This document shows, piece after piece, positions 1 to 64,000 of a DNA stretch of 64,000 nt. The stretch covers positions 28,322-92,321 of the forward strand of contig CAYXUW010000001.1 of assembly GCA_964468375.1 (NCBI GenBank), in the 5' to 3' direction. This DNA comes from an uncultured Pirellulales bacterium (GTDB lineage Bacteria > Planctomycetota > Phycisphaerae > Sedimentisphaerales > Anaerobacaceae). Within the stretch, counting starts at the first letter, position 1. The number at the start of each line of letters is the position of its first letter. The notes beneath the pieces were generated by a model. The model was not told the DNA's origin. It did no database searches and saw only the letters and a program-made list of their open reading frames with translations. The position numbers and the translations under genes are program-made.

Positions 1-36
1 TTGAACGTCCATTTTTCACCTCCGGGCTTTGCCCGT

Positions 37-72
37 CCCCGCGTTTAGCTCCGACCGGTCGGAGCTGCGGGG
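37..72. other. GC-rich stem-loop with a 20-bp perfect palindrome
   Basis: AGCTCCGACCGGTCGGAGCT (47-66) is flanked by CCCCGC (37-42) and GCGGGG (67-72). It sits directly after the XRE gene stop (74-76) and before the RBS of the next minus-strand gene. There is no clear U-tract. Confidence 0.6.
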
Positions 73-73
73 G

Positions 74-250
74 TCATTTCAGTGTCTCGAGTATCCGTTC
101 TAAATTTCCCGCCGTTATTTCGCTTCGGCCCTGCAGGTAATTATATATCGTCTGTGGATTCAAATCAACTTCGCGTGCGAGCTGCGGCACGCTCATCCTT
201 TTTTTCTTAAGCAATCTATCTATCTCGCTGCGAAAGTCTACCTTCTTCAT
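74..250 (-). CDS. XRE-family helix-turn-helix regulator (58 aa, below the ORF-track cutoff)
   Basis: My translation is MKKVDFRSEIDRLLKKKRMSVPQLAREVDLNPQTIYNYLQGRSEITAGNLERILETLK, with ATG at 250 and TGA at 74-76. It shows the typical Cro/CI-type HTH pattern (S..QLA.......TI.....G). Confidence 0.7.
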   Translation of the reverse strand: MKKVDFRSEIDRLLKKKRMSVPQLAREVDLNPQTIYNYLQGRSEITAGNLERILETLK

Positions 251-269
251 ATTGTTGTTTCCTTATTGC

Positions 270-617
270 TTAGCTTTTCGGCATCCCCAGTGCCTCGGAT
301 ATATTTGCGCCGTCCATATTCGCATCTTCAAAATCAGCACCGTCAATATCTGCAGCATATAAATCCGCATCGGTCAGATTCGCATTTCTAAAATTCGTAC
401 CGGTAAGAAAAGCGGCATATAAATTTACACCTGAAAGATTCGTATCGGACAAATCAGCCCCGGAAAAATCCAGTCCGGATAAATCCTGGCCAGACATATC
501 AGCGCCGGATAGATTTACATGTTTAAGTATTGCCTTGCTTACCGCCTCTCTGAAATTTTTTGCTTCGGCAAAAAACAAGATTTCTCCTGTGGTTTTATGT
601 TTGATTTCGATTTTCAT
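270..617 (-). CDS. Pentapeptide-repeat protein
   Basis: 115 aa. After a 30-aa N-terminus the rest is tandem A(D/N)LXX-type pentapeptides (NLSGADMSGQDLSGLDFSGADLSDTNLSGVNLYAAFLTGTNFRNANLTDADLYAADIDGADFEDANMDGANI). Confidence 0.85.
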   Translation of the reverse strand: MKIEIKHKTTGEILFFAEAKNFREAVSKAILKHVNLSGADMSGQDLSGLDFSGADLSDTNLSGVNLYAAFLTGTNFRNANLTDADLYAADIDGADFEDANMDGANISEALGMPKS

Positions 618-730
618 ATCGTCCCCGCTGCTATATTTAGGGCCAGTTCCGTTTTTGTCGGCCAGAAACCGAATCTCCTTTTAAACCGTTTTTCCGCCGC
701 CGTTTTTGTTCTTTTTCTTCGCTTTTCCAT
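614..730 (-). CDS. Possible small basic protein (38 aa)
   Basis: MEKRRKRTKTAAEKRFKRRFGFWPTKTELALNIAAGTI. AGGAACAGGAAA lies upstream, and its TGA overlaps the pentapeptide-gene ATG (ATGA). It is too short to verify. Confidence 0.3.
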   Translation of the reverse strand: MEKRRKRTKTAAEKRFKRRFGFWPTKTELALNIAAGTI

Positions 731-778
731 TTTCCTGTTCCTTTCCTATTTACACTATATTTTCAAATGAGCTAAGAA

Positions 779-931
779 TTATAACATATCCCAATCTGAT
801 GCACTCAAAAACAGGATTTTGCCTTTGTATTTAACACTCCAACCTGAATATTGACCGGTATAGGTAACTATTAAATGCCCTCGCAATCTTGCGCCTGTCA
901 TTACGTGTTTGAATGTTTTCACCTTGGCCAT
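779..931 (-). CDS. Hypothetical small protein (50 aa)
   Basis: MAKVKTFKHVMTGARLRGHLIVTYTGQYSGWSVKYKGKILFLSASDWDML. It is preceded by AGGGTGAAAAATG (the same RBS context as neighbouring genes) and by the promoter at 970-997. Confidence 0.45.
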   Translation of the reverse strand: MAKVKTFKHVMTGARLRGHLIVTYTGQYSGWSVKYKGKILFLSASDWDML

Positions 932-958
932 TTTTCACCCTTTCATATTAATTTATCA

Positions 959-990
959 ATTCTATTATAATTATATAACTATAATAGAAT
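959..990. repeat. 11-bp perfect inverted repeat (operator-like)
   Basis: ATTCTATTATA (959-969) and TATAATAGAAT (980-990) are separated by a 10-nt spacer. The repeat overlaps the spacer, the -10 and the predicted +1 of the promoter at 970-997. Confidence 0.7.
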
Positions 991-997
991 AAGTCAA
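970..997 (-). promoter_or_regulatory. Near-consensus sigma70-type promoter
   Basis: The minus strand reads TTGACT (997-992), 16 nt, then TATAAT (975-970). It lies about 40 nt upstream of the ORF starting at 931. Confidence 0.6.
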
Positions 998-1049
998 GCA
1001 AAAATAACAGGTTTTTTAAATATTTTTTAAACCCCCTGTTTGCAGGCAT

Positions 1050-1265
1050 TTAGGGCTTATCTTTCTTTTTTTCGTATACTTTTTCGATAATCTCCTTGGT
1101 CCGGACTACGGTTCCGCAGTTTCTGCATATTTTCCGGCGGCGGATCGCCCCGAAAACAGGCATCGTTTTCACGCAGCTCCAGGGCCTGCCCGCTTCATCG
1201 CGGAAATCCTCGCATCCGCAAGTCGGGCAAATCAACCCCTTTTGTTTTTTGCTGTCTTTGCTCAT
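1050..1265 (-). CDS. Small zinc-ribbon protein
   Basis: 71 aa with two Cys pairs (CPTCGC ... CRNCG). Its ATG overlaps the terL stop (ATGA). Confidence 0.7.
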   Translation of the reverse strand: MSKDSKKQKGLICPTCGCEDFRDEAGRPWSCVKTMPVFGAIRRRKICRNCGTVVRTKEIIEKVYEKKKDKP

Positions 1266-3229
1266 CTCAACCGTTTCTGTTTTTGCAGCTCGCTCAGTTT
1301 TATTTTCTTTTTACCCCTCGTCGCTGCCGCCGGTGCTACTTTCTTTTCCCCGGGCGCCTTCAGATAATGTACGCCCTTGTAATAGCCGGCCGCCGCTGCA
1401 AGCACCTCGAGGTCTAGTGAATGTGTCGGCGCCCCTTTCGAGACCGGCTCCCATACCCATTTGATATTATTATTCCTGTCCCGTTTTTTGATTTTATGCT
1501 CGTTGGAAAATTCAGTCAGGTAGTAATAAGGAATTTCACTGTAAAAAGTCAGTAATGGTGATTTTATAACTTCGCCTTTATCGTTCCGCTGCGGCTCGGC
1601 CCAGCTCTGCACCTGGTTCTTAAAGTAATGCGTATCGACTATTACAAGCTGCATACCTCGATATCGGCGCCGCTGTTTTTGTGTAAGCCGTCTTTCTGTT
1701 GCGCTTTCGACATCTGATATCGCCAAAGGTTTCAATAACGGTCCGGGCACGCCCTTGGTCGGAATAGTCAGTCCCGGCCGCTGCCTGCAGTACTCATATA
1801 CGTCATCCGGCTCATCCGCTGCAAAATGCTGAAATCCGGAGTCCACGAACATTACCATAACCGCAAGCCACGGCTTCTGCTCGTTCGATGTCCCGTCCGC
1901 CCAGGGGAACGGACTGAGCAATACCTCTTCGTCGAGCTTATCGAACGATGAAGCGTGACCACTTTTTATAGTGCAGTTTTTCAGTCCGTATCCGTATCCC
2001 TTTATTGTATAATCGATTCGCACAATTCCGCGTGTTCTCGATTTATGATAATCCGCCGCTGCAACAAGTATATTCACCCAGTCCGGCACCGTCCCCTTGC
2101 TGAATCCGCCGGTAAGTTTTTTCAGCTCGCTCGTTTTAAGCTTTTTGCCCACTTCCTCGAATGGCACTGCTTCGATGGAATTCTTGAAATCGATTAAAGC
2201 CCCCTGCGCAATACCCTCTTCCGTATTTGCCTTTAGCCATTTGGCCATAATTCTCGGCCAACTCATTCCCTCGAATGGTGATATCCATCCGGGCGCATTA
2301 AAGCCGCTGTGCCTTTCGTCCCTCAGCGGCCGGCCGTGAATATTGCCGTCGGCGTCCATGGTTTGGCCTTCCGGTAGCCACTCGCCGGCGGCAACAAGCG
2401 CTTCTTTCTGGATTTCCTCTATCCGATGTGCGCAGCGCTGGCATTCGTACCATACGCAGCCGACACCTTCTCTTATGATTTCATCCGGGTCCGTCAGTTT
2501 CGGCGGCTTTTTGAATTGTATCCAGATCCAAATAATATATTCGCCGCAATGAGGACAGGGTATGTAATATTTTTCTTTGTTAGATTCCTGATAAGGCCCG
2601 TCTATATAATCCTTCGGGCTGACAGGCGTCGATACCCTGACAATTTTCCTATCCCAGAAAGTCGTTGTCGTTTTAATTGCGATATCTATCGGATTGGACT
2701 CTCTTCCGGAAAAGGGCGGGTATGCCGTGGGCTCGTCGAAGAACAGGTTCTTAATATGTTTTTGTTTCAACTCTGCTGTCGATCCCGCCCATCCGAAGTA
2801 TAGCGTCATCCTGTCGAAGCTGAAATAATCGCCTTGCAGATCTCGCGGTCCTGATGTATGACCTAGCAGCGCATCGGACAGCTCTACCATCGGCTTAAAA
2901 ACTTTCTCTTTGGTATAGTCGACATCTCTTTCTCTCGGTACAACGTATTGTGTATTTGCCGGATCCTGCTCGATAACGGATGCTATCATATTCTGCACGG
3001 CGGTCGATTTGCCCATCTGGCGTGCGAACATCAAATCCAGTTCCTCCACTATTGGGTTATTGAACGCATCCATTGGTTTGCGCATATAGGGTGTTCTGTC
3101 TGTCCGGTAAGGTCCGGGCTCAGCGCAATCCGGAGGCAATATTCTTATCTTGTCTGCGCATTCGCTGACAGATAGTTTCTCGGGTATCCGCCAAATATCC
3201 TTCTCTTCTTTAGTCCAGATTGTTTTCAC
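1262..3229 (-). CDS. terL: Terminase large subunit, lambda GpA family
   Basis: 655 aa. It has a Walker-A-like FARQMGKST, a PCPHCGEY...CQRC zinc motif paralleling lambda gpA ACPHCGEE, and a C-terminal HSLD...AAA like gpA EALD..ALAA. The GTG start overlaps the upstream stop. Confidence 0.9.
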   Translation of the reverse strand: MKTIWTKEEKDIWRIPEKLSVSECADKIRILPPDCAEPGPYRTDRTPYMRKPMDAFNNPIVEELDLMFARQMGKSTAVQNMIASVIEQDPANTQYVVPRERDVDYTKEKVFKPMVELSDALLGHTSGPRDLQGDYFSFDRMTLYFGWAGSTAELKQKHIKNLFFDEPTAYPPFSGRESNPIDIAIKTTTTFWDRKIVRVSTPVSPKDYIDGPYQESNKEKYYIPCPHCGEYIIWIWIQFKKPPKLTDPDEIIREGVGCVWYECQRCAHRIEEIQKEALVAAGEWLPEGQTMDADGNIHGRPLRDERHSGFNAPGWISPFEGMSWPRIMAKWLKANTEEGIAQGALIDFKNSIEAVPFEEVGKKLKTSELKKLTGGFSKGTVPDWVNILVAAADYHKSRTRGIVRIDYTIKGYGYGLKNCTIKSGHASSFDKLDEEVLLSPFPWADGTSNEQKPWLAVMVMFVDSGFQHFAADEPDDVYEYCRQRPGLTIPTKGVPGPLLKPLAISDVESATERRLTQKQRRRYRGMQLVIVDTHYFKNQVQSWAEPQRNDKGEVIKSPLLTFYSEIPYYYLTEFSNEHKIKKRDRNNNIKWVWEPVSKGAPTHSLDLEVLAAAAGYYKGVHYLKAPGEKKVAPAAATRGKKKIKLSELQKQKRLR

Positions 3230-3858
3230 CTACTGAATCCCTCTATAATTGCCCTGTTTTCTTTATTTAAAAGTGCCTGTATCTTCCGGGGGTCGTTAAT
3301 CGCTGCGAGCTGCATGGCAAGTTTCCTGCCCTGTCCCAGCAATGCCCTCTTTACAGCGAGTATTTTCAAGGCGTCCCTTCGCTGCTCCTCTTCTTTGTCT
3401 ATCCACTTTCCCCTTTCTATGTTGTATTGCATTATTTCCCGTTGTTCGCGGACTGATTTTATTCCCGCCTCACTTTTTTCTTTCAGCAGTTTATGCTCGG
3501 TCGGTTTTTTCCCTTCGTTCGCTGCGAAAAGTTTAAGCTGACTCTTGATATATACCTGCTTACCGCCTCTTGTAGCCGTCAGCATCCCCTCTTTTAACCA
3601 GCGACGGATCGTCCGTGCGCTTTTACCGATAAATCGTGCCGCTTCGGTCTGCGTTTCGATAATCTCGGCCTCTGCGATTTCGGCCGCGCTTTGGTTTTTC
3701 GACTTTGTTTTTTTCTTTTTTTCTGCCATTGTTTCCAGCTCGCCCAGCTCGTTCATCTCCTGTCTGCTCAAATGCCTGTTATTTCTGATTTTCGTCAAAA
3801 GATACAGGTGCCGCTGCTTTTGAGCGATTTCAACCGGGTCATGGGCGTTTTTATTCAA
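3226..3858 (-). CDS. Putative terminase small subunit / HTH DNA-binding protein
   Basis: 210 aa, directly upstream of and overlapping terL. It has an HTH-like EAARFIGKSARTIRRWLKEGML and a coiled-coil C-terminus. The ORF opens at TTG and the true start is uncertain. Confidence 0.5.
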   Translation of the reverse strand: MNKNAHDPVEIAQKQRHLYLLTKIRNNRHLSRQEMNELGELETMAEKKKKTKSKNQSAAEIAEAEIIETQTEAARFIGKSARTIRRWLKEGMLTATRGGKQVYIKSQLKLFAANEGKKPTEHKLLKEKSEAGIKSVREQREIMQYNIERGKWIDKEEEQRRDALKILAVKRALLGQGRKLAMQLAAINDPRKIQALLNKENRAIIEGFSR

Positions 3859-3901
3859 CTACAATCTGTTTTTCTCCGATAGTTTTACAGTCAAGCAAAA
3901 T

Positions 3902-3978
3902 GCCGATGCGAAAAAATGTTCCGCCGGCTGATCCCGGCGTAACAGGCGGTTAGTCTGATAGTTTCCGCCCGCATCGGC
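3902..3978. other. Nested inverted repeats between the methyltransferase and terminase genes
   Basis: GCCGATGCG (3902-3910) pairs with CGCATCGGC (3970-3978). Inside are a CCGCC/GGCGG pair and a GCCGG-ctgatc-CCGGC hairpin. Confidence 0.5.
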
Positions 3979-4007
3979 TCCCTTTTATTCATAGGCGTCC
4001 CTGCCTT

Positions 4008-5321
4008 TTATTTTCTAATCAGTTTTGCCTTCTTTCCTGTCCATTGTTCCCACCGTTTCACGGCAACGTCGCAGAAAACCGGCTCCAGCTCCATAGCGAA
4101 GCATCGCCTGCCGAGTTTCTCCGCCGCTATAATTTGCGATCCGGACCCACAAAACGGCTCATAGCAGATATCCCCGGGCCGCGTATGCACCCGCATTGGG
4201 ATTGCGAACACCTCGACCGGCTTTACTGTCGGGTGTTCGATATCCTGATTTCTTTTTTTGCCGTCCCAGTCCAGTTCCCAGACATCCGTGTAATATTCCG
4301 GCTCGGTAGGGTCACCTTCTTTTTGATATCCTACATACCATACGCTGCCAACTGCTTTATCTTTCGGCCTGAATGCCGGCTTGCTGCCTTTCGGCCACAT
4401 CAGCAGGCACGGCTCATGCCGCCAGGCATAATAGGAAAATGTTATCACCGCGCAGGGTTTGACCCAGATAATCTGCTGGTGAACGAGAATTTTCAATTCT
4501 TCACAAATTTGCTCTATCATGCATTTGTGCTTGGATGCATACCACATATATATAGCGGTCTTTTTCTGTATATATTTAAGGCCGATTTCCAGAAATCCCT
4601 TCATGAATCCCCTGGGGTCAGTGATATCGATTTCCCGAAACGTATCCGACCAGTCTTTGCCGCCTTTTTTCGCGGGCCTGTTAGCCCCTGTATAATCAAC
4701 GCAATACGGCGGGTCCGTCGCAAACAGACTTGCCTTCTGATTTTTCATTAAATATTTGACATCTTTTTTATTCGTGCTGCTGCCGCAAAGCAGGCGATGG
4801 TCTCCGAGCAGCCACAAGTCGCCCTTTTTTGTTCTCGCCTTTTTCGGCGGTTTTGGTATATCATCGTCATAAGTTTGCCCTTCTTTTTCATGAACACCAA
4901 CTTCGCTATGAAGTGCATCCAGTTGAAGTGCCAGATAATCTTTATCGTTCGACAGCTCCGAACGGAGCTTGTCTATATATTCCCCCAATGCGTTAATAAA
5001 CCTGCCCTGGCAATGGCGATTATTGAGCGTCAGATTAAGAAGTTTTTCGTCCTTAACGTTAAGCCGAACGGTAACGCACCAGCATTTATATTTTTCGCCG
5101 TGCATATCAGCCAATACGCGGTACCGCTGATGCCCGCCAACAATAATGTTCTTCTTGGTCTTAACATTCACGATAATCGGCTCGACGCATCCGAACTTTT
5201 GTATCGACGCTGCCAGGCCCGCCAAGGCCTCGTCGCTTATTACTCGCGGGTTATACTCCGCCGGCTGCAGCTCGCCGAGTCTGAACTGTTTTATTTCTGG
5301 TCGTATTTCTCTCTTTTTCAT
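4008..5321 (-). CDS. ParB-like nuclease domain fused to DNA methyltransferase (DPPY type, likely N6-adenine)
   Basis: The N-domain carries LQPAEYNPR and GGHQRY. The MTase motif IV LFATDPPY precedes motif I EPFCGSGS. I set the start at ATG 5321 (MKKREIRPEIKQF, parallel to the paralog, ATGA overlap); the ORF track runs to 5363. Confidence 0.85.
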   Translation of the reverse strand: MKKREIRPEIKQFRLGELQPAEYNPRVISDEALAGLAASIQKFGCVEPIIVNVKTKKNIIVGGHQRYRVLADMHGEKYKCWCVTVRLNVKDEKLLNLTLNNRHCQGRFINALGEYIDKLRSELSNDKDYLALQLDALHSEVGVHEKEGQTYDDDIPKPPKKARTKKGDLWLLGDHRLLCGSSTNKKDVKYLMKNQKASLFATDPPYCVDYTGANRPAKKGGKDWSDTFREIDITDPRGFMKGFLEIGLKYIQKKTAIYMWYASKHKCMIEQICEELKILVHQQIIWVKPCAVITFSYYAWRHEPCLLMWPKGSKPAFRPKDKAVGSVWYVGYQKEGDPTEPEYYTDVWELDWDGKKRNQDIEHPTVKPVEVFAIPMRVHTRPGDICYEPFCGSGSQIIAAEKLGRRCFAMELEPVFCDVAVKRWEQWTGKKAKLIRK

Positions 5322-6592
5322 TGCTTGATTATTTCTGCCTTCCCGCCTGTCCATTGTTCCCACCGTTTCACCGTTACGTCGCAGTATTCCGGGCTGAGCT
5401 CTATCGCATTACACTTCCTGCCCAATTTCTCGGCCGCTATAAGAGTCGAGCCGGATCCGCAGAACGGCTCGATTATTATGTCCCCGGGCTTGCTCATCAG
5501 GTCTATCGCCTTGCAGGGCAATGCAACCGGAAAACAGGCCTTGTGTTCTTCCATCTGTATTTTTTCTGTTACCGGGATCCGCCAGAAATTACTGACTCCT
5601 CTCTGCCTGATTTTATCGAATGCCCATGTTTTTTGGTTCGTGCCGACGAAGCAAAAATCCAGGTCACAGCCGATATCCCGGTTCGTCAAAAGCAGGATGT
5701 TTTCATATTGCCTGGTCAGGCTTTTATCGCTGGTAATAGGCATAGCCCTTTCTTTGTCCCAGACTATGCTCTCCAGAAAAGTAAACCCGCAGCTTTTTAT
5801 AAGATGATAAAAAATTTCGATATATTCCCACCTCGTATTGGCGTTGTAGCTTATATTCCAGAACAGAAAGCCTCGCAGAACCTTCTGCACATTTTTAGCA
5901 ACAGTCAAATTGAAACCGATGTATTGGCTTGACAGCATGCTGTCCTTATAATGCTCATACATATCGCCGCCCATGTTATAAGGCGGTGACGTAAAGCACA
6001 TCTTCGCTTTTTTCTTCCCCATTAACTTAAGCACATCCCCCATATCCGTGCTATCGCCGCATAAGAGTTTATGATCACCGATCTGCCAGATATCGCCCGG
6101 CCTGGTAATTGCTTTTTTGGGTGGTTTCGGAATCTCATCATCATCAGTAAGGCCTATTTTTTCACTGGCGCCGAGCTGCTGCCGAAGCAGGCCTATTCTA
6201 AGACCCAGATAATCCGCATCGTTCGGCAAGGTTTCCCTCAGCTCGTCTATGTACTCGGCCAGCTCCTCAATAAATTCCCCCTGTGTATGCGGATTATTAA
6301 GTGCCAGGTTCAGCAGCTTCTCATCTGTTTCGGACAGATCCACTGTTATACAAACCGCACTTTCGACACCAGTTGCAGACAAAACCTTAAACCGCTGATT
6401 GCCGCCGACGATAGTATTAGCGCCTTTGCGAACATTAACGATAATCGGCTCGACGCATCCGAACTTTTGTATCGACACCGCCAGGCCGGCCAGGGCCTCA
6501 TCGCTTATTGCCCGCGGGTTGTACTCCGCCGGCTGCAGCTCGCTGAGCTTAAACGTTTTTATCTTCGGCTGAATTTGTTTTTTCTTATTCAT
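5318..6592 (-). CDS. ParB-like nuclease domain fused to DNA methyltransferase (SPPY type, possibly N4-cytosine)
   Basis: 424 aa with the same N-domain (LQPAEYNPR, GGNQRF). Motif IV is CFTSPPY and motif I is EPFCGSGS. Confidence 0.85.
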   Translation of the reverse strand: MNKKKQIQPKIKTFKLSELQPAEYNPRAISDEALAGLAVSIQKFGCVEPIIVNVRKGANTIVGGNQRFKVLSATGVESAVCITVDLSETDEKLLNLALNNPHTQGEFIEELAEYIDELRETLPNDADYLGLRIGLLRQQLGASEKIGLTDDDEIPKPPKKAITRPGDIWQIGDHKLLCGDSTDMGDVLKLMGKKKAKMCFTSPPYNMGGDMYEHYKDSMLSSQYIGFNLTVAKNVQKVLRGFLFWNISYNANTRWEYIEIFYHLIKSCGFTFLESIVWDKERAMPITSDKSLTRQYENILLLTNRDIGCDLDFCFVGTNQKTWAFDKIRQRGVSNFWRIPVTEKIQMEEHKACFPVALPCKAIDLMSKPGDIIIEPFCGSGSTLIAAEKLGRKCNAIELSPEYCDVTVKRWEQWTGGKAEIIKQ

Positions 6593-6839
6593 AAACCTTC
6601 AGCCCTGTAGATTCGAGGTCTTTGCTTATTATTGGCAGCAATGGCTGAAGCGGCATATTAAAAGTCGATATCCAGATAAACAGTTTGAAGCCGAAAAGTA
6701 ATTTCAGTTTTTCCCGAAACGTCAACTCCCAGCAGCTGACAACTTTGCCGTCTCTTGTTTTGTATGCCGGCAACGGCTTATATTCCGGCTGGTTCTCTGC
6801 AAATGTGCAGTTCTGACCTTCAAATTTTACTGGCTCCAT
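6585..6839 (-). CDS. Hypothetical protein
   Basis: 84 aa. The ATG is preceded by GAGGTGAAAAATG. I recognise no motif. Confidence 0.6.
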   Translation of the reverse strand: MEPVKFEGQNCTFAENQPEYKPLPAYKTRDGKVVSCWELTFREKLKLLFGFKLFIWISTFNMPLQPLLPIISKDLESTGLKVYE

Positions 6840-6864
6840 TTTTCACCTCGTTTCAGTTGACAAT

Positions 6865-7266
6865 TCATTCATTTTTGACCTTACTGTTGACAAAACTGCC
6901 CTGCAAATGCCTTAAAGTTGCCTCGGCAGTCGGCAGTCCTTTTTGCTTTCTTCTCTGCTGCCAGCTTGTAAACGCGAACACCTTGTCCTCGATGGAGTTC
7001 TTCTCTGCGATCGTAAACCGCTTCCTGCCGAATCTTTTCATCTCTTCAAGCAGCTCCTGTGCGTATTTTATGTGATGTTTCGGCATCGCCGCCTCGCCGG
7101 CCGCCAGAAGTATTTCGAGCTTCCGTTTCAGCTCCGCCGTCTCAGCAATACTCACAAATCCTAACGGTGCTTTCTCCGCCTCAGTTTCCTCGGGCGCCGG
7201 TTTCTCAAACAACGGCGCCGTCCGCTGTCTTAACCTGTGCCTGAGCTTCTTTTCAACTATGTTCAT
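6865..7266 (-). CDS. Hypothetical protein (charged, helical)
   Basis: 133 aa. It has an ATGA overlap with the upstream gene. Confidence 0.6.
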   Translation of the reverse strand: MNIVEKKLRHRLRQRTAPLFEKPAPEETEAEKAPLGFVSIAETAELKRKLEILLAAGEAAMPKHHIKYAQELLEEMKRFGRKRFTIAEKNSIEDKVFAFTSWQQRRKQKGLPTAEATLRHLQGSFVNSKVKNE

Positions 7267-7592
7267 TTAAACAGTCCCTTTTGTTTTCTCACCCGCTTAC
7301 ATTGTTCTCCGCCGACTTCCATAGCCACACAAACATTGGGGCGGGTCGGATAAATCTCACAAGTGTTATCATCCTTCAAAAATGGGCAGGGCATCTTTTC
7401 TCCGCAGGCAAGCAGGTATTCTTTCTCCATATCATCCTCGAATTTTATCCTGCCGTTGCCGTCACACAGCTCAGCTACTGGCCGCAAACGTGGCTCCCTA
7501 ATCAAATCCAGCTCCCCAATCTGGATAATCAAACCCCGACAGCATGCGCCGCATTTTTGACATTCCGCCAATGCTTTAATTTTCTCAGCCAT
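7263..7592 (-). CDS. YkgJ/UPF0153-like cysteine-cluster (zinc/iron-chelating) protein
   Basis: 109 aa with the CxxCGxCC signature (CQKCGACCRG) and further Cys residues downstream. Confidence 0.65.
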   Translation of the reverse strand: MAEKIKALAECQKCGACCRGLIIQIGELDLIREPRLRPVAELCDGNGRIKFEDDMEKEYLLACGEKMPCPFLKDDNTCEIYPTRPNVCVAMEVGGEQCKRVRKQKGLFK

Positions 7593-7787
7593 TCAGCAAT
7601 GTTTCCTTCCGCAAACAGGGCAGATTTTACCATTGAGGCCGCCGTCCAAATGACTGCATAGTTTCTGGCCTCTTTTCCCTCTGGCAGCGTAACAGCAACT
7701 GCCCCAATGTTTGTGACACTCCATTTGATACCTTCTCACTACCGCCCGCTTGTAAGATACCGAATTAAAACCAAATTCCTCAGTCAT
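7593..7787 (-). CDS. Small Cys/His-rich protein
   Basis: 64 aa (CHKHWGSCC ... CPVCGRKHC). It abuts its neighbours with no gap. Confidence 0.5.
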   Translation of the reverse strand: MTEEFGFNSVSYKRAVVRRYQMECHKHWGSCCYAARGKRGQKLCSHLDGGLNGKICPVCGRKHC

Positions 7788-7999
7788 TTAGCTTGCCTCT
7801 GTTTTTGTTCGTAAAGCCGTTGCATTTCAAATCTGTTATTCATCGTAGCTCCCTCTTGTTGAGCCGCAGGACTGCCTATATAATCCTTGCATCCTTGACA
7901 CATTTCTCTAACAACTTTTTTCCCTACCATTCCTATTATCCGACCGCGAGTGGGCGTTCCACAATGCGGGCAGAGATACATTTTCTTTCCCTCAGTCAT
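7784..7999 (-). CDS. Small zinc-ribbon protein
   Basis: 71 aa with CPHCG ... CQGC. It has an ATGA overlap with the next gene. Confidence 0.55.
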   Translation of the reverse strand: MTEGKKMYLCPHCGTPTRGRIIGMVGKKVVREMCQGCKDYIGSPAAQQEGATMNNRFEMQRLYEQKQRQAK

Positions 8000-8006
8000 C
8001 GCTTTT

Positions 8007-8429
8007 TTATTTCAATGGAATAATGCCACGACCTTTACACCTACCGCAATCAACCCATTCATATGCCTTTATACCTTTACCTGATATACGCTCGCCTTTT
8101 TCCCCGTGGCATACAGGGCATATATTAAATTCGTCACCGACAAGACTTTCGACTAATTCCCGAAATGCAGCAACTTTTTCAGCCCAAGCGTCGAGGTCAC
8201 GTTTCTCTTGTTGCAGGTCGTTATCTTCCTCGCTCAATCTTTTGTGCACATCAAATAAAGTTGTTGTTTGTTCGTGGCCATTAGTTCTAACACCTTTAAT
8301 CGCAAAATCTAAATCAATATCAAGGTGCACAAAACCGTGACTACATGGGGGAGGCCCCAAGTCTTTATATGCTTTTCTGATTTTATTTAATATTTTAAGT
8401 TCTTTGCCTCTCGGTGGGTAATCGCTCAT
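8007..8429 (-). CDS. Protein with DnaJ-type CxxCxGxG zinc-finger repeats
   Basis: 140 aa. The C-terminus carries CPVCHGEKG and CGRCKGRG. Confidence 0.6.
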   Translation of the reverse strand: MSDYPPRGKELKILNKIRKAYKDLGPPPCSHGFVHLDIDLDFAIKGVRTNGHEQTTTLFDVHKRLSEEDNDLQQEKRDLDAWAEKVAAFRELVESLVGDEFNICPVCHGEKGERISGKGIKAYEWVDCGRCKGRGIIPLK

Positions 8430-8443
8430 TTTTTACCTCTCTT

Positions 8444-8743
8444 TCACCAATCCATCGTTCCCGCATTTATACAGGCCAGAGTAAACTGGCAGGCAGCTAT
8501 CATATCTCCGAGCTCGTGTTTTACGTCGGCAACTTTGCCTTCCTGCATAGCAGCTTCAAGTTCCCGATATTCAAGTCGAATTGCACCGAGCGCTTCGTGC
8601 CGGGACGTAAAAGTTCCAAAGCCCTTTTCTTCAATCACTTTATCAAGGTGCCGTTCCGAAAATCCCTGCGCCCATAGGATATTTTCTCTCGTCACCAATG
8701 CCCTCATGTTACCTGTATGTTCATTACGAATTGTCGCGTGCAT
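8444..8743 (-). CDS. MazG-like nucleotide pyrophosphohydrolase (putative)
   Basis: 99 aa, all-helical. EYRELEAAMQEG ... HELGDMI resembles the MazG EXXE...ELGD metal-binding motifs. Confidence 0.5.
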   Translation of the reverse strand: MHATIRNEHTGNMRALVTRENILWAQGFSERHLDKVIEEKGFGTFTSRHEALGAIRLEYRELEAAMQEGKVADVKHELGDMIAACQFTLACINAGTMDW

Positions 8744-8757
8744 TTCTTACCTCACTT

Positions 8758-9369
8758 TCAAAATTGCTTTTGCTTAGGCCATTCTGCCCGGCCTAAAATT
8801 TTCAAAACTGAACTGCCCTGAACCTCTGCCCATACAGGGGCTTTGCCCTGCGGCCTACCTCCCCAGCGACCGCACGGATAACGCTTGACAAATTCTCCTT
8901 TCCAATCCTCTAAGTCTGGCTTGCCAAATAACGGCTTATCAACGAGCGGGAAAAGTTCCATTATTTCTGATATAAGTTTTTCGTGAAACCTTCTGAAATC
9001 CAATGCCTCGCTGATATTAAGCCCTTCCAAATATAACCACCAACCCCGATATATAAGTCCGTTAATGCCCGGACACCAAAACACCCATATATACAACGGC
9101 TTTCGATAGATAATGTCCCTCTCGCGTTTCCAATATAAATGCTCTTCCATTTTTTCTATTTTTCTGCGGAGAATGTCTGATTTATAAGTAAACTCCCAGG
9201 GTGCATACATATATTTTCGATAAGCACTCACTGCATCTTCCGGCCAAACAAGCGGCTGAAGTCTATCTACCTCTATCCCAGCCACATTTTTTAGATATTC
9301 TTTCGCTCGCTGGCGGGCTGCTTCGCTCATTTTTGGAGGTTCAAATCCTCTCAGGACAACCGTTGACAT
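8758..9369 (-). CDS. Hypothetical protein
   Basis: The ORF track (to 9399) opens at TTG. The first ATG is at 9369 (MSTVVLRGF...). No motif recognised. Confidence 0.6.
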   Translation of the reverse strand: MSTVVLRGFEPPKMSEAARQRAKEYLKNVAGIEVDRLQPLVWPEDAVSAYRKYMYAPWEFTYKSDILRRKIEKMEEHLYWKRERDIIYRKPLYIWVFWCPGINGLIYRGWWLYLEGLNISEALDFRRFHEKLISEIMELFPLVDKPLFGKPDLEDWKGEFVKRYPCGRWGGRPQGKAPVWAEVQGSSVLKILGRAEWPKQKQF

Positions 9370-9379
9370 CTTTTCGCTT

Positions 9380-9661
9380 TCAAAATTCCGTAGTCGCAAA
9401 AAAGCACGGAAACTTTATTCCCGATCTGACCATATCCGTAAGCTGTTGCATAAACGACATCGATTTCGTCTTATCGTTCAAATCGGGGAAGTATCGCAGT
9501 GACCAAACCTGCTCGTTCGTCAGTTCTTCCGGGCCCTCGAACTCATCCTCGTCCAGTCCTATCTCGGCCATATACGCCTTTTTGACCGATTCCGCATCCG
9601 GCCCCACCCACCAGTCACAGTCGCTCATTCTGAAAATCTTCATTCCGCCTATAGCATTCAT
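9380..9661 (-). CDS. Hypothetical acidic protein
   Basis: 93 aa. It has an ATGA overlap with the upstream gene. Confidence 0.6.
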   Translation of the reverse strand: MNAIGGMKIFRMSDCDWWVGPDAESVKKAYMAEIGLDEDEFEGPEELTNEQVWSLRYFPDLNDKTKSMSFMQQLTDMVRSGIKFPCFFATTEF

Positions 9662-9840
9662 TTCTTCACCTTTAATCTTTTAACCTCTTCTATAGCATAG
9701 CTGCCGCATTTCTCGCACCGCTCCGGCTTGTCCCGGCCGTAACCTGCGGCACAGCCACTGCATTGATAAACCATCTCAAACTGATTTTTATCGATATCTT
9801 TCAGATATTCTTCGACGTCGGCGGTGTTCGGCGGCGTCAC
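9658..9840 (-). CDS. Small rubredoxin-like zinc-ribbon protein
   Basis: 60 aa with CSGC ... CEKCGS. GTG start (alternative ATG 23 codons in). Confidence 0.5.
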   Translation of the reverse strand: MTPPNTADVEEYLKDIDKNQFEMVYQCSGCAAGYGRDKPERCEKCGSYAIEEVKRLKVKK

Positions 9841-9857
9841 CTTATTCTTATCCGGCT

Positions 9858-10301
9858 TTAGCCCTCTGTCCGGGCCTGCGGAAAATTTCGCGGGGGTTTG
9901 CCCATTTCTATCAGTTTCGCATCGACCGCCTTCGCCGCTGCCACGTCCGTCGGAAAACCTCCTATATTTATCCTTTTGCCTTCGATAAATATCACTGCCC
10001 GCCAGGGATTTTTCTTGCTGTTCGGAACTGCCGAAACGCCGTAATATCCTGATTTTGACTTCCGCTTTTTACGGGGCTTTTTCTCCGGCGTCGGCGCCTC
10101 GCTTGTATCCGCCGGCAGCACTGTTATCTCTTCTGTCGCGGGCATCTTTATCATCGCAAACCCTGATACCTGGCTGCCGAGCATTTCCGCTGTCACCCGC
10201 GCTTGTGTTTCGAGGTTGACAAGCACCGCCGCCCGGACCAGTTTTTCGATTTTGTAAATCCCGCCTTTGCCGTCTGTGAAAAATACGCTTTTATTTGCCA
10301 T
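9858..10301 (-). CDS. AP2-domain DNA-binding protein
   Basis: 147 aa. SGYYGVSAVPNSKKNPWRAVIFIEGKRINIGGFPTDVAAAKAVD matches the AP2/ERF pattern (YRGV..W.A.I...GK...LG.F...eAA.AYD). Confidence 0.65.
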   Translation of the reverse strand: MANKSVFFTDGKGGIYKIEKLVRAAVLVNLETQARVTAEMLGSQVSGFAMIKMPATEEITVLPADTSEAPTPEKKPRKKRKSKSGYYGVSAVPNSKKNPWRAVIFIEGKRINIGGFPTDVAAAKAVDAKLIEMGKPPRNFPQARTEG

Positions 10302-10884
10302 CCTTGATCTCCTTCAAAATCTTTTCAATTGTTCCGGGGGAAAGTGTGTCCAGCAAAATGTTTTTCATCGCCTTCCTACCTACATCAATAGCCCTATCAT
10401 CTACGCTTCTTTTTTCTTTGGTTATTGGTAATTTTATTCCCCAAAATTCGCATATTCGCCTTATCGCTTCATTACAAAATCGGAGCTGCTCCTCGACGTC
10501 TTTGATATGAAAGAGTGCTTTTTCAAGCATCTGTTTCTCCGGCGGGTCAAGATGCGGCCCGATGAAATTCTCCAGCTCCTCAATAAACCGTTTGTCTTTG
10601 CAATCAGGACAAGGATAACTATCTTTACCAAACATACCGCAGGGTATTATTCCATTTCTGCACCTTGGATTACTGCATTTCGGCTTTTCGCCTCTCGGCC
10701 ATGGCTTCGGCGATTTAACGAACGGAATTCGCGGACATTCCCCGGGCGCGAGATTCGGCAATCCTCTCTTCCAGTAAATCCCCTCGACCGGTTTATCCCA
10801 AAACCACATCTTCAATGTTCGAACGGCATAACCCAGCACTGCCCCGGCCAAAATCAATATCCCCGCCGCTATATAAATCTCCAT
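10291..10884 (-). CDS. Membrane-anchored Cys-rich protein
   Basis: 197 aa. It has an N-terminal TM helix (IYIAAGILILAGAVLGYAV) followed by CSNPRCRNGIIPCG..CPDC. Confidence 0.6.
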   Translation of the reverse strand: MEIYIAAGILILAGAVLGYAVRTLKMWFWDKPVEGIYWKRGLPNLAPGECPRIPFVKSPKPWPRGEKPKCSNPRCRNGIIPCGMFGKDSYPCPDCKDKRFIEELENFIGPHLDPPEKQMLEKALFHIKDVEEQLRFCNEAIRRICEFWGIKLPITKEKRSVDDRAIDVGRKAMKNILLDTLSPGTIEKILKEIKDGK

Positions 10885-10885
10885 C

Positions 10886-11248
10886 TTACTGCTCCTTTAT
10901 TTTTTCAGTTTTCAAATCTACCGGGCAATTTGGCAGATAAACTTCCCTGTCCGGGAAAATTGCCAATAGCCGCCCATCCATTAAATTTATATGTCCCGTT
11001 GTCACTCCATGCCCGCAGCAGCAGCCCCTTGTTTTTATGCCGCCGTCATTCAGGGCCTTTACCATATCTGCGATACAGGCATCGATGGGCATTTCCTTTT
11101 CGTACTCCTTGCCAGTGGGTGAAAGGTCCGCCGCGATGGTAACTTTCATCATCACAGGCATTCGCCCGCAATGCGGACACGGCTTTGTGCGCCGCCCGTA
11201 CTCTGCCTCGATTTGCGCTGGCCCTTTCGCCCTGTTTTCATTGTCCAT
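10886..11248 (-). CDS. Cys-rich hypothetical protein
   Basis: I set the start at ATG 11248 after GAGGTGGAAG; the ORF track runs to 11317. It has CPHCG and GCCCGHG clusters. Confidence 0.55.
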   Translation of the reverse strand: MDNENRAKGPAQIEAEYGRRTKPCPHCGRMPVMMKVTIAADLSPTGKEYEKEMPIDACIADMVKALNDGGIKTRGCCCGHGVTTGHINLMDGRLLAIFPDREVYLPNCPVDLKTEKIKEQ

Positions 11249-11600
11249 CTTCCACCTCATCATCCCTGAAAATATATTTTTCAAATCTCGGCGACCTGAG
11301 CATCGCCGCGCACGCATTGCTCAACCTGTCCAATCCGTCATCGCCGTCAGCATTGAACGCCTGGCGGAGAATTTCTTTTAGTTTGTTACGCTCCTGTGCC
11401 GCTAACTCTCCGCTTTCGCCGTCAAGTTCTGAAAACACCGACATCAGACCGAGCTCCGCAAAGTTGCAGAGTGTTACGAGCTCCATTTCCGACACTTTGA
11501 CTTTCTTGCCGATATTTTTAACGACCACGCAATGGCCTTCCATGCGTGCCGTTATCGCAACCATTTTCGCCTCATCCATATTTTTTATTTCTCCTGTCAT
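11238..11600 (-). CDS. Hypothetical acidic protein
   Basis: 120 aa. The start is uncertain (ATG 11600 or 11579). Confidence 0.55.
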   Translation of the reverse strand: MTGEIKNMDEAKMVAITARMEGHCVVVKNIGKKVKVSEMELVTLCNFAELGLMSVFSELDGESGELAAQERNKLKEILRQAFNADGDDGLDRLSNACAAMLRSPRFEKYIFRDDEVEDGQ

Positions 11601-11778
11601 TGAGGTCGATATACTTAACGTTGTGAAACCGCAGCTGCGGGAATTCCTTTTTGGCGACTGACTTTCCGGTAAAGTGAGTGGCGTTCTTAAAATCGGTAAA
11701 CCCCAGGCCGCCGCCGCTACGTCTTGTTACGAACAATCCGTCTCTGCGTCTAACAACTATATCTTTTTCTTTGGCCAT
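11572..11778 (-). CDS. Hypothetical protein (first gene after the non-coding region)
   Basis: ATG 11778 is preceded by AGGAGAATAATT; the ORF track extends to 11820. Confidence 0.55.
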   Translation of the reverse strand: MAKEKDIVVRRRDGLFVTRRSGGGLGFTDFKNATHFTGKSVAKKEFPQLRFHNVKYIDLNDRRNKKYG

Positions 11779-11838
11779 AATTATTCTCCTGTCACGGTTA
11801 TTGCAGGGTGCACATTCCAAACTGCGTTTTCACAGCGG

Positions 11839-12256
11839 CCGGACACGCTTTTTTTCACCACAAATTCACTTTTTGCGCGCCATCGCCAACCGCAGCCAAA
11901 CAAAACTTTTAGGAAGGACCCAAAACATTTATTCCCCCCCACCTGATTACATGACCTCATGTCCCCACCATTCAATGCGCGCGCTGCCATTTTGACCGCT
12001 TGGAAAAACCTTACTATTAAGCTGAAAACAAAGTTTTTATGTCCCCACGTTTTTAACTCAAAAACGAAGATTTGCCTAAAAAAGCGGACATTTAGAAGCG
12101 GACGTTTTTCAAAAACTTTATTATCCGTGTGATAATGAGGGTGACCGGACATAAGCACGCCCACCTTATTATCGAAGTAAAAACGAAGATTACCGTAAAC
12201 ACAACTGAGATACTGTTTCAAAAAAGCACTTTTCAAACAGGCGTTTAAATGTCCGC
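11839..12256. repeat. Cluster of short repeated motifs (iteron/operator-like) in a 0.6-kb non-coding region
   Basis: RTGTCCSS occurs in both orientations: ccggacac at 11839, ATGTCCCCAC at 11959 and 12039, gcggacat at 12084, gcggacgt at 12098, ccggacat at 12145, atgtccgc at 12249. In addition, AAAACGAAGATT occurs at 12061 and 12180. Confidence 0.6.
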
Positions 12257-12376
12257 TGCTGATTTTTTTTGATTTTTGAACGTGATTAACGGATTTCGTA
12301 ACTGCCATAAAAACCTAACCTTACGAACCTCTTAAAAACTTAAGTCATCATTACTCTGTAAAAGGTTTACACACCC

Positions 12377-13111
12377 TTACAAACGATCGCTGTAATCACG
12401 GTCCAGACGCTCGCCCATTCCGTTGGCTTGAATGTTCAAAAAGTGCAGGTACTGGACCGTGGTCTCCAGGCTCGAATGACCCATCAAATTCTGCAACGAA
12501 TATATATCGATACCAGCGCCGCCTTCGTCTTTGGACCTTAAAGAATTAACTGCAAACGTGTGCCTGAACATGTGCGGATGGAGCGACTTTTTAATGCCTG
12601 CTGCCTCTCCCCTGCCCTTAATCATTCTAAACAAGGAAGTAGAGGCCCGAGGCCTGAGGCTTATCTCCCCTGTTTTTTTATCAACGGCCCGGACGGTTTG
12701 CAGATAAGTCTTTTTCCGTGAGCTGTAAAATAATGGTTTGCTTATATCGCTTCTGCGGATATGGCGAGGCAGAGTTTTGGGTCTTATCTTGCTAATGTAT
12801 TTATCAATTGCCGTCGCAAGGCGCTTGCTTATAGGTATCGTCCGATCCTTATTGCCTTTGCCTTTGTATACCTCGATTACATTTTCACCTAAAACTCCCG
12901 GAGTGTCCTGCACACGCAGCTTCGCCAGCTCCTGAATCCGCAAACCGGTGTTGAGAAGTATGTCGCATATTAAAAATAATCTCCTGTCGCTCAGGCTGGT
13001 GGCATTCTTCCTTAAAAAAACCATAAGCTGCTGCTGCTCATCGTCATTTAAGACTTTTCTCCAGCTGATTCCATCTTTACGTTTTCGAGGTCCCGTCCGT
13101 GCGTGACGCAT
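12377..13111 (-). CDS. Tyrosine recombinase, Xer-like (short N-terminus)
   Basis: 244 aa. Catalytic motifs are R (TGLRIQEL), HxxR (HMFRHTF), and H plus Y (GHSSLETTVQYLH). Confidence 0.85.
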   Translation of the reverse strand: MRHARTGPRKRKDGISWRKVLNDDEQQQLMVFLRKNATSLSDRRLFLICDILLNTGLRIQELAKLRVQDTPGVLGENVIEVYKGKGNKDRTIPISKRLATAIDKYISKIRPKTLPRHIRRSDISKPLFYSSRKKTYLQTVRAVDKKTGEISLRPRASTSLFRMIKGRGEAAGIKKSLHPHMFRHTFAVNSLRSKDEGGAGIDIYSLQNLMGHSSLETTVQYLHFLNIQANGMGERLDRDYSDRL

Positions 13112-13114
13112 AAA

Positions 13115-13324
13115 TTAATCCTTCATTGGCAAATCTGGCTGCTGAGCTTCAAAAGAAAACTTTACTCTCTCCTTTTCTTTTTTCTTCGGCTTGGTAAGTT
13201 TCTGCAGCTGCTCTATCGAACAGTTAGAAGTGCAATCTTCAAATACAAATTTGATGCCGCCGGTTTTCAATGTTGCACTCGTCAGAAAACCTTCACCTGT
13301 GATTTTTTTTGCTTGCCCTGGCAT
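13115..13324 (-). CDS. Small hypothetical protein (69 aa)
   Basis: ATG 13324 follows AAGGAGACAAAATA; the ORF track runs to 13390. It contains CTSNC and a Lys-rich centre. Confidence 0.5.
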   Translation of the reverse strand: MPGQAKKITGEGFLTSATLKTGGIKFVFEDCTSNCSIEQLQKLTKPKKKEKERVKFSFEAQQPDLPMKD

Positions 13325-13346
13325 TATTTTGTCTCCTTGTTTTTTG

Positions 13347-14102
13347 TTATTTGACCTTCCGCATATCAGTATTATGAAATGGAATTCCATCGAGAAATTT
13401 CGCCAGCTCCGCCTTAATGAAATAGCTGGCTTTCAACTCTCTACATAAGCGGATAGCAGCAATCCCGAAATTTCGCCAGGTCCGGGCTGTGAACCTGTCG
13501 TAGTAATTCATCTTGCCGATACGGAACTGATCAACAAAAGTGTGTGTTCGTCGGATTATCTCGAGTGAAGTTTCAGTCTCTATCACCGGCTCCAGGCTTA
13601 CGAAAGTTTGAATGCCTCCTTCTTTGGCTTCTACAATCGCAGAAATTCTATCATCAGGAAGAGCTGCATAAGGTTCGCGTGCCCTGGATCCAGCCTCATC
13701 CAGAAGCGTCAGTGTGCTTCCGAACATATCATCTGGACCATATAAATCGAAATCGCGCGCAGCTCTCATGCCGCCTTTAGTAAGAATCTGGAATGGGATA
13801 TTATTGTCCCTCAGGATTGAAATCGCCTGCCGGGTAATCTTTTCATAATCATCGAGCTGCTGATACGGATCACACCCAAAGCAGAGTAGTACGCGGTTGT
13901 TCATACCCGCAAGTTTTGGGGCTTCTTTACGAAGCCTTTTAAGGACATCTTTTTTGACAGTCTGCACGCTGTGAAATTCAGGATTCCGCATTACTGTCGG
14001 CCCAAAGCAGTAATCACAACAGAAGCCGCATCCCTTATATAAATTCACCGCCCAGTGAGCGTAATCTCTTGCTGGTCCCGATGGTTGATAAATCGCTCCC
14101 AT
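13347..14102 (-). CDS. Radical SAM domain protein
   Basis: 251 aa. A CxxxCxxC cluster motif sits near the N-terminus (YKGCGFCCDYCFGP), resembling SplB/COG1533-type enzymes. There is no SPASM-like C-terminal Cys cluster. Confidence 0.7.
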   Translation of the reverse strand: MGAIYQPSGPARDYAHWAVNLYKGCGFCCDYCFGPTVMRNPEFHSVQTVKKDVLKRLRKEAPKLAGMNNRVLLCFGCDPYQQLDDYEKITRQAISILRDNNIPFQILTKGGMRAARDFDLYGPDDMFGSTLTLLDEAGSRAREPYAALPDDRISAIVEAKEGGIQTFVSLEPVIETETSLEIIRRTHTFVDQFRIGKMNYYDRFTARTWRNFGIAAIRLCRELKASYFIKAELAKFLDGIPFHNTDMRKVK

Positions 14103-14149
14103 GGATATCCCTTTTAGTTCGGTTTTCCGTTTCTTAAAATCTCGTCCAT

Positions 14150-14332
14150 CTACAAAACTGTATATTTACTTCCTATTTCAAATCCTTTTTTGAAAATTTT
14201 AGGGATGAGAACCCCAATAACGTCATTCGGCAACTGCGATAACCTCATCAATTCGCTCGGCGATAACTTTGTGAGAAGCTCAAAATACGCCATTTGGCCG
14301 TGCTTCTTGTATACCTTTTGAGATATATCCAC
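14150..14332 (-). CDS. Hypothetical small protein
   Basis: 60 aa, GTG start. No motif recognised. Confidence 0.4.
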   Translation of the reverse strand: MDISQKVYKKHGQMAYFELLTKLSPSELMRLSQLPNDVIGVLIPKIFKKGFEIGSKYTVL

Positions 14333-14400
14333 CTGTCAACCCTTTCTGCAGCCGTGGTGCCCCGTGTCACCGCTTTGTCCGCCAAAGCCGCCTGTAATAC

Positions 14401-16080
14401 CTATTTCTTGGATTTCTTTGCTTTAGTGCCCTTCTTGGCTGGTTTGCCCGGTTTGTCTGCGCAGGCACTGCACAAATCTTCTTCTACCCAGTGACAAGGC
14501 CCGCCAGCTGTTTGGCATGCCTTCTCTTCGGTACATCCACAGACACGGCATTTTCTAACTTGCTTTTTGCCCTTTTTAGATTTGGCCGTCTTAGGTGTGC
14601 CGTCGGCTTTCAGATTCGCCCATTCCGCCGGCTCTTTGAATTCTTCCCTTTCGCAAACTTCGCGGTATTTCTCGTCAATGTCAATTCCGAAAAACCCTGC
14701 AATCATTCTTGCCGTTTTTATAGATTCTGCAGTCCCGCCTGTATCCATAAGGTAATAAAAATTAATCCTCATGGTTTCCCACAAAATGCTAGCTAAATCT
14801 TCGCATGCTTTCGCAGGGTTTTTGCTGAATTGTTTTTGAGCTTTGTCGACAAATTCAAAGGGATCTTTACAATCACCTGTAAAATCTATTTCGAGAGATA
14901 CAATAAGCAATGCCACAGCATACAGCTTGTTTTTATGCTTTATCGCTGTTGCAGGCGTTTCCTCAAGTCCCTTATAAAGTTCCATTATTGTCTGGGCCCA
15001 TCTGCGCTCTTCTAATTCCGCCCGGAGCTGCTTGAGCGTTTCGGGCTTATTAGATTCTGTTTTTTGATTATGCTCCTTTTTGACCTTTACATAGATGATC
15101 CTGCCTTTTCCACTGCCGTGGACCACCAACGCGGGCACAGCCCCCTTAGTCGCTTTTTTGACTTTGCTGAACTGCCAGCTGCTCAGACGCCGGCCGTAAA
15201 TCTTTTTCAGCCTATCGCATTCTTCCCTCTCATAACATTGAGATATCTCTACGCAGACCAAACCCGGATGTTTTTTCTGCATCTCCGCAAATTTAGCCTT
15301 CCCGACAGCAATCTCTTTTGACTGCCAGCATTTTTTGTCGAGACATCTGTCTTTGGTGCCGATTGCATCCTCAGCTCTCTCCGCCCATAGTGTCGGCTGG
15401 CAGCTGCTCCGTTTCTGGCAATCCTGGCAGCCGGCAGTATCGAACGGCGCCTTTTTCAGAATCATCAGCTGCTCGGCCAGCCGTTTTTCGAGATCCCTGA
15501 CAGTTAGATCGCTGCAGTACTGGAGCGATCTGTATATATCCTTGTCTTGGATGTGCTGGGGGAATCTCGCAATCAGTCCCAGGTGTGCCGCCGTGAAATA
15601 ACTAAAATCCGAATCCTCGAGGATCAGCTCTTTCCATTTATCAGAAAGATTGTTATTTATCGCCTCGCGCTGATGGACCCATTGCTCGTTTTTGCCCATC
15701 TTCGACGCCACCGCGGTTACATCATTTTTATACTTGGTCAAGAGCGTGGCAACGGCCCTGCCCTGCTCGAGAATTGTCAAGTCCACACGTGCGTAATTCT
15801 CAGCAAATGTAACATCAAACGCTGCATCATCAGATAATCTGCCGTGATTCAATACTGATATCGTCTCATAACCTACCTCACGAGCTGCCAGCAATCTCCG
15901 TTCGCCGGCAAGAAGCTCAAATTTCCCCCCATCGATTTCACGCACATGTACCGGCACCATAACACCGATTGCCCGGATGCTCTCAATAAGGTCAAGAAAC
16001 GCTTGACTCTTTTTATTAATTATTCGTGGATTGTCTCCGCTGATTTTGATTTTTTTTATTTCAACTGGACAGAATTGCAT
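14401..16080 (-). CDS. ParB/Srx-domain protein with C-terminal Cys motif
   Basis: It has the ParB box LLAGERRLLAAREVG, a long helical middle, and a C-terminal KCRVCGCTEEKACQTAGGPCHWVEEDLCSAC plus a Lys-rich tail. ATG 16080 follows AAGGAG; the ORF track opens at TTG 16101. Confidence 0.8.
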   Translation of the reverse strand: MQFCPVEIKKIKISGDNPRIINKKSQAFLDLIESIRAIGVMVPVHVREIDGGKFELLAGERRLLAAREVGYETISVLNHGRLSDDAAFDVTFAENYARVDLTILEQGRAVATLLTKYKNDVTAVASKMGKNEQWVHQREAINNNLSDKWKELILEDSDFSYFTAAHLGLIARFPQHIQDKDIYRSLQYCSDLTVRDLEKRLAEQLMILKKAPFDTAGCQDCQKRSSCQPTLWAERAEDAIGTKDRCLDKKCWQSKEIAVGKAKFAEMQKKHPGLVCVEISQCYEREECDRLKKIYGRRLSSWQFSKVKKATKGAVPALVVHGSGKGRIIYVKVKKEHNQKTESNKPETLKQLRAELEERRWAQTIMELYKGLEETPATAIKHKNKLYAVALLIVSLEIDFTGDCKDPFEFVDKAQKQFSKNPAKACEDLASILWETMRINFYYLMDTGGTAESIKTARMIAGFFGIDIDEKYREVCEREEFKEPAEWANLKADGTPKTAKSKKGKKQVRKCRVCGCTEEKACQTAGGPCHWVEEDLCSACADKPGKPAKKGTKAKKSKK

Positions 16081-16106
16081 TGTACTTTCTCCTTTCACCA
16101 ATTCGG

Positions 16107-16136
16107 TTTATAAAAGGCCCCGCACAAAGCGGGGCC
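16107..16136 (-). terminator. Intrinsic terminator-like hairpin
   Basis: The minus strand reads GGCCCCGC-tttgt-GCGGGGCC followed by TTTTATAAA. It begins 15 nt after the stop at 16151. Confidence 0.65.
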
Positions 16137-16150
16137 TGGCAATACATTCA

Positions 16151-16750
16151 TTACTTCATCTGCACGGGCTTTGATAAACAAACCTCTTTATCACAGAAGC
16201 GAAGTTTTTCATCAACTTCACTCCTAAAGGCGTACTCGTCCGGGCTGTATTTATTGGGCGGCAGCAGCGAAGGCAGGAATCCTAATCTTTTAAGAATTTC
16301 AGAAACCAGCTCGCTACAAAAAACACTCGACAAGTCGCTACGGTGGCCCATAAAAAACGACGCAACCGCCGAAGCAGCTCCCATAAGCTCTACAACGCTT
16401 TTTTCATAGGGCCGGTTTAGCAGTTCCGACATAGTGCTGTTTATAATTTCGTAAAACCGCTCGTCTCTTTCACAAACCAGACGCCGCAGAAAAGCCTTGC
16501 CCTTATACACCTGTAGGATCTCACTTAAGGGATTCAGCTGAACGCCGTTTTTGCCATGCAGCGTTGTCGATTCAAAAAGCATTACCCGGCCGCCGTCTAC
16601 AACGATGATGCCTATATGCGAGTAACGTGCCTTCCTGCGGCTGCATAATGTGCAGAAACAAAGTATCAGCGCGCTTATTGCGCCTTTGCCCCGGAAAAGA
16701 ACTATATCACCGGTTTTTAATGTGCTTCTGATATTTCTGTAGGGTATCAT
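16151..16750 (-). CDS. Permuted papain-like (YiiX/C92, NlpC/P60-superfamily) amidase-like protein
   Basis: 199 aa with GDIVLFRG ... YSHIGIIV ... FCSELV, matching the motif order of that family. Confidence 0.5.
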   Translation of the reverse strand: MIPYRNIRSTLKTGDIVLFRGKGAISALILCFCTLCSRRKARYSHIGIIVVDGGRVMLFESTTLHGKNGVQLNPLSEILQVYKGKAFLRRLVCERDERFYEIINSTMSELLNRPYEKSVVELMGAASAVASFFMGHRSDLSSVFCSELVSEILKRLGFLPSLLPPNKYSPDEYAFRSEVDEKLRFCDKEVCLSKPVQMK

Positions 16751-16751
16751 T

Positions 16752-17135
16752 TTACTGGCTCGCTATTACTCCGGTTAACGTGTTTTTTATGGCTTCAATC
16801 TCTCCTGCAGTGACAACGCCGCCGCTGGCTGCTTTGACATAAAGGTCCGCAAGGGCGGCTATTGCACTTTCTATTTGCAGTTTACCTTCGGATTTCTGTT
16901 GTTCGACTTTAACTGTTAATTGCGTCCCATCGGGAGTGTTCTTCATTGCCTCAAGTCCGCTCAAGGTCTGGTCGCCAATTCGATCATATTCTGTTTCTGA
17001 GCGCAAGCAGCTTTCGCCTTCGATGATCTCATACTCCTTATGGACTACTCTCGAGCAGCTACTAACTAGCCATACCGCAGCGGCCAGCAAAACCACTAGT
17101 GATATGACGGTTGATGAAAATCGTTTCGTGTTCAC
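16752..17135 (-). CDS. Lipoprotein
   Basis: 127 aa with a signal peptide and lipobox (AVWLVSSC). The GTG start follows AAGGAG. Confidence 0.65.
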   Translation of the reverse strand: MNTKRFSSTVISLVVLLAAAVWLVSSCSRVVHKEYEIIEGESCLRSETEYDRIGDQTLSGLEAMKNTPDGTQLTVKVEQQKSEGKLQIESAIAALADLYVKAASGGVVTAGEIEAIKNTLTGVIASQ

Positions 17136-17164
17136 TTTTTTCTCCTTTCAAATTAAAATAATGG

Positions 17165-23105: not shown

Positions 23106-23747
23106 TTATACCTCGATTAAAGTAACTGTCCCATTGCCGATCATTTCATTAGGGCACACATTTTCATTTTCGTATTCACCGTAGGGGACACACCATTCTG
23201 TCCACGGACCGCCGTATGTGTCATAAAGAAATACACTACTGAACGGTGGAACAGGTGAACCCTTCGGTCCTTTGAAGTCGATTTTTAACTTCCAGTAATT
23301 TCCGCCACGCATTAGCCAAATTTTTCTGCTTGTTAGATTAACGGTGTAATCAATACCACCTCCACAGTTATCAAGATTATAATGAACGTAGGTACCGAAA
23401 TCATCGTAAACGACATTCGACCAGTAACAATAAGTCCACTGGTCCTCGTCGTCATAAGGCAGCCATAAGCCGGCGCTTTCACTCCATTCGAACCGGCCCC
23501 GCGAAAGCAGGGCCTCGCCGTCCCAGCCGATTCCCTGGTCGAGAAATTTATAACGGTCCAAACCGCCGCTGCCGCATTCTCCTACGCCAGCACAACACAG
23601 GATATTTTCTATCTCAGCTGCAACTGCTTCCGGCGCCGCTGACGGGTCAGGGCAATACTTGCACTGAGCTCCAGTGGTTAATATCTTTTTCGCTGTCGGG
23701 TCGTAGTGAATTTTCTTAAGCGCTGGGTCATACCATACTTTTAGCAT
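23106..23747 (-). CDS. Hypothetical tail-module protein
   Basis: 213 aa, rich in Trp, Cys and Gly. It is contiguous with the tail-tip genes. Confidence 0.6.
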   Translation of the reverse strand: MLKVWYDPALKKIHYDPTAKKILTTGAQCKYCPDPSAAPEAVAAEIENILCCAGVGECGSGGLDRYKFLDQGIGWDGEALLSRGRFEWSESAGLWLPYDDEDQWTYCYWSNVVYDDFGTYVHYNLDNCGGGIDYTVNLTSRKIWLMRGGNYWKLKIDFKGPKGSPVPPFSSVFLYDTYGGPWTEWCVPYGEYENENVCPNEMIGNGTVTLIEV

Positions 23748-24278
23748 TTAGCATTCTCCGTCCTTCGAAGAGTAGGGTATTTGTACCCAATACCACTTGC
23801 CCCTGATATTTTCACAAAATAAAATACTACCATTCTCAAAACGAGGCGCAATTACATTATAATTCGAGGCCTCACCAGGTACTTTGCGATATACATGGAT
23901 GCCGGAGCCCAGTCCTGATTCTATCTCTGCGCTATCGTTGCCGAAAAGGTTGCAAATAATATATTCCCTATCAGGTGCATCTTCAGTCACCTTGGCCATT
24001 CGCACCTCGGGTGTAATTGGCCGGCCGACATAATGAGTTACACCGTCGCCGTCAGTTATATCATACGCTATCATCCTGTCGCCGGCCGCCAGTGCCGACT
24101 CGGCACCTGAGATTACATTATTTTCCAACAGATTCAAAATCTCGACAGGGTCCTCACCGGCATCGATGAATCGGTCGCCTGAGGTAGCCGTCCATTTCGA
24201 GCCATCCAGGACAAGACGCTTGCATATATAAACGCCCGCCCCAATCGCCTCATCTATGATTTCGTAATTTAGTATCAT
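23748..24278 (-). CDS. Hypothetical tail-module protein (paralog of 24278..24913)
   Basis: 176 aa. It shares LAAGD..I...-TD.-GV...VG.P....VRM..V..D...-.I.CN..G.D.-E..SGLGSGI.V with the upstream gene. Confidence 0.65.
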   Translation of the reverse strand: MILNYEIIDEAIGAGVYICKRLVLDGSKWTATSGDRFIDAGEDPVEILNLLENNVISGAESALAAGDRMIAYDITDGDGVTHYVGRPITPEVRMAKVTEDAPDREYIICNLFGNDSAEIESGLGSGIHVYRKVPGEASNYNVIAPRFENGSILFCENIRGKWYWVQIPYSSKDGEC

Positions 24279-24913
24279 TATGTCGGTGTACAGGATTTGT
24301 TACAATTCTCTTGAAAAACCGTAACGAAATAAGGAGTCCCTGCCAAAACAACAATATACCCATAGCTGTTATTCTGCAGACGGGGGGCCACGCCGTTAAG
24401 CGGGCAGCTCTCCGGGCCGCTCGGGCCGCAGCCAACGCTTTTGACCGTAATGCCTGAGCCGAGGCCTGAGGTTTTCTCCTCGCCGTCGGCGCCTATCATA
24501 TTGCAGTTAATGGCAGGACTTGCTATCGGATCCTGCTTAATGCGAACCATTCGCACGCAGGGTACACAAGGATAGCCGACCCACCGCTTAACACCCTCAT
24601 CATCTGTATTTTCAAACGCCGAAATCAAATCACCCGCCGCAAGAGCCGGGACGTTATATGTAGTATAATTTTCAAAAAGATTTAATACTTCGTATTCCGG
24701 AGGGATGAATACGCCAAAGCTTGCCTGTTTATAGCATAAGTACACTCCAGTTGCTGAGCCGGCTTTCTGCTGCACCTGAAATAAATACATGTCGGAGACG
24801 GGACTAACGGTTGGCTGGGGTGGTTCAATTCTCAAAGGAGTTTTGTTCGTATCATTTTTTAACTGCTCAACATCTTGCGCAAGTTGATCTAATTGTCTTT
24901 TAAAATCAGTCAT
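24278..24913 (-). CDS. Hypothetical tail-module protein (paralog of 23748..24278)
   Basis: ATG 24913 lies 1 nt after the upstream stop; the ORF track opens at TTG 24925. 211 aa. Confidence 0.65.
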   Translation of the reverse strand: MTDFKRQLDQLAQDVEQLKNDTNKTPLRIEPPQPTVSPVSDMYLFQVQQKAGSATGVYLCYKQASFGVFIPPEYEVLNLFENYTTYNVPALAAGDLISAFENTDDEGVKRWVGYPCVPCVRMVRIKQDPIASPAINCNMIGADGEEKTSGLGSGITVKSVGCGPSGPESCPLNGVAPRLQNNSYGYIVVLAGTPYFVTVFQENCNKSCTPT

Positions 24914-24914
24914 A

Positions 24915-26972
24915 TTATTTCGCAAATATTCCGCTTATATCCAATTCGCCGTAATCTGTTCTGATTATTGTAGATTTTGATTGAAAATCCCATTGAATTG
25001 ATGTCACTGTTGATTTAACAGCTTCTGTGCCTGCAACATCAGAATTTGTGATTAATGTGCCCACCGGTATCCCGGGATCTATTTCTTTGATTGCAATTTC
25101 GACCTTATCATGTCGACGACCATACCACGCTGCCGCGGCATTAAGAGCTGCCCTTAATCGGCTCCTGTCGTCTCTCAACAGATTATCATCGCAACCGTAT
25201 TCAATTAACTCACCATCCTTATCAACACCCACAATTGTCCCCGGAACTATGTACCACAATTCAGCATCCGGAATGGTTATCAATAACGTTTTCTGATTTT
25301 CATAGTAATTAAATGCATGCACTATTCTTATACTCTGGTCCGTTTCAATAAAAACAGTCGCTATGATATATTCATAATCTATTCCTGATTCCTCGATTTT
25401 CGCTTCATATACTGCCGGCTCAGCTTCATCCCAGTGATCTTTTGCAGCCAAATATTGCGGATTAAACCTCATAGAAATAGCCATCTCTCTCGACAATACT
25501 CTCACTGCTGCGTAGTGTTTTAATCGTTTATCCGCATATTGATATTTACCTTCAGCACCCTTTACTAATATAAAAGGGGTGCGAAATTCTGGCTCCGCAT
25601 AATCAGGATTGTTATCGATTGGCTCTTTATCGCTGTAATCAACACCGACTTGGAATGGTAAACTGTTTGAGAACTTCTTGTCAGCATTCCAGAAGCCCGC
25701 CTGCCGTCCGATATCCAGCTCCCCCGCCGGATCCAGAAACGGATTGACTATTATATCACCACTTGAACTGGGAAGGCTCCAATCCCAGTCATGGGGCACC
25801 CTAAAGATTGTGAATACGCGATCAAATTTATCTTCTTTTCTGAACTTATCGTTCAATTCGCCTTTTTCTTGGTCACTCAGTCCGTTATATTCTTCTGACG
25901 TCTTGGCCGCATTTTTAAATGCCGTTTCTGCCTCCTCACTCCACCCCTTCTCAAGACTCGGATGAGAAGAATCACCTTCCATATCAAAGTGCAAACTGCA
26001 GCAGCTTTTCATTTTACCGCCCTGTACCACAATCCGATCGTAAACATGAGTAATGTCCCTTTTGATATCCACTTTTATCTGCTCTTTTTTTGTCCATAGA
26101 TCGGGCGCTACTATATTAAAATTCGCTGGCATAATAACCTCGTCCAGCTTAATGCTTTCATCTAAAAGGGAGAATGGCACGATATCAACTAAATTGCCGG
26201 TAATCACAACATGCCATCCGAGCCCGCGCCCCCTATTTATCAGATGATTGATTGCTATTCTTGTCTTCGTTGTTCTAAAGTCATAAATTCCTGTGATATT
26301 CTCAAGAGCTGTTTTAATTTCGCCGTTTGCTGCAAGGTGAAATTCTGGCCCGTTCTCATAATTATAATGAGCCAGAAAATACTCAATTATATCGTAGTTG
26401 CTCCATAGTTCATCATCAGAAGAAAAAATATAGGTTAACTCTTCAGTTTCCCTCATAAAAGAACGATTACCTATTATATTGCCGCCGAACTGATGCCTTC
26501 GGTTGAATATTGGCAAGTGATCAATCCATTCTGGCTCATCTTCACCCGGATTTTTCACCCAGGCACCATCAAGCCAGGTATCTAATAGCGTTTCCAGCCC
26601 CCAGGCTTGTATTGTCTGGTCAGTGATTTTGACATTGCCGCTTTGACCAAGCAGTCTTAGCACTTCCGCTTGTATCAGTCCTGTCCACAACGCCGATTCA
26701 TTATTTCCTCTCTGCGAGCGTATTTGTATATAACAGTAAAGAAAAGACTCAACTTGCCCTCCATCTATCATCTGCTCCATATCTTCCCATTTGCCCTGAC
26801 CATATCTCGTTCTTAGGGTCGCGTGGCTAGTGCTCGGCGCTATAGACAACGATGCTTCAAGCGGCTCAAAGTATGGCGCATATATCCATGCATCCGTCCA
26901 GTTCCATTTATAGTAAACTGCATAGCGAATTTTACCATTCAATGTATTTTTATCAGGTGATATAACCGCCAT
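24915..26972 (-). CDS. Large tail-tip/baseplate-type structural protein (by position)
   Basis: 685 aa, tightly packed downstream of the tape-measure block. Confidence 0.6.
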   Translation of the reverse strand: MAVISPDKNTLNGKIRYAVYYKWNWTDAWIYAPYFEPLEASLSIAPSTSHATLRTRYGQGKWEDMEQMIDGGQVESFLYCYIQIRSQRGNNESALWTGLIQAEVLRLLGQSGNVKITDQTIQAWGLETLLDTWLDGAWVKNPGEDEPEWIDHLPIFNRRHQFGGNIIGNRSFMRETEELTYIFSSDDELWSNYDIIEYFLAHYNYENGPEFHLAANGEIKTALENITGIYDFRTTKTRIAINHLINRGRGLGWHVVITGNLVDIVPFSLLDESIKLDEVIMPANFNIVAPDLWTKKEQIKVDIKRDITHVYDRIVVQGGKMKSCCSLHFDMEGDSSHPSLEKGWSEEAETAFKNAAKTSEEYNGLSDQEKGELNDKFRKEDKFDRVFTIFRVPHDWDWSLPSSSGDIIVNPFLDPAGELDIGRQAGFWNADKKFSNSLPFQVGVDYSDKEPIDNNPDYAEPEFRTPFILVKGAEGKYQYADKRLKHYAAVRVLSREMAISMRFNPQYLAAKDHWDEAEPAVYEAKIEESGIDYEYIIATVFIETDQSIRIVHAFNYYENQKTLLITIPDAELWYIVPGTIVGVDKDGELIEYGCDDNLLRDDRSRLRAALNAAAAWYGRRHDKVEIAIKEIDPGIPVGTLITNSDVAGTEAVKSTVTSIQWDFQSKSTIIRTDYGELDISGIFAK

Positions 26973-28904
26973 TTATATACTCTCCGCCGCTTCTCCCAAA
27001 AAAGTTCTGCCGGTCGGTTTGTTCGGTCCTTCATCGGACGCTGTGCAGGAATAAATATCAGTGTTAATACTATCTATTGATTCTTCGCCGGCAATAATTC
27101 TTGTCCTCACAAGTACTTTCAAAATATCTTCGTTATCAGCAGACGGACTTGTCCATTTAAGAACAGCCCTATTATTTAGTTTGTTCATTGCTATTATTAC
27201 CGGCTCGTCAACATCCGGGTTTGGGTCACTTCCATCATCTGTAAAATAAATAAGCCAGTGTGTAGCTGCATATTCATCATCATCGTCAAACAGGTATTGT
27301 GCTGTTACATAACCGGTCGCACCTGCTGCAGGCGTGATATTTACATCCAACGGGGCATCCGGATCTGGTATAATAAATTGGCCATCGGCATCAGTCTTTA
27401 TTTTCCAAGATGTTATATTCAATGAAACAAGGTTGTATTTATTTCTCCGTCGAGTAACCAAGTGCAGCTCAGCGGACGGTTCAACTGATGTCACATATGG
27501 CAATTCTACAAATGTCTCATCTGGTTCACCTTCGAGATCCGGTTCTTCGTCCACACCCCTATATAACTCGTATCTATCGAGCGAATTGTCTGCAATCCTG
27601 TAATGACCTTCCGCTTCGCCGCTCTTTGGCACTGGTACAATTTTAATTTTAGTTACACAATTAACTTCTTTCAGTTCACCGATATTTACCTGACCCGTCG
27701 GCGATAATGTAATGCCCGCTTCGGCAGCTGCCTCGGTTACTTGTTTTTTATTCTCAGCCGCTGCCGGCGATAGTGTGATGCCCGCTTCGGCAGTCACCTC
27801 GGTTACTTGTTTTTTATTCTCCGCTGCCGCCGGTGATAATGTAATTCCTGCCTCAGCAGTTACTTCTTTGATCTGTTTTTTTGTGATATCGCAAAGCTGC
27901 CACGCCAGTATATTATCGATAGACGGCGAAGCTGTTCTGCCCTCAACCACTTCCAGCCACAACCATATTCCAATCATCTCATCCGTATCGAGTGGTTCTA
28001 TATCAAGTCCTGTTGCCGGTGTAATTCCCGTCGACCATGATAATCCCGATACGGCATCCGTGTCATGTTCATCTTCACAGACCGTGAACTGGTCATCGAC
28101 CGGTTCTTCAGCCGCTATCTTAATTCCAGGCACCGCATCTAATGTATCATCTGCCGCACCTGCACTTTCACTTGTTCCCAGCAATCCTCTTCCTGTTGCA
28201 GGTACAGTCAGAACAGTATCCGTCCTTGATGAGTAATAAATGATTTCCCTTAAACTGCCACTGCTATCTGTTATTCTACAAAAACCTGTTGCCGGCCAGT
28301 CCACAAACGTTCCACTTGTCCCAATTGTTCCGGCTCCGGAACCGCCTAGCTGTGACGAATCACTTACTTGCTGCGTAGCCAATGTTTTAATCCATACTTT
28401 CAGGTTCCTAACTTCATTCCCCCCTAGATTTTTTATTGCCAGGCATCGAAGCTTGACTTGTGCTTCTCCGCTGGGTACATTCGACGAACCTATTGTATTG
28501 TTAAATACTGACACTAGTTTTATTGTAGTCGAACCAACTAAAGCGGCGGCCGTATGCCTGCTGATAATTATGTATTTCGCCAGGTCAGTTCCTGATTGGA
28601 GCATCTTTGTTTGCCCGTTGGCTATTTCAACGATTGCTCCCGGACTATCCCCAGGCGCAGACCACCGCATACTATCACCACTTATAGTTTCTAATAATCC
28701 CAATCCAAAGCCATTGGCCCCGCTAATCCTCTCTATTACAATTCCCTGTATCGACCAACTCGGAAGAAAGCCGATTTGCTCTTCACGAGTTGAGCTACGA
28801 TAATTCCCAAAGCTTAAATCAGGATCTTCCTGCGCACCACCATCACTGGTTGCGCCGGTTAGGAATAAGCCTAAGGCGTCCGAGAAGGTATATTGTTCCG
28901 GCAT
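26973..28904 (-). CDS. Tail fibre/host-interaction-type structural protein with internal tandem repeat
   Basis: 643 aa, Ser/Thr/Gly-rich. It contains 3 x 22 aa (EVTAEAGITLSPAAAENKKQVT). Confidence 0.6.
   Translation of the reverse strand: MPEQYTFSDALGLFLTGATSDGGAQEDPDLSFGNYRSSTREEQIGFLPSWSIQGIVIERISGANGFGLGLLETISGDSMRWSAPGDSPGAIVEIANGQTKMLQSGTDLAKYIIISRHTAAALVGSTTIKLVSVFNNTIGSSNVPSGEAQVKLRCLAIKNLGGNEVRNLKVWIKTLATQQVSDSSQLGGSGAGTIGTSGTFVDWPATGFCRITDSSGSLREIIYYSSRTDTVLTVPATGRGLLGTSESAGAADDTLDAVPGIKIAAEEPVDDQFTVCEDEHDTDAVSGLSWSTGITPATGLDIEPLDTDEMIGIWLWLEVVEGRTASPSIDNILAWQLCDITKKQIKEVTAEAGITLSPAAAENKKQVTEVTAEAGITLSPAAAENKKQVTEAAAEAGITLSPTGQVNIGELKEVNCVTKIKIVPVPKSGEAEGHYRIADNSLDRYELYRGVDEEPDLEGEPDETFVELPYVTSVEPSAELHLVTRRRNKYNLVSLNITSWKIKTDADGQFIIPDPDAPLDVNITPAAGATGYVTAQYLFDDDDEYAATHWLIYFTDDGSDPNPDVDEPVIIAMNKLNNRAVLKWTSPSADNEDILKVLVRTRIIAGEESIDSINTDIYSCTASDEGPNKPTGRTFLGEAAESI
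27698..27895. repeat. 3 x 66-bp in-frame tandem repeat
   Basis: Units start at 27698, 27764 and 27830. The first two are near-identical and the third is diverged. Confidence 0.85.
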
Positions 28905-28914
28905 AAAAATCCTT

Positions 28915-29436
28915 CTATGCTGCCGCAGCTGTTAATGTATAAGTTACCTTAAGAACATCACCATCAATGACTGCTTCATCGCCGCCATCAAATAACGCGG
29001 TGCAAAGCAATTTCCCGGATGTGCCGCCTTTAGTATTATCATTTGTAAGAAACATTCCTTTCATTGTTTCAGTCGCATTAATGAAGAAGGCGCATATTTC
29101 CGTGTTGGCTATTTGCTGGCTACTCGCCGCGGCGAATGTTATTTGCGGGCGGGCTGACTGACTGTATTCATCCCCTTCTTCCCATCCGGCATGGCTTGCC
29201 ATCGTATCACCCGCTGCCAAGGCAGAATAATTATCATCCCTGATAAGCCCGACATACCAGGACGGCTTTGTTTCAGAGCCGAGAACAACATCAAGCAAAT
29301 AATTCAGTCCTTCGTTTGTCGTTCCGTTTTTGGCAGTTTTCTTCCATTTCAGCCGACCGTTTTTGTCAAAACATGACACGGTAAAATATCCGGCAAACCT
29401 AAGACCACTGTTTTGATATTTTTCTGGTAATTTCAT
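28915..29436 (-). CDS. Hypothetical tail-module protein
   Basis: 173 aa. Confidence 0.6.
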   Translation of the reverse strand: MKLPEKYQNSGLRFAGYFTVSCFDKNGRLKWKKTAKNGTTNEGLNYLLDVVLGSETKPSWYVGLIRDDNYSALAAGDTMASHAGWEEGDEYSQSARPQITFAAASSQQIANTEICAFFINATETMKGMFLTNDNTKGGTSGKLLCTALFDGGDEAVIDGDVLKVTYTLTAAAA

Positions 29437-29451
29437 AAAATACTCCTGTAA

Positions 29452-30249
29452 TTATAAGTAACTTCCCAAGGTTACAGTCGCTGTTCCAGTAGCGCCATTA
29501 TGTGCGGCATATATCCCCTCCATTGGAGATACAGAAGGCCTTGCATAATATGGTCCCTCCTTATTGCCCAAAGCCGACGATATTATCCAGTTGTCCCCAT
29601 CAGACCAGATGAAATAACTGCCCCCCTCTATACGGTAATACTTTTCATTGTTGTAGATTCCGGTATAAAAATAATTACCTTCTATATTTGGCGTGCCAGT
29701 AGTTGTTGCAAAGCACATATCAGGTGGCTCATCCGTCTCATAGATTACAACCTGTTTTGAAACTTGTTCATAAGCATAATTTACACCAGGCACATCCGGC
29801 CTGCGAACCATAAGAACTGCAAATTCCTTTGCGGTGCCTTCATTACCATTTACCCCTATTGGCACTACTCTGAAATGATGAATCTGCCCATCTTCGAGAA
29901 ACCTGCTTTGCCATTGCAGATATCCGTTATTTTCCGGCATCTTTTTGCGCTCGGTCCATACTTCATCGATTTTTTCATCCACTCTATAATAATCTGTTCC
30001 TTCCACAAAAAACCACCCTAGCCGGGTTTTGCCAGGGAATACTTGCATTGGCTGAATATCTGAATCGTCCAACACCTCCACTACCGATGATTCATCCAAA
30101 TTCAGCGCAATGGTATATGACGTTTGTTGCGTTTCCGCGATAAGCACACCATCAAGGTATATATAAAATGTCGGATCCTCCTTGTCGCTCGAGTAGCTAA
30201 GTTCCCAGCTATATGCTCCAGTTCTGACAAATTTTATTATCGTTACCAT
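29452..30249 (-). CDS. Hypothetical tail-module protein
   Basis: 265 aa, beta-rich. Confidence 0.6.
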   Translation of the reverse strand: MVTIIKFVRTGAYSWELSYSSDKEDPTFYIYLDGVLIAETQQTSYTIALNLDESSVVEVLDDSDIQPMQVFPGKTRLGWFFVEGTDYYRVDEKIDEVWTERKKMPENNGYLQWQSRFLEDGQIHHFRVVPIGVNGNEGTAKEFAVLMVRRPDVPGVNYAYEQVSKQVVIYETDEPPDMCFATTTGTPNIEGNYFYTGIYNNEKYYRIEGGSYFIWSDGDNWIISSALGNKEGPYYARPSVSPMEGIYAAHNGATGTATVTLGSYL

Positions 30250-30251
30250 AT

Positions 30252-30638
30252 TTATCCCCCCGCACTTGTGGGCTTGACTACCCAGGCCGCCCTCACCAAG
30301 TAATCATTGCCCGCCGGCACAGGATTAATCATTTTTTGCGGTGGACCGGTCACTCTGACCTCGACTATCAGCACATCATTTACGCTTCTGCCCTGGTCGT
30401 CTTCTATAATGACTGTTTCGCCTTTCAGCGCCGCATAGTCATCCGGCCGGCCGTTGGCTGTTTCCAAACTGCTCAATCCTTCAATTGTGCGTAGAACCAA
30501 TTCTTCGGCTTTTAATGCGTTTGCACGAAAAGCTACTCCGTCTGTCCCCGGCCTGTCGATTATTTGAATGTCCGAGGCCAATAAGGGTATCTGTGGCCCT
30601 TCTATTCGCAAAAAATCAAATGAACTTATACTGCCCAT
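30252..30638 (-). CDS. Hypothetical tail-module protein (immediately after the tape measure)
   Basis: 128 aa. Its start overlaps the TMP stop by 1 nt. Confidence 0.6.
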   Translation of the reverse strand: MGSISSFDFLRIEGPQIPLLASDIQIIDRPGTDGVAFRANALKAEELVLRTIEGLSSLETANGRPDDYAALKGETVIIEDDQGRSVNDVLIVEVRVTGPPQKMINPVPAGNDYLVRAAWVVKPTSAGG

Positions 30639-32338
30639 TATTCATCCGGCCCGAGTCGGGCTGAAGTAACTCCCGTGGTCATTTTTTCTACAAATTGATC
30701 GATTGCTTCTGTATTCCTTTTAAGGGCTTTTGTATGTTCTTCCATTGCTTCAGCAATTCCATAGTAAGCTTCTATGCCCCGTGTATAATGCTTTGGCCTC
30801 CCTATTCCGCCTGCCAGCCCGGCCTCTCTTGCCACCATTTTCCTGAATTCATCTGTTGCTAATTCACCCTTTCTGCCTACTAATTCAAAACCCTCTGTGG
30901 CTTCGTAAACATCTTTTAGATAATCAGGCCGTATACTAAACGGCGAAGGTTGATACGTTTGACGATATAATCGCAGCAATCTGTTCCTCTCCGGAGAACC
31001 CGCCTCGGACTCTTTTATAGCCAATAATAAATTTTCCTGTAAAACATTTTGAGCCATATTAAACATCCGGAATTTTTCGGGAGTAAGCCCAAAACGTATT
31101 ATGTCCCCCCATCCTCTGACGTTCGCATCGGCCTGCTTAATCGTTTCGGTAGTTATCTCGCTTAATACTGCGAACGGGCTTTTCTTTTCACCCGTTGTTG
31201 CAGCTCCTGTTTCGGCGAACGTTGCATGACGTGTTTTAACGGCCAATGGTAATCTTTGGAATTGTTCTGCCATTACATCTACAATATCGCTTGACACTTT
31301 TTCCATAATTGCAGGCAGCACTTCCTCGTATTTGCGTCGTGAAGTCGCGCTGAACATTTGCTGAAAATACTGGTACCCCTTGCCACCGACTGCCAATTTA
31401 AATACATCCTCCGCCGCCGGTCCTTTTTCGCGGGCTTCTTCGTAAAGTCCGGCTGTGAACCAGTAGCGCTCCACCGCCCCCATTTCCCCCCATTCCTTTC
31501 CTTTTCTGGCCGCTTCTCCTGATAGATATTCATGCGCTTTTTTGGACCTTCCGGTTCCATACAGCATCGATGACATTAACGTTTGACCTGATTTCTCCAA
31601 ACCGGCCGCTTCTATTGCGGTTGTCAGCAAAGCAAGCGTCTGGGCGAGAGTAAAGCCGTATTCCTTGGCCGTCGACTGCACCGTCATAAGCTGTGGTATA
31701 TATTGCCCCACATCTGCCAATGACGCTTTGGTTCCTCCGTAAACCGCAGAAAATAGTTCCGACTGTTCTTTGGGCGTGGCGGCTTCCCATTTTTTAATCA
31801 CCGCCGGAATAAGCGCAAGCTCCTCCGGCTGAATCCGGGCCGGTCCTGCAAATTTTAAAGCTGCTTCCGCCGCCGTTATTGCGGCGGGACCTGTTCCCAG
31901 CGCAGATTCCATATAGAATTTTAACGAAGCGGCCGTACCGAACGGGACGGATGTTTTTAGTGCCAAGGCCTCAGTTTCTTTTCTGATTTTCTGTATATTT
32001 CCTAACGATACATCGCCCCGAAGATGTGCCAGTTTAAGTATGCGCTCCTCATTCGTAAGGGCTATATCGTACATTTCTTTTTGCGATTGTTTTATTTTTT
32101 CCGTCTCCTCGGAAACATTCCGCAGTCCCCTCACGAAAGTGGCGACGCTGGCGATTCCCGCCGCCCAGCCCATAATTGATTTGCCTATACCTTCCAGTGA
32201 CTGGCTGGTCTGCTTCCCCTGACGGCTCAGTTTTTTCTGGCCGTCAATGGCCTTGTTTTGAAGATCCACAACTTTGAGAAAGGCATTTACTGCCTTGGCC
32301 TCTTTAGCTTCTAAGACAAATGTGGTCTTCTGTCCCAT
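30638..32338 (-). CDS. Tail tape measure protein
   Basis: 566 aa, helical and Ala/Gly/Lys-rich with a hydrophobic segment (IMGWAAGIASVATFV). It lies between the chaperone-position genes and the tail-tip genes. Confidence 0.7.
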   Translation of the reverse strand: MGQKTTFVLEAKEAKAVNAFLKVVDLQNKAIDGQKKLSRQGKQTSQSLEGIGKSIMGWAAGIASVATFVRGLRNVSEETEKIKQSQKEMYDIALTNEERILKLAHLRGDVSLGNIQKIRKETEALALKTSVPFGTAASLKFYMESALGTGPAAITAAEAALKFAGPARIQPEELALIPAVIKKWEAATPKEQSELFSAVYGGTKASLADVGQYIPQLMTVQSTAKEYGFTLAQTLALLTTAIEAAGLEKSGQTLMSSMLYGTGRSKKAHEYLSGEAARKGKEWGEMGAVERYWFTAGLYEEAREKGPAAEDVFKLAVGGKGYQYFQQMFSATSRRKYEEVLPAIMEKVSSDIVDVMAEQFQRLPLAVKTRHATFAETGAATTGEKKSPFAVLSEITTETIKQADANVRGWGDIIRFGLTPEKFRMFNMAQNVLQENLLLAIKESEAGSPERNRLLRLYRQTYQPSPFSIRPDYLKDVYEATEGFELVGRKGELATDEFRKMVAREAGLAGGIGRPKHYTRGIEAYYGIAEAMEEHTKALKRNTEAIDQFVEKMTTGVTSARLGPDE

Positions 32339-32838
32339 TATCTATACATCCTTCTTTTTCTGATCATATTAAGCTGACCGCTGACTCTTTCGTTTAATCT
32401 CTTGGCCATTGCCACCGCTTCTCCTTTTGTTACTGCTGTTGCTTCGGCAGCCATGTCCGGATGCACTGAACCGCCTGGCTTGACTGCAACTCCTGGCTTC
32501 CATGTTGGCCTCATCCAGAAATATCTCGGCGCCTTCATAACTCCTTTTGCTATTTTGGAAGTTCCGCTGACCCTGACACTTCGCATCAGCATTCTCTTGG
32601 ACTTGCCGGTGTATTCAAGAGGACCGGCCATTGGTTTTTCTTTTGCTTTGCGGCGAGTATATCTAATCGTCCTCGGAAGATATTTATATTTACGTTCTGC
32701 TCCTTTCTTAAAATGGTGCGGTAAAATTTTCCGATGCCAGTTTGTTACAAGTTCTACAAGTCCTGCTTTTACGAGTTGTCTGAACTCCTTCGGCAGGTCT
32801 TTTCCTCCCCCTTCGATTACAAGCATGCCTCGTATCAT
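32338..32838 (-). CDS. Very basic hypothetical protein upstream of the tape measure
   Basis: 166 aa, Arg/Lys-rich. Confidence 0.55.
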   Translation of the reverse strand: MIRGMLVIEGGGKDLPKEFRQLVKAGLVELVTNWHRKILPHHFKKGAERKYKYLPRTIRYTRRKAKEKPMAGPLEYTGKSKRMLMRSVRVSGTSKIAKGVMKAPRYFWMRPTWKPGVAVKPGGSVHPDMAAEATAVTKGEAVAMAKRLNERVSGQLNMIRKRRMYR

Positions 32839-32921
32839 TTATTATTCTGTACTCAGCCATTTCAAATCTGCGAACGTCGGGTAATACTCCTTCAGCAGGC
32901 CGGCTCTCCACATCTTAAATA

Positions 32922-33653
32922 TCAGCCGTCGCTTGGGTGTTTTTCGGTCTCGTTTTTTTTTAACGTTTGTTTCATTAATTCCAATACCGCCGGCACATCT
33001 ATTACCGCTTCCATAATCTCTTGCAAGTTCTGTGACGTAATAAGCTTCAGCAGATTTGCCTCTTCCGCCCCTACACGATAATTAAAGGCAATAGCGTCGA
33101 TGGCAAACTTCATTCCCTCGGAAATAGTCAGCTCTATTTCTTCCTTCTGTTCCGCCTGGCTGATACCTAACCTGAATTCTTCCCAGATTTTCTCTGCCCT
33201 CTGTCCTAACTGCGCATATTGCGGCAGTAGCCCGCCGCTTATAACCTCCCCGTTTTTGCCGAGTATCAATGTCTGCGGCAGCGCTATCCCTGCTGGGAAT
33301 TTTCTCGCAATCGGTATCAGCCATTTTTCTCCGTCACCCAGTTTTACCTCGTGGCCTTCAAGCTGAACTTCCCGCTGCAGCTCTCTTTCCGTCGGCTTAT
33401 TGTTTTTATAGAAGCCGGTGTAATATTTTTCGTTCAGACTCCGCTCCCATTCCTGCTCGGCCGGTTTGAAGTAAAGATGTGTCGCGTCGCTGCCTATGCA
33501 AATCAACGTGCATTCCTTACCGCCCGGCCCCTGTGCGGTGTATCTCTGAGAAAAATTTGGTATGATATCGCCGAAGATATTCATGAGCCCGGCCTCTTCG
33601 AGCTTTCTTTCATTTACCGAATTGCAATTCGGTATCGCGTATAAAAAGTGCAT
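32922..33653 (-). CDS. Hypothetical protein (tail-assembly position)
   Basis: 243 aa. Confidence 0.55.
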   Translation of the reverse strand: MHFLYAIPNCNSVNERKLEEAGLMNIFGDIIPNFSQRYTAQGPGGKECTLICIGSDATHLYFKPAEQEWERSLNEKYYTGFYKNNKPTERELQREVQLEGHEVKLGDGEKWLIPIARKFPAGIALPQTLILGKNGEVISGGLLPQYAQLGQRAEKIWEEFRLGISQAEQKEEIELTISEGMKFAIDAIAFNYRVGAEEANLLKLITSQNLQEIMEAVIDVPAVLELMKQTLKKNETEKHPSDG

Positions 33654-33664
33654 CTTGCCTCCCG

Positions 33665-33880
33665 TTAAACTTTGCCGGCTTTCAGGTCTCTTGCCGCCTG
33701 CTGCGCCTCTCTTTTTTCGGCCAGCGCCTTCCGGCAGGCCTCGGCGTGCTGCTGTTTCTCCTGCGTTGTCATCTTCGCCGTATTTTTACTGACCAAATTC
33801 TCGTATACCCGCTCCGCTTTCTTCTGCCGCTCGATTGCCTCTTGCAGCCTCGTATTCTCCCGTTTCTCTTCTTTTGCCAT
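33665..33880 (-). CDS. Small coiled-coil protein
   Basis: 71 aa from ATG 33880; the ORF track opens at TTG 33898. It is Lys/Glu/Gln-rich. Confidence 0.5.
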   Translation of the reverse strand: MAKEEKRENTRLQEAIERQKKAERVYENLVSKNTAKMTTQEKQQHAEACRKALAEKREAQQAARDLKAGKV

Positions 33881-33994
33881 AATTCCGCCCTTTCTCAAGC
33901 CCGTGTATCGCTTGTGTGCCCGTTTGGCACGTTATAATCCTCAATCAGACCCAAACTACCGCCTGTTTCAGCGTGGCACGTTCTGGCCGCTTTT

Positions 33995-34876
33995 TCAGCT
34001 TATCCCGCTGACCGCTATAATGTCGTTCGTGCCGTCCCAGACTGGTGTGACCTTTACTTGTCCGCCGACTCGCTCCCCTTGCCTTCCGTTAAGGTTCTCG
34101 AAGTGCGCCATACCCGCATCGATTGTAAATATAATTGGGGTAGATCCGCGTGCTCCGCCTGCTGTCTGGTCGAGCAGTTGAATCGTCGAATCGGTCTCTC
34201 CCTGAGCCACTCCGTCGAGCAGCCAGGTCTCGAAGGTGTCCACGTCGAACGTCTGTACGGTGAACGAAGGGGCCCTGTTCTGAATGCCGGCAAATGTCGG
34301 ATACACATGTCCGTTCATCACAACTATTTCGAGGTTGATGCCTAAATCCAGCGTCCAGCTCTCAACGCCGTCCAGGGCCACGCCGTTTATTGAAACCGGC
34401 CCTAATGTATACACTTCGCTCACAAGGTCCTGGTTCGCCTCGAGCGACTGGTCCGGCGTTACTGCCAGCGGTGATGCCGAGCCGTCGGCGCTTATCGGTA
34501 CTGCCCTGTAGCTTATGGTCGCCTCGCCTCCTTGTCTTGCAGTGATCTGCGTGGGCACAATAATGCCCGAAGCTGCCGTTACCTTTGTGTGTTTCAACGC
34601 CCCTCCCCGCTTGCCGCCTGCGGCCATTTGCTGGAAGAAGAATATATCGCTGTTGATAGCAGCACCGTCTATGCCGCCGATATTTGCCAGTGCTGTTTTG
34701 ATTGCCGTCGTATCAAACGGTATTTCGGGCCTTATTTCTCCGACACTGATAAACGTCGGGTCAACAGCCCCGCCGCCGGACGACAATATCTGCGCCAGTC
34801 CGGGATTAAGTCCGAGGTTCTGCACGCCTTTAATAAGAGTGCTTGCGTGCTTATACGCAGAAATTACATAATGGTC
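33995..34876 (-). CDS. Candidate major tail (tube) protein
   Basis: 293 aa from ATG 34876 (AAGGAGAAACAAA RBS). It is beta-rich with a Gly/Thr/Val composition. The assignment is by position only. Confidence 0.45.
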   Translation of the reverse strand, partial: DHYVISAYKHASTLIKGVQNLGLNPGLAQILSSGGGAVDPTFISVGEIRPEIPFDTTAIKTALANIGGIDGAAINSDIFFFQQMAAGGKRGGALKHTKVTAASGIIVPTQITARQGGEATISYRAVPISADGSASPLAVTPDQSLEANQDLVSEVYTLGPVSINGVALDGVESWTLDLGINLEIVVMNGHVYPTFAGIQNRAPSFTVQTFDVDTFETWLLDGVAQGETDSTIQLLDQTAGGARGSTPIIFTIDAGMAHFENLNGRQGERVGGQVKVTPVWDGTNDIIAVSGIS

Positions 34877-34896
34877 CATTTTGTTTCTCCTTAACC

Positions 34897-36036
34897 TTAA
34901 GAGGTCAGTCCCCAATTAACCTGCAGTCTTATCGCGTTATTGTATTTTCCCGATCCGTATTCGATTTGTGTCGGTCCCTCGATGCAGTCGACGCTGTTCA
35001 TGGCGAAGTATCCCGGCTGCCTACTCAGCTGCCACATCTCGGCCAGCACCGCCTCAACACGGTTCAAAAACTCCAGCTCCGCGTTTTCGGGATTGTCTTT
35101 ATACTCCGCCGGTATATCGTCCTCGAACCGAAGCTCAAGGTCGCCGCCGACCGTATTTTCGCCGACGGCTATATTTTCATCCTTATCGTTTTCCGTCCGG
35201 CAGACAAGTCCGAACGGCCGGACGAACTGAGGATTTTCCTGCTCGTCCATCGGCGGCTCGTATGCCGTAACGTGCAGATTTCCCTTTGCCTCCTCGGAAT
35301 CTTCCGCGCCGGCCCATTCCTGAAAGCTCGAGGTTGCCGCCACGAGGTCCCGCAGGTTCAGCATTGCCTTGCCCCTGTTGCCGGTGGGTGTTATTTCACC
35401 CTCGCTTTCGGCTCCGTACCATATTATTTTGCTCCTGCCTGTCAGCCGGTCGGATATATCGATATCATCACCCTGCTTCTCGTAATGGAATGCGTGGTAT
35501 GTCCCCGCCGTTGTGCAGGCGGTTGGGAACTGTTTCGTATAATAGCCGCCTTCCTTGTCGTCCAGCACGATGGTGCAATCCTGCTTGCGGGCGTTGTTCC
35601 ACGTCCCCGGCTCTTCCAGGGCCTCTCCGGTATTGTTCCATACGTACGCGTTGGCTGCGAACCGAAGTATCGAGTAAATAGTTTTGTTTACCCCCCATCC
35701 CACGGCCAGCATACTCGCTTCCGCCGCCGTAACGGACCCGTTTATAAATTTCTCGGTGAACAGCAGCCGGTCGCCCATAGATATTTCATCGCCAATTCGT
35801 CCGAAGTAGAAGGCGTCCCACACTCCCTCATCGCATCCTGCCGGGAAATCCTCGGTATGATAATCGCCTTCCCTGCTGGTCAGTATCACGGCGCATTGTG
35901 TTTTGCGTGCGAGGTTCCACGTCCCTATCGCTTCCGATGCCCCGCCGCCGGTGTTGTATATATTTCCGTTAAGCCGCCGCCTCAGTATGACGTAATATGC
36001 GCTGTATAACGAATGGGCTATTGCCAGCTTTCTCAT
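34897..36036 (-). CDS. Structural-module protein with an internal domain duplication
   Basis: ATG 36036 follows GGAGGA. Two ~65-aa repeats are present (..GTWNLARKTQCAVILTSREGDYHTEDFPAGC.. and ..GTWNNARKQDCTIVLDDKEGGYYTKQFPTAC..). Confidence 0.6.
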   Translation of the reverse strand: MRKLAIAHSLYSAYYVILRRRLNGNIYNTGGGASEAIGTWNLARKTQCAVILTSREGDYHTEDFPAGCDEGVWDAFYFGRIGDEISMGDRLLFTEKFINGSVTAAEASMLAVGWGVNKTIYSILRFAANAYVWNNTGEALEEPGTWNNARKQDCTIVLDDKEGGYYTKQFPTACTTAGTYHAFHYEKQGDDIDISDRLTGRSKIIWYGAESEGEITPTGNRGKAMLNLRDLVAATSSFQEWAGAEDSEEAKGNLHVTAYEPPMDEQENPQFVRPFGLVCRTENDKDENIAVGENTVGGDLELRFEDDIPAEYKDNPENAELEFLNRVEAVLAEMWQLSRQPGYFAMNSVDCIEGPTQIEYGSGKYNNAIRLQVNWGLTS

Positions 36037-36041
36037 ACCGC

Positions 36042-36710
36042 TTAAAATCCTCCGCCGCCCGACTGCAGCCACAAGTCGGCCAACCGGCCGGCCACTGTGG
36101 CCTTGTCGTTCGGGTCATTTACCTGTTCCAGTATCGCTGAAACGTCTGCCTTATATAATTCGTTGGCATCGCTGTGCGCCAGCGTGCCGCTTACATTGAG
36201 CTTGTCGAGATATCCCGCCCTCGTCGGTGTCCAGTAGGTATTGTTCGGAGTGCTGGCCGCAAGCGCGGCATTATCCGTTCCCCGCATCGCAGCTCCATCA
36301 AGGCCGTTTACTTCGGCGTAAATTGTATAGTCAGTTATTTCCGAGCCGTCCCAGGAAATCGGCGTCGGCCCTGCTATCCAGGTATCTTTCAAAACATTAG
36401 GGTCATCACCAGCTTTTAGATAAGCTTTGACAATGTAATTCCCCGCTGGTATTGAGCTATTGAAATCACCAATATAATCTGAACAACTTCCCACATCATT
36501 AACTTCTGTGAGAGGCATGTCATAGTCACCTATATTTGCATCAGCAAAAACCTCAACAGCACCAATTGAGTCATTCCATGCCCGACTACTTGTATCTTTT
36601 ATTATTGCATAGACATTACAATCTGCATTGTAGGTTACAGATATCTCCTCCGCCCATAAAACTGACACTAAAAGAAACAACAACAAAAATACAACTGTCT
36701 TTTTTATCAT
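36042..36710 (-). CDS. Signal-peptide protein within the structural operon
   Basis: 222 aa from ATG 36710 (GGAGGAAAACCC RBS, ATGA overlap). The N-terminus is MIKKTVVFLLLFLLVSVLWAEE. Confidence 0.65.
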   Translation of the reverse strand: MIKKTVVFLLLFLLVSVLWAEEISVTYNADCNVYAIIKDTSSRAWNDSIGAVEVFADANIGDYDMPLTEVNDVGSCSDYIGDFNSSIPAGNYIVKAYLKAGDDPNVLKDTWIAGPTPISWDGSEITDYTIYAEVNGLDGAAMRGTDNAALAASTPNNTYWTPTRAGYLDKLNVSGTLAHSDANELYKADVSAILEQVNDPNDKATVAGRLADLWLQSGGGGF

Positions 36711-38560
36711 GGGTTTTCCTCCGTCCAAGTCCCTATCGGGTCGTACACTGTCCAATGATTAGGATCTCTGCATTTTAATGTAACTTCCCCATAAGCATCA
36801 GATGTGTTTTGTAAACTCTCACCCCCATCCATTATAGTTCCATCATTCAAACGAATATAGTCTCCTGTTGAACAAGGGTCAATTATAATATCTGCCCCAG
36901 CTGTATTATCAGCATCAATAAAAATATATCTATAACCAACTACGGCTGAAGGTAATTGATAAGTTAATGCAACGGCTCCAACTCCTTCATTACTATAAGA
37001 CGCTCCATTATCGAAGTAATACACTAAAGTATTAGAATCACAAATTATCGGAACAGGCGGACAACAACCCTCAATGATCGCCCTGCTTGTACCGCCTGAT
37101 AAATAAGTAGTAGCATGTGAATTGTCTATATTTCCAGATCCATCACCCACTTGACCAACAGTGAACAAATCAGTAATATCAGATTTACTATCAAGCAAAG
37201 TCTTTAAATCACTGGCTGTTTTTGTCAGGCCCGTTCCTTTTGCAACACTAATAGTATTGCCACTCAATACAGCCGTCCACACAGGAGGAACCATAGAATT
37301 AAGAACAAAAGAATAATTATTATAATCTTTGCCTTCTTTTTTAGATGTTATAGTTATATTTGAATTATCCCCTCCTGTGAAAGTTGTTTGAAGTGACGCT
37401 TGAGTACCAGAACCTACAACATTATTACTTGCTGCTCTTGAATACCCCCTTGCCCATTCACTTGTGTAACCAAATTGACAATTTCTAATAATAGCCCCTT
37501 CTGCTATACCTTCAGAACTATCACCACCCATTCCTAAACTAACAAAAACAGTAGAATAAAATCTATCCATCCCTCCAGAACCTTTACCAGAAATTATACA
37601 ATCCTGCAAAACACCAGACATTTTGGCATTTACACCATCATAAGAACTGCCTGCGCCAAAGCTTCCGAATCCAGCGACACAACTAATGGCCATGCCAGTA
37701 AATTGCCGTTGCAATGCAAACGAATTTGTTCCAGCCCAACAGAAAATAAAAGTTCCACTACAATTACAACCCCAAGTACCACATCCACCAAAACCACCAT
37801 CACCCGTTATGCAATAAGAAAAATAGCCAGAACAATCTGCTCCAGCAGTATCTCCACCAAAAGACTGCTTACCATATCCATAAGTAGAATCAAAAATACC
37901 AATGCTTTCATACCAAGATATACAATTAAAAAAATTCCCACTTATTTCTTTATTGGCAGCTAACCGCCAAGCCCATCCAGTTGCATGACAGTTCATCCAT
38001 GTCCCCCCGAGATTCTCATTACCAAAAACAGGTAACCCATATCTGACTGAAACTGCTGTTCCTTTAAGATGAAGATTCTGATATATACTTGAAGAATTGT
38101 CGGGTGTATTTACATCCAAACCAATATCCCCCCCAGTTTGACCATCAGACGTTCCTGTGGTTTCTATTGTCATATTGCTGAATCTAACATCATTGGCGGT
38201 CTGCTTTATCGTGCTGCCAGAAGAACCGGTAACCCAAAAACTTGATGGGTTGCCTGTTAGACTTACAAAATCAACAAAATTAGTGTCGGCGACTAAATTA
38301 ATCCCAACAAATTTCCCTATACCTATCAACTCTCTGCGGTTTGTTGAGGATAAAGCTCCCATCTGTCCATCGCGGGAGGATGATTTGAGCCAGTTGTATT
38401 TTGCCTGTAAATTATCACTCGGCTGGACAATAATTGCATTCTTAAAACCAATTAGTGACGCATCTACTTGTCGCGGCTCGATAGGAACTGCTCCGCATAT
38501 TGACCCCATCACCGCCAGAACCATCAAAATCAAAACCGCTGCTCGTTTCATAATTTTCAT
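36707..38560 (-). CDS. Signal-peptide, Gly/Cys/Asn-rich large protein (beta-helix-like)
   Basis: 617 aa with N-terminus MKIMKRAAVLILMVLAVMGSICGA. Repetitive segments such as GGCGTWGCNCSGTFIFCWAG suggest a parallel beta-helix. Confidence 0.65.
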   Translation of the reverse strand: MKIMKRAAVLILMVLAVMGSICGAVPIEPRQVDASLIGFKNAIIVQPSDNLQAKYNWLKSSSRDGQMGALSSTNRRELIGIGKFVGINLVADTNFVDFVSLTGNPSSFWVTGSSGSTIKQTANDVRFSNMTIETTGTSDGQTGGDIGLDVNTPDNSSSIYQNLHLKGTAVSVRYGLPVFGNENLGGTWMNCHATGWAWRLAANKEISGNFFNCISWYESIGIFDSTYGYGKQSFGGDTAGADCSGYFSYCITGDGGFGGCGTWGCNCSGTFIFCWAGTNSFALQRQFTGMAISCVAGFGSFGAGSSYDGVNAKMSGVLQDCIISGKGSGGMDRFYSTVFVSLGMGGDSSEGIAEGAIIRNCQFGYTSEWARGYSRAASNNVVGSGTQASLQTTFTGGDNSNITITSKKEGKDYNNYSFVLNSMVPPVWTAVLSGNTISVAKGTGLTKTASDLKTLLDSKSDITDLFTVGQVGDGSGNIDNSHATTYLSGGTSRAIIEGCCPPVPIICDSNTLVYYFDNGASYSNEGVGAVALTYQLPSAVVGYRYIFIDADNTAGADIIIDPCSTGDYIRLNDGTIMDGGESLQNTSDAYGEVTLKCRDPNHWTVYDPIGTWTEENP

Positions 38561-38859
38561 CCTTCGGCCTCGTCATCTTTGATATTGAAATGTTTGATTA
38601 ACAGGCACAGTTTTTTATCGATACGGTCATCGATTTTGTCACAGCGCTTATATACTTTATCACGATGTTCTGTACATTCGTTGCGATCCACCACTTTGCC
38701 CATAGTTTTAAGGTAATGCCCTATGAAGCAAATCATTACTCCTACTAACAAGGCCGATAGTATCGATATTATCACCGCTGACGAATTGTCCGATTCCGCC
38801 GCCAGCAATATATTTAGAAGCGATGCTATCCCCGTTAAGCTTGTGACCGCCTTAATCAT
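38557..38859 (-). CDS. Small two-TM membrane protein (holin-like topology)
   Basis: 100 aa. Two hydrophobic helices are followed by a charged C-terminal tail. It has an ATGA overlap with the next gene. Confidence 0.55.
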   Translation of the reverse strand: MIKAVTSLTGIASLLNILLAAESDNSSAVIISILSALLVGVMICFIGHYLKTMGKVVDRNECTEHRDKVYKRCDKIDDRIDKKLCLLIKHFNIKDDEAEG

Positions 38860-38880
38860 TCGGATTCCCTTCCAATAATT

Positions 38881-39282
38881 TTAAGCTCCCGATTTTCTTT
38901 TATGCATCTGGTGATGTTTGCTCTTCGGCTTGTTCCACCTGCATTGCAAATCGACATACCCGCTGATTATATCGTGGTCCTGCACGACCCAGTCCTCACC
39001 CTCTACCGTCACAATCCCCTCGTCGAAAGGCACTGTAGCTTCTGGAATCGGGATTGTTATTCGCCTGTCTTTCAATATAACCTCGCCCGTCTCCTCGTCC
39101 GCCACTTCGCTGTGAATCCTGCCCATGCTCGCCTCAGTCTCGAACGCATCTCCTGCTATCGGCGTGAATGTCGCCTGTTCGGTCTCCTTAAACTGGCGGA
39201 AGACGGCGTCGTTCGCCTTCTTCATGCTCGTTGCGAATTTGCTTGTCATAGTTTTCTCAAAAATGGGCGACGGCACAGCCAT
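38881..39282 (-). CDS. Hypothetical head-completion-position protein
   Basis: The start is ambiguous (TTG 39306, ATG 39282 or ATG 39249). Confidence 0.5.
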   Translation of the reverse strand: MAVPSPIFEKTMTSKFATSMKKANDAVFRQFKETEQATFTPIAGDAFETEASMGRIHSEVADEETGEVILKDRRITIPIPEATVPFDEGIVTVEGEDWVVQDHDIISGYVDLQCRWNKPKSKHHQMHKRKSGA

Positions 39283-39333
39283 TGAAGGCCGTCGCCCGCA
39301 ATCCAAAACTTAACGAATTGGTAAAAGGCCCTT

Positions 39334-40134
39334 TTAAGCCAGCCCTGCGTTGTTAATTCTGTAGGTCGTGATTATGGTCAGCGTCGTATCGCCGGTTGCA
39401 TTACCGGTATAATTATCGCCGGTATTGTCGAGCACGATGGCTTTATTCACCATTGTCGACGCAGCTGCCGAAATCGCTTTTATTTGCGGCTGCGCTATCG
39501 TGTCAGCGCTGCTCACAACAAAATCGCCGATCAGATCGGCGATCGATGTCCCGCCTGCTGCATCATAGACAACCTCAAGATCATCCGGCGCTGATGGCTC
39601 GGCCAGTACCTCGCTGCCGTAATCGAGTATGAACATCAATGCCAACGCTTGGTTTATCTTGTCTGCCCCGGGCGCCGGTACCAACTCTATCTGCGTTGTC
39701 GCAAGCAGCTTGATTTCAGCAGCGGTCATTTTGACCATTGCCGTCTTGACTTCGCCCTTCTGGTGGGCATTAAGCTCGACGATGGCCACTCCGTCTGTTG
39801 CTGTCAGTGCCTTGCGAAGCCGTCCGACCAGGAAATCGGCGTCTCTCAGCTCTGTCGTCAATGCCCCGAGCCCCGCCGTATCGCCGTACGGGTCGCCGTC
39901 CTCATCCCAGCCGATAAGGTCGCCGTCATTGCCGGTAACGGCCGCGGCCCTGCCCTTGACAAAGCCCTGAACCTGCAGCGAACCCTTTACGTTTGCCGCA
40001 ATAGCCGTCGCGCAGATTCCGGCCAGACCATTGTCCTGAACGAACTCGCCCGCGGTCCTCACCACAGAAGGCGTATAATCCTTGAAAACGCCTTCCTGGA
40101 AATTTATTGCCTCTGAAAAAAGTTTTTCAGCCAT
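39334..40134 (-). CDS. Head-decoration/cement-like protein (weak)
   Basis: 266 aa with an AAGGAGAAATAAA RBS. The N-terminal AGEFVQDNG...ATAIAANVKGSLQVQGFVKG resembles DUF2190-type decoration domains. Confidence 0.45.
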   Translation of the reverse strand: MAEKLFSEAINFQEGVFKDYTPSVVRTAGEFVQDNGLAGICATAIAANVKGSLQVQGFVKGRAAAVTGNDGDLIGWDEDGDPYGDTAGLGALTTELRDADFLVGRLRKALTATDGVAIVELNAHQKGEVKTAMVKMTAAEIKLLATTQIELVPAPGADKINQALALMFILDYGSEVLAEPSAPDDLEVVYDAAGGTSIADLIGDFVVSSADTIAQPQIKAISAAASTMVNKAIVLDNTGDNYTGNATGDTTLTIITTYRINNAGLA

Positions 40135-40223
40135 TTTATTTCTCCTTGTTAAAAAGTTTTAATCACTTCGCTCTCTATAATTTCGCTTTTCATCACACCG
40201 CCCGCTATTCACTAACAACCAAA

Positions 40224-40664
40224 TTACTGCTGCCCTTCGTCGCTCGTTGCCGGTTCCAGCTTTGCCAAATGTTCCCTAATTAGCTTCCGCACTCCCTCTT
40301 TCGTCACCGTAGTGAAGGGGATTGTTACCCCGAGCTCGGTGGCACGCTGACGCAACTCGGCCATATTCATTTTGTCCAGTTCATCTGGTTTCTGCACGCC
40401 ATCGCTTTCGCTGTTGTCCGTCTGTGTCTCATTCTCCGTCTCGTCCGTCTCTGGCGGCTCCTGAACTGTCTGGGCCTTCGGCGGTTCCTTGATAGGTTCC
40501 GGCGCCGGTTTCGGCTTCAATCCCAGCGACTCCCCGCAATTGAAGCACTTGTCGTTGCACAGCTCGCCGTTGCCGTGCCGCTTTTTATTGTAGCGCAGTC
40601 CTTCCGGGCTTTCGACAAGCTCATTCTCTTGCCCGCATTCGCACTTTATCCTTTTCATTTCCAT
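40224..40664 (-). CDS. Zinc-ribbon plus Rho-N/SAP (HeH)-like domain protein
   Basis: 146 aa. It has an N-terminal CEC..CxxC, a Pro/Glu linker, and a C-terminal MNMAELRQRATELGVTIP. Confidence 0.55.
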   Translation of the reverse strand: MEMKRIKCECGQENELVESPEGLRYNKKRHGNGELCNDKCFNCGESLGLKPKPAPEPIKEPPKAQTVQEPPETDETENETQTDNSESDGVQKPDELDKMNMAELRQRATELGVTIPFTTVTKEGVRKLIREHLAKLEPATSDEGQQ

Positions 40665-40763
40665 TTTCGTTACCTCAAATCTAATTACCGTTTACAATTC
40701 ATTAATCACCAATCACCAATTCGCTGTTTGCTAATAACTACTCACTAACAACCAACGACCAAC

Positions 40764-42905
40764 TTACGCCGTGTTCTTCTGCACTCCGCGGTGGTCAAGC
40801 GCTTTGCATCCGACGTCGATATAGCCCTGCCAGCCGATGCCGAGAACTCCGGGTTGCAGTGTTACTCTTTCGATTGTCGGCGTTCGCTTACCGTTAAGGA
40901 ATGCCACCTCGACGTTATCAGCATCGTTCGGCGATGCCATCAGGAACCAGGTTGTTGCTGAATAATTCGGATAAGCGGTGCTGCTCAGTCTCGATTCTAC
41001 TCCGACTTCCAGTGTGCCCTTATGTACGTTTTTGGACCCGCGTGTCGTATCGGTTGACCCTGCCCTTATGATGTAATCGCTCTCCAGCAGCTCCTTGCCT
41101 GTCTGCTCTAGTTCCGGCGGAATCAGCAAAACAGTCGGCTCAAGGTCTATCGGTTGGTTGTCCTTGTCTTTCTGCTTTCTCATCGCTGCTTTTGCCACGC
41201 CCAAATGTTCACTGGTCAAACTGTTTGTGCCATTCAGGTTGCCATGATCCGCATGGAACAAAGCAACACCGTCCTGCATTGCTCCGTTCGTCATCAAATG
41301 GGTGTAAATCAATTTGGCAATCAAAAGTCTCGATCTTCTTCCGGCGTGGAATGGTACCTTGGTAAGCGCGTTGAGATCGTCATTGATGATTGTCTGTCTT
41401 TCGATGATGATTAATTTGCCGTATGTTGCGATTTTATACTGCTCGTATTCTTCACCGAAAGTCCCGTGCTTCAGCTCGCCGGCGGCGCCGATCTGTTCCC
41501 AGTCGCCGATGTCGGTAACGCGGTTTCTTGTCATCGTTTTGAAGTCCGAAGCGTTTGCTATTGAGCACCACAGCTGCCAGGTATCAGCCGGTGACAGATA
41601 ACCTTTCATCAGACTTTTGTTGATGACCTCGCCGAGAGCTATGGGCAGACTTACTGTGCTGAAAGCGGCTCTGATTGTTTCTCTTCTGCTTGTTGGAATG
41701 GTTCCGCCGTCCAGCACGATGGCGTGTCTGCATATATCTATCAGCGAATTGTCCTGCAGGTGCTTGGCTTTTTCCGCCCGCTGGTCGCCGTTCTTTTTGT
41801 CGTTCTGGAATTCATCTTCATAACCGGCCCGCAGAAGCATCCCGTCCACCAGTATGCCTCTGGTCACATCCTTGTTATGAATATGAATTGCTGGCAACCC
41901 CGCCGATACATCCGCCCTGCTTTCCCGGACTGCCTTCAGAATTTCGGTTGAGGCCTCGGCAACCGACTTACCGTCCTTGATACACCGCTCGATTACCTCC
42001 GCTGGCACATCATCCCCCCCGAGATTTCTTATCGCGTCAACGCGCTCCCGCTCTTCCTTGAGCACCCGCTGGGCGACTTGCTCCGGCGTCTCGTCCTGCT
42101 GGCTGGCATTCAGCTGTGTCGGCTGCACGGCCGTTCTCTGCGCCGGCTCCGGGGGCTTTTTGTTATCCGGCTCTTTTGCGGGTGGATCGGCCTTGTCGCG
42201 TTTCTGCTCGGCCTGCCATTGCTCTTCCAGCTCCGCTCTTTTTTGCTCATCGAGGGTGTCCGGATTTTCCCCTCGCGCAATTAGCCACTTCGTGAATTCG
42301 TCCATTGTTTTTTCTCCTTTAAAAATTTTACTTTTACTTCTGTTTTTCGCGTCCTCATCGGCCCCGATAGGACAAATACTGCTTTCCCCGAGTATCCATT
42401 CGGTGGTTATCCTCAAGTCTCTCGCTGCCGAGGCCTGATACTCCTTGCCCCCGACATTTGCCTTTTCTCCTTTGGGGATAATTACCGAGTTGATCACCCT
42501 GTATCCCGCCGAATTGTCGGTAAGGTGTCCCTCTTTCGTAAGCGTCCAGGCATGCTCGGTGTCTTTGGAGCTGCTGAAGAAATTCCGCCCTATTAACTTG
42601 TCACCTTCGACCCGAAGATTACGTGTGCTTCCATGCTGTTTCTGCACCGTCGAACGATCATGGGTATCAAGCAAAGGAACCTGCCCATTTGCCGGTGCCC
42701 TGAACCCGCTCATAAGCAAAATCTCCTCGATTATCTCCCAGCGTCCCCAGTCCATCACGAGGACCCTGTTCTCTGTAGCAATTACCGCTTCTATTGAACG
42801 CGCCTTTTCATCGAGCGTTTCCATCCGGACCTGATAAGTCCGCGTAGTAAGCTCGTTTCTCTCAATTAATCCTTCAATCTGATTTCGTGTCATCGGCATT
42901 TTCAT
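40764..42905 (-). CDS. Prohead protease (HK97/S78-like) fused to a major-capsid-like domain
   Basis: The N-terminal ~190 aa carry His and Ser motifs (PLLDTHD, DNSAGYRV). Then comes an acidic/Pro-rich linker and ~400 aa of capsid-sized C-terminus. The start is ambiguous (five ATGs between 42893 and 42926); I chose 42905 after GGAG. Confidence 0.7.
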   Translation of the reverse strand: MKMPMTRNQIEGLIERNELTTRTYQVRMETLDEKARSIEAVIATENRVLVMDWGRWEIIEEILLMSGFRAPANGQVPLLDTHDRSTVQKQHGSTRNLRVEGDKLIGRNFFSSSKDTEHAWTLTKEGHLTDNSAGYRVINSVIIPKGEKANVGGKEYQASAARDLRITTEWILGESSICPIGADEDAKNRSKSKIFKGEKTMDEFTKWLIARGENPDTLDEQKRAELEEQWQAEQKRDKADPPAKEPDNKKPPEPAQRTAVQPTQLNASQQDETPEQVAQRVLKEERERVDAIRNLGGDDVPAEVIERCIKDGKSVAEASTEILKAVRESRADVSAGLPAIHIHNKDVTRGILVDGMLLRAGYEDEFQNDKKNGDQRAEKAKHLQDNSLIDICRHAIVLDGGTIPTSRRETIRAAFSTVSLPIALGEVINKSLMKGYLSPADTWQLWCSIANASDFKTMTRNRVTDIGDWEQIGAAGELKHGTFGEEYEQYKIATYGKLIIIERQTIINDDLNALTKVPFHAGRRSRLLIAKLIYTHLMTNGAMQDGVALFHADHGNLNGTNSLTSEHLGVAKAAMRKQKDKDNQPIDLEPTVLLIPPELEQTGKELLESDYIIRAGSTDTTRGSKNVHKGTLEVGVESRLSSTAYPNYSATTWFLMASPNDADNVEVAFLNGKRTPTIERVTLQPGVLGIGWQGYIDVGCKALDHRGVQKNTA

Positions 42906-44406
42906 TTTCTCCATCTTGCTTATCATTTTCCGCAGATGATGTTTTCACACCTGCTAATATTCTCCAGTCTATATCAATGCCTGTTTCCTTCTTTATTTCG
43001 TTTGCCTGCTCGATAGCAGTTTTAATTTCAACAGCCCGTTGCAACATTTCCGGCTGCCAATCCTTACCCTGCAATGAATATTCGGTCTTCAGATTCGTTG
43101 CCACATTCTTGAGCCTCAAATCTTGTCCCTTAGCCTCTTTCTGCGGGTCCACGTGGCCGCTGTCCGGCCAGTTCCAGGAAGGTATTGTCGCTGCGAGGTT
43201 TTTGCCTTTGTAGTATTTGAAGTATCCGGGTATGAGTAGTGCCTCTCGCAGCCATGCGAACAGCACCGGGTTATTTAATTTCAGCTCTATCCATCCACGG
43301 ACAGTTCTTTTAAATTTATTGAAGCTTTGATGGTCGAGCCGGCCTGATGCGTAATTGTATTCCGAAGAATTCGCCGCCGCTATGTTATAAGGCATACTGA
43401 TACAGCGGGCTATTTCGTTTATGATTTCCGCCTTGAACATTTTGTATGTTGTCGAAGGATGTTCCGGCTTCATCTGCTGCATTTCGCCGCCTGGTACTGT
43501 AAGCCATGAGTTCCGCGGAATTTCGACTTCGTCGCCCGCCTCGTATTCGACTGAACTATCGTCTGTCGCCTCTGTTTTAAGCACCCCCGCCACGTTCGCA
43601 GCCATCTCGGCCGCATCGCACGTGGCGAGCGTGTATCGCCTCAACAATGCGAAAAGCGGCAATGCCGGTGTTATCCACGGTATTCCTCTCGATTGTTCGA
43701 ATCTTTTTAATCGATACAGGTGCATCACCTGTGATGCCGGTACCTTGTCGTATTCGCCAAAATTCTTTGAAAAAAGAGATGATCCCGGATGCTGTTTGAG
43801 TATATAGTAAAATGCGGGTTTTCCGTCCCCATCATATTCTATTCCGTCCCTTATTTTATCGTCCAGCACCAGCCCTAGCGGGCTGTCGAGACGATCCGGC
43901 TCTATTGCTCGCAGTCTGAGCTGCGGTTCGCGCCTTACCCTTGTCCATTTCTTCTTGGATCTGGCGTTAACCATTACGATAAGCCCTTCTCCCGAATCGC
44001 ATTGTTGTCTGACTCCCGCTATCTGCTGAATCTCGCCGAACGACAGCTTGCCTTCGATATCACATATAAGAGACCACAGATAGAATTTCTCCTCGATTTC
44101 TTTGTTCGCATCCGGTCCTTCGCCACTCTGGAACTGCAGGTCGGCGCCCGTGCTGATAACTTCATTGACGAGAGTATCGATTATTCCTTCCGCATATGAA
44201 TTATTGCGCACCTCATATCTGCACCTGTTCCGAAGCACAGACAGTCCCTCCCTTATCGCCGAATCGGCGTTGCCGGCGTTCGCCCAAAGCCAGTGGTTCT
44301 CGTTATGCCGATCCGTGGCAGCAGCGTCAAAGCTTCTGGCCGCGGCGTGCGGCGGATGTCCCTTCCTCTGGACTCCAGTTTCTACAAATCCACCTAATAA
44401 GCTCAT
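42874..44406 (-). CDS. Portal protein (lambda gpB-type by size and order)
   Basis: 510 aa. It lies between the gpW-like gene and the protease-capsid gene, and pairs with a GpA-family terminase. Confidence 0.75.
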   Translation of the reverse strand: MSLLGGFVETGVQRKGHPPHAAARSFDAAATDRHNENHWLWANAGNADSAIREGLSVLRNRCRYEVRNNSYAEGIIDTLVNEVISTGADLQFQSGEGPDANKEIEEKFYLWSLICDIEGKLSFGEIQQIAGVRQQCDSGEGLIVMVNARSKKKWTRVRREPQLRLRAIEPDRLDSPLGLVLDDKIRDGIEYDGDGKPAFYYILKQHPGSSLFSKNFGEYDKVPASQVMHLYRLKRFEQSRGIPWITPALPLFALLRRYTLATCDAAEMAANVAGVLKTEATDDSSVEYEAGDEVEIPRNSWLTVPGGEMQQMKPEHPSTTYKMFKAEIINEIARCISMPYNIAAANSSEYNYASGRLDHQSFNKFKRTVRGWIELKLNNPVLFAWLREALLIPGYFKYYKGKNLAATIPSWNWPDSGHVDPQKEAKGQDLRLKNVATNLKTEYSLQGKDWQPEMLQRAVEIKTAIEQANEIKKETGIDIDWRILAGVKTSSAENDKQDGENENADDTKSD

Positions 44407-44648
44407 CTGCTTCTCCGCTTAAGAAATCTGTCGAGCCACAGATCTGTAATTAAAATCGCACCGACGGCTATAAGCGCCGCCGCGCTGTTGTATTGCCTCA
44501 CTCCCGCCCATATAAAAACAAGCGCTGTGACGGCCGTCAGGGAATCGATTTTCTTTGATATATATTTGATTATGGTTTTGAAACGTCTCCCCGCGGCCGC
44601 CGCTACGCTCGTAACTGAACTTTTTATTTTTGAAATTTGAATTTTCAC
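44403..44648 (-). CDS. Small membrane protein
   Basis: 81 aa. GTG start with a GTGA overlap. Hydrophobic segment TALVFIWAG...AALIAVGAILI. Confidence 0.45.
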   Translation of the reverse strand: MKIQISKIKSSVTSVAAAAGRRFKTIIKYISKKIDSLTAVTALVFIWAGVRQYNSAAALIAVGAILITDLWLDRFLKRRSR

Positions 44649-44866
44649 GTTCTTATCCCCGGTGATTTGAGGCGTGTTATTCTGAACGGCACTTTGTTAT
44701 TTATCTGAAGCTGCAGGGCCGCGTAATACTTTCTTGTTTCCCGCAGTTCCTTTAAACTCCGGTATGTCACCATCTTGCCTTGCTCCTGAAGCTGTATGGG
44801 CTCCCCTACCCAGTTCAGTATCGCCTCGTCGATTGCGTCTATAATTACAGTATAATCCGCCGCCAT
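44645..44866 (-). CDS. gpW-like head-tail joining protein
   Basis: 73 aa. EQGKMVTYRSLKELRETRKYYAALQLQ parallels lambda gpW [26 protein letters not shown], and it sits just upstream of the portal gene. Confidence 0.55.
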   Translation of the reverse strand: MAADYTVIIDAIDEAILNWVGEPIQLQEQGKMVTYRSLKELRETRKYYAALQLQINNKVPFRITRLKSPGIRT

Positions 44867-44880
44867 CTCGTACTTCCTTA

Positions 44881-44930
44881 AGCCAAAAGAAAAAGCGCCA
44901 GGCGGGTATGCGGCCCCGCATGGCGCTTTT
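44881..44930 (-). terminator. Strong intrinsic terminator-like hairpin directly upstream of the head genes
   Basis: AAAAGCGCCA (44891-44900) pairs with TGGCGCTTTT (44921-44930), with an inner GCGGG/CCCGC stem. On the minus strand it is followed by TTTTTCTTTT, then the AAGGAAG RBS and ATG 44866. Confidence 0.65.
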
Positions 44931-45026
44931 ATCTTCCAGCCGAAATAATAAAGAGCTTCTTTACATTAGTAATTTTCGGTATGTGGCGGGCGTTTTGTCA
45001 ACGCCTAATACGATGAATTAAGGATT

Positions 45027-45082
45027 GCGGTCTATATATAGCCAACTATTTTACAGGCGGTCTATATATAGCCAATTATTTT
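45027..45082. repeat. Two 26-bp direct repeats with a palindromic core
   Basis: GCGGTCTATATATAGCCAA(C/T)TATTTT occurs at 45027-45052 and 45057-45082. The core CTATATATAG is a 10-bp palindrome. Confidence 0.85.
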
Positions 45083-45087
45083 GACCG

Positions 45088-45663
45088 CTATTCGTATTTT
45101 TTTCTTTCTCTCTCGGCCTTGCGCAAATCTTCTACCTGATCATAGCAGCTCTTTTTGGCCGCCCGGCAATTAATTATTTCCTCTTCCACTGCGACCGTAT
45201 CGATGTCTATATCCGGATTTCTCTTTGCAAGGTTTTTGATTTTCGACAGCTCTCGTTCTTTTCCGGCCAGCAGGCGGGCGCGTTTTTTAAGAAAGCTTAT
45301 CTGGTTATCATTCGCCCGCTGCGAACTCATCTTCGCCTCAATCGCGGCTATTTTGTCCCAGCTATCTTGTATTAATTCTTCTACTCTTTTTCTTCTCAGT
45401 GCTTCTTTTTCCGCCGCTCTGTCCCTACCCGGCCTTTCTCTTTTGATGATCTGGCTGTTGGGCTCTTCTGAGGATTCTTCCGTATACTCCTCTGTGTTTT
45501 GTTGCTCCTCGAGTATTTCGATGCGCCCTTCAAGCTCTTCGATCCTGCTCTCGAGCTCTGCAACTCTTTCATCCATGTCCGTTTCGGGCGTGTCCTGCTC
45601 GGCGCTTACGGGCAATGTCACAAGAAATATGAACAGAACCCCTATATATAATAACCGTTTCAT
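45088..45663 (-). CDS. Secreted coiled-coil protein
   Basis: 191 aa. A signal peptide (LFIFLVTLPVSAEQ) is followed by heptad-like ELESRIEELEGRIEILEEQ. Confidence 0.65.
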   Translation of the reverse strand: MKRLLYIGVLFIFLVTLPVSAEQDTPETDMDERVAELESRIEELEGRIEILEEQQNTEEYTEESSEEPNSQIIKRERPGRDRAAEKEALRRKRVEELIQDSWDKIAAIEAKMSSQRANDNQISFLKKRARLLAGKERELSKIKNLAKRNPDIDIDTVAVEEEIINCRAAKKSCYDQVEDLRKAERERKKYE

Positions 45664-45678
45664 AATTTCCTCTCCTTT

Positions 45679-45885
45679 CTAAGAACTGCTTAAAATTTCG
45701 AATTTTTTAATATTAACAACTTTTCTGCCTTTTATTTTTTCTACAGTATATTCCTGCACCACAAAACCAATTTCGCGCGGCGGCGGAGCTGGTGGCGGTG
45801 ACGGTTTTTTAGCTCTGTCCGGCGGTCCCGGATTCGATTCTTTTTTCTTCACCATCCTTCGCCTCTTTAATAAGCTCCAAGTCAT
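45679..45885 (-). CDS. Possible Pro/Lys-rich small protein
   Basis: 68 aa. It overlaps the upstream ORF by 47-77 nt depending on the start, so its reality is uncertain. Confidence 0.35.
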   Translation of the reverse strand: MTWSLLKRRRMVKKKESNPGPPDRAKKPSPPPAPPPREIGFVVQEYTVEKIKGRKVVNIKKFEILSSS

Positions 45886-46102
45886 CCTTCATTTGTGACA
45901 ATATGTTCCTGATTTTGCATAATGCCGTTGCTATTATTTTCTTGAAATCCGCAGGTTTGATAGTATCATTTTTTTCTAATACCTTGAACTTCTCTATAGA
46001 ATAACAAAATCCCAATTTCAATCTTATCTCTAACATAGACAAATCAGCAGGATTGCTGCTGACCATTATTTTATGTTTATCAATAAATTCTTGAACGTCC
46101 AT
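45809..46102 (-). CDS. Hypothetical protein (spans the unit junction)
   Basis: 97 aa with a GGAGGTGAAAA RBS. ATG at 46102 equals position 12 of the unit, and its first 12 nt also appear truncated at window positions 1-12. Confidence 0.55.
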   Translation of the reverse strand: MDVQEFIDKHKIMVSSNPADLSMLEIRLKLGFCYSIEKFKVLEKNDTIKPADFKKIIATALCKIRNILSQMKDDLELIKEAKDGEEKRIESGTAGQS

Positions 46103-46126
46103 TTTTCACCTCCGGGCTTTGCCCGT

Positions 46127-46162
46127 CCCCGCGTTTAGCTCCGACCGGTCGGAGCTGCGGGG
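46127..46162. other. GC-rich palindromic stem-loop (second copy)
   Basis: Exact second copy (+46090) of 37..72. Confidence 0.6.
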
Positions 46163-46163
46163 G

Positions 46164-46340
46164 TCATTTCAGTGTCTCGAGTATCCGTTCTAAATTTCCC
46201 GCCGTTATTTCGCTTCGGCCCTGCAGGTAATTATATATCGTCTGTGGATTCAAATCAACTTCGCGTGCGAGCTGCGGCACGCTCATCCTTTTTTTCTTAA
46301 GCAATCTATCTATCTCGCTGCGAAAGTCTACCTTCTTCAT
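46164..46340 (-). CDS. XRE-family HTH regulator (second copy)
   Basis: Exact second copy (+46090) of 74..250. Confidence 0.7.
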   Translation of the reverse strand: MKKVDFRSEIDRLLKKKRMSVPQLAREVDLNPQTIYNYLQGRSEITAGNLERILETLK

Positions 46341-46359
46341 ATTGTTGTTTCCTTATTGC

Positions 46360-46707
46360 TTAGCTTTTCGGCATCCCCAGTGCCTCGGATATATTTGCGC
46401 CGTCCATATTCGCATCTTCAAAATCAGCACCGTCAATATCTGCAGCATATAAATCCGCATCGGTCAGATTCGCATTTCTAAAATTCGTACCGGTAAGAAA
46501 AGCGGCATATAAATTTACACCTGAAAGATTCGTATCGGACAAATCAGCCCCGGAAAAATCCAGTCCGGATAAATCCTGGCCAGACATATCAGCGCCGGAT
46601 AGATTTACATGTTTAAGTATTGCCTTGCTTACCGCCTCTCTGAAATTTTTTGCTTCGGCAAAAAACAAGATTTCTCCTGTGGTTTTATGTTTGATTTCGA
46701 TTTTCAT
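46360..46707 (-). CDS. Pentapeptide-repeat protein (second copy)
   Basis: Exact second copy of 270..617 with identical translation. Confidence 0.85.
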   Translation of the reverse strand: MKIEIKHKTTGEILFFAEAKNFREAVSKAILKHVNLSGADMSGQDLSGLDFSGADLSDTNLSGVNLYAAFLTGTNFRNANLTDADLYAADIDGADFEDANMDGANISEALGMPKS

Positions 46708-46820
46708 ATCGTCCCCGCTGCTATATTTAGGGCCAGTTCCGTTTTTGTCGGCCAGAAACCGAATCTCCTTTTAAACCGTTTTTCCGCCGCCGTTTTTGTT
46801 CTTTTTCTTCGCTTTTCCAT
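46704..46820 (-). CDS. Possible small basic protein (second copy)
   Basis: Exact second copy of 614..730. Confidence 0.3.
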   Translation of the reverse strand: MEKRRKRTKTAAEKRFKRRFGFWPTKTELALNIAAGTI

Positions 46821-46868
46821 TTTCCTGTTCCTTTCCTATTTACACTATATTTTCAAATGAGCTAAGAA

Positions 46869-47021
46869 TTATAACATATCCCAATCTGATGCACTCAAAA
46901 ACAGGATTTTGCCTTTGTATTTAACACTCCAACCTGAATATTGACCGGTATAGGTAACTATTAAATGCCCTCGCAATCTTGCGCCTGTCATTACGTGTTT
47001 GAATGTTTTCACCTTGGCCAT
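46869..47021 (-). CDS. Hypothetical small protein (second copy)
   Basis: Exact second copy of 779..931. Confidence 0.45.
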   Translation of the reverse strand: MAKVKTFKHVMTGARLRGHLIVTYTGQYSGWSVKYKGKILFLSASDWDML

Positions 47022-47048
47022 TTTTCACCCTTTCATATTAATTTATCA

Positions 47049-47087
47049 ATTCTATTATAATTATATAACTATAATAGAATAAGTCAA
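47049..47087 (-). promoter_or_regulatory. Promoter TTGACT-16-TATAAT with overlapping 11-bp inverted repeat (second copy)
   Basis: Exact second copy of 959..997. Confidence 0.6.
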
Positions 47088-47139
47088 GCAAAAATAACAG
47101 GTTTTTTAAATATTTTTTAAACCCCCTGTTTGCAGGCAT

Positions 47140-47355
47140 TTAGGGCTTATCTTTCTTTTTTTCGTATACTTTTTCGATAATCTCCTTGGTCCGGACTACG
47201 GTTCCGCAGTTTCTGCATATTTTCCGGCGGCGGATCGCCCCGAAAACAGGCATCGTTTTCACGCAGCTCCAGGGCCTGCCCGCTTCATCGCGGAAATCCT
47301 CGCATCCGCAAGTCGGGCAAATCAACCCCTTTTGTTTTTTGCTGTCTTTGCTCAT
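47140..47355 (-). CDS. Small zinc-ribbon protein (second copy)
   Basis: Exact second copy of 1050..1265. Confidence 0.7.
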   Translation of the reverse strand: MSKDSKKQKGLICPTCGCEDFRDEAGRPWSCVKTMPVFGAIRRRKICRNCGTVVRTKEIIEKVYEKKKDKP

Positions 47356-49319
47356 CTCAACCGTTTCTGTTTTTGCAGCTCGCTCAGTTTTATTTTCTTT
47401 TTACCCCTCGTCGCTGCCGCCGGTGCTACTTTCTTTTCCCCGGGCGCCTTCAGATAATGTACGCCCTTGTAATAGCCGGCCGCCGCTGCAAGCACCTCGA
47501 GGTCTAGTGAATGTGTCGGCGCCCCTTTCGAGACCGGCTCCCATACCCATTTGATATTATTATTCCTGTCCCGTTTTTTGATTTTATGCTCGTTGGAAAA
47601 TTCAGTCAGGTAGTAATAAGGAATTTCACTGTAAAAAGTCAGTAATGGTGATTTTATAACTTCGCCTTTATCGTTCCGCTGCGGCTCGGCCCAGCTCTGC
47701 ACCTGGTTCTTAAAGTAATGCGTATCGACTATTACAAGCTGCATACCTCGATATCGGCGCCGCTGTTTTTGTGTAAGCCGTCTTTCTGTTGCGCTTTCGA
47801 CATCTGATATCGCCAAAGGTTTCAATAACGGTCCGGGCACGCCCTTGGTCGGAATAGTCAGTCCCGGCCGCTGCCTGCAGTACTCATATACGTCATCCGG
47901 CTCATCCGCTGCAAAATGCTGAAATCCGGAGTCCACGAACATTACCATAACCGCAAGCCACGGCTTCTGCTCGTTCGATGTCCCGTCCGCCCAGGGGAAC
48001 GGACTGAGCAATACCTCTTCGTCGAGCTTATCGAACGATGAAGCGTGACCACTTTTTATAGTGCAGTTTTTCAGTCCGTATCCGTATCCCTTTATTGTAT
48101 AATCGATTCGCACAATTCCGCGTGTTCTCGATTTATGATAATCCGCCGCTGCAACAAGTATATTCACCCAGTCCGGCACCGTCCCCTTGCTGAATCCGCC
48201 GGTAAGTTTTTTCAGCTCGCTCGTTTTAAGCTTTTTGCCCACTTCCTCGAATGGCACTGCTTCGATGGAATTCTTGAAATCGATTAAAGCCCCCTGCGCA
48301 ATACCCTCTTCCGTATTTGCCTTTAGCCATTTGGCCATAATTCTCGGCCAACTCATTCCCTCGAATGGTGATATCCATCCGGGCGCATTAAAGCCGCTGT
48401 GCCTTTCGTCCCTCAGCGGCCGGCCGTGAATATTGCCGTCGGCGTCCATGGTTTGGCCTTCCGGTAGCCACTCGCCGGCGGCAACAAGCGCTTCTTTCTG
48501 GATTTCCTCTATCCGATGTGCGCAGCGCTGGCATTCGTACCATACGCAGCCGACACCTTCTCTTATGATTTCATCCGGGTCCGTCAGTTTCGGCGGCTTT
48601 TTGAATTGTATCCAGATCCAAATAATATATTCGCCGCAATGAGGACAGGGTATGTAATATTTTTCTTTGTTAGATTCCTGATAAGGCCCGTCTATATAAT
48701 CCTTCGGGCTGACAGGCGTCGATACCCTGACAATTTTCCTATCCCAGAAAGTCGTTGTCGTTTTAATTGCGATATCTATCGGATTGGACTCTCTTCCGGA
48801 AAAGGGCGGGTATGCCGTGGGCTCGTCGAAGAACAGGTTCTTAATATGTTTTTGTTTCAACTCTGCTGTCGATCCCGCCCATCCGAAGTATAGCGTCATC
48901 CTGTCGAAGCTGAAATAATCGCCTTGCAGATCTCGCGGTCCTGATGTATGACCTAGCAGCGCATCGGACAGCTCTACCATCGGCTTAAAAACTTTCTCTT
49001 TGGTATAGTCGACATCTCTTTCTCTCGGTACAACGTATTGTGTATTTGCCGGATCCTGCTCGATAACGGATGCTATCATATTCTGCACGGCGGTCGATTT
49101 GCCCATCTGGCGTGCGAACATCAAATCCAGTTCCTCCACTATTGGGTTATTGAACGCATCCATTGGTTTGCGCATATAGGGTGTTCTGTCTGTCCGGTAA
49201 GGTCCGGGCTCAGCGCAATCCGGAGGCAATATTCTTATCTTGTCTGCGCATTCGCTGACAGATAGTTTCTCGGGTATCCGCCAAATATCCTTCTCTTCTT
49301 TAGTCCAGATTGTTTTCAC
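47352..49319 (-). CDS. terL: Terminase large subunit, GpA family (second copy)
   Basis: Exact second copy of 1262..3229. Confidence 0.9.
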   Translation of the reverse strand: MKTIWTKEEKDIWRIPEKLSVSECADKIRILPPDCAEPGPYRTDRTPYMRKPMDAFNNPIVEELDLMFARQMGKSTAVQNMIASVIEQDPANTQYVVPRERDVDYTKEKVFKPMVELSDALLGHTSGPRDLQGDYFSFDRMTLYFGWAGSTAELKQKHIKNLFFDEPTAYPPFSGRESNPIDIAIKTTTTFWDRKIVRVSTPVSPKDYIDGPYQESNKEKYYIPCPHCGEYIIWIWIQFKKPPKLTDPDEIIREGVGCVWYECQRCAHRIEEIQKEALVAAGEWLPEGQTMDADGNIHGRPLRDERHSGFNAPGWISPFEGMSWPRIMAKWLKANTEEGIAQGALIDFKNSIEAVPFEEVGKKLKTSELKKLTGGFSKGTVPDWVNILVAAADYHKSRTRGIVRIDYTIKGYGYGLKNCTIKSGHASSFDKLDEEVLLSPFPWADGTSNEQKPWLAVMVMFVDSGFQHFAADEPDDVYEYCRQRPGLTIPTKGVPGPLLKPLAISDVESATERRLTQKQRRRYRGMQLVIVDTHYFKNQVQSWAEPQRNDKGEVIKSPLLTFYSEIPYYYLTEFSNEHKIKKRDRNNNIKWVWEPVSKGAPTHSLDLEVLAAAAGYYKGVHYLKAPGEKKVAPAAATRGKKKIKLSELQKQKRLR

Positions 49320-49948
49320 CTACTGAATCCCTCTATAATTGCCCTGTTTTCTTTATTTAAAAGTGCCTGTATCTTCCGGGGGTCGTTAATCGCTGCGAGC
49401 TGCATGGCAAGTTTCCTGCCCTGTCCCAGCAATGCCCTCTTTACAGCGAGTATTTTCAAGGCGTCCCTTCGCTGCTCCTCTTCTTTGTCTATCCACTTTC
49501 CCCTTTCTATGTTGTATTGCATTATTTCCCGTTGTTCGCGGACTGATTTTATTCCCGCCTCACTTTTTTCTTTCAGCAGTTTATGCTCGGTCGGTTTTTT
49601 CCCTTCGTTCGCTGCGAAAAGTTTAAGCTGACTCTTGATATATACCTGCTTACCGCCTCTTGTAGCCGTCAGCATCCCCTCTTTTAACCAGCGACGGATC
49701 GTCCGTGCGCTTTTACCGATAAATCGTGCCGCTTCGGTCTGCGTTTCGATAATCTCGGCCTCTGCGATTTCGGCCGCGCTTTGGTTTTTCGACTTTGTTT
49801 TTTTCTTTTTTTCTGCCATTGTTTCCAGCTCGCCCAGCTCGTTCATCTCCTGTCTGCTCAAATGCCTGTTATTTCTGATTTTCGTCAAAAGATACAGGTG
49901 CCGCTGCTTTTGAGCGATTTCAACCGGGTCATGGGCGTTTTTATTCAA
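49316..49948 (-). CDS. Putative terminase small subunit / HTH protein (second copy)
   Basis: Exact second copy of 3226..3858. Confidence 0.5.
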   Translation of the reverse strand: MNKNAHDPVEIAQKQRHLYLLTKIRNNRHLSRQEMNELGELETMAEKKKKTKSKNQSAAEIAEAEIIETQTEAARFIGKSARTIRRWLKEGMLTATRGGKQVYIKSQLKLFAANEGKKPTEHKLLKEKSEAGIKSVREQREIMQYNIERGKWIDKEEEQRRDALKILAVKRALLGQGRKLAMQLAAINDPRKIQALLNKENRAIIEGFSR

Positions 49949-49991
49949 CTACAATCTGTTTTTCTCCGATAGTTTTACAGTCAAGCAAAAT

Positions 49992-50068
49992 GCCGATGCG
50001 AAAAAATGTTCCGCCGGCTGATCCCGGCGTAACAGGCGGTTAGTCTGATAGTTTCCGCCCGCATCGGC
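49992..50068. other. Nested inverted repeats (second copy)
   Basis: Exact second copy of 3902..3978. Confidence 0.5.
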
Positions 50069-50097
50069 TCCCTTTTATTCATAGGCGTCCCTGCCTT

Positions 50098-51411
50098 TTA
50101 TTTTCTAATCAGTTTTGCCTTCTTTCCTGTCCATTGTTCCCACCGTTTCACGGCAACGTCGCAGAAAACCGGCTCCAGCTCCATAGCGAAGCATCGCCTG
50201 CCGAGTTTCTCCGCCGCTATAATTTGCGATCCGGACCCACAAAACGGCTCATAGCAGATATCCCCGGGCCGCGTATGCACCCGCATTGGGATTGCGAACA
50301 CCTCGACCGGCTTTACTGTCGGGTGTTCGATATCCTGATTTCTTTTTTTGCCGTCCCAGTCCAGTTCCCAGACATCCGTGTAATATTCCGGCTCGGTAGG
50401 GTCACCTTCTTTTTGATATCCTACATACCATACGCTGCCAACTGCTTTATCTTTCGGCCTGAATGCCGGCTTGCTGCCTTTCGGCCACATCAGCAGGCAC
50501 GGCTCATGCCGCCAGGCATAATAGGAAAATGTTATCACCGCGCAGGGTTTGACCCAGATAATCTGCTGGTGAACGAGAATTTTCAATTCTTCACAAATTT
50601 GCTCTATCATGCATTTGTGCTTGGATGCATACCACATATATATAGCGGTCTTTTTCTGTATATATTTAAGGCCGATTTCCAGAAATCCCTTCATGAATCC
50701 CCTGGGGTCAGTGATATCGATTTCCCGAAACGTATCCGACCAGTCTTTGCCGCCTTTTTTCGCGGGCCTGTTAGCCCCTGTATAATCAACGCAATACGGC
50801 GGGTCCGTCGCAAACAGACTTGCCTTCTGATTTTTCATTAAATATTTGACATCTTTTTTATTCGTGCTGCTGCCGCAAAGCAGGCGATGGTCTCCGAGCA
50901 GCCACAAGTCGCCCTTTTTTGTTCTCGCCTTTTTCGGCGGTTTTGGTATATCATCGTCATAAGTTTGCCCTTCTTTTTCATGAACACCAACTTCGCTATG
51001 AAGTGCATCCAGTTGAAGTGCCAGATAATCTTTATCGTTCGACAGCTCCGAACGGAGCTTGTCTATATATTCCCCCAATGCGTTAATAAACCTGCCCTGG
51101 CAATGGCGATTATTGAGCGTCAGATTAAGAAGTTTTTCGTCCTTAACGTTAAGCCGAACGGTAACGCACCAGCATTTATATTTTTCGCCGTGCATATCAG
51201 CCAATACGCGGTACCGCTGATGCCCGCCAACAATAATGTTCTTCTTGGTCTTAACATTCACGATAATCGGCTCGACGCATCCGAACTTTTGTATCGACGC
51301 TGCCAGGCCCGCCAAGGCCTCGTCGCTTATTACTCGCGGGTTATACTCCGCCGGCTGCAGCTCGCCGAGTCTGAACTGTTTTATTTCTGGTCGTATTTCT
51401 CTCTTTTTCAT
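50098..51411 (-). CDS. ParB-domain DNA methyltransferase, DPPY type (second copy)
   Basis: Exact second copy of 4008..5321. Confidence 0.85.
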   Translation of the reverse strand: MKKREIRPEIKQFRLGELQPAEYNPRVISDEALAGLAASIQKFGCVEPIIVNVKTKKNIIVGGHQRYRVLADMHGEKYKCWCVTVRLNVKDEKLLNLTLNNRHCQGRFINALGEYIDKLRSELSNDKDYLALQLDALHSEVGVHEKEGQTYDDDIPKPPKKARTKKGDLWLLGDHRLLCGSSTNKKDVKYLMKNQKASLFATDPPYCVDYTGANRPAKKGGKDWSDTFREIDITDPRGFMKGFLEIGLKYIQKKTAIYMWYASKHKCMIEQICEELKILVHQQIIWVKPCAVITFSYYAWRHEPCLLMWPKGSKPAFRPKDKAVGSVWYVGYQKEGDPTEPEYYTDVWELDWDGKKRNQDIEHPTVKPVEVFAIPMRVHTRPGDICYEPFCGSGSQIIAAEKLGRRCFAMELEPVFCDVAVKRWEQWTGKKAKLIRK

Positions 51412-52682
51412 TGCTTGATTATTTCTGCCTTCCCGCCTGTCCATTGTTCCCACCGTTTCACCGTTACGTCGCAGTATTCCGGGCTGAGCTCTATCGCATT
51501 ACACTTCCTGCCCAATTTCTCGGCCGCTATAAGAGTCGAGCCGGATCCGCAGAACGGCTCGATTATTATGTCCCCGGGCTTGCTCATCAGGTCTATCGCC
51601 TTGCAGGGCAATGCAACCGGAAAACAGGCCTTGTGTTCTTCCATCTGTATTTTTTCTGTTACCGGGATCCGCCAGAAATTACTGACTCCTCTCTGCCTGA
51701 TTTTATCGAATGCCCATGTTTTTTGGTTCGTGCCGACGAAGCAAAAATCCAGGTCACAGCCGATATCCCGGTTCGTCAAAAGCAGGATGTTTTCATATTG
51801 CCTGGTCAGGCTTTTATCGCTGGTAATAGGCATAGCCCTTTCTTTGTCCCAGACTATGCTCTCCAGAAAAGTAAACCCGCAGCTTTTTATAAGATGATAA
51901 AAAATTTCGATATATTCCCACCTCGTATTGGCGTTGTAGCTTATATTCCAGAACAGAAAGCCTCGCAGAACCTTCTGCACATTTTTAGCAACAGTCAAAT
52001 TGAAACCGATGTATTGGCTTGACAGCATGCTGTCCTTATAATGCTCATACATATCGCCGCCCATGTTATAAGGCGGTGACGTAAAGCACATCTTCGCTTT
52101 TTTCTTCCCCATTAACTTAAGCACATCCCCCATATCCGTGCTATCGCCGCATAAGAGTTTATGATCACCGATCTGCCAGATATCGCCCGGCCTGGTAATT
52201 GCTTTTTTGGGTGGTTTCGGAATCTCATCATCATCAGTAAGGCCTATTTTTTCACTGGCGCCGAGCTGCTGCCGAAGCAGGCCTATTCTAAGACCCAGAT
52301 AATCCGCATCGTTCGGCAAGGTTTCCCTCAGCTCGTCTATGTACTCGGCCAGCTCCTCAATAAATTCCCCCTGTGTATGCGGATTATTAAGTGCCAGGTT
52401 CAGCAGCTTCTCATCTGTTTCGGACAGATCCACTGTTATACAAACCGCACTTTCGACACCAGTTGCAGACAAAACCTTAAACCGCTGATTGCCGCCGACG
52501 ATAGTATTAGCGCCTTTGCGAACATTAACGATAATCGGCTCGACGCATCCGAACTTTTGTATCGACACCGCCAGGCCGGCCAGGGCCTCATCGCTTATTG
52601 CCCGCGGGTTGTACTCCGCCGGCTGCAGCTCGCTGAGCTTAAACGTTTTTATCTTCGGCTGAATTTGTTTTTTCTTATTCAT
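51408..52682 (-). CDS. ParB-domain DNA methyltransferase, SPPY type (second copy)
   Basis: Exact second copy of 5318..6592. Confidence 0.85.
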   Translation of the reverse strand: MNKKKQIQPKIKTFKLSELQPAEYNPRAISDEALAGLAVSIQKFGCVEPIIVNVRKGANTIVGGNQRFKVLSATGVESAVCITVDLSETDEKLLNLALNNPHTQGEFIEELAEYIDELRETLPNDADYLGLRIGLLRQQLGASEKIGLTDDDEIPKPPKKAITRPGDIWQIGDHKLLCGDSTDMGDVLKLMGKKKAKMCFTSPPYNMGGDMYEHYKDSMLSSQYIGFNLTVAKNVQKVLRGFLFWNISYNANTRWEYIEIFYHLIKSCGFTFLESIVWDKERAMPITSDKSLTRQYENILLLTNRDIGCDLDFCFVGTNQKTWAFDKIRQRGVSNFWRIPVTEKIQMEEHKACFPVALPCKAIDLMSKPGDIIIEPFCGSGSTLIAAEKLGRKCNAIELSPEYCDVTVKRWEQWTGGKAEIIKQ

Positions 52683-52929
52683 AAACCTTCAGCCCTGTAG
52701 ATTCGAGGTCTTTGCTTATTATTGGCAGCAATGGCTGAAGCGGCATATTAAAAGTCGATATCCAGATAAACAGTTTGAAGCCGAAAAGTAATTTCAGTTT
52801 TTCCCGAAACGTCAACTCCCAGCAGCTGACAACTTTGCCGTCTCTTGTTTTGTATGCCGGCAACGGCTTATATTCCGGCTGGTTCTCTGCAAATGTGCAG
52901 TTCTGACCTTCAAATTTTACTGGCTCCAT
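52675..52929 (-). CDS. Hypothetical protein (second copy)
   Basis: Exact second copy of 6585..6839. Confidence 0.6.
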   Translation of the reverse strand: MEPVKFEGQNCTFAENQPEYKPLPAYKTRDGKVVSCWELTFREKLKLLFGFKLFIWISTFNMPLQPLLPIISKDLESTGLKVYE

Positions 52930-52954
52930 TTTTCACCTCGTTTCAGTTGACAAT

Positions 52955-53356
52955 TCATTCATTTTTGACCTTACTGTTGACAAAACTGCCCTGCAAATGC
53001 CTTAAAGTTGCCTCGGCAGTCGGCAGTCCTTTTTGCTTTCTTCTCTGCTGCCAGCTTGTAAACGCGAACACCTTGTCCTCGATGGAGTTCTTCTCTGCGA
53101 TCGTAAACCGCTTCCTGCCGAATCTTTTCATCTCTTCAAGCAGCTCCTGTGCGTATTTTATGTGATGTTTCGGCATCGCCGCCTCGCCGGCCGCCAGAAG
53201 TATTTCGAGCTTCCGTTTCAGCTCCGCCGTCTCAGCAATACTCACAAATCCTAACGGTGCTTTCTCCGCCTCAGTTTCCTCGGGCGCCGGTTTCTCAAAC
53301 AACGGCGCCGTCCGCTGTCTTAACCTGTGCCTGAGCTTCTTTTCAACTATGTTCAT
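52955..53356 (-). CDS. Hypothetical protein (second copy)
   Basis: Exact second copy of 6865..7266. Confidence 0.6.
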   Translation of the reverse strand: MNIVEKKLRHRLRQRTAPLFEKPAPEETEAEKAPLGFVSIAETAELKRKLEILLAAGEAAMPKHHIKYAQELLEEMKRFGRKRFTIAEKNSIEDKVFAFTSWQQRRKQKGLPTAEATLRHLQGSFVNSKVKNE

Positions 53357-53682
53357 TTAAACAGTCCCTTTTGTTTTCTCACCCGCTTACATTGTTCTCC
53401 GCCGACTTCCATAGCCACACAAACATTGGGGCGGGTCGGATAAATCTCACAAGTGTTATCATCCTTCAAAAATGGGCAGGGCATCTTTTCTCCGCAGGCA
53501 AGCAGGTATTCTTTCTCCATATCATCCTCGAATTTTATCCTGCCGTTGCCGTCACACAGCTCAGCTACTGGCCGCAAACGTGGCTCCCTAATCAAATCCA
53601 GCTCCCCAATCTGGATAATCAAACCCCGACAGCATGCGCCGCATTTTTGACATTCCGCCAATGCTTTAATTTTCTCAGCCAT
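53353..53682 (-). CDS. YkgJ/UPF0153-like Cys-cluster protein (second copy)
   Basis: Exact second copy of 7263..7592. Confidence 0.65.
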   Translation of the reverse strand: MAEKIKALAECQKCGACCRGLIIQIGELDLIREPRLRPVAELCDGNGRIKFEDDMEKEYLLACGEKMPCPFLKDDNTCEIYPTRPNVCVAMEVGGEQCKRVRKQKGLFK

Positions 53683-53877
53683 TCAGCAATGTTTCCTTCC
53701 GCAAACAGGGCAGATTTTACCATTGAGGCCGCCGTCCAAATGACTGCATAGTTTCTGGCCTCTTTTCCCTCTGGCAGCGTAACAGCAACTGCCCCAATGT
53801 TTGTGACACTCCATTTGATACCTTCTCACTACCGCCCGCTTGTAAGATACCGAATTAAAACCAAATTCCTCAGTCAT
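53683..53877 (-). CDS. Small Cys/His-rich protein (second copy)
   Basis: Exact second copy of 7593..7787. Confidence 0.5.
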   Translation of the reverse strand: MTEEFGFNSVSYKRAVVRRYQMECHKHWGSCCYAARGKRGQKLCSHLDGGLNGKICPVCGRKHC

Positions 53878-54089
53878 TTAGCTTGCCTCTGTTTTTGTTC
53901 GTAAAGCCGTTGCATTTCAAATCTGTTATTCATCGTAGCTCCCTCTTGTTGAGCCGCAGGACTGCCTATATAATCCTTGCATCCTTGACACATTTCTCTA
54001 ACAACTTTTTTCCCTACCATTCCTATTATCCGACCGCGAGTGGGCGTTCCACAATGCGGGCAGAGATACATTTTCTTTCCCTCAGTCAT
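53874..54089 (-). CDS. Small zinc-ribbon protein (second copy)
   Basis: Exact second copy of 7784..7999. Confidence 0.55.
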   Translation of the reverse strand: MTEGKKMYLCPHCGTPTRGRIIGMVGKKVVREMCQGCKDYIGSPAAQQEGATMNNRFEMQRLYEQKQRQAK

Positions 54090-54096
54090 CGCTTTT

Positions 54097-54519
54097 TTAT
54101 TTCAATGGAATAATGCCACGACCTTTACACCTACCGCAATCAACCCATTCATATGCCTTTATACCTTTACCTGATATACGCTCGCCTTTTTCCCCGTGGC
54201 ATACAGGGCATATATTAAATTCGTCACCGACAAGACTTTCGACTAATTCCCGAAATGCAGCAACTTTTTCAGCCCAAGCGTCGAGGTCACGTTTCTCTTG
54301 TTGCAGGTCGTTATCTTCCTCGCTCAATCTTTTGTGCACATCAAATAAAGTTGTTGTTTGTTCGTGGCCATTAGTTCTAACACCTTTAATCGCAAAATCT
54401 AAATCAATATCAAGGTGCACAAAACCGTGACTACATGGGGGAGGCCCCAAGTCTTTATATGCTTTTCTGATTTTATTTAATATTTTAAGTTCTTTGCCTC
54501 TCGGTGGGTAATCGCTCAT
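54097..54519 (-). CDS. DnaJ-type zinc-finger protein (second copy)
   Basis: Exact second copy of 8007..8429. Confidence 0.6.
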   Translation of the reverse strand: MSDYPPRGKELKILNKIRKAYKDLGPPPCSHGFVHLDIDLDFAIKGVRTNGHEQTTTLFDVHKRLSEEDNDLQQEKRDLDAWAEKVAAFRELVESLVGDEFNICPVCHGEKGERISGKGIKAYEWVDCGRCKGRGIIPLK

Positions 54520-54533
54520 TTTTTACCTCTCTT

Positions 54534-54833
54534 TCACCAATCCATCGTTCCCGCATTTATACAGGCCAGAGTAAACTGGCAGGCAGCTATCATATCTCCG
54601 AGCTCGTGTTTTACGTCGGCAACTTTGCCTTCCTGCATAGCAGCTTCAAGTTCCCGATATTCAAGTCGAATTGCACCGAGCGCTTCGTGCCGGGACGTAA
54701 AAGTTCCAAAGCCCTTTTCTTCAATCACTTTATCAAGGTGCCGTTCCGAAAATCCCTGCGCCCATAGGATATTTTCTCTCGTCACCAATGCCCTCATGTT
54801 ACCTGTATGTTCATTACGAATTGTCGCGTGCAT
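54534..54833 (-). CDS. MazG-like protein (second copy)
   Basis: Exact second copy of 8444..8743. Confidence 0.5.
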   Translation of the reverse strand: MHATIRNEHTGNMRALVTRENILWAQGFSERHLDKVIEEKGFGTFTSRHEALGAIRLEYRELEAAMQEGKVADVKHELGDMIAACQFTLACINAGTMDW

Positions 54834-54847
54834 TTCTTACCTCACTT

Positions 54848-55459
54848 TCAAAATTGCTTTTGCTTAGGCCATTCTGCCCGGCCTAAAATTTTCAAAACTG
54901 AACTGCCCTGAACCTCTGCCCATACAGGGGCTTTGCCCTGCGGCCTACCTCCCCAGCGACCGCACGGATAACGCTTGACAAATTCTCCTTTCCAATCCTC
55001 TAAGTCTGGCTTGCCAAATAACGGCTTATCAACGAGCGGGAAAAGTTCCATTATTTCTGATATAAGTTTTTCGTGAAACCTTCTGAAATCCAATGCCTCG
55101 CTGATATTAAGCCCTTCCAAATATAACCACCAACCCCGATATATAAGTCCGTTAATGCCCGGACACCAAAACACCCATATATACAACGGCTTTCGATAGA
55201 TAATGTCCCTCTCGCGTTTCCAATATAAATGCTCTTCCATTTTTTCTATTTTTCTGCGGAGAATGTCTGATTTATAAGTAAACTCCCAGGGTGCATACAT
55301 ATATTTTCGATAAGCACTCACTGCATCTTCCGGCCAAACAAGCGGCTGAAGTCTATCTACCTCTATCCCAGCCACATTTTTTAGATATTCTTTCGCTCGC
55401 TGGCGGGCTGCTTCGCTCATTTTTGGAGGTTCAAATCCTCTCAGGACAACCGTTGACAT
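54848..55459 (-). CDS. Hypothetical protein (second copy)
   Basis: Exact second copy of 8758..9369. Confidence 0.6.
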   Translation of the reverse strand: MSTVVLRGFEPPKMSEAARQRAKEYLKNVAGIEVDRLQPLVWPEDAVSAYRKYMYAPWEFTYKSDILRRKIEKMEEHLYWKRERDIIYRKPLYIWVFWCPGINGLIYRGWWLYLEGLNISEALDFRRFHEKLISEIMELFPLVDKPLFGKPDLEDWKGEFVKRYPCGRWGGRPQGKAPVWAEVQGSSVLKILGRAEWPKQKQF

Positions 55460-55469
55460 CTTTTCGCTT

Positions 55470-55751
55470 TCAAAATTCCGTAGTCGCAAAAAAGCACGGA
55501 AACTTTATTCCCGATCTGACCATATCCGTAAGCTGTTGCATAAACGACATCGATTTCGTCTTATCGTTCAAATCGGGGAAGTATCGCAGTGACCAAACCT
55601 GCTCGTTCGTCAGTTCTTCCGGGCCCTCGAACTCATCCTCGTCCAGTCCTATCTCGGCCATATACGCCTTTTTGACCGATTCCGCATCCGGCCCCACCCA
55701 CCAGTCACAGTCGCTCATTCTGAAAATCTTCATTCCGCCTATAGCATTCAT
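55470..55751 (-). CDS. Hypothetical acidic protein (second copy)
   Basis: Exact second copy of 9380..9661. Confidence 0.6.
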   Translation of the reverse strand: MNAIGGMKIFRMSDCDWWVGPDAESVKKAYMAEIGLDEDEFEGPEELTNEQVWSLRYFPDLNDKTKSMSFMQQLTDMVRSGIKFPCFFATTEF

Positions 55752-55930
55752 TTCTTCACCTTTAATCTTTTAACCTCTTCTATAGCATAGCTGCCGCATT
55801 TCTCGCACCGCTCCGGCTTGTCCCGGCCGTAACCTGCGGCACAGCCACTGCATTGATAAACCATCTCAAACTGATTTTTATCGATATCTTTCAGATATTC
55901 TTCGACGTCGGCGGTGTTCGGCGGCGTCAC
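55748..55930 (-). CDS. Small zinc-ribbon protein (second copy)
   Basis: Exact second copy of 9658..9840. Confidence 0.5.
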   Translation of the reverse strand: MTPPNTADVEEYLKDIDKNQFEMVYQCSGCAAGYGRDKPERCEKCGSYAIEEVKRLKVKK

Positions 55931-55947
55931 CTTATTCTTATCCGGCT

Positions 55948-56391
55948 TTAGCCCTCTGTCCGGGCCTGCGGAAAATTTCGCGGGGGTTTGCCCATTTCTA
56001 TCAGTTTCGCATCGACCGCCTTCGCCGCTGCCACGTCCGTCGGAAAACCTCCTATATTTATCCTTTTGCCTTCGATAAATATCACTGCCCGCCAGGGATT
56101 TTTCTTGCTGTTCGGAACTGCCGAAACGCCGTAATATCCTGATTTTGACTTCCGCTTTTTACGGGGCTTTTTCTCCGGCGTCGGCGCCTCGCTTGTATCC
56201 GCCGGCAGCACTGTTATCTCTTCTGTCGCGGGCATCTTTATCATCGCAAACCCTGATACCTGGCTGCCGAGCATTTCCGCTGTCACCCGCGCTTGTGTTT
56301 CGAGGTTGACAAGCACCGCCGCCCGGACCAGTTTTTCGATTTTGTAAATCCCGCCTTTGCCGTCTGTGAAAAATACGCTTTTATTTGCCAT
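55948..56391 (-). CDS. AP2-domain DNA-binding protein (second copy)
   Basis: Exact second copy of 9858..10301. Confidence 0.65.
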   Translation of the reverse strand: MANKSVFFTDGKGGIYKIEKLVRAAVLVNLETQARVTAEMLGSQVSGFAMIKMPATEEITVLPADTSEAPTPEKKPRKKRKSKSGYYGVSAVPNSKKNPWRAVIFIEGKRINIGGFPTDVAAAKAVDAKLIEMGKPPRNFPQARTEG

Positions 56392-56974
56392 CCTTGATCT
56401 CCTTCAAAATCTTTTCAATTGTTCCGGGGGAAAGTGTGTCCAGCAAAATGTTTTTCATCGCCTTCCTACCTACATCAATAGCCCTATCATCTACGCTTCT
56501 TTTTTCTTTGGTTATTGGTAATTTTATTCCCCAAAATTCGCATATTCGCCTTATCGCTTCATTACAAAATCGGAGCTGCTCCTCGACGTCTTTGATATGA
56601 AAGAGTGCTTTTTCAAGCATCTGTTTCTCCGGCGGGTCAAGATGCGGCCCGATGAAATTCTCCAGCTCCTCAATAAACCGTTTGTCTTTGCAATCAGGAC
56701 AAGGATAACTATCTTTACCAAACATACCGCAGGGTATTATTCCATTTCTGCACCTTGGATTACTGCATTTCGGCTTTTCGCCTCTCGGCCATGGCTTCGG
56801 CGATTTAACGAACGGAATTCGCGGACATTCCCCGGGCGCGAGATTCGGCAATCCTCTCTTCCAGTAAATCCCCTCGACCGGTTTATCCCAAAACCACATC
56901 TTCAATGTTCGAACGGCATAACCCAGCACTGCCCCGGCCAAAATCAATATCCCCGCCGCTATATAAATCTCCAT
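56381..56974 (-). CDS. Membrane-anchored Cys-rich protein (second copy)
   Basis: Exact second copy of 10291..10884. Confidence 0.6.
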   Translation of the reverse strand: MEIYIAAGILILAGAVLGYAVRTLKMWFWDKPVEGIYWKRGLPNLAPGECPRIPFVKSPKPWPRGEKPKCSNPRCRNGIIPCGMFGKDSYPCPDCKDKRFIEELENFIGPHLDPPEKQMLEKALFHIKDVEEQLRFCNEAIRRICEFWGIKLPITKEKRSVDDRAIDVGRKAMKNILLDTLSPGTIEKILKEIKDGK

Positions 56975-56975
56975 C

Positions 56976-57338
56976 TTACTGCTCCTTTATTTTTTCAGTT
57001 TTCAAATCTACCGGGCAATTTGGCAGATAAACTTCCCTGTCCGGGAAAATTGCCAATAGCCGCCCATCCATTAAATTTATATGTCCCGTTGTCACTCCAT
57101 GCCCGCAGCAGCAGCCCCTTGTTTTTATGCCGCCGTCATTCAGGGCCTTTACCATATCTGCGATACAGGCATCGATGGGCATTTCCTTTTCGTACTCCTT
57201 GCCAGTGGGTGAAAGGTCCGCCGCGATGGTAACTTTCATCATCACAGGCATTCGCCCGCAATGCGGACACGGCTTTGTGCGCCGCCCGTACTCTGCCTCG
57301 ATTTGCGCTGGCCCTTTCGCCCTGTTTTCATTGTCCAT
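56976..57338 (-). CDS. Cys-rich hypothetical protein (second copy)
   Basis: Exact second copy of 10886..11248. Confidence 0.55.
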   Translation of the reverse strand: MDNENRAKGPAQIEAEYGRRTKPCPHCGRMPVMMKVTIAADLSPTGKEYEKEMPIDACIADMVKALNDGGIKTRGCCCGHGVTTGHINLMDGRLLAIFPDREVYLPNCPVDLKTEKIKEQ

Positions 57339-57690
57339 CTTCCACCTCATCATCCCTGAAAATATATTTTTCAAATCTCGGCGACCTGAGCATCGCCGCG
57401 CACGCATTGCTCAACCTGTCCAATCCGTCATCGCCGTCAGCATTGAACGCCTGGCGGAGAATTTCTTTTAGTTTGTTACGCTCCTGTGCCGCTAACTCTC
57501 CGCTTTCGCCGTCAAGTTCTGAAAACACCGACATCAGACCGAGCTCCGCAAAGTTGCAGAGTGTTACGAGCTCCATTTCCGACACTTTGACTTTCTTGCC
57601 GATATTTTTAACGACCACGCAATGGCCTTCCATGCGTGCCGTTATCGCAACCATTTTCGCCTCATCCATATTTTTTATTTCTCCTGTCAT
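57328..57690 (-). CDS. Hypothetical acidic protein (second copy)
   Basis: Exact second copy of 11238..11600. Confidence 0.55.
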   Translation of the reverse strand: MTGEIKNMDEAKMVAITARMEGHCVVVKNIGKKVKVSEMELVTLCNFAELGLMSVFSELDGESGELAAQERNKLKEILRQAFNADGDDGLDRLSNACAAMLRSPRFEKYIFRDDEVEDGQ

Positions 57691-57868
57691 TGAGGTCGAT
57701 ATACTTAACGTTGTGAAACCGCAGCTGCGGGAATTCCTTTTTGGCGACTGACTTTCCGGTAAAGTGAGTGGCGTTCTTAAAATCGGTAAACCCCAGGCCG
57801 CCGCCGCTACGTCTTGTTACGAACAATCCGTCTCTGCGTCTAACAACTATATCTTTTTCTTTGGCCAT
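57662..57868 (-). CDS. Hypothetical protein (second copy)
   Basis: Exact second copy of 11572..11778. Confidence 0.55.
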   Translation of the reverse strand: MAKEKDIVVRRRDGLFVTRRSGGGLGFTDFKNATHFTGKSVAKKEFPQLRFHNVKYIDLNDRRNKKYG

Positions 57869-57928
57869 AATTATTCTCCTGTCACGGTTATTGCAGGGTG
57901 CACATTCCAAACTGCGTTTTCACAGCGG

Positions 57929-58346
57929 CCGGACACGCTTTTTTTCACCACAAATTCACTTTTTGCGCGCCATCGCCAACCGCAGCCAAACAAAACTTTT
58001 AGGAAGGACCCAAAACATTTATTCCCCCCCACCTGATTACATGACCTCATGTCCCCACCATTCAATGCGCGCGCTGCCATTTTGACCGCTTGGAAAAACC
58101 TTACTATTAAGCTGAAAACAAAGTTTTTATGTCCCCACGTTTTTAACTCAAAAACGAAGATTTGCCTAAAAAAGCGGACATTTAGAAGCGGACGTTTTTC
58201 AAAAACTTTATTATCCGTGTGATAATGAGGGTGACCGGACATAAGCACGCCCACCTTATTATCGAAGTAAAAACGAAGATTACCGTAAACACAACTGAGA
58301 TACTGTTTCAAAAAAGCACTTTTCAAACAGGCGTTTAAATGTCCGC
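57929..58346. repeat. RTGTCCSS / AAAACGAAGATT motif cluster (second copy)
   Basis: Exact second copy of 11839..12256. Confidence 0.6.
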
Positions 58347-58466
58347 TGCTGATTTTTTTTGATTTTTGAACGTGATTAACGGATTTCGTAACTGCCATAA
58401 AAACCTAACCTTACGAACCTCTTAAAAACTTAAGTCATCATTACTCTGTAAAAGGTTTACACACCC

Positions 58467-59201
58467 TTACAAACGATCGCTGTAATCACGGTCCAGACGC
58501 TCGCCCATTCCGTTGGCTTGAATGTTCAAAAAGTGCAGGTACTGGACCGTGGTCTCCAGGCTCGAATGACCCATCAAATTCTGCAACGAATATATATCGA
58601 TACCAGCGCCGCCTTCGTCTTTGGACCTTAAAGAATTAACTGCAAACGTGTGCCTGAACATGTGCGGATGGAGCGACTTTTTAATGCCTGCTGCCTCTCC
58701 CCTGCCCTTAATCATTCTAAACAAGGAAGTAGAGGCCCGAGGCCTGAGGCTTATCTCCCCTGTTTTTTTATCAACGGCCCGGACGGTTTGCAGATAAGTC
58801 TTTTTCCGTGAGCTGTAAAATAATGGTTTGCTTATATCGCTTCTGCGGATATGGCGAGGCAGAGTTTTGGGTCTTATCTTGCTAATGTATTTATCAATTG
58901 CCGTCGCAAGGCGCTTGCTTATAGGTATCGTCCGATCCTTATTGCCTTTGCCTTTGTATACCTCGATTACATTTTCACCTAAAACTCCCGGAGTGTCCTG
59001 CACACGCAGCTTCGCCAGCTCCTGAATCCGCAAACCGGTGTTGAGAAGTATGTCGCATATTAAAAATAATCTCCTGTCGCTCAGGCTGGTGGCATTCTTC
59101 CTTAAAAAAACCATAAGCTGCTGCTGCTCATCGTCATTTAAGACTTTTCTCCAGCTGATTCCATCTTTACGTTTTCGAGGTCCCGTCCGTGCGTGACGCA
59201 T
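58467..59201 (-). CDS. Xer-like tyrosine recombinase (second copy)
   Basis: Exact second copy of 12377..13111. Confidence 0.85.
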   Translation of the reverse strand: MRHARTGPRKRKDGISWRKVLNDDEQQQLMVFLRKNATSLSDRRLFLICDILLNTGLRIQELAKLRVQDTPGVLGENVIEVYKGKGNKDRTIPISKRLATAIDKYISKIRPKTLPRHIRRSDISKPLFYSSRKKTYLQTVRAVDKKTGEISLRPRASTSLFRMIKGRGEAAGIKKSLHPHMFRHTFAVNSLRSKDEGGAGIDIYSLQNLMGHSSLETTVQYLHFLNIQANGMGERLDRDYSDRL

Positions 59202-59204
59202 AAA

Positions 59205-59414
59205 TTAATCCTTCATTGGCAAATCTGGCTGCTGAGCTTCAAAAGAAAACTTTACTCTCTCCTTTTCTTTTTTCTTCGGCTTGGTAAGTTTCTGCAGCTG
59301 CTCTATCGAACAGTTAGAAGTGCAATCTTCAAATACAAATTTGATGCCGCCGGTTTTCAATGTTGCACTCGTCAGAAAACCTTCACCTGTGATTTTTTTT
59401 GCTTGCCCTGGCAT
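59205..59414 (-). CDS. Small hypothetical protein (second copy)
   Basis: Exact second copy of 13115..13324. Confidence 0.5.
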   Translation of the reverse strand: MPGQAKKITGEGFLTSATLKTGGIKFVFEDCTSNCSIEQLQKLTKPKKKEKERVKFSFEAQQPDLPMKD

Positions 59415-59436
59415 TATTTTGTCTCCTTGTTTTTTG

Positions 59437-60192
59437 TTATTTGACCTTCCGCATATCAGTATTATGAAATGGAATTCCATCGAGAAATTTCGCCAGCTCC
59501 GCCTTAATGAAATAGCTGGCTTTCAACTCTCTACATAAGCGGATAGCAGCAATCCCGAAATTTCGCCAGGTCCGGGCTGTGAACCTGTCGTAGTAATTCA
59601 TCTTGCCGATACGGAACTGATCAACAAAAGTGTGTGTTCGTCGGATTATCTCGAGTGAAGTTTCAGTCTCTATCACCGGCTCCAGGCTTACGAAAGTTTG
59701 AATGCCTCCTTCTTTGGCTTCTACAATCGCAGAAATTCTATCATCAGGAAGAGCTGCATAAGGTTCGCGTGCCCTGGATCCAGCCTCATCCAGAAGCGTC
59801 AGTGTGCTTCCGAACATATCATCTGGACCATATAAATCGAAATCGCGCGCAGCTCTCATGCCGCCTTTAGTAAGAATCTGGAATGGGATATTATTGTCCC
59901 TCAGGATTGAAATCGCCTGCCGGGTAATCTTTTCATAATCATCGAGCTGCTGATACGGATCACACCCAAAGCAGAGTAGTACGCGGTTGTTCATACCCGC
60001 AAGTTTTGGGGCTTCTTTACGAAGCCTTTTAAGGACATCTTTTTTGACAGTCTGCACGCTGTGAAATTCAGGATTCCGCATTACTGTCGGCCCAAAGCAG
60101 TAATCACAACAGAAGCCGCATCCCTTATATAAATTCACCGCCCAGTGAGCGTAATCTCTTGCTGGTCCCGATGGTTGATAAATCGCTCCCAT
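59437..60192 (-). CDS. Radical SAM domain protein (second copy)
   Basis: Exact second copy of 13347..14102. Confidence 0.7.
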   Translation of the reverse strand: MGAIYQPSGPARDYAHWAVNLYKGCGFCCDYCFGPTVMRNPEFHSVQTVKKDVLKRLRKEAPKLAGMNNRVLLCFGCDPYQQLDDYEKITRQAISILRDNNIPFQILTKGGMRAARDFDLYGPDDMFGSTLTLLDEAGSRAREPYAALPDDRISAIVEAKEGGIQTFVSLEPVIETETSLEIIRRTHTFVDQFRIGKMNYYDRFTARTWRNFGIAAIRLCRELKASYFIKAELAKFLDGIPFHNTDMRKVK

Positions 60193-60239
60193 GGATATCC
60201 CTTTTAGTTCGGTTTTCCGTTTCTTAAAATCTCGTCCAT

Positions 60240-60422
60240 CTACAAAACTGTATATTTACTTCCTATTTCAAATCCTTTTTTGAAAATTTTAGGGATGAGA
60301 ACCCCAATAACGTCATTCGGCAACTGCGATAACCTCATCAATTCGCTCGGCGATAACTTTGTGAGAAGCTCAAAATACGCCATTTGGCCGTGCTTCTTGT
60401 ATACCTTTTGAGATATATCCAC
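60240..60422 (-). CDS. Hypothetical small protein (second copy)
   Basis: Exact second copy of 14150..14332. Confidence 0.4.
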   Translation of the reverse strand: MDISQKVYKKHGQMAYFELLTKLSPSELMRLSQLPNDVIGVLIPKIFKKGFEIGSKYTVL

Positions 60423-60490
60423 CTGTCAACCCTTTCTGCAGCCGTGGTGCCCCGTGTCACCGCTTTGTCCGCCAAAGCCGCCTGTAATAC

Positions 60491-62170
60491 CTATTTCTTG
60501 GATTTCTTTGCTTTAGTGCCCTTCTTGGCTGGTTTGCCCGGTTTGTCTGCGCAGGCACTGCACAAATCTTCTTCTACCCAGTGACAAGGCCCGCCAGCTG
60601 TTTGGCATGCCTTCTCTTCGGTACATCCACAGACACGGCATTTTCTAACTTGCTTTTTGCCCTTTTTAGATTTGGCCGTCTTAGGTGTGCCGTCGGCTTT
60701 CAGATTCGCCCATTCCGCCGGCTCTTTGAATTCTTCCCTTTCGCAAACTTCGCGGTATTTCTCGTCAATGTCAATTCCGAAAAACCCTGCAATCATTCTT
60801 GCCGTTTTTATAGATTCTGCAGTCCCGCCTGTATCCATAAGGTAATAAAAATTAATCCTCATGGTTTCCCACAAAATGCTAGCTAAATCTTCGCATGCTT
60901 TCGCAGGGTTTTTGCTGAATTGTTTTTGAGCTTTGTCGACAAATTCAAAGGGATCTTTACAATCACCTGTAAAATCTATTTCGAGAGATACAATAAGCAA
61001 TGCCACAGCATACAGCTTGTTTTTATGCTTTATCGCTGTTGCAGGCGTTTCCTCAAGTCCCTTATAAAGTTCCATTATTGTCTGGGCCCATCTGCGCTCT
61101 TCTAATTCCGCCCGGAGCTGCTTGAGCGTTTCGGGCTTATTAGATTCTGTTTTTTGATTATGCTCCTTTTTGACCTTTACATAGATGATCCTGCCTTTTC
61201 CACTGCCGTGGACCACCAACGCGGGCACAGCCCCCTTAGTCGCTTTTTTGACTTTGCTGAACTGCCAGCTGCTCAGACGCCGGCCGTAAATCTTTTTCAG
61301 CCTATCGCATTCTTCCCTCTCATAACATTGAGATATCTCTACGCAGACCAAACCCGGATGTTTTTTCTGCATCTCCGCAAATTTAGCCTTCCCGACAGCA
61401 ATCTCTTTTGACTGCCAGCATTTTTTGTCGAGACATCTGTCTTTGGTGCCGATTGCATCCTCAGCTCTCTCCGCCCATAGTGTCGGCTGGCAGCTGCTCC
61501 GTTTCTGGCAATCCTGGCAGCCGGCAGTATCGAACGGCGCCTTTTTCAGAATCATCAGCTGCTCGGCCAGCCGTTTTTCGAGATCCCTGACAGTTAGATC
61601 GCTGCAGTACTGGAGCGATCTGTATATATCCTTGTCTTGGATGTGCTGGGGGAATCTCGCAATCAGTCCCAGGTGTGCCGCCGTGAAATAACTAAAATCC
61701 GAATCCTCGAGGATCAGCTCTTTCCATTTATCAGAAAGATTGTTATTTATCGCCTCGCGCTGATGGACCCATTGCTCGTTTTTGCCCATCTTCGACGCCA
61801 CCGCGGTTACATCATTTTTATACTTGGTCAAGAGCGTGGCAACGGCCCTGCCCTGCTCGAGAATTGTCAAGTCCACACGTGCGTAATTCTCAGCAAATGT
61901 AACATCAAACGCTGCATCATCAGATAATCTGCCGTGATTCAATACTGATATCGTCTCATAACCTACCTCACGAGCTGCCAGCAATCTCCGTTCGCCGGCA
62001 AGAAGCTCAAATTTCCCCCCATCGATTTCACGCACATGTACCGGCACCATAACACCGATTGCCCGGATGCTCTCAATAAGGTCAAGAAACGCTTGACTCT
62101 TTTTATTAATTATTCGTGGATTGTCTCCGCTGATTTTGATTTTTTTTATTTCAACTGGACAGAATTGCAT
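60491..62170 (-). CDS. ParB/Srx-domain protein with C-terminal Cys motif (second copy)
   Basis: Exact second copy of 14401..16080. Confidence 0.8.
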   Translation of the reverse strand: MQFCPVEIKKIKISGDNPRIINKKSQAFLDLIESIRAIGVMVPVHVREIDGGKFELLAGERRLLAAREVGYETISVLNHGRLSDDAAFDVTFAENYARVDLTILEQGRAVATLLTKYKNDVTAVASKMGKNEQWVHQREAINNNLSDKWKELILEDSDFSYFTAAHLGLIARFPQHIQDKDIYRSLQYCSDLTVRDLEKRLAEQLMILKKAPFDTAGCQDCQKRSSCQPTLWAERAEDAIGTKDRCLDKKCWQSKEIAVGKAKFAEMQKKHPGLVCVEISQCYEREECDRLKKIYGRRLSSWQFSKVKKATKGAVPALVVHGSGKGRIIYVKVKKEHNQKTESNKPETLKQLRAELEERRWAQTIMELYKGLEETPATAIKHKNKLYAVALLIVSLEIDFTGDCKDPFEFVDKAQKQFSKNPAKACEDLASILWETMRINFYYLMDTGGTAESIKTARMIAGFFGIDIDEKYREVCEREEFKEPAEWANLKADGTPKTAKSKKGKKQVRKCRVCGCTEEKACQTAGGPCHWVEEDLCSACADKPGKPAKKGTKAKKSKK

Positions 62171-62196
62171 TGTACTTTCTCCTTTCACCAATTCGG

Positions 62197-62226
62197 TTTA
62201 TAAAAGGCCCCGCACAAAGCGGGGCC
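62197..62226 (-). terminator. Intrinsic terminator-like hairpin (second copy)
   Basis: Exact second copy of 16107..16136. Confidence 0.65.
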
Positions 62227-62240
62227 TGGCAATACATTCA

Positions 62241-62840
62241 TTACTTCATCTGCACGGGCTTTGATAAACAAACCTCTTTATCACAGAAGCGAAGTTTTTC
62301 ATCAACTTCACTCCTAAAGGCGTACTCGTCCGGGCTGTATTTATTGGGCGGCAGCAGCGAAGGCAGGAATCCTAATCTTTTAAGAATTTCAGAAACCAGC
62401 TCGCTACAAAAAACACTCGACAAGTCGCTACGGTGGCCCATAAAAAACGACGCAACCGCCGAAGCAGCTCCCATAAGCTCTACAACGCTTTTTTCATAGG
62501 GCCGGTTTAGCAGTTCCGACATAGTGCTGTTTATAATTTCGTAAAACCGCTCGTCTCTTTCACAAACCAGACGCCGCAGAAAAGCCTTGCCCTTATACAC
62601 CTGTAGGATCTCACTTAAGGGATTCAGCTGAACGCCGTTTTTGCCATGCAGCGTTGTCGATTCAAAAAGCATTACCCGGCCGCCGTCTACAACGATGATG
62701 CCTATATGCGAGTAACGTGCCTTCCTGCGGCTGCATAATGTGCAGAAACAAAGTATCAGCGCGCTTATTGCGCCTTTGCCCCGGAAAAGAACTATATCAC
62801 CGGTTTTTAATGTGCTTCTGATATTTCTGTAGGGTATCAT
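62241..62840 (-). CDS. YiiX/C92-like amidase-like protein (second copy)
   Basis: Exact second copy of 16151..16750. Confidence 0.5.
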   Translation of the reverse strand: MIPYRNIRSTLKTGDIVLFRGKGAISALILCFCTLCSRRKARYSHIGIIVVDGGRVMLFESTTLHGKNGVQLNPLSEILQVYKGKAFLRRLVCERDERFYEIINSTMSELLNRPYEKSVVELMGAASAVASFFMGHRSDLSSVFCSELVSEILKRLGFLPSLLPPNKYSPDEYAFRSEVDEKLRFCDKEVCLSKPVQMK

Positions 62841-62841
62841 T

Positions 62842-63225
62842 TTACTGGCTCGCTATTACTCCGGTTAACGTGTTTTTTATGGCTTCAATCTCTCCTGCAG
62901 TGACAACGCCGCCGCTGGCTGCTTTGACATAAAGGTCCGCAAGGGCGGCTATTGCACTTTCTATTTGCAGTTTACCTTCGGATTTCTGTTGTTCGACTTT
63001 AACTGTTAATTGCGTCCCATCGGGAGTGTTCTTCATTGCCTCAAGTCCGCTCAAGGTCTGGTCGCCAATTCGATCATATTCTGTTTCTGAGCGCAAGCAG
63101 CTTTCGCCTTCGATGATCTCATACTCCTTATGGACTACTCTCGAGCAGCTACTAACTAGCCATACCGCAGCGGCCAGCAAAACCACTAGTGATATGACGG
63201 TTGATGAAAATCGTTTCGTGTTCAC
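62842..63225 (-). CDS. Lipoprotein (second copy)
   Basis: Exact second copy of 16752..17135. Confidence 0.65.
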   Translation of the reverse strand: MNTKRFSSTVISLVVLLAAAVWLVSSCSRVVHKEYEIIEGESCLRSETEYDRIGDQTLSGLEAMKNTPDGTQLTVKVEQQKSEGKLQIESAIAALADLYVKAASGGVVTAGEIEAIKNTLTGVIASQ

Positions 63226-63254
63226 TTTTTTCTCCTTTCAAATTAAAATAATGG

Positions 63255-64000
63255 TCACAATAGTTTCTCCGGACTTTTATAGCCGGTTTCTTTTTTGAGC
63301 TTGTCAAAGAGAAGGCCTTTTTTGTTTGTGGCTCCAGATGCTCTGGCTCGCTTTGCCCATTCCACCGCTTCGGTGAAGATTGAAGGTTTCAACTGGCCGC
63401 ACTGACACTGGGTTATCATGTGCTTTGTAATAGCCCTAAAGGTTCTGGTTTCTCTTGCATTGAGGTAAAAAGTCTTGGTGAGCTGGTCTGCCCAGAATTT
63501 TGACTTATCAACTATTTCAACATCCAAATCCAAAACTTCAGCGGGTTTTCTCTCAATGGTTGTATTTGTTTTTTTATCTGTATGAGTATAGGGATTGGTT
63601 TTTGGTATAGGTTGGTCATTTCCGCCAAATCCACCTGACCCCTTTGGCAAATCCTCTTGACTATTCTGACTATTCGATTTGTCAATTTTGACAAATCGGT
63701 TTTCATCCTTAAAGGCGTACCAAAGTGTGCGGTCATATTTTTTTGAATTGTAATTAGCTTTGAGTATGACCCCCTCGCGAAGCAGCTTGTCAAGAATCAC
63801 CCGGATCTGTCGGATAGTCCAGTAATCGAAAATCTCGGCAAGCCCCTTTACCGTGCAATATGTCCATGTTCGGCCGTCGTGATAATGTTTATTGTGGGCT
63901 TTATTTTTCTCTATCCAAAGCGCGAAATGGCGAATCATGATCGCAGCGGGAACTCCATACTGCTTTGCATATTTAACACTAAATGAATGCCATCGGCCTG
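63255..64000 (-). CDS. Replication-organizer-like wHTH protein (second copy, 5' end cut by the window edge)
   Basis: Second copy of 17165..17923, truncated at 64000. Confidence 0.4.
   Translation of the reverse strand, partial: GRWHSFSVKYAKQYGVPAAIMIRHFALWIEKNKAHNKHYHDGRTWTYCTVKGLAEIFDYWTIRQIRVILDKLLREGVILKANYNSKKYDRTLWYAFKDENRFVKIDKSNSQNSQEDLPKGSGGFGGNDQPIPKTNPYTHTDKKTNTTIERKPAEVLDLDVEIVDKSKFWADQLTKTFYLNARETRTFRAITKHMITQCQCGQLKPSIFTEAVEWAKRARASGATNKKGLLFDKLKKETGYKSPEKLL

Follow-up and report, generated by a model that had tools for sequence, protein, structure and literature searches.

A signal peptide-bearing version of a widespread phage gene pair, coupled to a holin-like membrane protein in a prophage late operon: a candidate fibre/spike module directed to the host envelope

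We analysed three consecutive phage genes in a 64,000-nucleotide stretch of DNA (the window). They encode a 100-aa membrane protein (P100), a 617-aa beta-helix protein (P617) and a 222-aa partner protein (P222). According to sequence comparisons, P617 and P222 represent, in a signal-bearing form, a two-gene module that is widespread in phages and normally lacks signals, and we infer that both are exported. Our best explanation, which we hold tentatively, is that the trio is a virion fibre/spike module that has been redirected to the host envelope, where it may serve phage exit or receptor destruction.

The trio is carried by a 46,090-bp prophage, integrated as a tandem dimer in tRNA-Pro. All three ORFs of the original prediction were present, on the minus strand and inside the late operon of the prophage. 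The features are as follows.

38881-39249, minus strand: upstream neighbour, listed as an ORF of 141 aa, with a probable start at Met20 that gives 122 aa; 44% identity in L019
38557-38859, minus strand: P100, 100-aa membrane protein with a class II holin/pinholin-like topology according to hydropathy
36707-38560, minus strand: P617, signal peptide and predicted right-handed beta-helix
38489-38560, minus strand: P617 signal peptide, aa 1-24, MKIMKRAAVLILMVLAVMGSICGA, cleavage predicted after Ala24 by a rule-based scan
36707-38488, minus strand: mature P617, studied by AF2 model, Foldseek, family alignment and HMM search
36042-36710, minus strand: P222, signal peptide, beta-sandwich and fibre-like C terminus
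36651-36710, minus strand: P222 signal peptide, aa 1-20, MIKKTVVFLLLFLLVSVLWA, cleavage predicted after Ala20 by the rule-based scan
36336-36650, minus strand: P222 beta-sandwich, aa 21-125, from the AF2 model and family alignments
36042-36335, minus strand: P222 C-terminal fibre-like part, aa 126-222, with the motifs MRGTDNAALA and RAGYLDKLNVSGTLAHSD and the end DLW..SGGG.F
36336-38859, minus strand: low-GC island (GC of 37-42%), GC3 falling to 0.08-0.3 within the body of P617
34897-36036, minus strand: downstream neighbour, 379 aa from the ATG at 36036 (listed as 391 aa), without a signal peptide; 67% identical in L019

Translational coupling, as first proposed, was evident from ATGA stop/start overlaps between the genes for P100 and P617 (38557-38560) and between those for P617 and P222 (36707-36710). 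The ATG of P222 is preceded by GGAGGA, 6 nt ahead, and its stop codon is separated by 5 nt from the ATG of the next gene at 36036; the spacing between the trio and the flanking late genes is 5 to 21 nt. The trio belongs to the late operon and is coupled to its neighbouring genes. The description of these neighbours as head-completion and tail-tube genes was not confirmed: the 141-, 391- and 306-aa proteins gave no family match and produced hits at chance level only. The 391-aa protein contains two tandem copies of a P222-type beta-sandwich and a C-terminal domain. We also considered it as a gp6-like connector, of the kind that L016 and L028 encode beside their P222 homologues; hhalign revealed no similarity.

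The large protein of the trio had been predicted to contain a pectate-lyase-like beta-helix, and structure prediction followed by Foldseek recovered such a fold in the P617 model. The AF2 models were mediocre overall (pLDDT of 58.7 and 53.4), with pLDDT values of 70 to 94 across aa 40-330 of P617. In the model, a conserved N-terminal cap (KYNWLKSS.RD..MGALS.TNRR) opens the mature protein, C..G..SFGG repeats form a right-handed parallel beta-helix over aa ~40-365, and a poorly modelled middle region leads to a C-terminal domain ending in GTWTEE. The top Foldseek matches were CE8 pectin methylesterases, a fucoidan lyase and tailspikes, with E values of about 3e-3 in the PDB and as low as 4e-8 in BFVD; the TM-scores were low because half of the model was poor. 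P617 is therefore a putative polysaccharide binder or cleaver, on the strength of the modelled likeness to these proteins. D145 and D154 were invariant in the family alignment. The sequence of P617 matched none of the beta-helix or pectate-lyase families of Pfam and gave no hit in PHROG, PADLOC or NCBIfam, and among 400 sampled genomes of the phylum none beyond its own carried it. The modelled fold is that of beta-helix tailspike/fibre depolymerases (Det7, HK620, P22 and the Acinetobacter/Klebsiella capsule spikes) and of the phi29 gp12 appendage. Like tailspike depolymerases, P617 is encoded in a virion operon, diverges fast, undergoes module exchange and has signal-less relatives in head, neck or tail blocks. 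Unlike them, it has an N-terminal Sec signal, and its gene is coupled to that of a holin-like protein; in addition, its family profile matched no solved spike among PDB sequences, and a tblastn search of 50,697 cultured phage records found nothing similar.

The beta-sandwich of P222 accompanies the beta-helix protein as its partner domain in 9 loci; it is also homologous to the repeated domain of the 391-aa protein (hhalign probability of 96.8%, E value of 2.8e-10). The C-terminal motif is common to about 50 uncharacterised phage proteins; the MRGTD-motif family had no match in PHROG, and the P222 C terminus had none in the 50,697 cultured phage records searched by tblastn. P222 itself gave no match in Pfam, PHROG, PADLOC or NCBIfam. 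A 159-aa signal-bearing protein of L015/L018 was examined as a possible P222 homologue and discarded (hhalign probability of 0.9%).

The rule-based scan flagged 6 of the 54 phage ORFs, P617 and P222 among them. The P617 signal has an n-h-c architecture composed of MK.MKR, AAVLILMVLAVMG and SICGA, followed after the predicted cleavage site by VP; that of P222 is composed of MIKK, TVVFLLLFLLVSVL and WA before EE, so that the cleavage site reads LWA-EE. Both thus fit the SPase I pattern of a positively charged n-region, an h-region of 7-15 hydrophobic residues and a c-region in which positions -3 and -1 are small. In the AF2 model, the P617 signal peptide is a detached N-terminal helix with a pLDDT below 50. 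Homologues that lack a signal start at most 5 residues (P617) or 2 residues (P222) from the predicted cleavage sites. The signal-less P617 homologues align from residue 27, and the P222 homologues of L001 (151 aa) and L004 (155 aa) begin with MANEI, which is aligned to WAEEI. In the closest relative, L019, a Pirellulales MAG contig, the orthologues retain signal peptides with a different sequence. The claim that both proteins bear signal peptides was thus upheld by n-h-c features, the scan and comparative evidence, and the signals, judged from their sequences, are modular N-terminal add-ons of the Sec (SPase I) type. The host encodes signal peptidase I and Omp85/BamA and should therefore be able to process such signals. 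Export for disulfide formation was considered as well; the cysteine content was similar in signal-bearing (2.95%) and signal-less (2.84%) proteins, so that nothing points to a requirement for disulfides formed in the periplasm.

A word-indexed search for homologues of P617 gave only 8 to 9 relatives, and the family became visible through an exhaustive HMM search, which returned 4148 hits. Of the top family members, about one in three carries a signal peptide, at least 14 members besides P617 have a textbook Sec signal, and signal peptides were gained or lost at least six times on the family tree. The same gene pair was found without signals, among head, neck or tail genes, at six other independent loci (seven with a near-duplicate). 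The signals are concordant across the pair: both proteins carry one in the window and in L019, and neither does in L001, L004, L028/L029, L043, L047 or L036, the full signal-bearing pair being known from only two independent loci (the window and L019). Other signal-bearing members occur in different surroundings. The L048 member carries a fused CE4 polysaccharide deacetylase domain (2e-11), and an SLT-domain protein that has a signal at its N terminus is encoded 2.2 kb away; in L049 the upstream neighbour is a signal-bearing ConA-like lectin protein. A gene for a small membrane protein lies immediately upstream of the signal-bearing member in all five contexts (the window, L019, L005, L048 and L049, in the last of which it is two genes upstream). 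This association is not exclusive, since some signal-less members (L031-L036) also have a gene for a small membrane protein, two genes upstream.

The positions of the signal-less relatives raise the question of whether P617 and P222 are still virion parts, that is, head/neck fibres or spikes whose N termini are not used for export or which travel through the periplasm and join the particles only once the membranes are breached. In L028/L029, signal-less homologues are encoded between the major capsid gene and the genes for a gp6-like connector and head completion, and in L001, L004 and L042 they adjoin tail-fibre-like genes. Distant family members have typical tail-fibre N termini. Moreover, the beta-sandwich of P222 recurs in the adjacent 391-aa protein, which has no signal, the C-terminal end of P222 (DLW..SGGG.F) is conserved in L019, and the trio is translated in line with virion genes. 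However, tailed-phage virions are assembled in the cytoplasm, and textbook Sec signals are present at both N termini and in the further family members mentioned above. The equal cysteine content also speaks against this possibility, as does the presence in the prophage of separate large distal tail proteins of 643 and 685 aa. We know of no precedent for the attachment of virion parts after lysis. Taken together, we regard a role as virion parts as unlikely. A two-compartment assembly, in which part of a fibre/spike set would mature in the periplasm via Sec and join cytoplasmic particles once the holin-like protein has breached the inner membrane, appears still less credible to us.

The trio was compared with its counterpart in L019, which occupies the same slot and encodes both signal peptides. 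The terL, MCP, cement and 391-aa genes are 58 to 70% identical between the two phages, and the trio only 32 to 46%. On the tree, P617 of the window groups with signal-less proteins (SH-aLRT of 100), apart from the L019 copy. Conservation of the trio in L019, together with this separate grouping, suggests that export was kept in the slot while alleles were exchanged. A unique recent insertion was dismissed because L019 carries the trio too, and a resident signal peptide and N terminus with a swapped body was not retained, the per-region identities showing no clear mosaic. The genes flanking the low-GC island have a GC content of 50 to 57% and a GC3 of 0.6 to 0.8. Synonymous-site GC of the trio is very low in both phages (0.26-0.34 versus 0.55-0.66), so that the L019 trio has the same signature. 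The C-terminal part of P222 has a GC3 of 0.62, like the flanking phage genes, and a recombination joint lies at the conserved MRGTD motif. The tail-fibre genes of the prophage also have a lower GC3 (0.38-0.39). As read from the sequences, the fast divergence of the trio, its low GC3 and the MRGTD joint fit host-surface specificity modules.

Such a compositional island, with a GC3 of 0.26-0.33 against 0.62-0.66 in its flanking genes and products that are predicted to be exported, could also be moron cargo for lysogenic conversion or superinfection exclusion, with an exported receptor-binding-like protein that masks or removes the receptor of the lysogen. There is a precedent in lambda lom, a gene for a signal-peptide protein within the late operon, and lambdoid morons in general (lom, bor; HK97 gp15) are, like the trio, envelope-protein genes of atypical composition inside a structural operon. 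A promoter-like TTGACC-17-TATATT is present within the 3' end of P617. However, promoter-like matches numbered 18 in the AT-rich stretch of the trio against 9.9 expected; no promoter was detected upstream of P100 by a consensus scan, which is weak evidence, and no terminator was found after P222. Unlike morons, which are sporadic, the trio is kept in the same slot in L019, and it is bound to its surroundings by start/stop overlaps and by the short distances to the flanking late genes. PADLOC gave no match. We therefore consider moron cargo improbable.

P100 had been described as a two-TM protein with holin-like features, and its hydropathy and charge distribution indeed fit a class II holin/pinholin topology. 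TMD1 (aa 5-21) is weakly hydrophobic and SAR-like, with 56% Ala/Gly/Ser/Thr/Asn; a short acidic loop separates it from a strongly hydrophobic TMD2 (aa 28-47), which is followed by a charged, Lys/Arg-rich, Cys-containing C-terminal tail. The charge distribution predicts an N-in/C-in topology according to the positive-inside rule. The order of a SAR-like TMD1 and a hydrophobic TMD2 is that of the pinholins of SAR endolysin/pinholin pairs (phage 21, P1, HP1). P100 belongs to no family in Pfam, PADLOC or NCBIfam, and its sole match in PHROG was phrog_33013 (unknown function; E value of 0.0036), on the C-terminal tail, with no detectable homology to a holin family. No homologue was found in the 50,697 cultured phage records by tblastn, and 300 genomes of the order gave chance-level hits only. 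In L019, the same slot encodes an 88-aa protein with 46% identity. No endolysin adjoins P100, its neighbour P617 being without a muralytic domain.

This topology, together with the gene order (a holin-like small membrane protein, an exported enzyme and an exported or anchored protein), would be compatible with a strict lysis cassette in which P100 is the holin, P617 a new wall-degrading enzyme that replaces the endolysin and P222 a spanin-like component. The slot would match the lysis module of P2, whose late genes are ordered L, X, Y (holin), K, lysA, lysB, lysC, R and S, with the lysis module between the capsid-completion and tail-completion genes (PMC3091744). Sec-exported endolysins also exist, such as Lys44 of Oenococcus phage fOg44 (PMC6116005), and an SLT-domain protein is encoded close to the family member of L048. 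The rest of the 46-kb genome yielded no canonical endolysin, which means that the exit machinery of the phage went unrecognised. Nevertheless, a search of Pfam, PHROG, NCBIfam and PDB sequences detected no peptidoglycan hydrolase domain in P617, its relatives are fibre/spike proteins, and a protein that diverges so fast is a poor match for a conserved target such as peptidoglycan. P222 contains or adjoins no lipobox or Rz1-like ORF, its sequence is not Rz-like, and its predicted periplasmic part is mainly a beta-sandwich. The presence at 16151-17135 of a borderline amidase (Peptidase_C92) next to a lipoprotein-like gene also argues against a strict lysis cassette, which we judge very unlikely. 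Like the P2 module, the trio places small membrane and exported proteins in the structural part of a late operon, but it lacks a muralytic domain, an Rz/Rz1 pair and homology to Y or K, and its large protein is a fibre/spike relative. Like Lys44, P617 is a late phage protein that is predicted to leave the cytoplasm before lysis through the Sec pathway of the host, with a small membrane protein as its partner. Unlike Lys44 and SAR endolysins, it does not appear to be a peptidoglycan hydrolase, and two exported proteins are present instead of one; unlike the Gly/Ala-rich domains of SAR endolysins, the signals of both P617 and P222 are of the classical, strongly hydrophobic kind. The original prediction had offered an exported enzyme or adhesin, a lysis set or an envelope-associated assembly system. 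The predicted export of both proteins, the modelled beta-helix and the holin-like topology are in keeping with these options, and no peptidoglycan hydrolase, spanin or promoter of the trio's own was found.

We thus return to a fibre/spike module redirected to the envelope. The phage lineage would infect a Gram-negative-type, probably planctomycete host. In most phages, the P617/P222 pair is probably made without signals and, judging from gene position, is part of the head, neck or tail, with P617 binding or cleaving polysaccharide and P222 as its beta-sandwich/fibre partner. In the present phage, the two proteins carry Sec signals and are encoded in one coupled unit with P100 in the late operon, and for this reason P617 and P222 are most likely produced late, alongside the virion proteins. 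Sec would then take both proteins through the inner membrane, and their signals would be removed by signal peptidase I. Once in the envelope, P617 and P222 may act on a strain-variable polysaccharide, either to let progeny escape or to destroy or mask receptors that would otherwise trap progeny on debris, with P100 as a possible membrane partner or timer. Since Sec reaches the periplasm only, the two proteins would depend on a further step or on lysis to get to polysaccharide at the surface.

Beta-helix spikes are familiar as the entry tools of virions. Here, the same kind of module and its partner protein are found with export signals beside a holin-like gene, which points to an overlooked use of fibre/spike modules from inside the envelope, in exit, receptor destruction or exclusion. 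If this is true, it would also reveal a source of annotation error, as signal-bearing "tail fibre-like" proteins of prophages need not be structural. Finally, the trio may give a first clue to the way in which the unusual envelope of planctomycete-like hosts is handled by their phages.

Contig C1 (101,444 bp) carries the 46,090-bp phage as a dimer of exact tandem copies, flanked by about 2 kb and about 7 kb of other DNA; the window covers 1.39 turns of this unit. A complete tRNA-Pro(GGG) gene (C1 positions 2032 to 2106) spans the left phage junction, and a 47-bp att core occurs at the left junction, in the middle and at the right junction of the dimer (19829-19875 in the window, and its equivalents). 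The phage is therefore a prophage, and tRNA-Pro of the MAG is its integration site. The tandem dimer could be a true double lysogen or could result from assembly threading circular or concatemeric reads. The MAG carries genes for signal peptidase I and for an Omp85/BamA protein, from which it follows that the host is diderm and processes signals of the Sec type in the ordinary way.

The late genes are all on the minus strand, in the order terL, accessory genes, a gpW-like gene and the genes below, in which the 141-aa protein gene lies between the cement-like and P100 genes.

44403-44648, minus strand, 81-aa two-span protein
42874-44406, minus strand, lambda-type portal gene
40764-42926, minus strand, protease-capsid fusion gene
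Between the protease-capsid fusion and cement-like genes, minus strand, Zn-ribbon protein gene
39334-40134, minus strand, cement-like protein gene
38557-38859, minus strand, P100, 100-aa holin-like membrane protein
36707-38560, minus strand, P617, 617-aa beta-helix protein with a predicted signal peptide
36042-36710, minus strand, P222, 222-aa beta-sandwich protein with a predicted signal peptide
34897-36036, minus strand, 379/391-aa protein (391-aa protein below)

A gene for a 306-aa protein comes next, followed by about 12 more genes for which no family match was found. The 81-aa protein, with two hydrophobic segments, is a second holin-like small membrane protein in the head gene block. The accessory region near terL encodes a 115-aa pentapeptide-repeat protein (270-617, minus strand; Pfam 2.5e-27). 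Pentapeptide-repeat proteins include DNA mimics, so this one might conceivably counteract host functions that target DNA.

ATGA overlaps join P100 to P617 and P617 to P222, P222 has the ribosome-binding site GGAGGA, and its stop codon and the ATG of the following gene are 5 nt apart. A consensus scan found neither a promoter-like site upstream of the trio nor a terminator downstream. This seamless coupling within the late operon, together with the lack of such sites, suggests late expression with the virion proteins. The original prediction had placed three translationally coupled genes between head-completion genes and a tail-tube candidate; the coupling is visible in the overlaps, the functional labels of the neighbors were not confirmed, and the rest of that observation held.

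In P100, a weakly hydrophobic first segment with much Ala, Gly, Ser and Thr is linked by an acidic loop to a strongly hydrophobic second one, and the C-terminal tail is basic. According to the positive-inside rule, this charge distribution indicates an N-in/C-in two-span protein, a topology that class II holins and pinholins also have. The N termini of P617 and P222 display the n-h-c pattern of signal peptides, with permitted residues at -3/-1. Signal peptides were called with a simple rule-based scan, which flagged 6 of the 54 phage ORFs, P617 and P222 among them, and by comparison with homologues. AF2 models, mediocre overall for both proteins, showed the two N termini as detached helices, residues 40 to 330 of P617 as a beta-helix (pLDDT mostly 70-94, the remainder being poorly modeled) and residues 22 to 120 of P222 as a beta-sandwich followed by low-confidence helices. 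In Foldseek searches, P617 matched pectin methylesterases, fucoidan lyase, polysaccharide lyases and phage tailspikes in the PDB (best E value, 3e-3) and "pectate lyase superfamily," tail-fibre and tailspike proteins in BFVD (best E value, 4e-8). The holin-like two-span topology, the two predicted signal peptides and the pectate-lyase-like beta-helix, all anticipated by the original prediction, were borne out.

The beta-sandwich of P222 is homologous to a domain found twice in tandem in the adjoining 391-aa protein (hhalign, 96.8%; E value, 2.8e-10), which has no signal peptide. The C-terminal half of that protein had no match among known families, and comparing the protein with the gp6-like connectors revealed no similarity; these connectors are encoded after P222 homologues in L016 and L028, two loci of other genomes or viral contigs. 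About 50 uncharacterised proteins (200 to 390 aa) share the C-terminal motif of P222, RAGYLDKLNVSGTLAHSD, one of them encoded three genes after a Phage_capsid_4 capsid gene (L017); no PHROG family was found for them. This widespread phage protein family (P0011-P0063; L017, 10001-10912; L036, 9802-10593) has an N-terminal beta-rich domain and at least one MRGTD.AALA / RAGYLDKLNVSGTLAHSD..YKADVS motif. It lies near head genes in both loci inspected (L017 and L036), and no match was found in cultured phages.

A search with the capsid protein gave four loci, namely, L019, L015, L018 and a distant Rhodobacteraceae locus. The nearest phage relative found was L019, on a contig titled "uncultured Pirellulales bacterium," with a major capsid protein 58% identical to that of the window phage (42 to 46% for L015 and L018). 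The gene order of L019 is collinear with the window, with identities of 68% for terL, 66% for the portal, 70% for the cement protein, 44% for the 141-aa protein and 67% for the 391-aa protein. Between the last two lie an 88-aa protein 46% identical to P100, a 588-aa protein (start, MKITGLLLILLFAFICQA) 32% identical to P617 and a third protein (start, MKK..LTVMLLMFLIFLTLPLWA) 33% identical to the P222 N-domain and ending, like P222, in DLW..SGGG.F. The trio is therefore conserved in this slot. Its divergence has greatly outpaced that of the surrounding genes, and neither signal peptide has been lost. In L015 and L018, a small membrane protein and a signal-bearing protein of 155 to 159 aa follow the cement gene; the latter was rejected as a P222 homologue, having no detectable homology.

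Relatives of P617 numbered 7 in a word-indexed search, and 4148 at an E value of ≤1e-3 and 140 at ≤1e-30 in an exhaustive profile search. Signal-peptide-like N termini were present in 23 of the 59 top hits whose match reaches the N terminus. They typically comprise 15 to 22 residues immediately preceding the conserved start, and many of them are textbook cases (e.g., MKKLLTVFLLIVMAGIWVVPVEA). The other hits are signal-less and start with MLI.T... at profile position 1, and more distant members have tail-fibre-type N termini. A tree was built from 46 near-full-length members after their N-terminal region had been taken out; on it, the signal state requires 14 changes, of which well-supported branches force at least 6, and it clustered no more than with shuffled labels. 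P617 of the window belongs to a 4-member clade (SH-aLRT, 100) with three signal-less proteins, outside which the L019 copy falls.

Signal-less members were found in a small prophage with an SU10 capsid (L001 to L003; order of protein lengths, [262][591][151][229][610]) and in Mu-like elements (L004 and L042). The order in L004 is [580][73][155][229][219], in which the proteins of 229 and 219 aa are similar to tail proteins encoded by the window phage. The 151-aa (L001) and 155-aa (L004) proteins are signal-less homologues of the P222 N-domain, their start MANEI... aligning to ..WA|EEI.. of P222. In L028 and L029, an HK97-type capsid, a 160-aa protein and the beta-helix protein (559 aa) precede a 796- or 698-aa protein starting with a P222-type domain; a gp6-like connector (Phage_connect_1) and a head-completion protein (Phage_HCP) come next in L028, and the L029 contig ends earlier. 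A P222-type or MRGTD-type protein also follows the signal-less beta-helix protein in L043, L047 and L036. These repeated pairings indicate that a beta-helix protein and a beta-sandwich partner form a recurrent two-gene module.

Both partners bear signal peptides in the window and L019, the only two loci with a full signal-bearing pair, and neither does in six other independent loci, or seven if L029, which nearly duplicates L028, is included. This concerted presence or absence is an argument for joint action of the two proteins in one compartment. The predicted export of both P617 and P222 is the best-supported statement of this analysis, because the signals are classical, are placed exactly where signal-less homologues start and are kept in a relative whose mature parts represent a different allele. 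The contexts of the signal-less homologues would suit a structural role in a head or neck fibre, which we consider unlikely, as it would be compatible with export only if the proteins joined particles once the membrane had been breached. The cysteine content gave no hint of a need for periplasmic folding.

Signal-bearing members in context have a small membrane protein immediately upstream (P100 in the window, the 88-aa protein in L019, a 279-aa four-span protein in L005 and an 80-aa protein in L048) or two genes upstream (90 aa in L049, with a signal-bearing 274-aa ConA-like lectin in between). The association is not exclusive to them, since some signal-less members (L031 to L036) have a small membrane protein two genes upstream. 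The L005 member (610 aa; 8944-11833 with the four-span protein) carries an extra N-terminal "TAFTYQG.LYD" domain, and this pair, at the end of a 109-kb contig and adjoining a sulfatase gene block, may mark a prophage edge or be cellular. In L048 (7751-12282), a viral contig, the signal-bearing member has a CE4 polysaccharide deacetylase domain fused to it (Pfam, 2e-11) and is followed by an N-terminally anchored 119-aa protein; a 156-aa SLT transglycosylase-domain protein with an N-terminal signal is encoded 2.2 kb downstream. This region looks like a lysis neighborhood containing a putative exported polysaccharide esterase.

Between about 36300 and 38860, the GC content falls from 50-57% to 37-42%, and the drop is located at synonymous sites. 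The third-site GC content (GC3) is 0.62 to 0.66 in flanking genes, 0.47 in P100, 0.26 in P617 (locally down to 0.08), and 0.33 and 0.62 in residues 1 to 125 and 126 to 222 of P222, respectively. The 3' composition joint lies inside P222, around the MRGTDNAALA motif common to many other phage proteins. The L019 trio is also low in GC3 (0.32 to 0.44), and a milder form of this exchange signature is seen in distal tail genes of the window phage. P617 has no host copy outside the prophage, and a search of 400 sampled genomes of the phylum found none apart from its own genome. A surface polysaccharide is suggested as the target of the module by its fold, by its rapid divergence, by the exchange signature of low GC3 and by the carbohydrate-active domains that L048 and L049 have in fused or adjacent form. 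Composition and exported products would also fit a moron or exclusion cargo, which appears improbable given the coupling, the absence of signals of its own and the conservation in L019; PADLOC gave no match for the trio.

No canonical endolysin turned up anywhere in the phage, and for this reason the trio may have a direct part in lysis. The sole cell-wall-enzyme-like match to Pfam in the phage is a borderline Peptidase_C92 (16151-16750). This 199-aa protein (YiiX/YaeF permuted papain-like amidase; 27.1 bits versus a cut-off of 27) directly follows a lipoprotein-like protein of 127 aa (…LVSSC…). The two, located in the replication/early region (16151-17135, minus strand), may form a lysis or wall-remodeling pair. 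That the trio is a strict lysis cassette is highly unlikely: its position in the late operon resembles that of the P2 lysis module, between capsid-completion and tail-completion genes (PMC3091744), and Sec-exported lysis enzymes such as Lys44 exist (PMC6116005), but P617 has no muralytic domain, a spanin pair is absent, and the variability does not fit a conserved target.

Beta-helix spikes, signal peptides and holin-like proteins are known kinds of components. Their combination was not found described: a two-protein fibre module of virion type bears an export signal on each partner and is coupled to a holin-like gene, and in its family the export signal was switched on and off many times. Taken together, export, a polysaccharide target and late expression favor an envelope-directed function of the trio at the end of infection. 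The module could loosen or cut an outer polysaccharide layer from within, or could destroy or mask receptors, and P100 could act as the membrane partner or timer of the exported module.

Follow-up and report, generated by a model that had tools for sequence, protein, structure and literature searches.

The window, that is, the whole stretch of 64,000 nucleotides analyzed here, contains a circular temperate phage genome of 46,090 bp written about 1.4 times. The kin of this phage are uncultured phages and prophages of Planctomycetota. Judged by the integrase gene, which adjoins tRNA-Met, and by a kindred prophage on a 125-kb contig of a Phycisphaerae MAG, the phage is temperate. Public assemblies hold three copies of it that are 100% identical to each other and so provide no polymorphism for a test of selection. 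A candidate amidase and a candidate holin are encoded at 16151-17135 of the window.

The region studied extends from the large terminase gene to the portal gene, and all its genes are on the minus strand. The upstream flank is the backbone gene terL (47352..49319), encoding a gpA-type terminase with ATPase and nuclease parts (PF05876, E 6e-50; PF20454, E 3.5e-32). It has 153 homologues, and the closest named ones come from Planctomycetota and Phycisphaerae MAGs. The downstream flank consists of a lambda-family portal gene (42874..44406; PF05136, E 8e-67) and a gene for a 73-aa protein (44645..44866), which is 43-74% identical among the relatives and is always located before the portal gene. 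We call it gpW tentatively, based on its position and one weak PHROG match (phrog_2545, head-tail adaptor, E 0.003).

Backbone elements and the insertion slot

The gene next to terL encodes Zn71, a 71-aa zinc-ribbon protein (47140..47355) with the motif CPxCGC...RR.K.CRxCG..RT.E, and its ATG overlaps the terL stop codon. An alignment of 17 Zn71 sequences has 16 invariant columns; all Pfam zinc-ribbon matches are sub-threshold. In about 20 first-round loci, tblastn matches with 58-85% identity follow terL, and about 80 further loci were found in metagenomes. The first-pass annotation had counted this gene as accessory; its overlap with terL and its conservation after terL across the family indicate that Zn71 is a conserved backbone gene and not a part of the cassette. 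Downstream of it is a weak AT-rich hairpin with a U-run (47093..47130, minus strand; -9.4 kcal/mol, z -3.6), which was not called by the terminator scan and might serve the terL-Zn71 unit as a weak terminator.

On the other side, gpW is preceded by several regulatory signals. Two 16-bp palindromic boxes TGGCTATATATAGACC (45059-45074 and 45029-45044) have a 30-bp period and lie in a 26-nt direct repeat, D1. They are found nowhere else in the genome and are kept in relatives, where the -35 element is 35, 45, or 65 nt away. The boxes resemble NrdR boxes and are candidate backbone operator or activator sites. They are followed by the promoter TTGACA-18-GAAAAT (44972..45001, minus strand), with both the -35 and the -10 elements conserved in a 14-phage alignment, and then, between the promoter and gpW, by an intrinsic terminator, a hairpin with a T-run (44881..44930, minus strand; -38.3 kcal/mol, z -6.45). 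Compensatory changes in 15 phages affect 9 of the 12 predicted pairs of this hairpin, and its loop sequence is partly conserved. The layout with a promoter and then an intrinsic terminator upstream of the head genes is kept in 14-15 phages, and the boxes, the promoter, and the terminator are present in relatives with or without an insert. By this comparison, the boxes, promoter, leader, and terminator are a conserved control region of the head operon. Thus, the strong terminator noticed previously does exist, but it does not belong to the cassette to which it had been ascribed.

Because the zinc-ribbon gene and the distal boxes, promoter, and terminator are all backbone, we place the ends of the accessory block at 47139 and 45088, that is, about 2.05 kb between Zn71 and the head-operon control region. 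The first-pass annotation correctly considered this block accessory, but its bounds, 45088-47355 or about 2.3 kb, were too wide.

The Zn71-to-gpW spacing was compared in 50 loci. It is 97-470 bp in 35 of them, 0.6-1.1 kb in eight, and 2.2-5.3 kb in seven; hence, Zn71 and gpW are usually near each other with no large insert. The content of the slot changes between close relatives. Two loci with identical matches to the flanking genes (L016 and L017) are distinguished by an insert of 1.9 kb. In L081, the closest relative (terL 91%), the cargo is different, with an IS1595-type transposase gene after a promoter of the same type, and L082 (terL 73%) has no insert. Other relatives have an HNH endonuclease between Zn71 and gpW, a TIR-TM protein (PADLOC, 7e-59), or a NYN nuclease (PADLOC HEC-09, 2e-19); ClpP cargo also occurs, located between terL and Zn71. 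Such a distribution characterizes the Zn71-gpW slot as a hypervariable insertion hotspot in a family of temperate Planctomycetota phages. The block itself is mosaic accessory cargo, a moron-type insertion and not a morphogenetic module, in agreement with the earlier suggestion.

Composition and origin of the block

From the Zn71 side, the region 45088-47139 contains a consensus promoter with a palindrome and then o50, o38, PRP115, XRE58, o97, o68, and cc191, all co-oriented with terL. The ORFs listed in the first-pass annotation between terL and the portal gene are all there, although o38 is doubtful as a gene.

The predicted promoter, TTGACT-16-TATAAT (47060..47087, minus strand), has 11 of 12 consensus positions and is the best site in a 4-kb scan; the consensus is of the E. 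coli type, and activity in Planctomycetota is a prediction from it. A promoter of this kind right after Zn71 is found only in L081. A 32-bp palindrome (47049..47080; 16+16 nt, 94% complementary) covers the -10 element and occurs once in the genome. In L081 the palindrome is centered identically, and the two outer arms carry differences that preserve the symmetry; we consider it a candidate operator. A GC-rich nested hairpin after XRE58 (46127..46162, minus strand; -34.3 kcal/mol, z -4.1) has no U-run. The promoter, palindrome, and GC-rich hairpin had all been recognized previously. With the distal terminator assigned to the backbone and the internal hairpin devoid of a U-run, the block has no terminator of its own and, on these features, is not a textbook self-contained moron.

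The 50-aa ORF o50 (46869..47021) is called as a gene in public assemblies. Family searches yielded no matches, and a 71% identical homologue is encoded in L084 downstream of terL, outside the Zn71-gpW slot. The very basic 38-aa mini-ORF o38 (46704..46820), whose stop overlaps the PRP115 start, has a codon score of about 0, is not called in L079 or L080, and has no homologue among the 50 loci; hence our doubts about it.

PRP115 (46360..46707) is an acidic pentapeptide-repeat protein of 115 aa, and the profile search confirmed the family named in the first-pass annotation (PF00805, E 2.5e-27). About 16 repeats occupy residues ~30-110 behind a 30-aa N-terminal cap, and their PF00805 pattern predicts a quadrilateral beta-helix. 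Acidic residues prevail in the repeats, with 12 Asp and 2 Glu compared to 1 Lys and 1 Arg. The best PDB matches are designed beta1 and cyanobacterial repeat proteins (3e-30 to 1e-19), and the matches to QnrB1 (2e-12) and MfpA (4e-6) score lower. The chains of the latter two have 217 aa and 186-192 aa, respectively. Being too short (115 vs. 186-217 aa) and closest to other repeat proteins, PRP115 was rejected as a member of the Qnr/MfpA type, contrary to the first-pass annotation. Its nearest relatives are at most ~50% identical and have 135-200 aa. Unrelated phages encode homologues with the same N-terminus in their early or immunity regions, just after Cro/CI-like genes, and the neighbors of PRP115 homologues elsewhere are varied.

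XRE58 (46164..46340), the 58-aa regulator seen previously, is a Cro/C1-type HTH protein with matches above the cut-offs to PF13443 (E 3e-9; 37.4 bits, cut-off 22) and PF01381 (E 3.4e-7; 30.6 bits, cut-off 23). Its homologues are encoded in L046 (57%) and L052 (33%, E 3e-10), accompanied by an unrelated 97-aa gene in the former and by a coiled-coil gene in the latter. As the partners of XRE differ and the neighbors of the pentapeptide homologues vary, the proposed pentapeptide-plus-XRE unit is not a recurrent one and was abandoned. In L046 and L094, unrelated small genes are followed by XRE58-like and other small DNA-binding genes, a layout resembling toxin-antitoxin systems. In the window, the neighbors of XRE58 are PRP115 and the ORFan o97, and no toxin family of type II toxin-antitoxin systems was matched beside it.

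The remaining three products, a 97-aa protein, an overlapping 68-aa ORF, and a 191-aa protein with a signal-like segment and a coiled coil, are present as described in the first-pass annotation. The ORFan o97 (45809..46102) has a strong ribosome-binding site and a positive codon score; a search of 1.84 billion representative proteins yielded nothing but o97 itself and two giant repeat proteins, both spurious. The Pro/Lys-rich o68 (45679..45885) has a weakly positive codon signal, and its frame, which differs from that of o97, overlaps the end of the latter. If started at ATG 45855, it has 58 aa, the length called in public assemblies. The secreted-type, all-helical cc191 (45088..45663) has a signal-like N-terminus, an acidic coiled coil (residues 27-58), a linker, and helices at 80-190; the AF2 model predicts three helices with pLDDT >90 over the latter. 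PRP115, o97, and cc191 have clear coding signals and intact reading frames. No informative homologues or fold matches were found for o97, o68, and cc191, and a Foldseek search of cc191 against PDB and BFVD yielded nothing significant. The only homologue of cc191 is cc201 in L052 (35%, E 9e-25), located at the same position. An assignment of cc191 to Rz-type spanins was considered and rejected, as it has only weak spanin-like PHROG matches (E 0.018-0.043) and there is no lipoprotein ORF within or adjoining it.

The block appears to combine cargo of at least two origins. The GC content is 0.32-0.45 within the block vs. about 0.50 in the flanks. Among the six ORFs tested, GC3 is 0.37-0.41 in o50, PRP115 (0.37), o97, and o68 (0.39-0.41 for these two) and 0.52-0.53 in XRE58 and cc191, with a genome value of 0.50. 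The first part appears to consist of the promoter with the operator palindrome, o50, possibly o38, and the pentapeptide gene, with low GC3. The second part, with genome-like GC3, appears to be XRE58 and cc191; a pair of XRE and coiled-coil genes at the slot is common to the window phage and one prophage only, L052. The low-GC3 ORFans o97 and o68 stand between XRE58 and cc191. None of the 50 related loci encodes a homologue of PRP115, o97, or o68.

Possible functions of the block

Our best guess is a lysogen-expressed moron acting in phage conflict. More broadly, we consider it reasonably probable that the block is moron-type cargo in a hypervariable slot, expressed in the lysogen from its own promoter and serving in conflict or host fitness. 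The host sigma-70 RNA polymerase would transcribe it from this promoter separately from the late genes, and because the promoter is independent of the late genes, the block would be transcribed in the lysogen too. XRE58 would bind the palindrome over the -10 element and autoregulate the block; the pairing of this regulator with this site is our assumption. Transcription would continue past cc191 and end at the strong terminator of the backbone, leaving the head genes silent. Late read-through from terL could also contribute to the expression, as the orientation is the same and the hairpin after Zn71 is weak. The products would serve host fitness or conflicts with other mobile elements. As a small beta-helix of acidic character, PRP115 might bind and block a nucleic-acid-handling protein; cc191 might function in the envelope after its export, with superinfection exclusion as one example. 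None of these roles would involve head assembly.

A narrower anti-defence or immunity function, as proposed in the first-pass annotation, is a conjecture. The cassette proteins match no PADLOC defence model beyond generic HTH (XRE58, E at least 1.5e-3), and the match of cc191 to LmuB (E 0.044) is at the chance level. In one version of this conjecture, which we rate as unlikely, the module is expressed at infection, with PRP115 blocking a restriction or other DNA-targeting defence as a Qnr/MfpA-like mimic and XRE58 serving as a timer. The strongly acidic repeats of PRP115 and the location of its relatives, just after Cro/CI-like genes being the usual counter-defence spot, are consistent with this version, as is one phage pentapeptide protein, 24_60 of Vibrio phage 24, which is postulated to counter the Sucellos defence (bioRxiv 10.1101/2024.07.02.601686). 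However, the ~16 repeats in 115 aa make up roughly half of Qnr or MfpA, which are not the best matches of PRP115; its gene lies among late genes and not in the early region; the term "pentapeptide repeat" is not found in the text of the EVADES anti-defence catalogue preprint; and no partner or target can be named.

An equally doubtful scenario is selfish or neutral cargo, i.e., remnants of mobile elements or an addiction-type pair with a small DNA-binding regulator, giving no benefit. Such cargo would owe its persistence to the tolerance of the slot to insertions. In L081 and L052, the same slot does contain IS1595-type transposase genes or fragments, the toxin-antitoxin-like layouts of L046 and L094 include small DNA-binding genes, and several cassette ORFs are ORFans. 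Nevertheless, around the block in the window we found no transposase, inverted repeats, or target duplications, no toxin family was found, and the frames of the clearly coding PRP115, o97, and cc191 are intact.

Very unlikely, finally, is an old optional backbone segment formed by XRE, a small ORF, and cc191, with an envelope or lysis accessory role in infection and lost in most relatives: L052 has an XRE gene, a small ORF, and a cc191 homologue, arranged likewise and immediately preceding the boxes, GC3 of XRE58 and cc191 is the same as the genome value, and the weak PHROG matches of cc191 are spanin-like, but the segment is found in only two phage lineages among the 50 loci, its identity of 33-35% is below that of the flanks (gpW 74%, Zn71 69%, portal 56%), cc191 has no embedded or adjoining lipoprotein partner, and the candidate amidase and holin are encoded elsewhere.

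Significance and comparison with known systems

Taken as moron-type cargo, the cassette is one more mosaic accessory insertion, with a mini pentapeptide protein and a secreted helical protein as the candidates of interest. The comparison of relatives is worth more than the cassette, as it shows that a widespread family of phages of Planctomycetota, a phylum whose phages are almost unstudied, has an insulated slot for cargo at a fixed place. In relatives this slot holds defence-type genes. The comparison also exposes the conserved control region adjoining Zn71, with its NrdR-box-like sites, promoter, leader, and terminator, which is testable as a late-gene switch.

A speculative extension, to which we give a low probability, is that Zn71, as an NrdR-like ribbon without the ATP-cone, the paired boxes, and the promoter-leader-terminator unit form an undescribed late-gene switch with PRP115 and XRE58 as conflict cargo inside. 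Zn71, or host NrdR competing with Zn71, would bind the paired boxes, and these sites would control the output of the unit before gpW. The accessory slot would lie inside the switch, insulated by its terminator, and PRP115 and XRE58 would be new conflict cargo in this pocket. If such a switch exists, the expression of head genes, and perhaps also the control of ribonucleotide reductase in the host, would be coupled to Zn71.

The NrdR box has six conserved positions, C4, A6, A8, T9, T11, and G13 (PMC13584703). The boxes before gpW match all six (16 perfect boxes vs. 1.8 expected) and, like NrdR boxes, are 16-bp palindromes, paired about three helical turns apart. With its two CxxC motifs and the RR(R/Y)K motif, the zinc ribbon of Zn71 resembles that of NrdR. 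In contrast to NrdR, the Zn71 family (proteins of 58-94 aa) has no ATP-cone match, and 12 of 17 members match the Pfam NrdR ribbon, PF22811, below the threshold, with 2e-4 as the best E. The hhalign comparison with E. coli NrdR gives 26% probability, a PDB profile search with Zn71 found no NrdR, and the AF2 model of Zn71 has low confidence. The boxes also differ in lying upstream of the -35 element and not over the promoter, and their linker is 14 bp vs. 15-16 bp for NrdR.

A strong promoter, a short leader, and an intrinsic terminator before late structural genes are also found in the PR'-tR' region of lambda, the target of Q antitermination. The window phage differs in having no recognizable Q protein, with a single weak match, a 140-aa ORF at 54097-54519 (phrog_6060, E 1.3e-3) with no Pfam support; in having conserved boxes far upstream of the promoter; and in the location of terS and terL upstream of the switch and not downstream.

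For PRP115, the closest functional models are the DNA mimics Qnr, MfpA, AlbG, and McbG, which have the same PF00805 repeats and a strongly acidic repeat region; PRP115, however, is about half their length, has its best matches among other repeat proteins, and has no gyrase context. Protein 24_60, as another phage-encoded pentapeptide-repeat protein tied to phage-host conflict, comes from a different host and genomic position.

The block as a whole is most similar to insertions at two kinds of loci. The hotspots of P2 and P4 (PMC13586616) are likewise fixed slots between conserved genes with fast-exchanged cargo, here including TIR-TM and the NYN nuclease in relatives. The window phage, however, belongs to another family and infects another host phylum, its slot lies between terminase and head genes, and its own cargo matches no known defence model. 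The morons of lambdoid phages, HK97/lambda-type insertions within late operons (reviewed in PMC3594210), are extra genes where relatives have adjacent ones, with their own sigma-70-type promoter and deviant base composition, and they point in the same direction as the late genes of their temperate phage; all this applies to the block as well. Unlike these single-gene insertions, it comprises multiple genes of, apparently, at least two origins, relies on a conserved backbone terminator, and carries its own regulator and candidate operator.

Boundaries of the block and the phage that carries it

The small genes on the minus strand between the zinc-ribbon gene Zn71 and gpW are very probably accessory cargo of mosaic make-up at a hotspot in a family of temperate phages, with a consensus promoter and a palindrome, and with a conserved terminator of the backbone as the downstream limit. 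All elements listed in the first-pass annotation (ORFs, promoter, palindrome, and hairpins) are present between the gpA-type terL and the lambda-family portal gene. The ORFs are Zn71 itself (71 aa; 47140-47355, minus strand), two of 50 and 38 aa (o50 and o38), the pentapeptide-repeat protein PRP115 (PF00805, 2.5e-27), the XRE-type HTH regulator XRE58 (PF13443, 3e-9), two overlapping ones of 97 and 68 aa (o97 and o68), and cc191 (191 aa), which has a signal-like N-terminus and a coiled coil. The GC content of the block falls to 0.32-0.45. The near-consensus promoter is the best promoter-like site of the region (TTGACT-16-TATAAT, 47087..47060) and is overlapped by a 32-bp palindrome; its activity is predicted from sequence. 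Both the GC-rich hairpin at 46127-46162 and the hairpin with a T-run at 44881-44930 form much more stable folds than shuffled sequence does.

The first-pass observation is confirmed in part, and its interpretation holds in part. Two boundaries had to be redrawn. The zinc-ribbon gene, previously counted as accessory, is conserved directly after terL, with its start overlapping the terL stop. The terminator at 44881-44930, previously assigned to the cassette, is conserved upstream of gpW with or without an insert and is thus a backbone element. Because both belong to the backbone, the accessory block is limited to 45088-47139.

ORF coordinates in the ORF map of the window recur at an offset of 46,090 bp (terL at 1262-3229 and again at 47352-49319); the window thus holds a circular genome, ~46 kb long and written ~1.4 (1.39) times. 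Positions 1-17910 repeat 46091-64000, and the cassette part 46091-47355 thus also lies at 1-1265. Nearly all genes of the window are on the minus strand. A tyrosine integrase gene (19841-20860) adjoins tRNA-Met (19182-19255), and this region is likely attP; together with a second Xer-like recombinase (12377-13111), this arrangement indicates a temperate phage. With 6.6 kb as the blastn query, no DNA match turned up among 50,697 cultured or deposited phages, and terL identity to any phage of this set is below 30%. An IMG/VR scan with the single terL sequence gave no match, and a profile was required to find relatives there. No cultured phage is among the closer relatives (terL identity 43-91%); those with names come from Pirellulales, Phycisphaerae, and other Planctomycetota MAGs, and one is a prophage on a 125-kb contig.

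The genome encodes two consecutive ParB-N/DNA methyltransferase fusion proteins just upstream of terS (50098-51453 and 51408-52682, minus strand) and a third ParB-N protein of 566 aa (14401-16101). A 720-aa ORF overlapping the end of the portal gene (40764-42926, minus strand) carries the capsid domain PF25209 in its C-terminal half, is kept at 46-58% in relatives, and is probably a protease/scaffold-capsid fusion.

The slot between Zn71 and gpW in related phages

All window proteins were compared by tblastn with 71 related loci, and later with 167. In the 50 loci having both genes, we measured how far gpW starts from the end of Zn71. The first-pass annotation had taken the block for an insertion, and the comparison bears this out: most relatives have no insert, 35 loci showing a distance of 97-470 bp that holds the control region alone. 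Eight loci carry additional cargo in 0.6-1.1 kb, with an HNH endonuclease in L005 (12657-13301), L009, and L032. Longer intervals contain HTH-type genes (2.2 kb, L016), the cassette of this phage (2.3 kb, L079 and L080, both 100% identical copies), an NYN nuclease and a second copy of Zn71 (3.1 kb, L098), a TIR protein and a multi-TM protein (3.4 kb, L103), a secreted protein and small-gene pairs (4.0 kb, L094), or an IS1595 fragment, Zn-finger proteins, an XRE gene, and a cc191 homologue (5.3 kb, the prophage L052).

In relatives, the slot downstream of Zn71 is by its gene content a defence and accessory hotspot. The TIR protein of L103 (1328-2374, minus strand) matches the PADLOC TIR-TM model at 7e-59, and HEC-09 is matched at 2e-19 by the NYN nuclease of L098 (4147-4821, minus strand). 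The two genes run opposite to the late genes. In L098, the two Zn71 copies flank the cargo. L016 and L017 have identical matches to the flanking genes but differ by a 1.9-kb insert. The Zn71 frame of L016 is seemingly disrupted, with the tblastn match split over two frames (L016:2447-2806); in L017, the sibling without the insert, it is intact (L017:11935-12141). In L081, the closest relative (terL 91%, Zn71 85%), a consensus promoter of the type seen in the window, with a palindrome, directly follows Zn71, and an IS1595-type transposase gene comes next (3397-3861; PF12760, 2.8e-14); L082 (terL 73%) has no insert. Several relatives also carry ClpP (1.5e-34) between terL and Zn71, e.g., L001:11958-12503.

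Small proteins of one family, sharing the motif '..FDKWLIAEN..YIIHT..PRFIGEILDNE', are encoded at L046:114-594 (minus strand) and L094:7056-7492; the next gene is XRE58-like in L046 and a different 59-aa gene in L094. Pfam gave no match for these small proteins or for the 59-aa partner. By analogy, the layout resembles a toxin-antitoxin pair.

Composition and possible function of the cargo

The cargo is a mosaic. GC3 is 0.37-0.41 in o50, PRP115, o97, and o68, and 0.52-0.53 in XRE58 and cc191, the genome value being 0.50. Codon scoring supports PRP115, XRE58, o97, and cc191, is weak for o68, and is neutral for o50 and o38. Public gene calls on L079 and L080 omit o38 and start o68 at an internal ATG. 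The only homologue of o50 in related loci, 71% identical, lies downstream of terL in L084, outside the slot, and indicates that o50 is a real gene. Tblastn against up to 167 related loci gave no counterparts of PRP115, o97, or o68. An exhaustive HMMER search with o97 returned itself and two giant repeat proteins, spurious on inspection; o97 is an ORFan. It overlaps o68 in a different frame by 77 nt (45809-45885), or by 47 nt if o68 starts at 45855, and the overlap includes the run GAAAAAAG. A programmed frameshift from o97 to o68 was rejected, the frame offset being +1 and no canonical slippery site being present. Analysis of polymorphism was dropped, since the three public copies show none: the L079 and L080 contigs are 100% identical to the window.

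Expression of the block in the lysogen with a function in conflict is a tentative reading, which we consider possible but somewhat less than probable. With its own promoter, the block would be an independent unit, expressed in the lysogen as well. XRE58 may autoregulate it via the palindrome. The L081 palindrome has changes in both arms that leave it symmetrical, an argument for the importance of the dyad. The head genes would be insulated by the backbone terminator, and the products would act in phage-phage or phage-host conflict.

A rival explanation is an anti-defence module acting as a DNA mimic at infection, in line with the assignment of PRP115 to the Qnr/MfpA type in the first-pass annotation. 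The repeat part of PRP115 is highly acidic, and according to one preprint a pentapeptide protein of a Vibrio phage appears to counter the Sucellos defence (bioRxiv 10.1101/2024.07.02.601686). PRP115 shares pentapeptide repeats with the Qnr/MfpA mimics, but its ~16 repeats in 115 aa make it roughly half as long as these gyrase-protecting proteins. In PDB it is matched best by designed and cyanobacterial repeat proteins; QnrB1 scores 2e-12 and MfpA 4e-6. The Qnr/MfpA assignment does not hold: PRP115 is a generic pentapeptide protein. Among 5.8 billion proteins, its nearest relatives have at most ~50% identity and 135-200 aa. The term 'pentapeptide repeat' is absent from the text of the EVADES anti-defence catalogue preprint. 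For the cassette proteins, PADLOC returned only generic HTH matches.

Another possibility is selfish or addiction-type cargo. As for the pairing of PRP115 with XRE58, seven IMG/VR phages have PRP115 relatives sharing the N-terminus MKIEIKHK..., several of them adjoining Cro/CI-like genes in early or replication regions. Two further contexts of PRP115 homologues are unrelated, and with such varied contexts the pentapeptide and XRE genes do not form a conserved two-gene unit. In L046, an XRE gene 57% identical to XRE58 follows an unrelated 97-aa gene.

A third alternative makes XRE58 and cc191 an ancestral optional segment. Only the prophage L052 has homologues of both (33%, E 3e-10, and 35%, E 9e-25, respectively) arranged in this order and immediately preceding the boxes of the control region. 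A word-index search with cc191 returned itself alone, and an IMG/VR scan gave no match. In its AF2 model, a signal segment is followed by an acidic helix, a disordered linker, and three helices of high confidence; Foldseek searches of PDB and BFVD gave only generic helical bundles, none significant. A spanin assignment was rejected, as the spanin-like PHROG matches are weak and a lipoprotein partner is lacking; a candidate amidase and holin are located elsewhere (16151-17135). Finally, a role of the block in head assembly, the contrary reading considered in the first-pass annotation, is very unlikely given the slot comparison.

Zn71 and the control region

According to its conservation, Zn71 belongs to the backbone rather than the cargo. 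Tblastn places it directly after terL, at 58-85% identity, in every relative sharing the portal type. In the alignment of 17 members, 16 columns are invariant, CPxCGC and CRxCG among them, and a profile scan added 80 metagenome loci; in all, about 100 related loci encode this stand-alone zinc ribbon.

The ~230 nt upstream of gpW form a control region conserved in relatives with or without an insert (window 44867-45085; also L001, L003, L005, L009, L010, L013, L015, L017, L022, L029, L032, L036, L052, and L082). It consists, in order, of one or two palindromic boxes (in the window, TGGCTATATATAGACC twice, 30 bp apart, forming a 26-nt direct repeat) and, 35 or 45 nt beyond them, a promoter of the form TTGACA-17/18-(c)GAAAAT. 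A conserved leader of short length (CAnTAATGTAAAG..CTCTTTAC) comes next, and a GC-rich hairpin ending in a T-run then precedes gpW. The hairpin shows compensatory changes in 9 of 12 predicted pairs among 15 phages, and its loop is partly conserved. Neither the boxes nor the hairpin recur elsewhere in the genome. Rfam gave one chance-level match in 44300-47500.

The boxes match all six highly conserved NrdR-box positions, C4, A6, A8, T9, T11, and G13 (PMC13584703). The 17 upstream regions contain 16 perfect boxes, versus 1.8 expected. The -35 element is separated from the box centres by 35, 45, or 65 nt, placing the boxes on one helix face. Paired phage boxes, 30 bp apart, have a linker of 14 bp, compared with 15-16 bp in NrdR boxes. 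Of 79 non-redundant loci with Zn71, 34 have the strict core motif downstream of this gene, versus 0 of 20 related loci without Zn71, a contrast inflated by shared ancestry. With its two CxxC motifs and one RR(R/Y)K motif, Zn71 weakly resembles the NrdR ribbon, but it lacks the ATP-cone. The NrdR Pfam model matches 12 of the 17 members below threshold, the hhalign probability for E. coli NrdR is 26%, and a Zn71 profile search of PDB did not find NrdR. The single-sequence AF2 model is poor (pLDDT 62), and Foldseek was uninformative. The link between Zn71 and NrdR is a lead, not a finding.

With a promoter and then a terminator before the late genes, the control region is similar to the lambda PR'-tR' antitermination switch. 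A candidate partner of this leader is a 140-aa ORF (54097-54519, minus strand), which gives the sole Q-like signal, a weak one (phrog_6060, E 1.3e-3), and has no Pfam support. The bracket formed by Zn71 and the control region is more unusual than the cargo. The cassette, a moron or hotspot cargo, is of an already known kind and of modest interest; having the hotspot defined, along with the conserved control region, adds somewhat to this.
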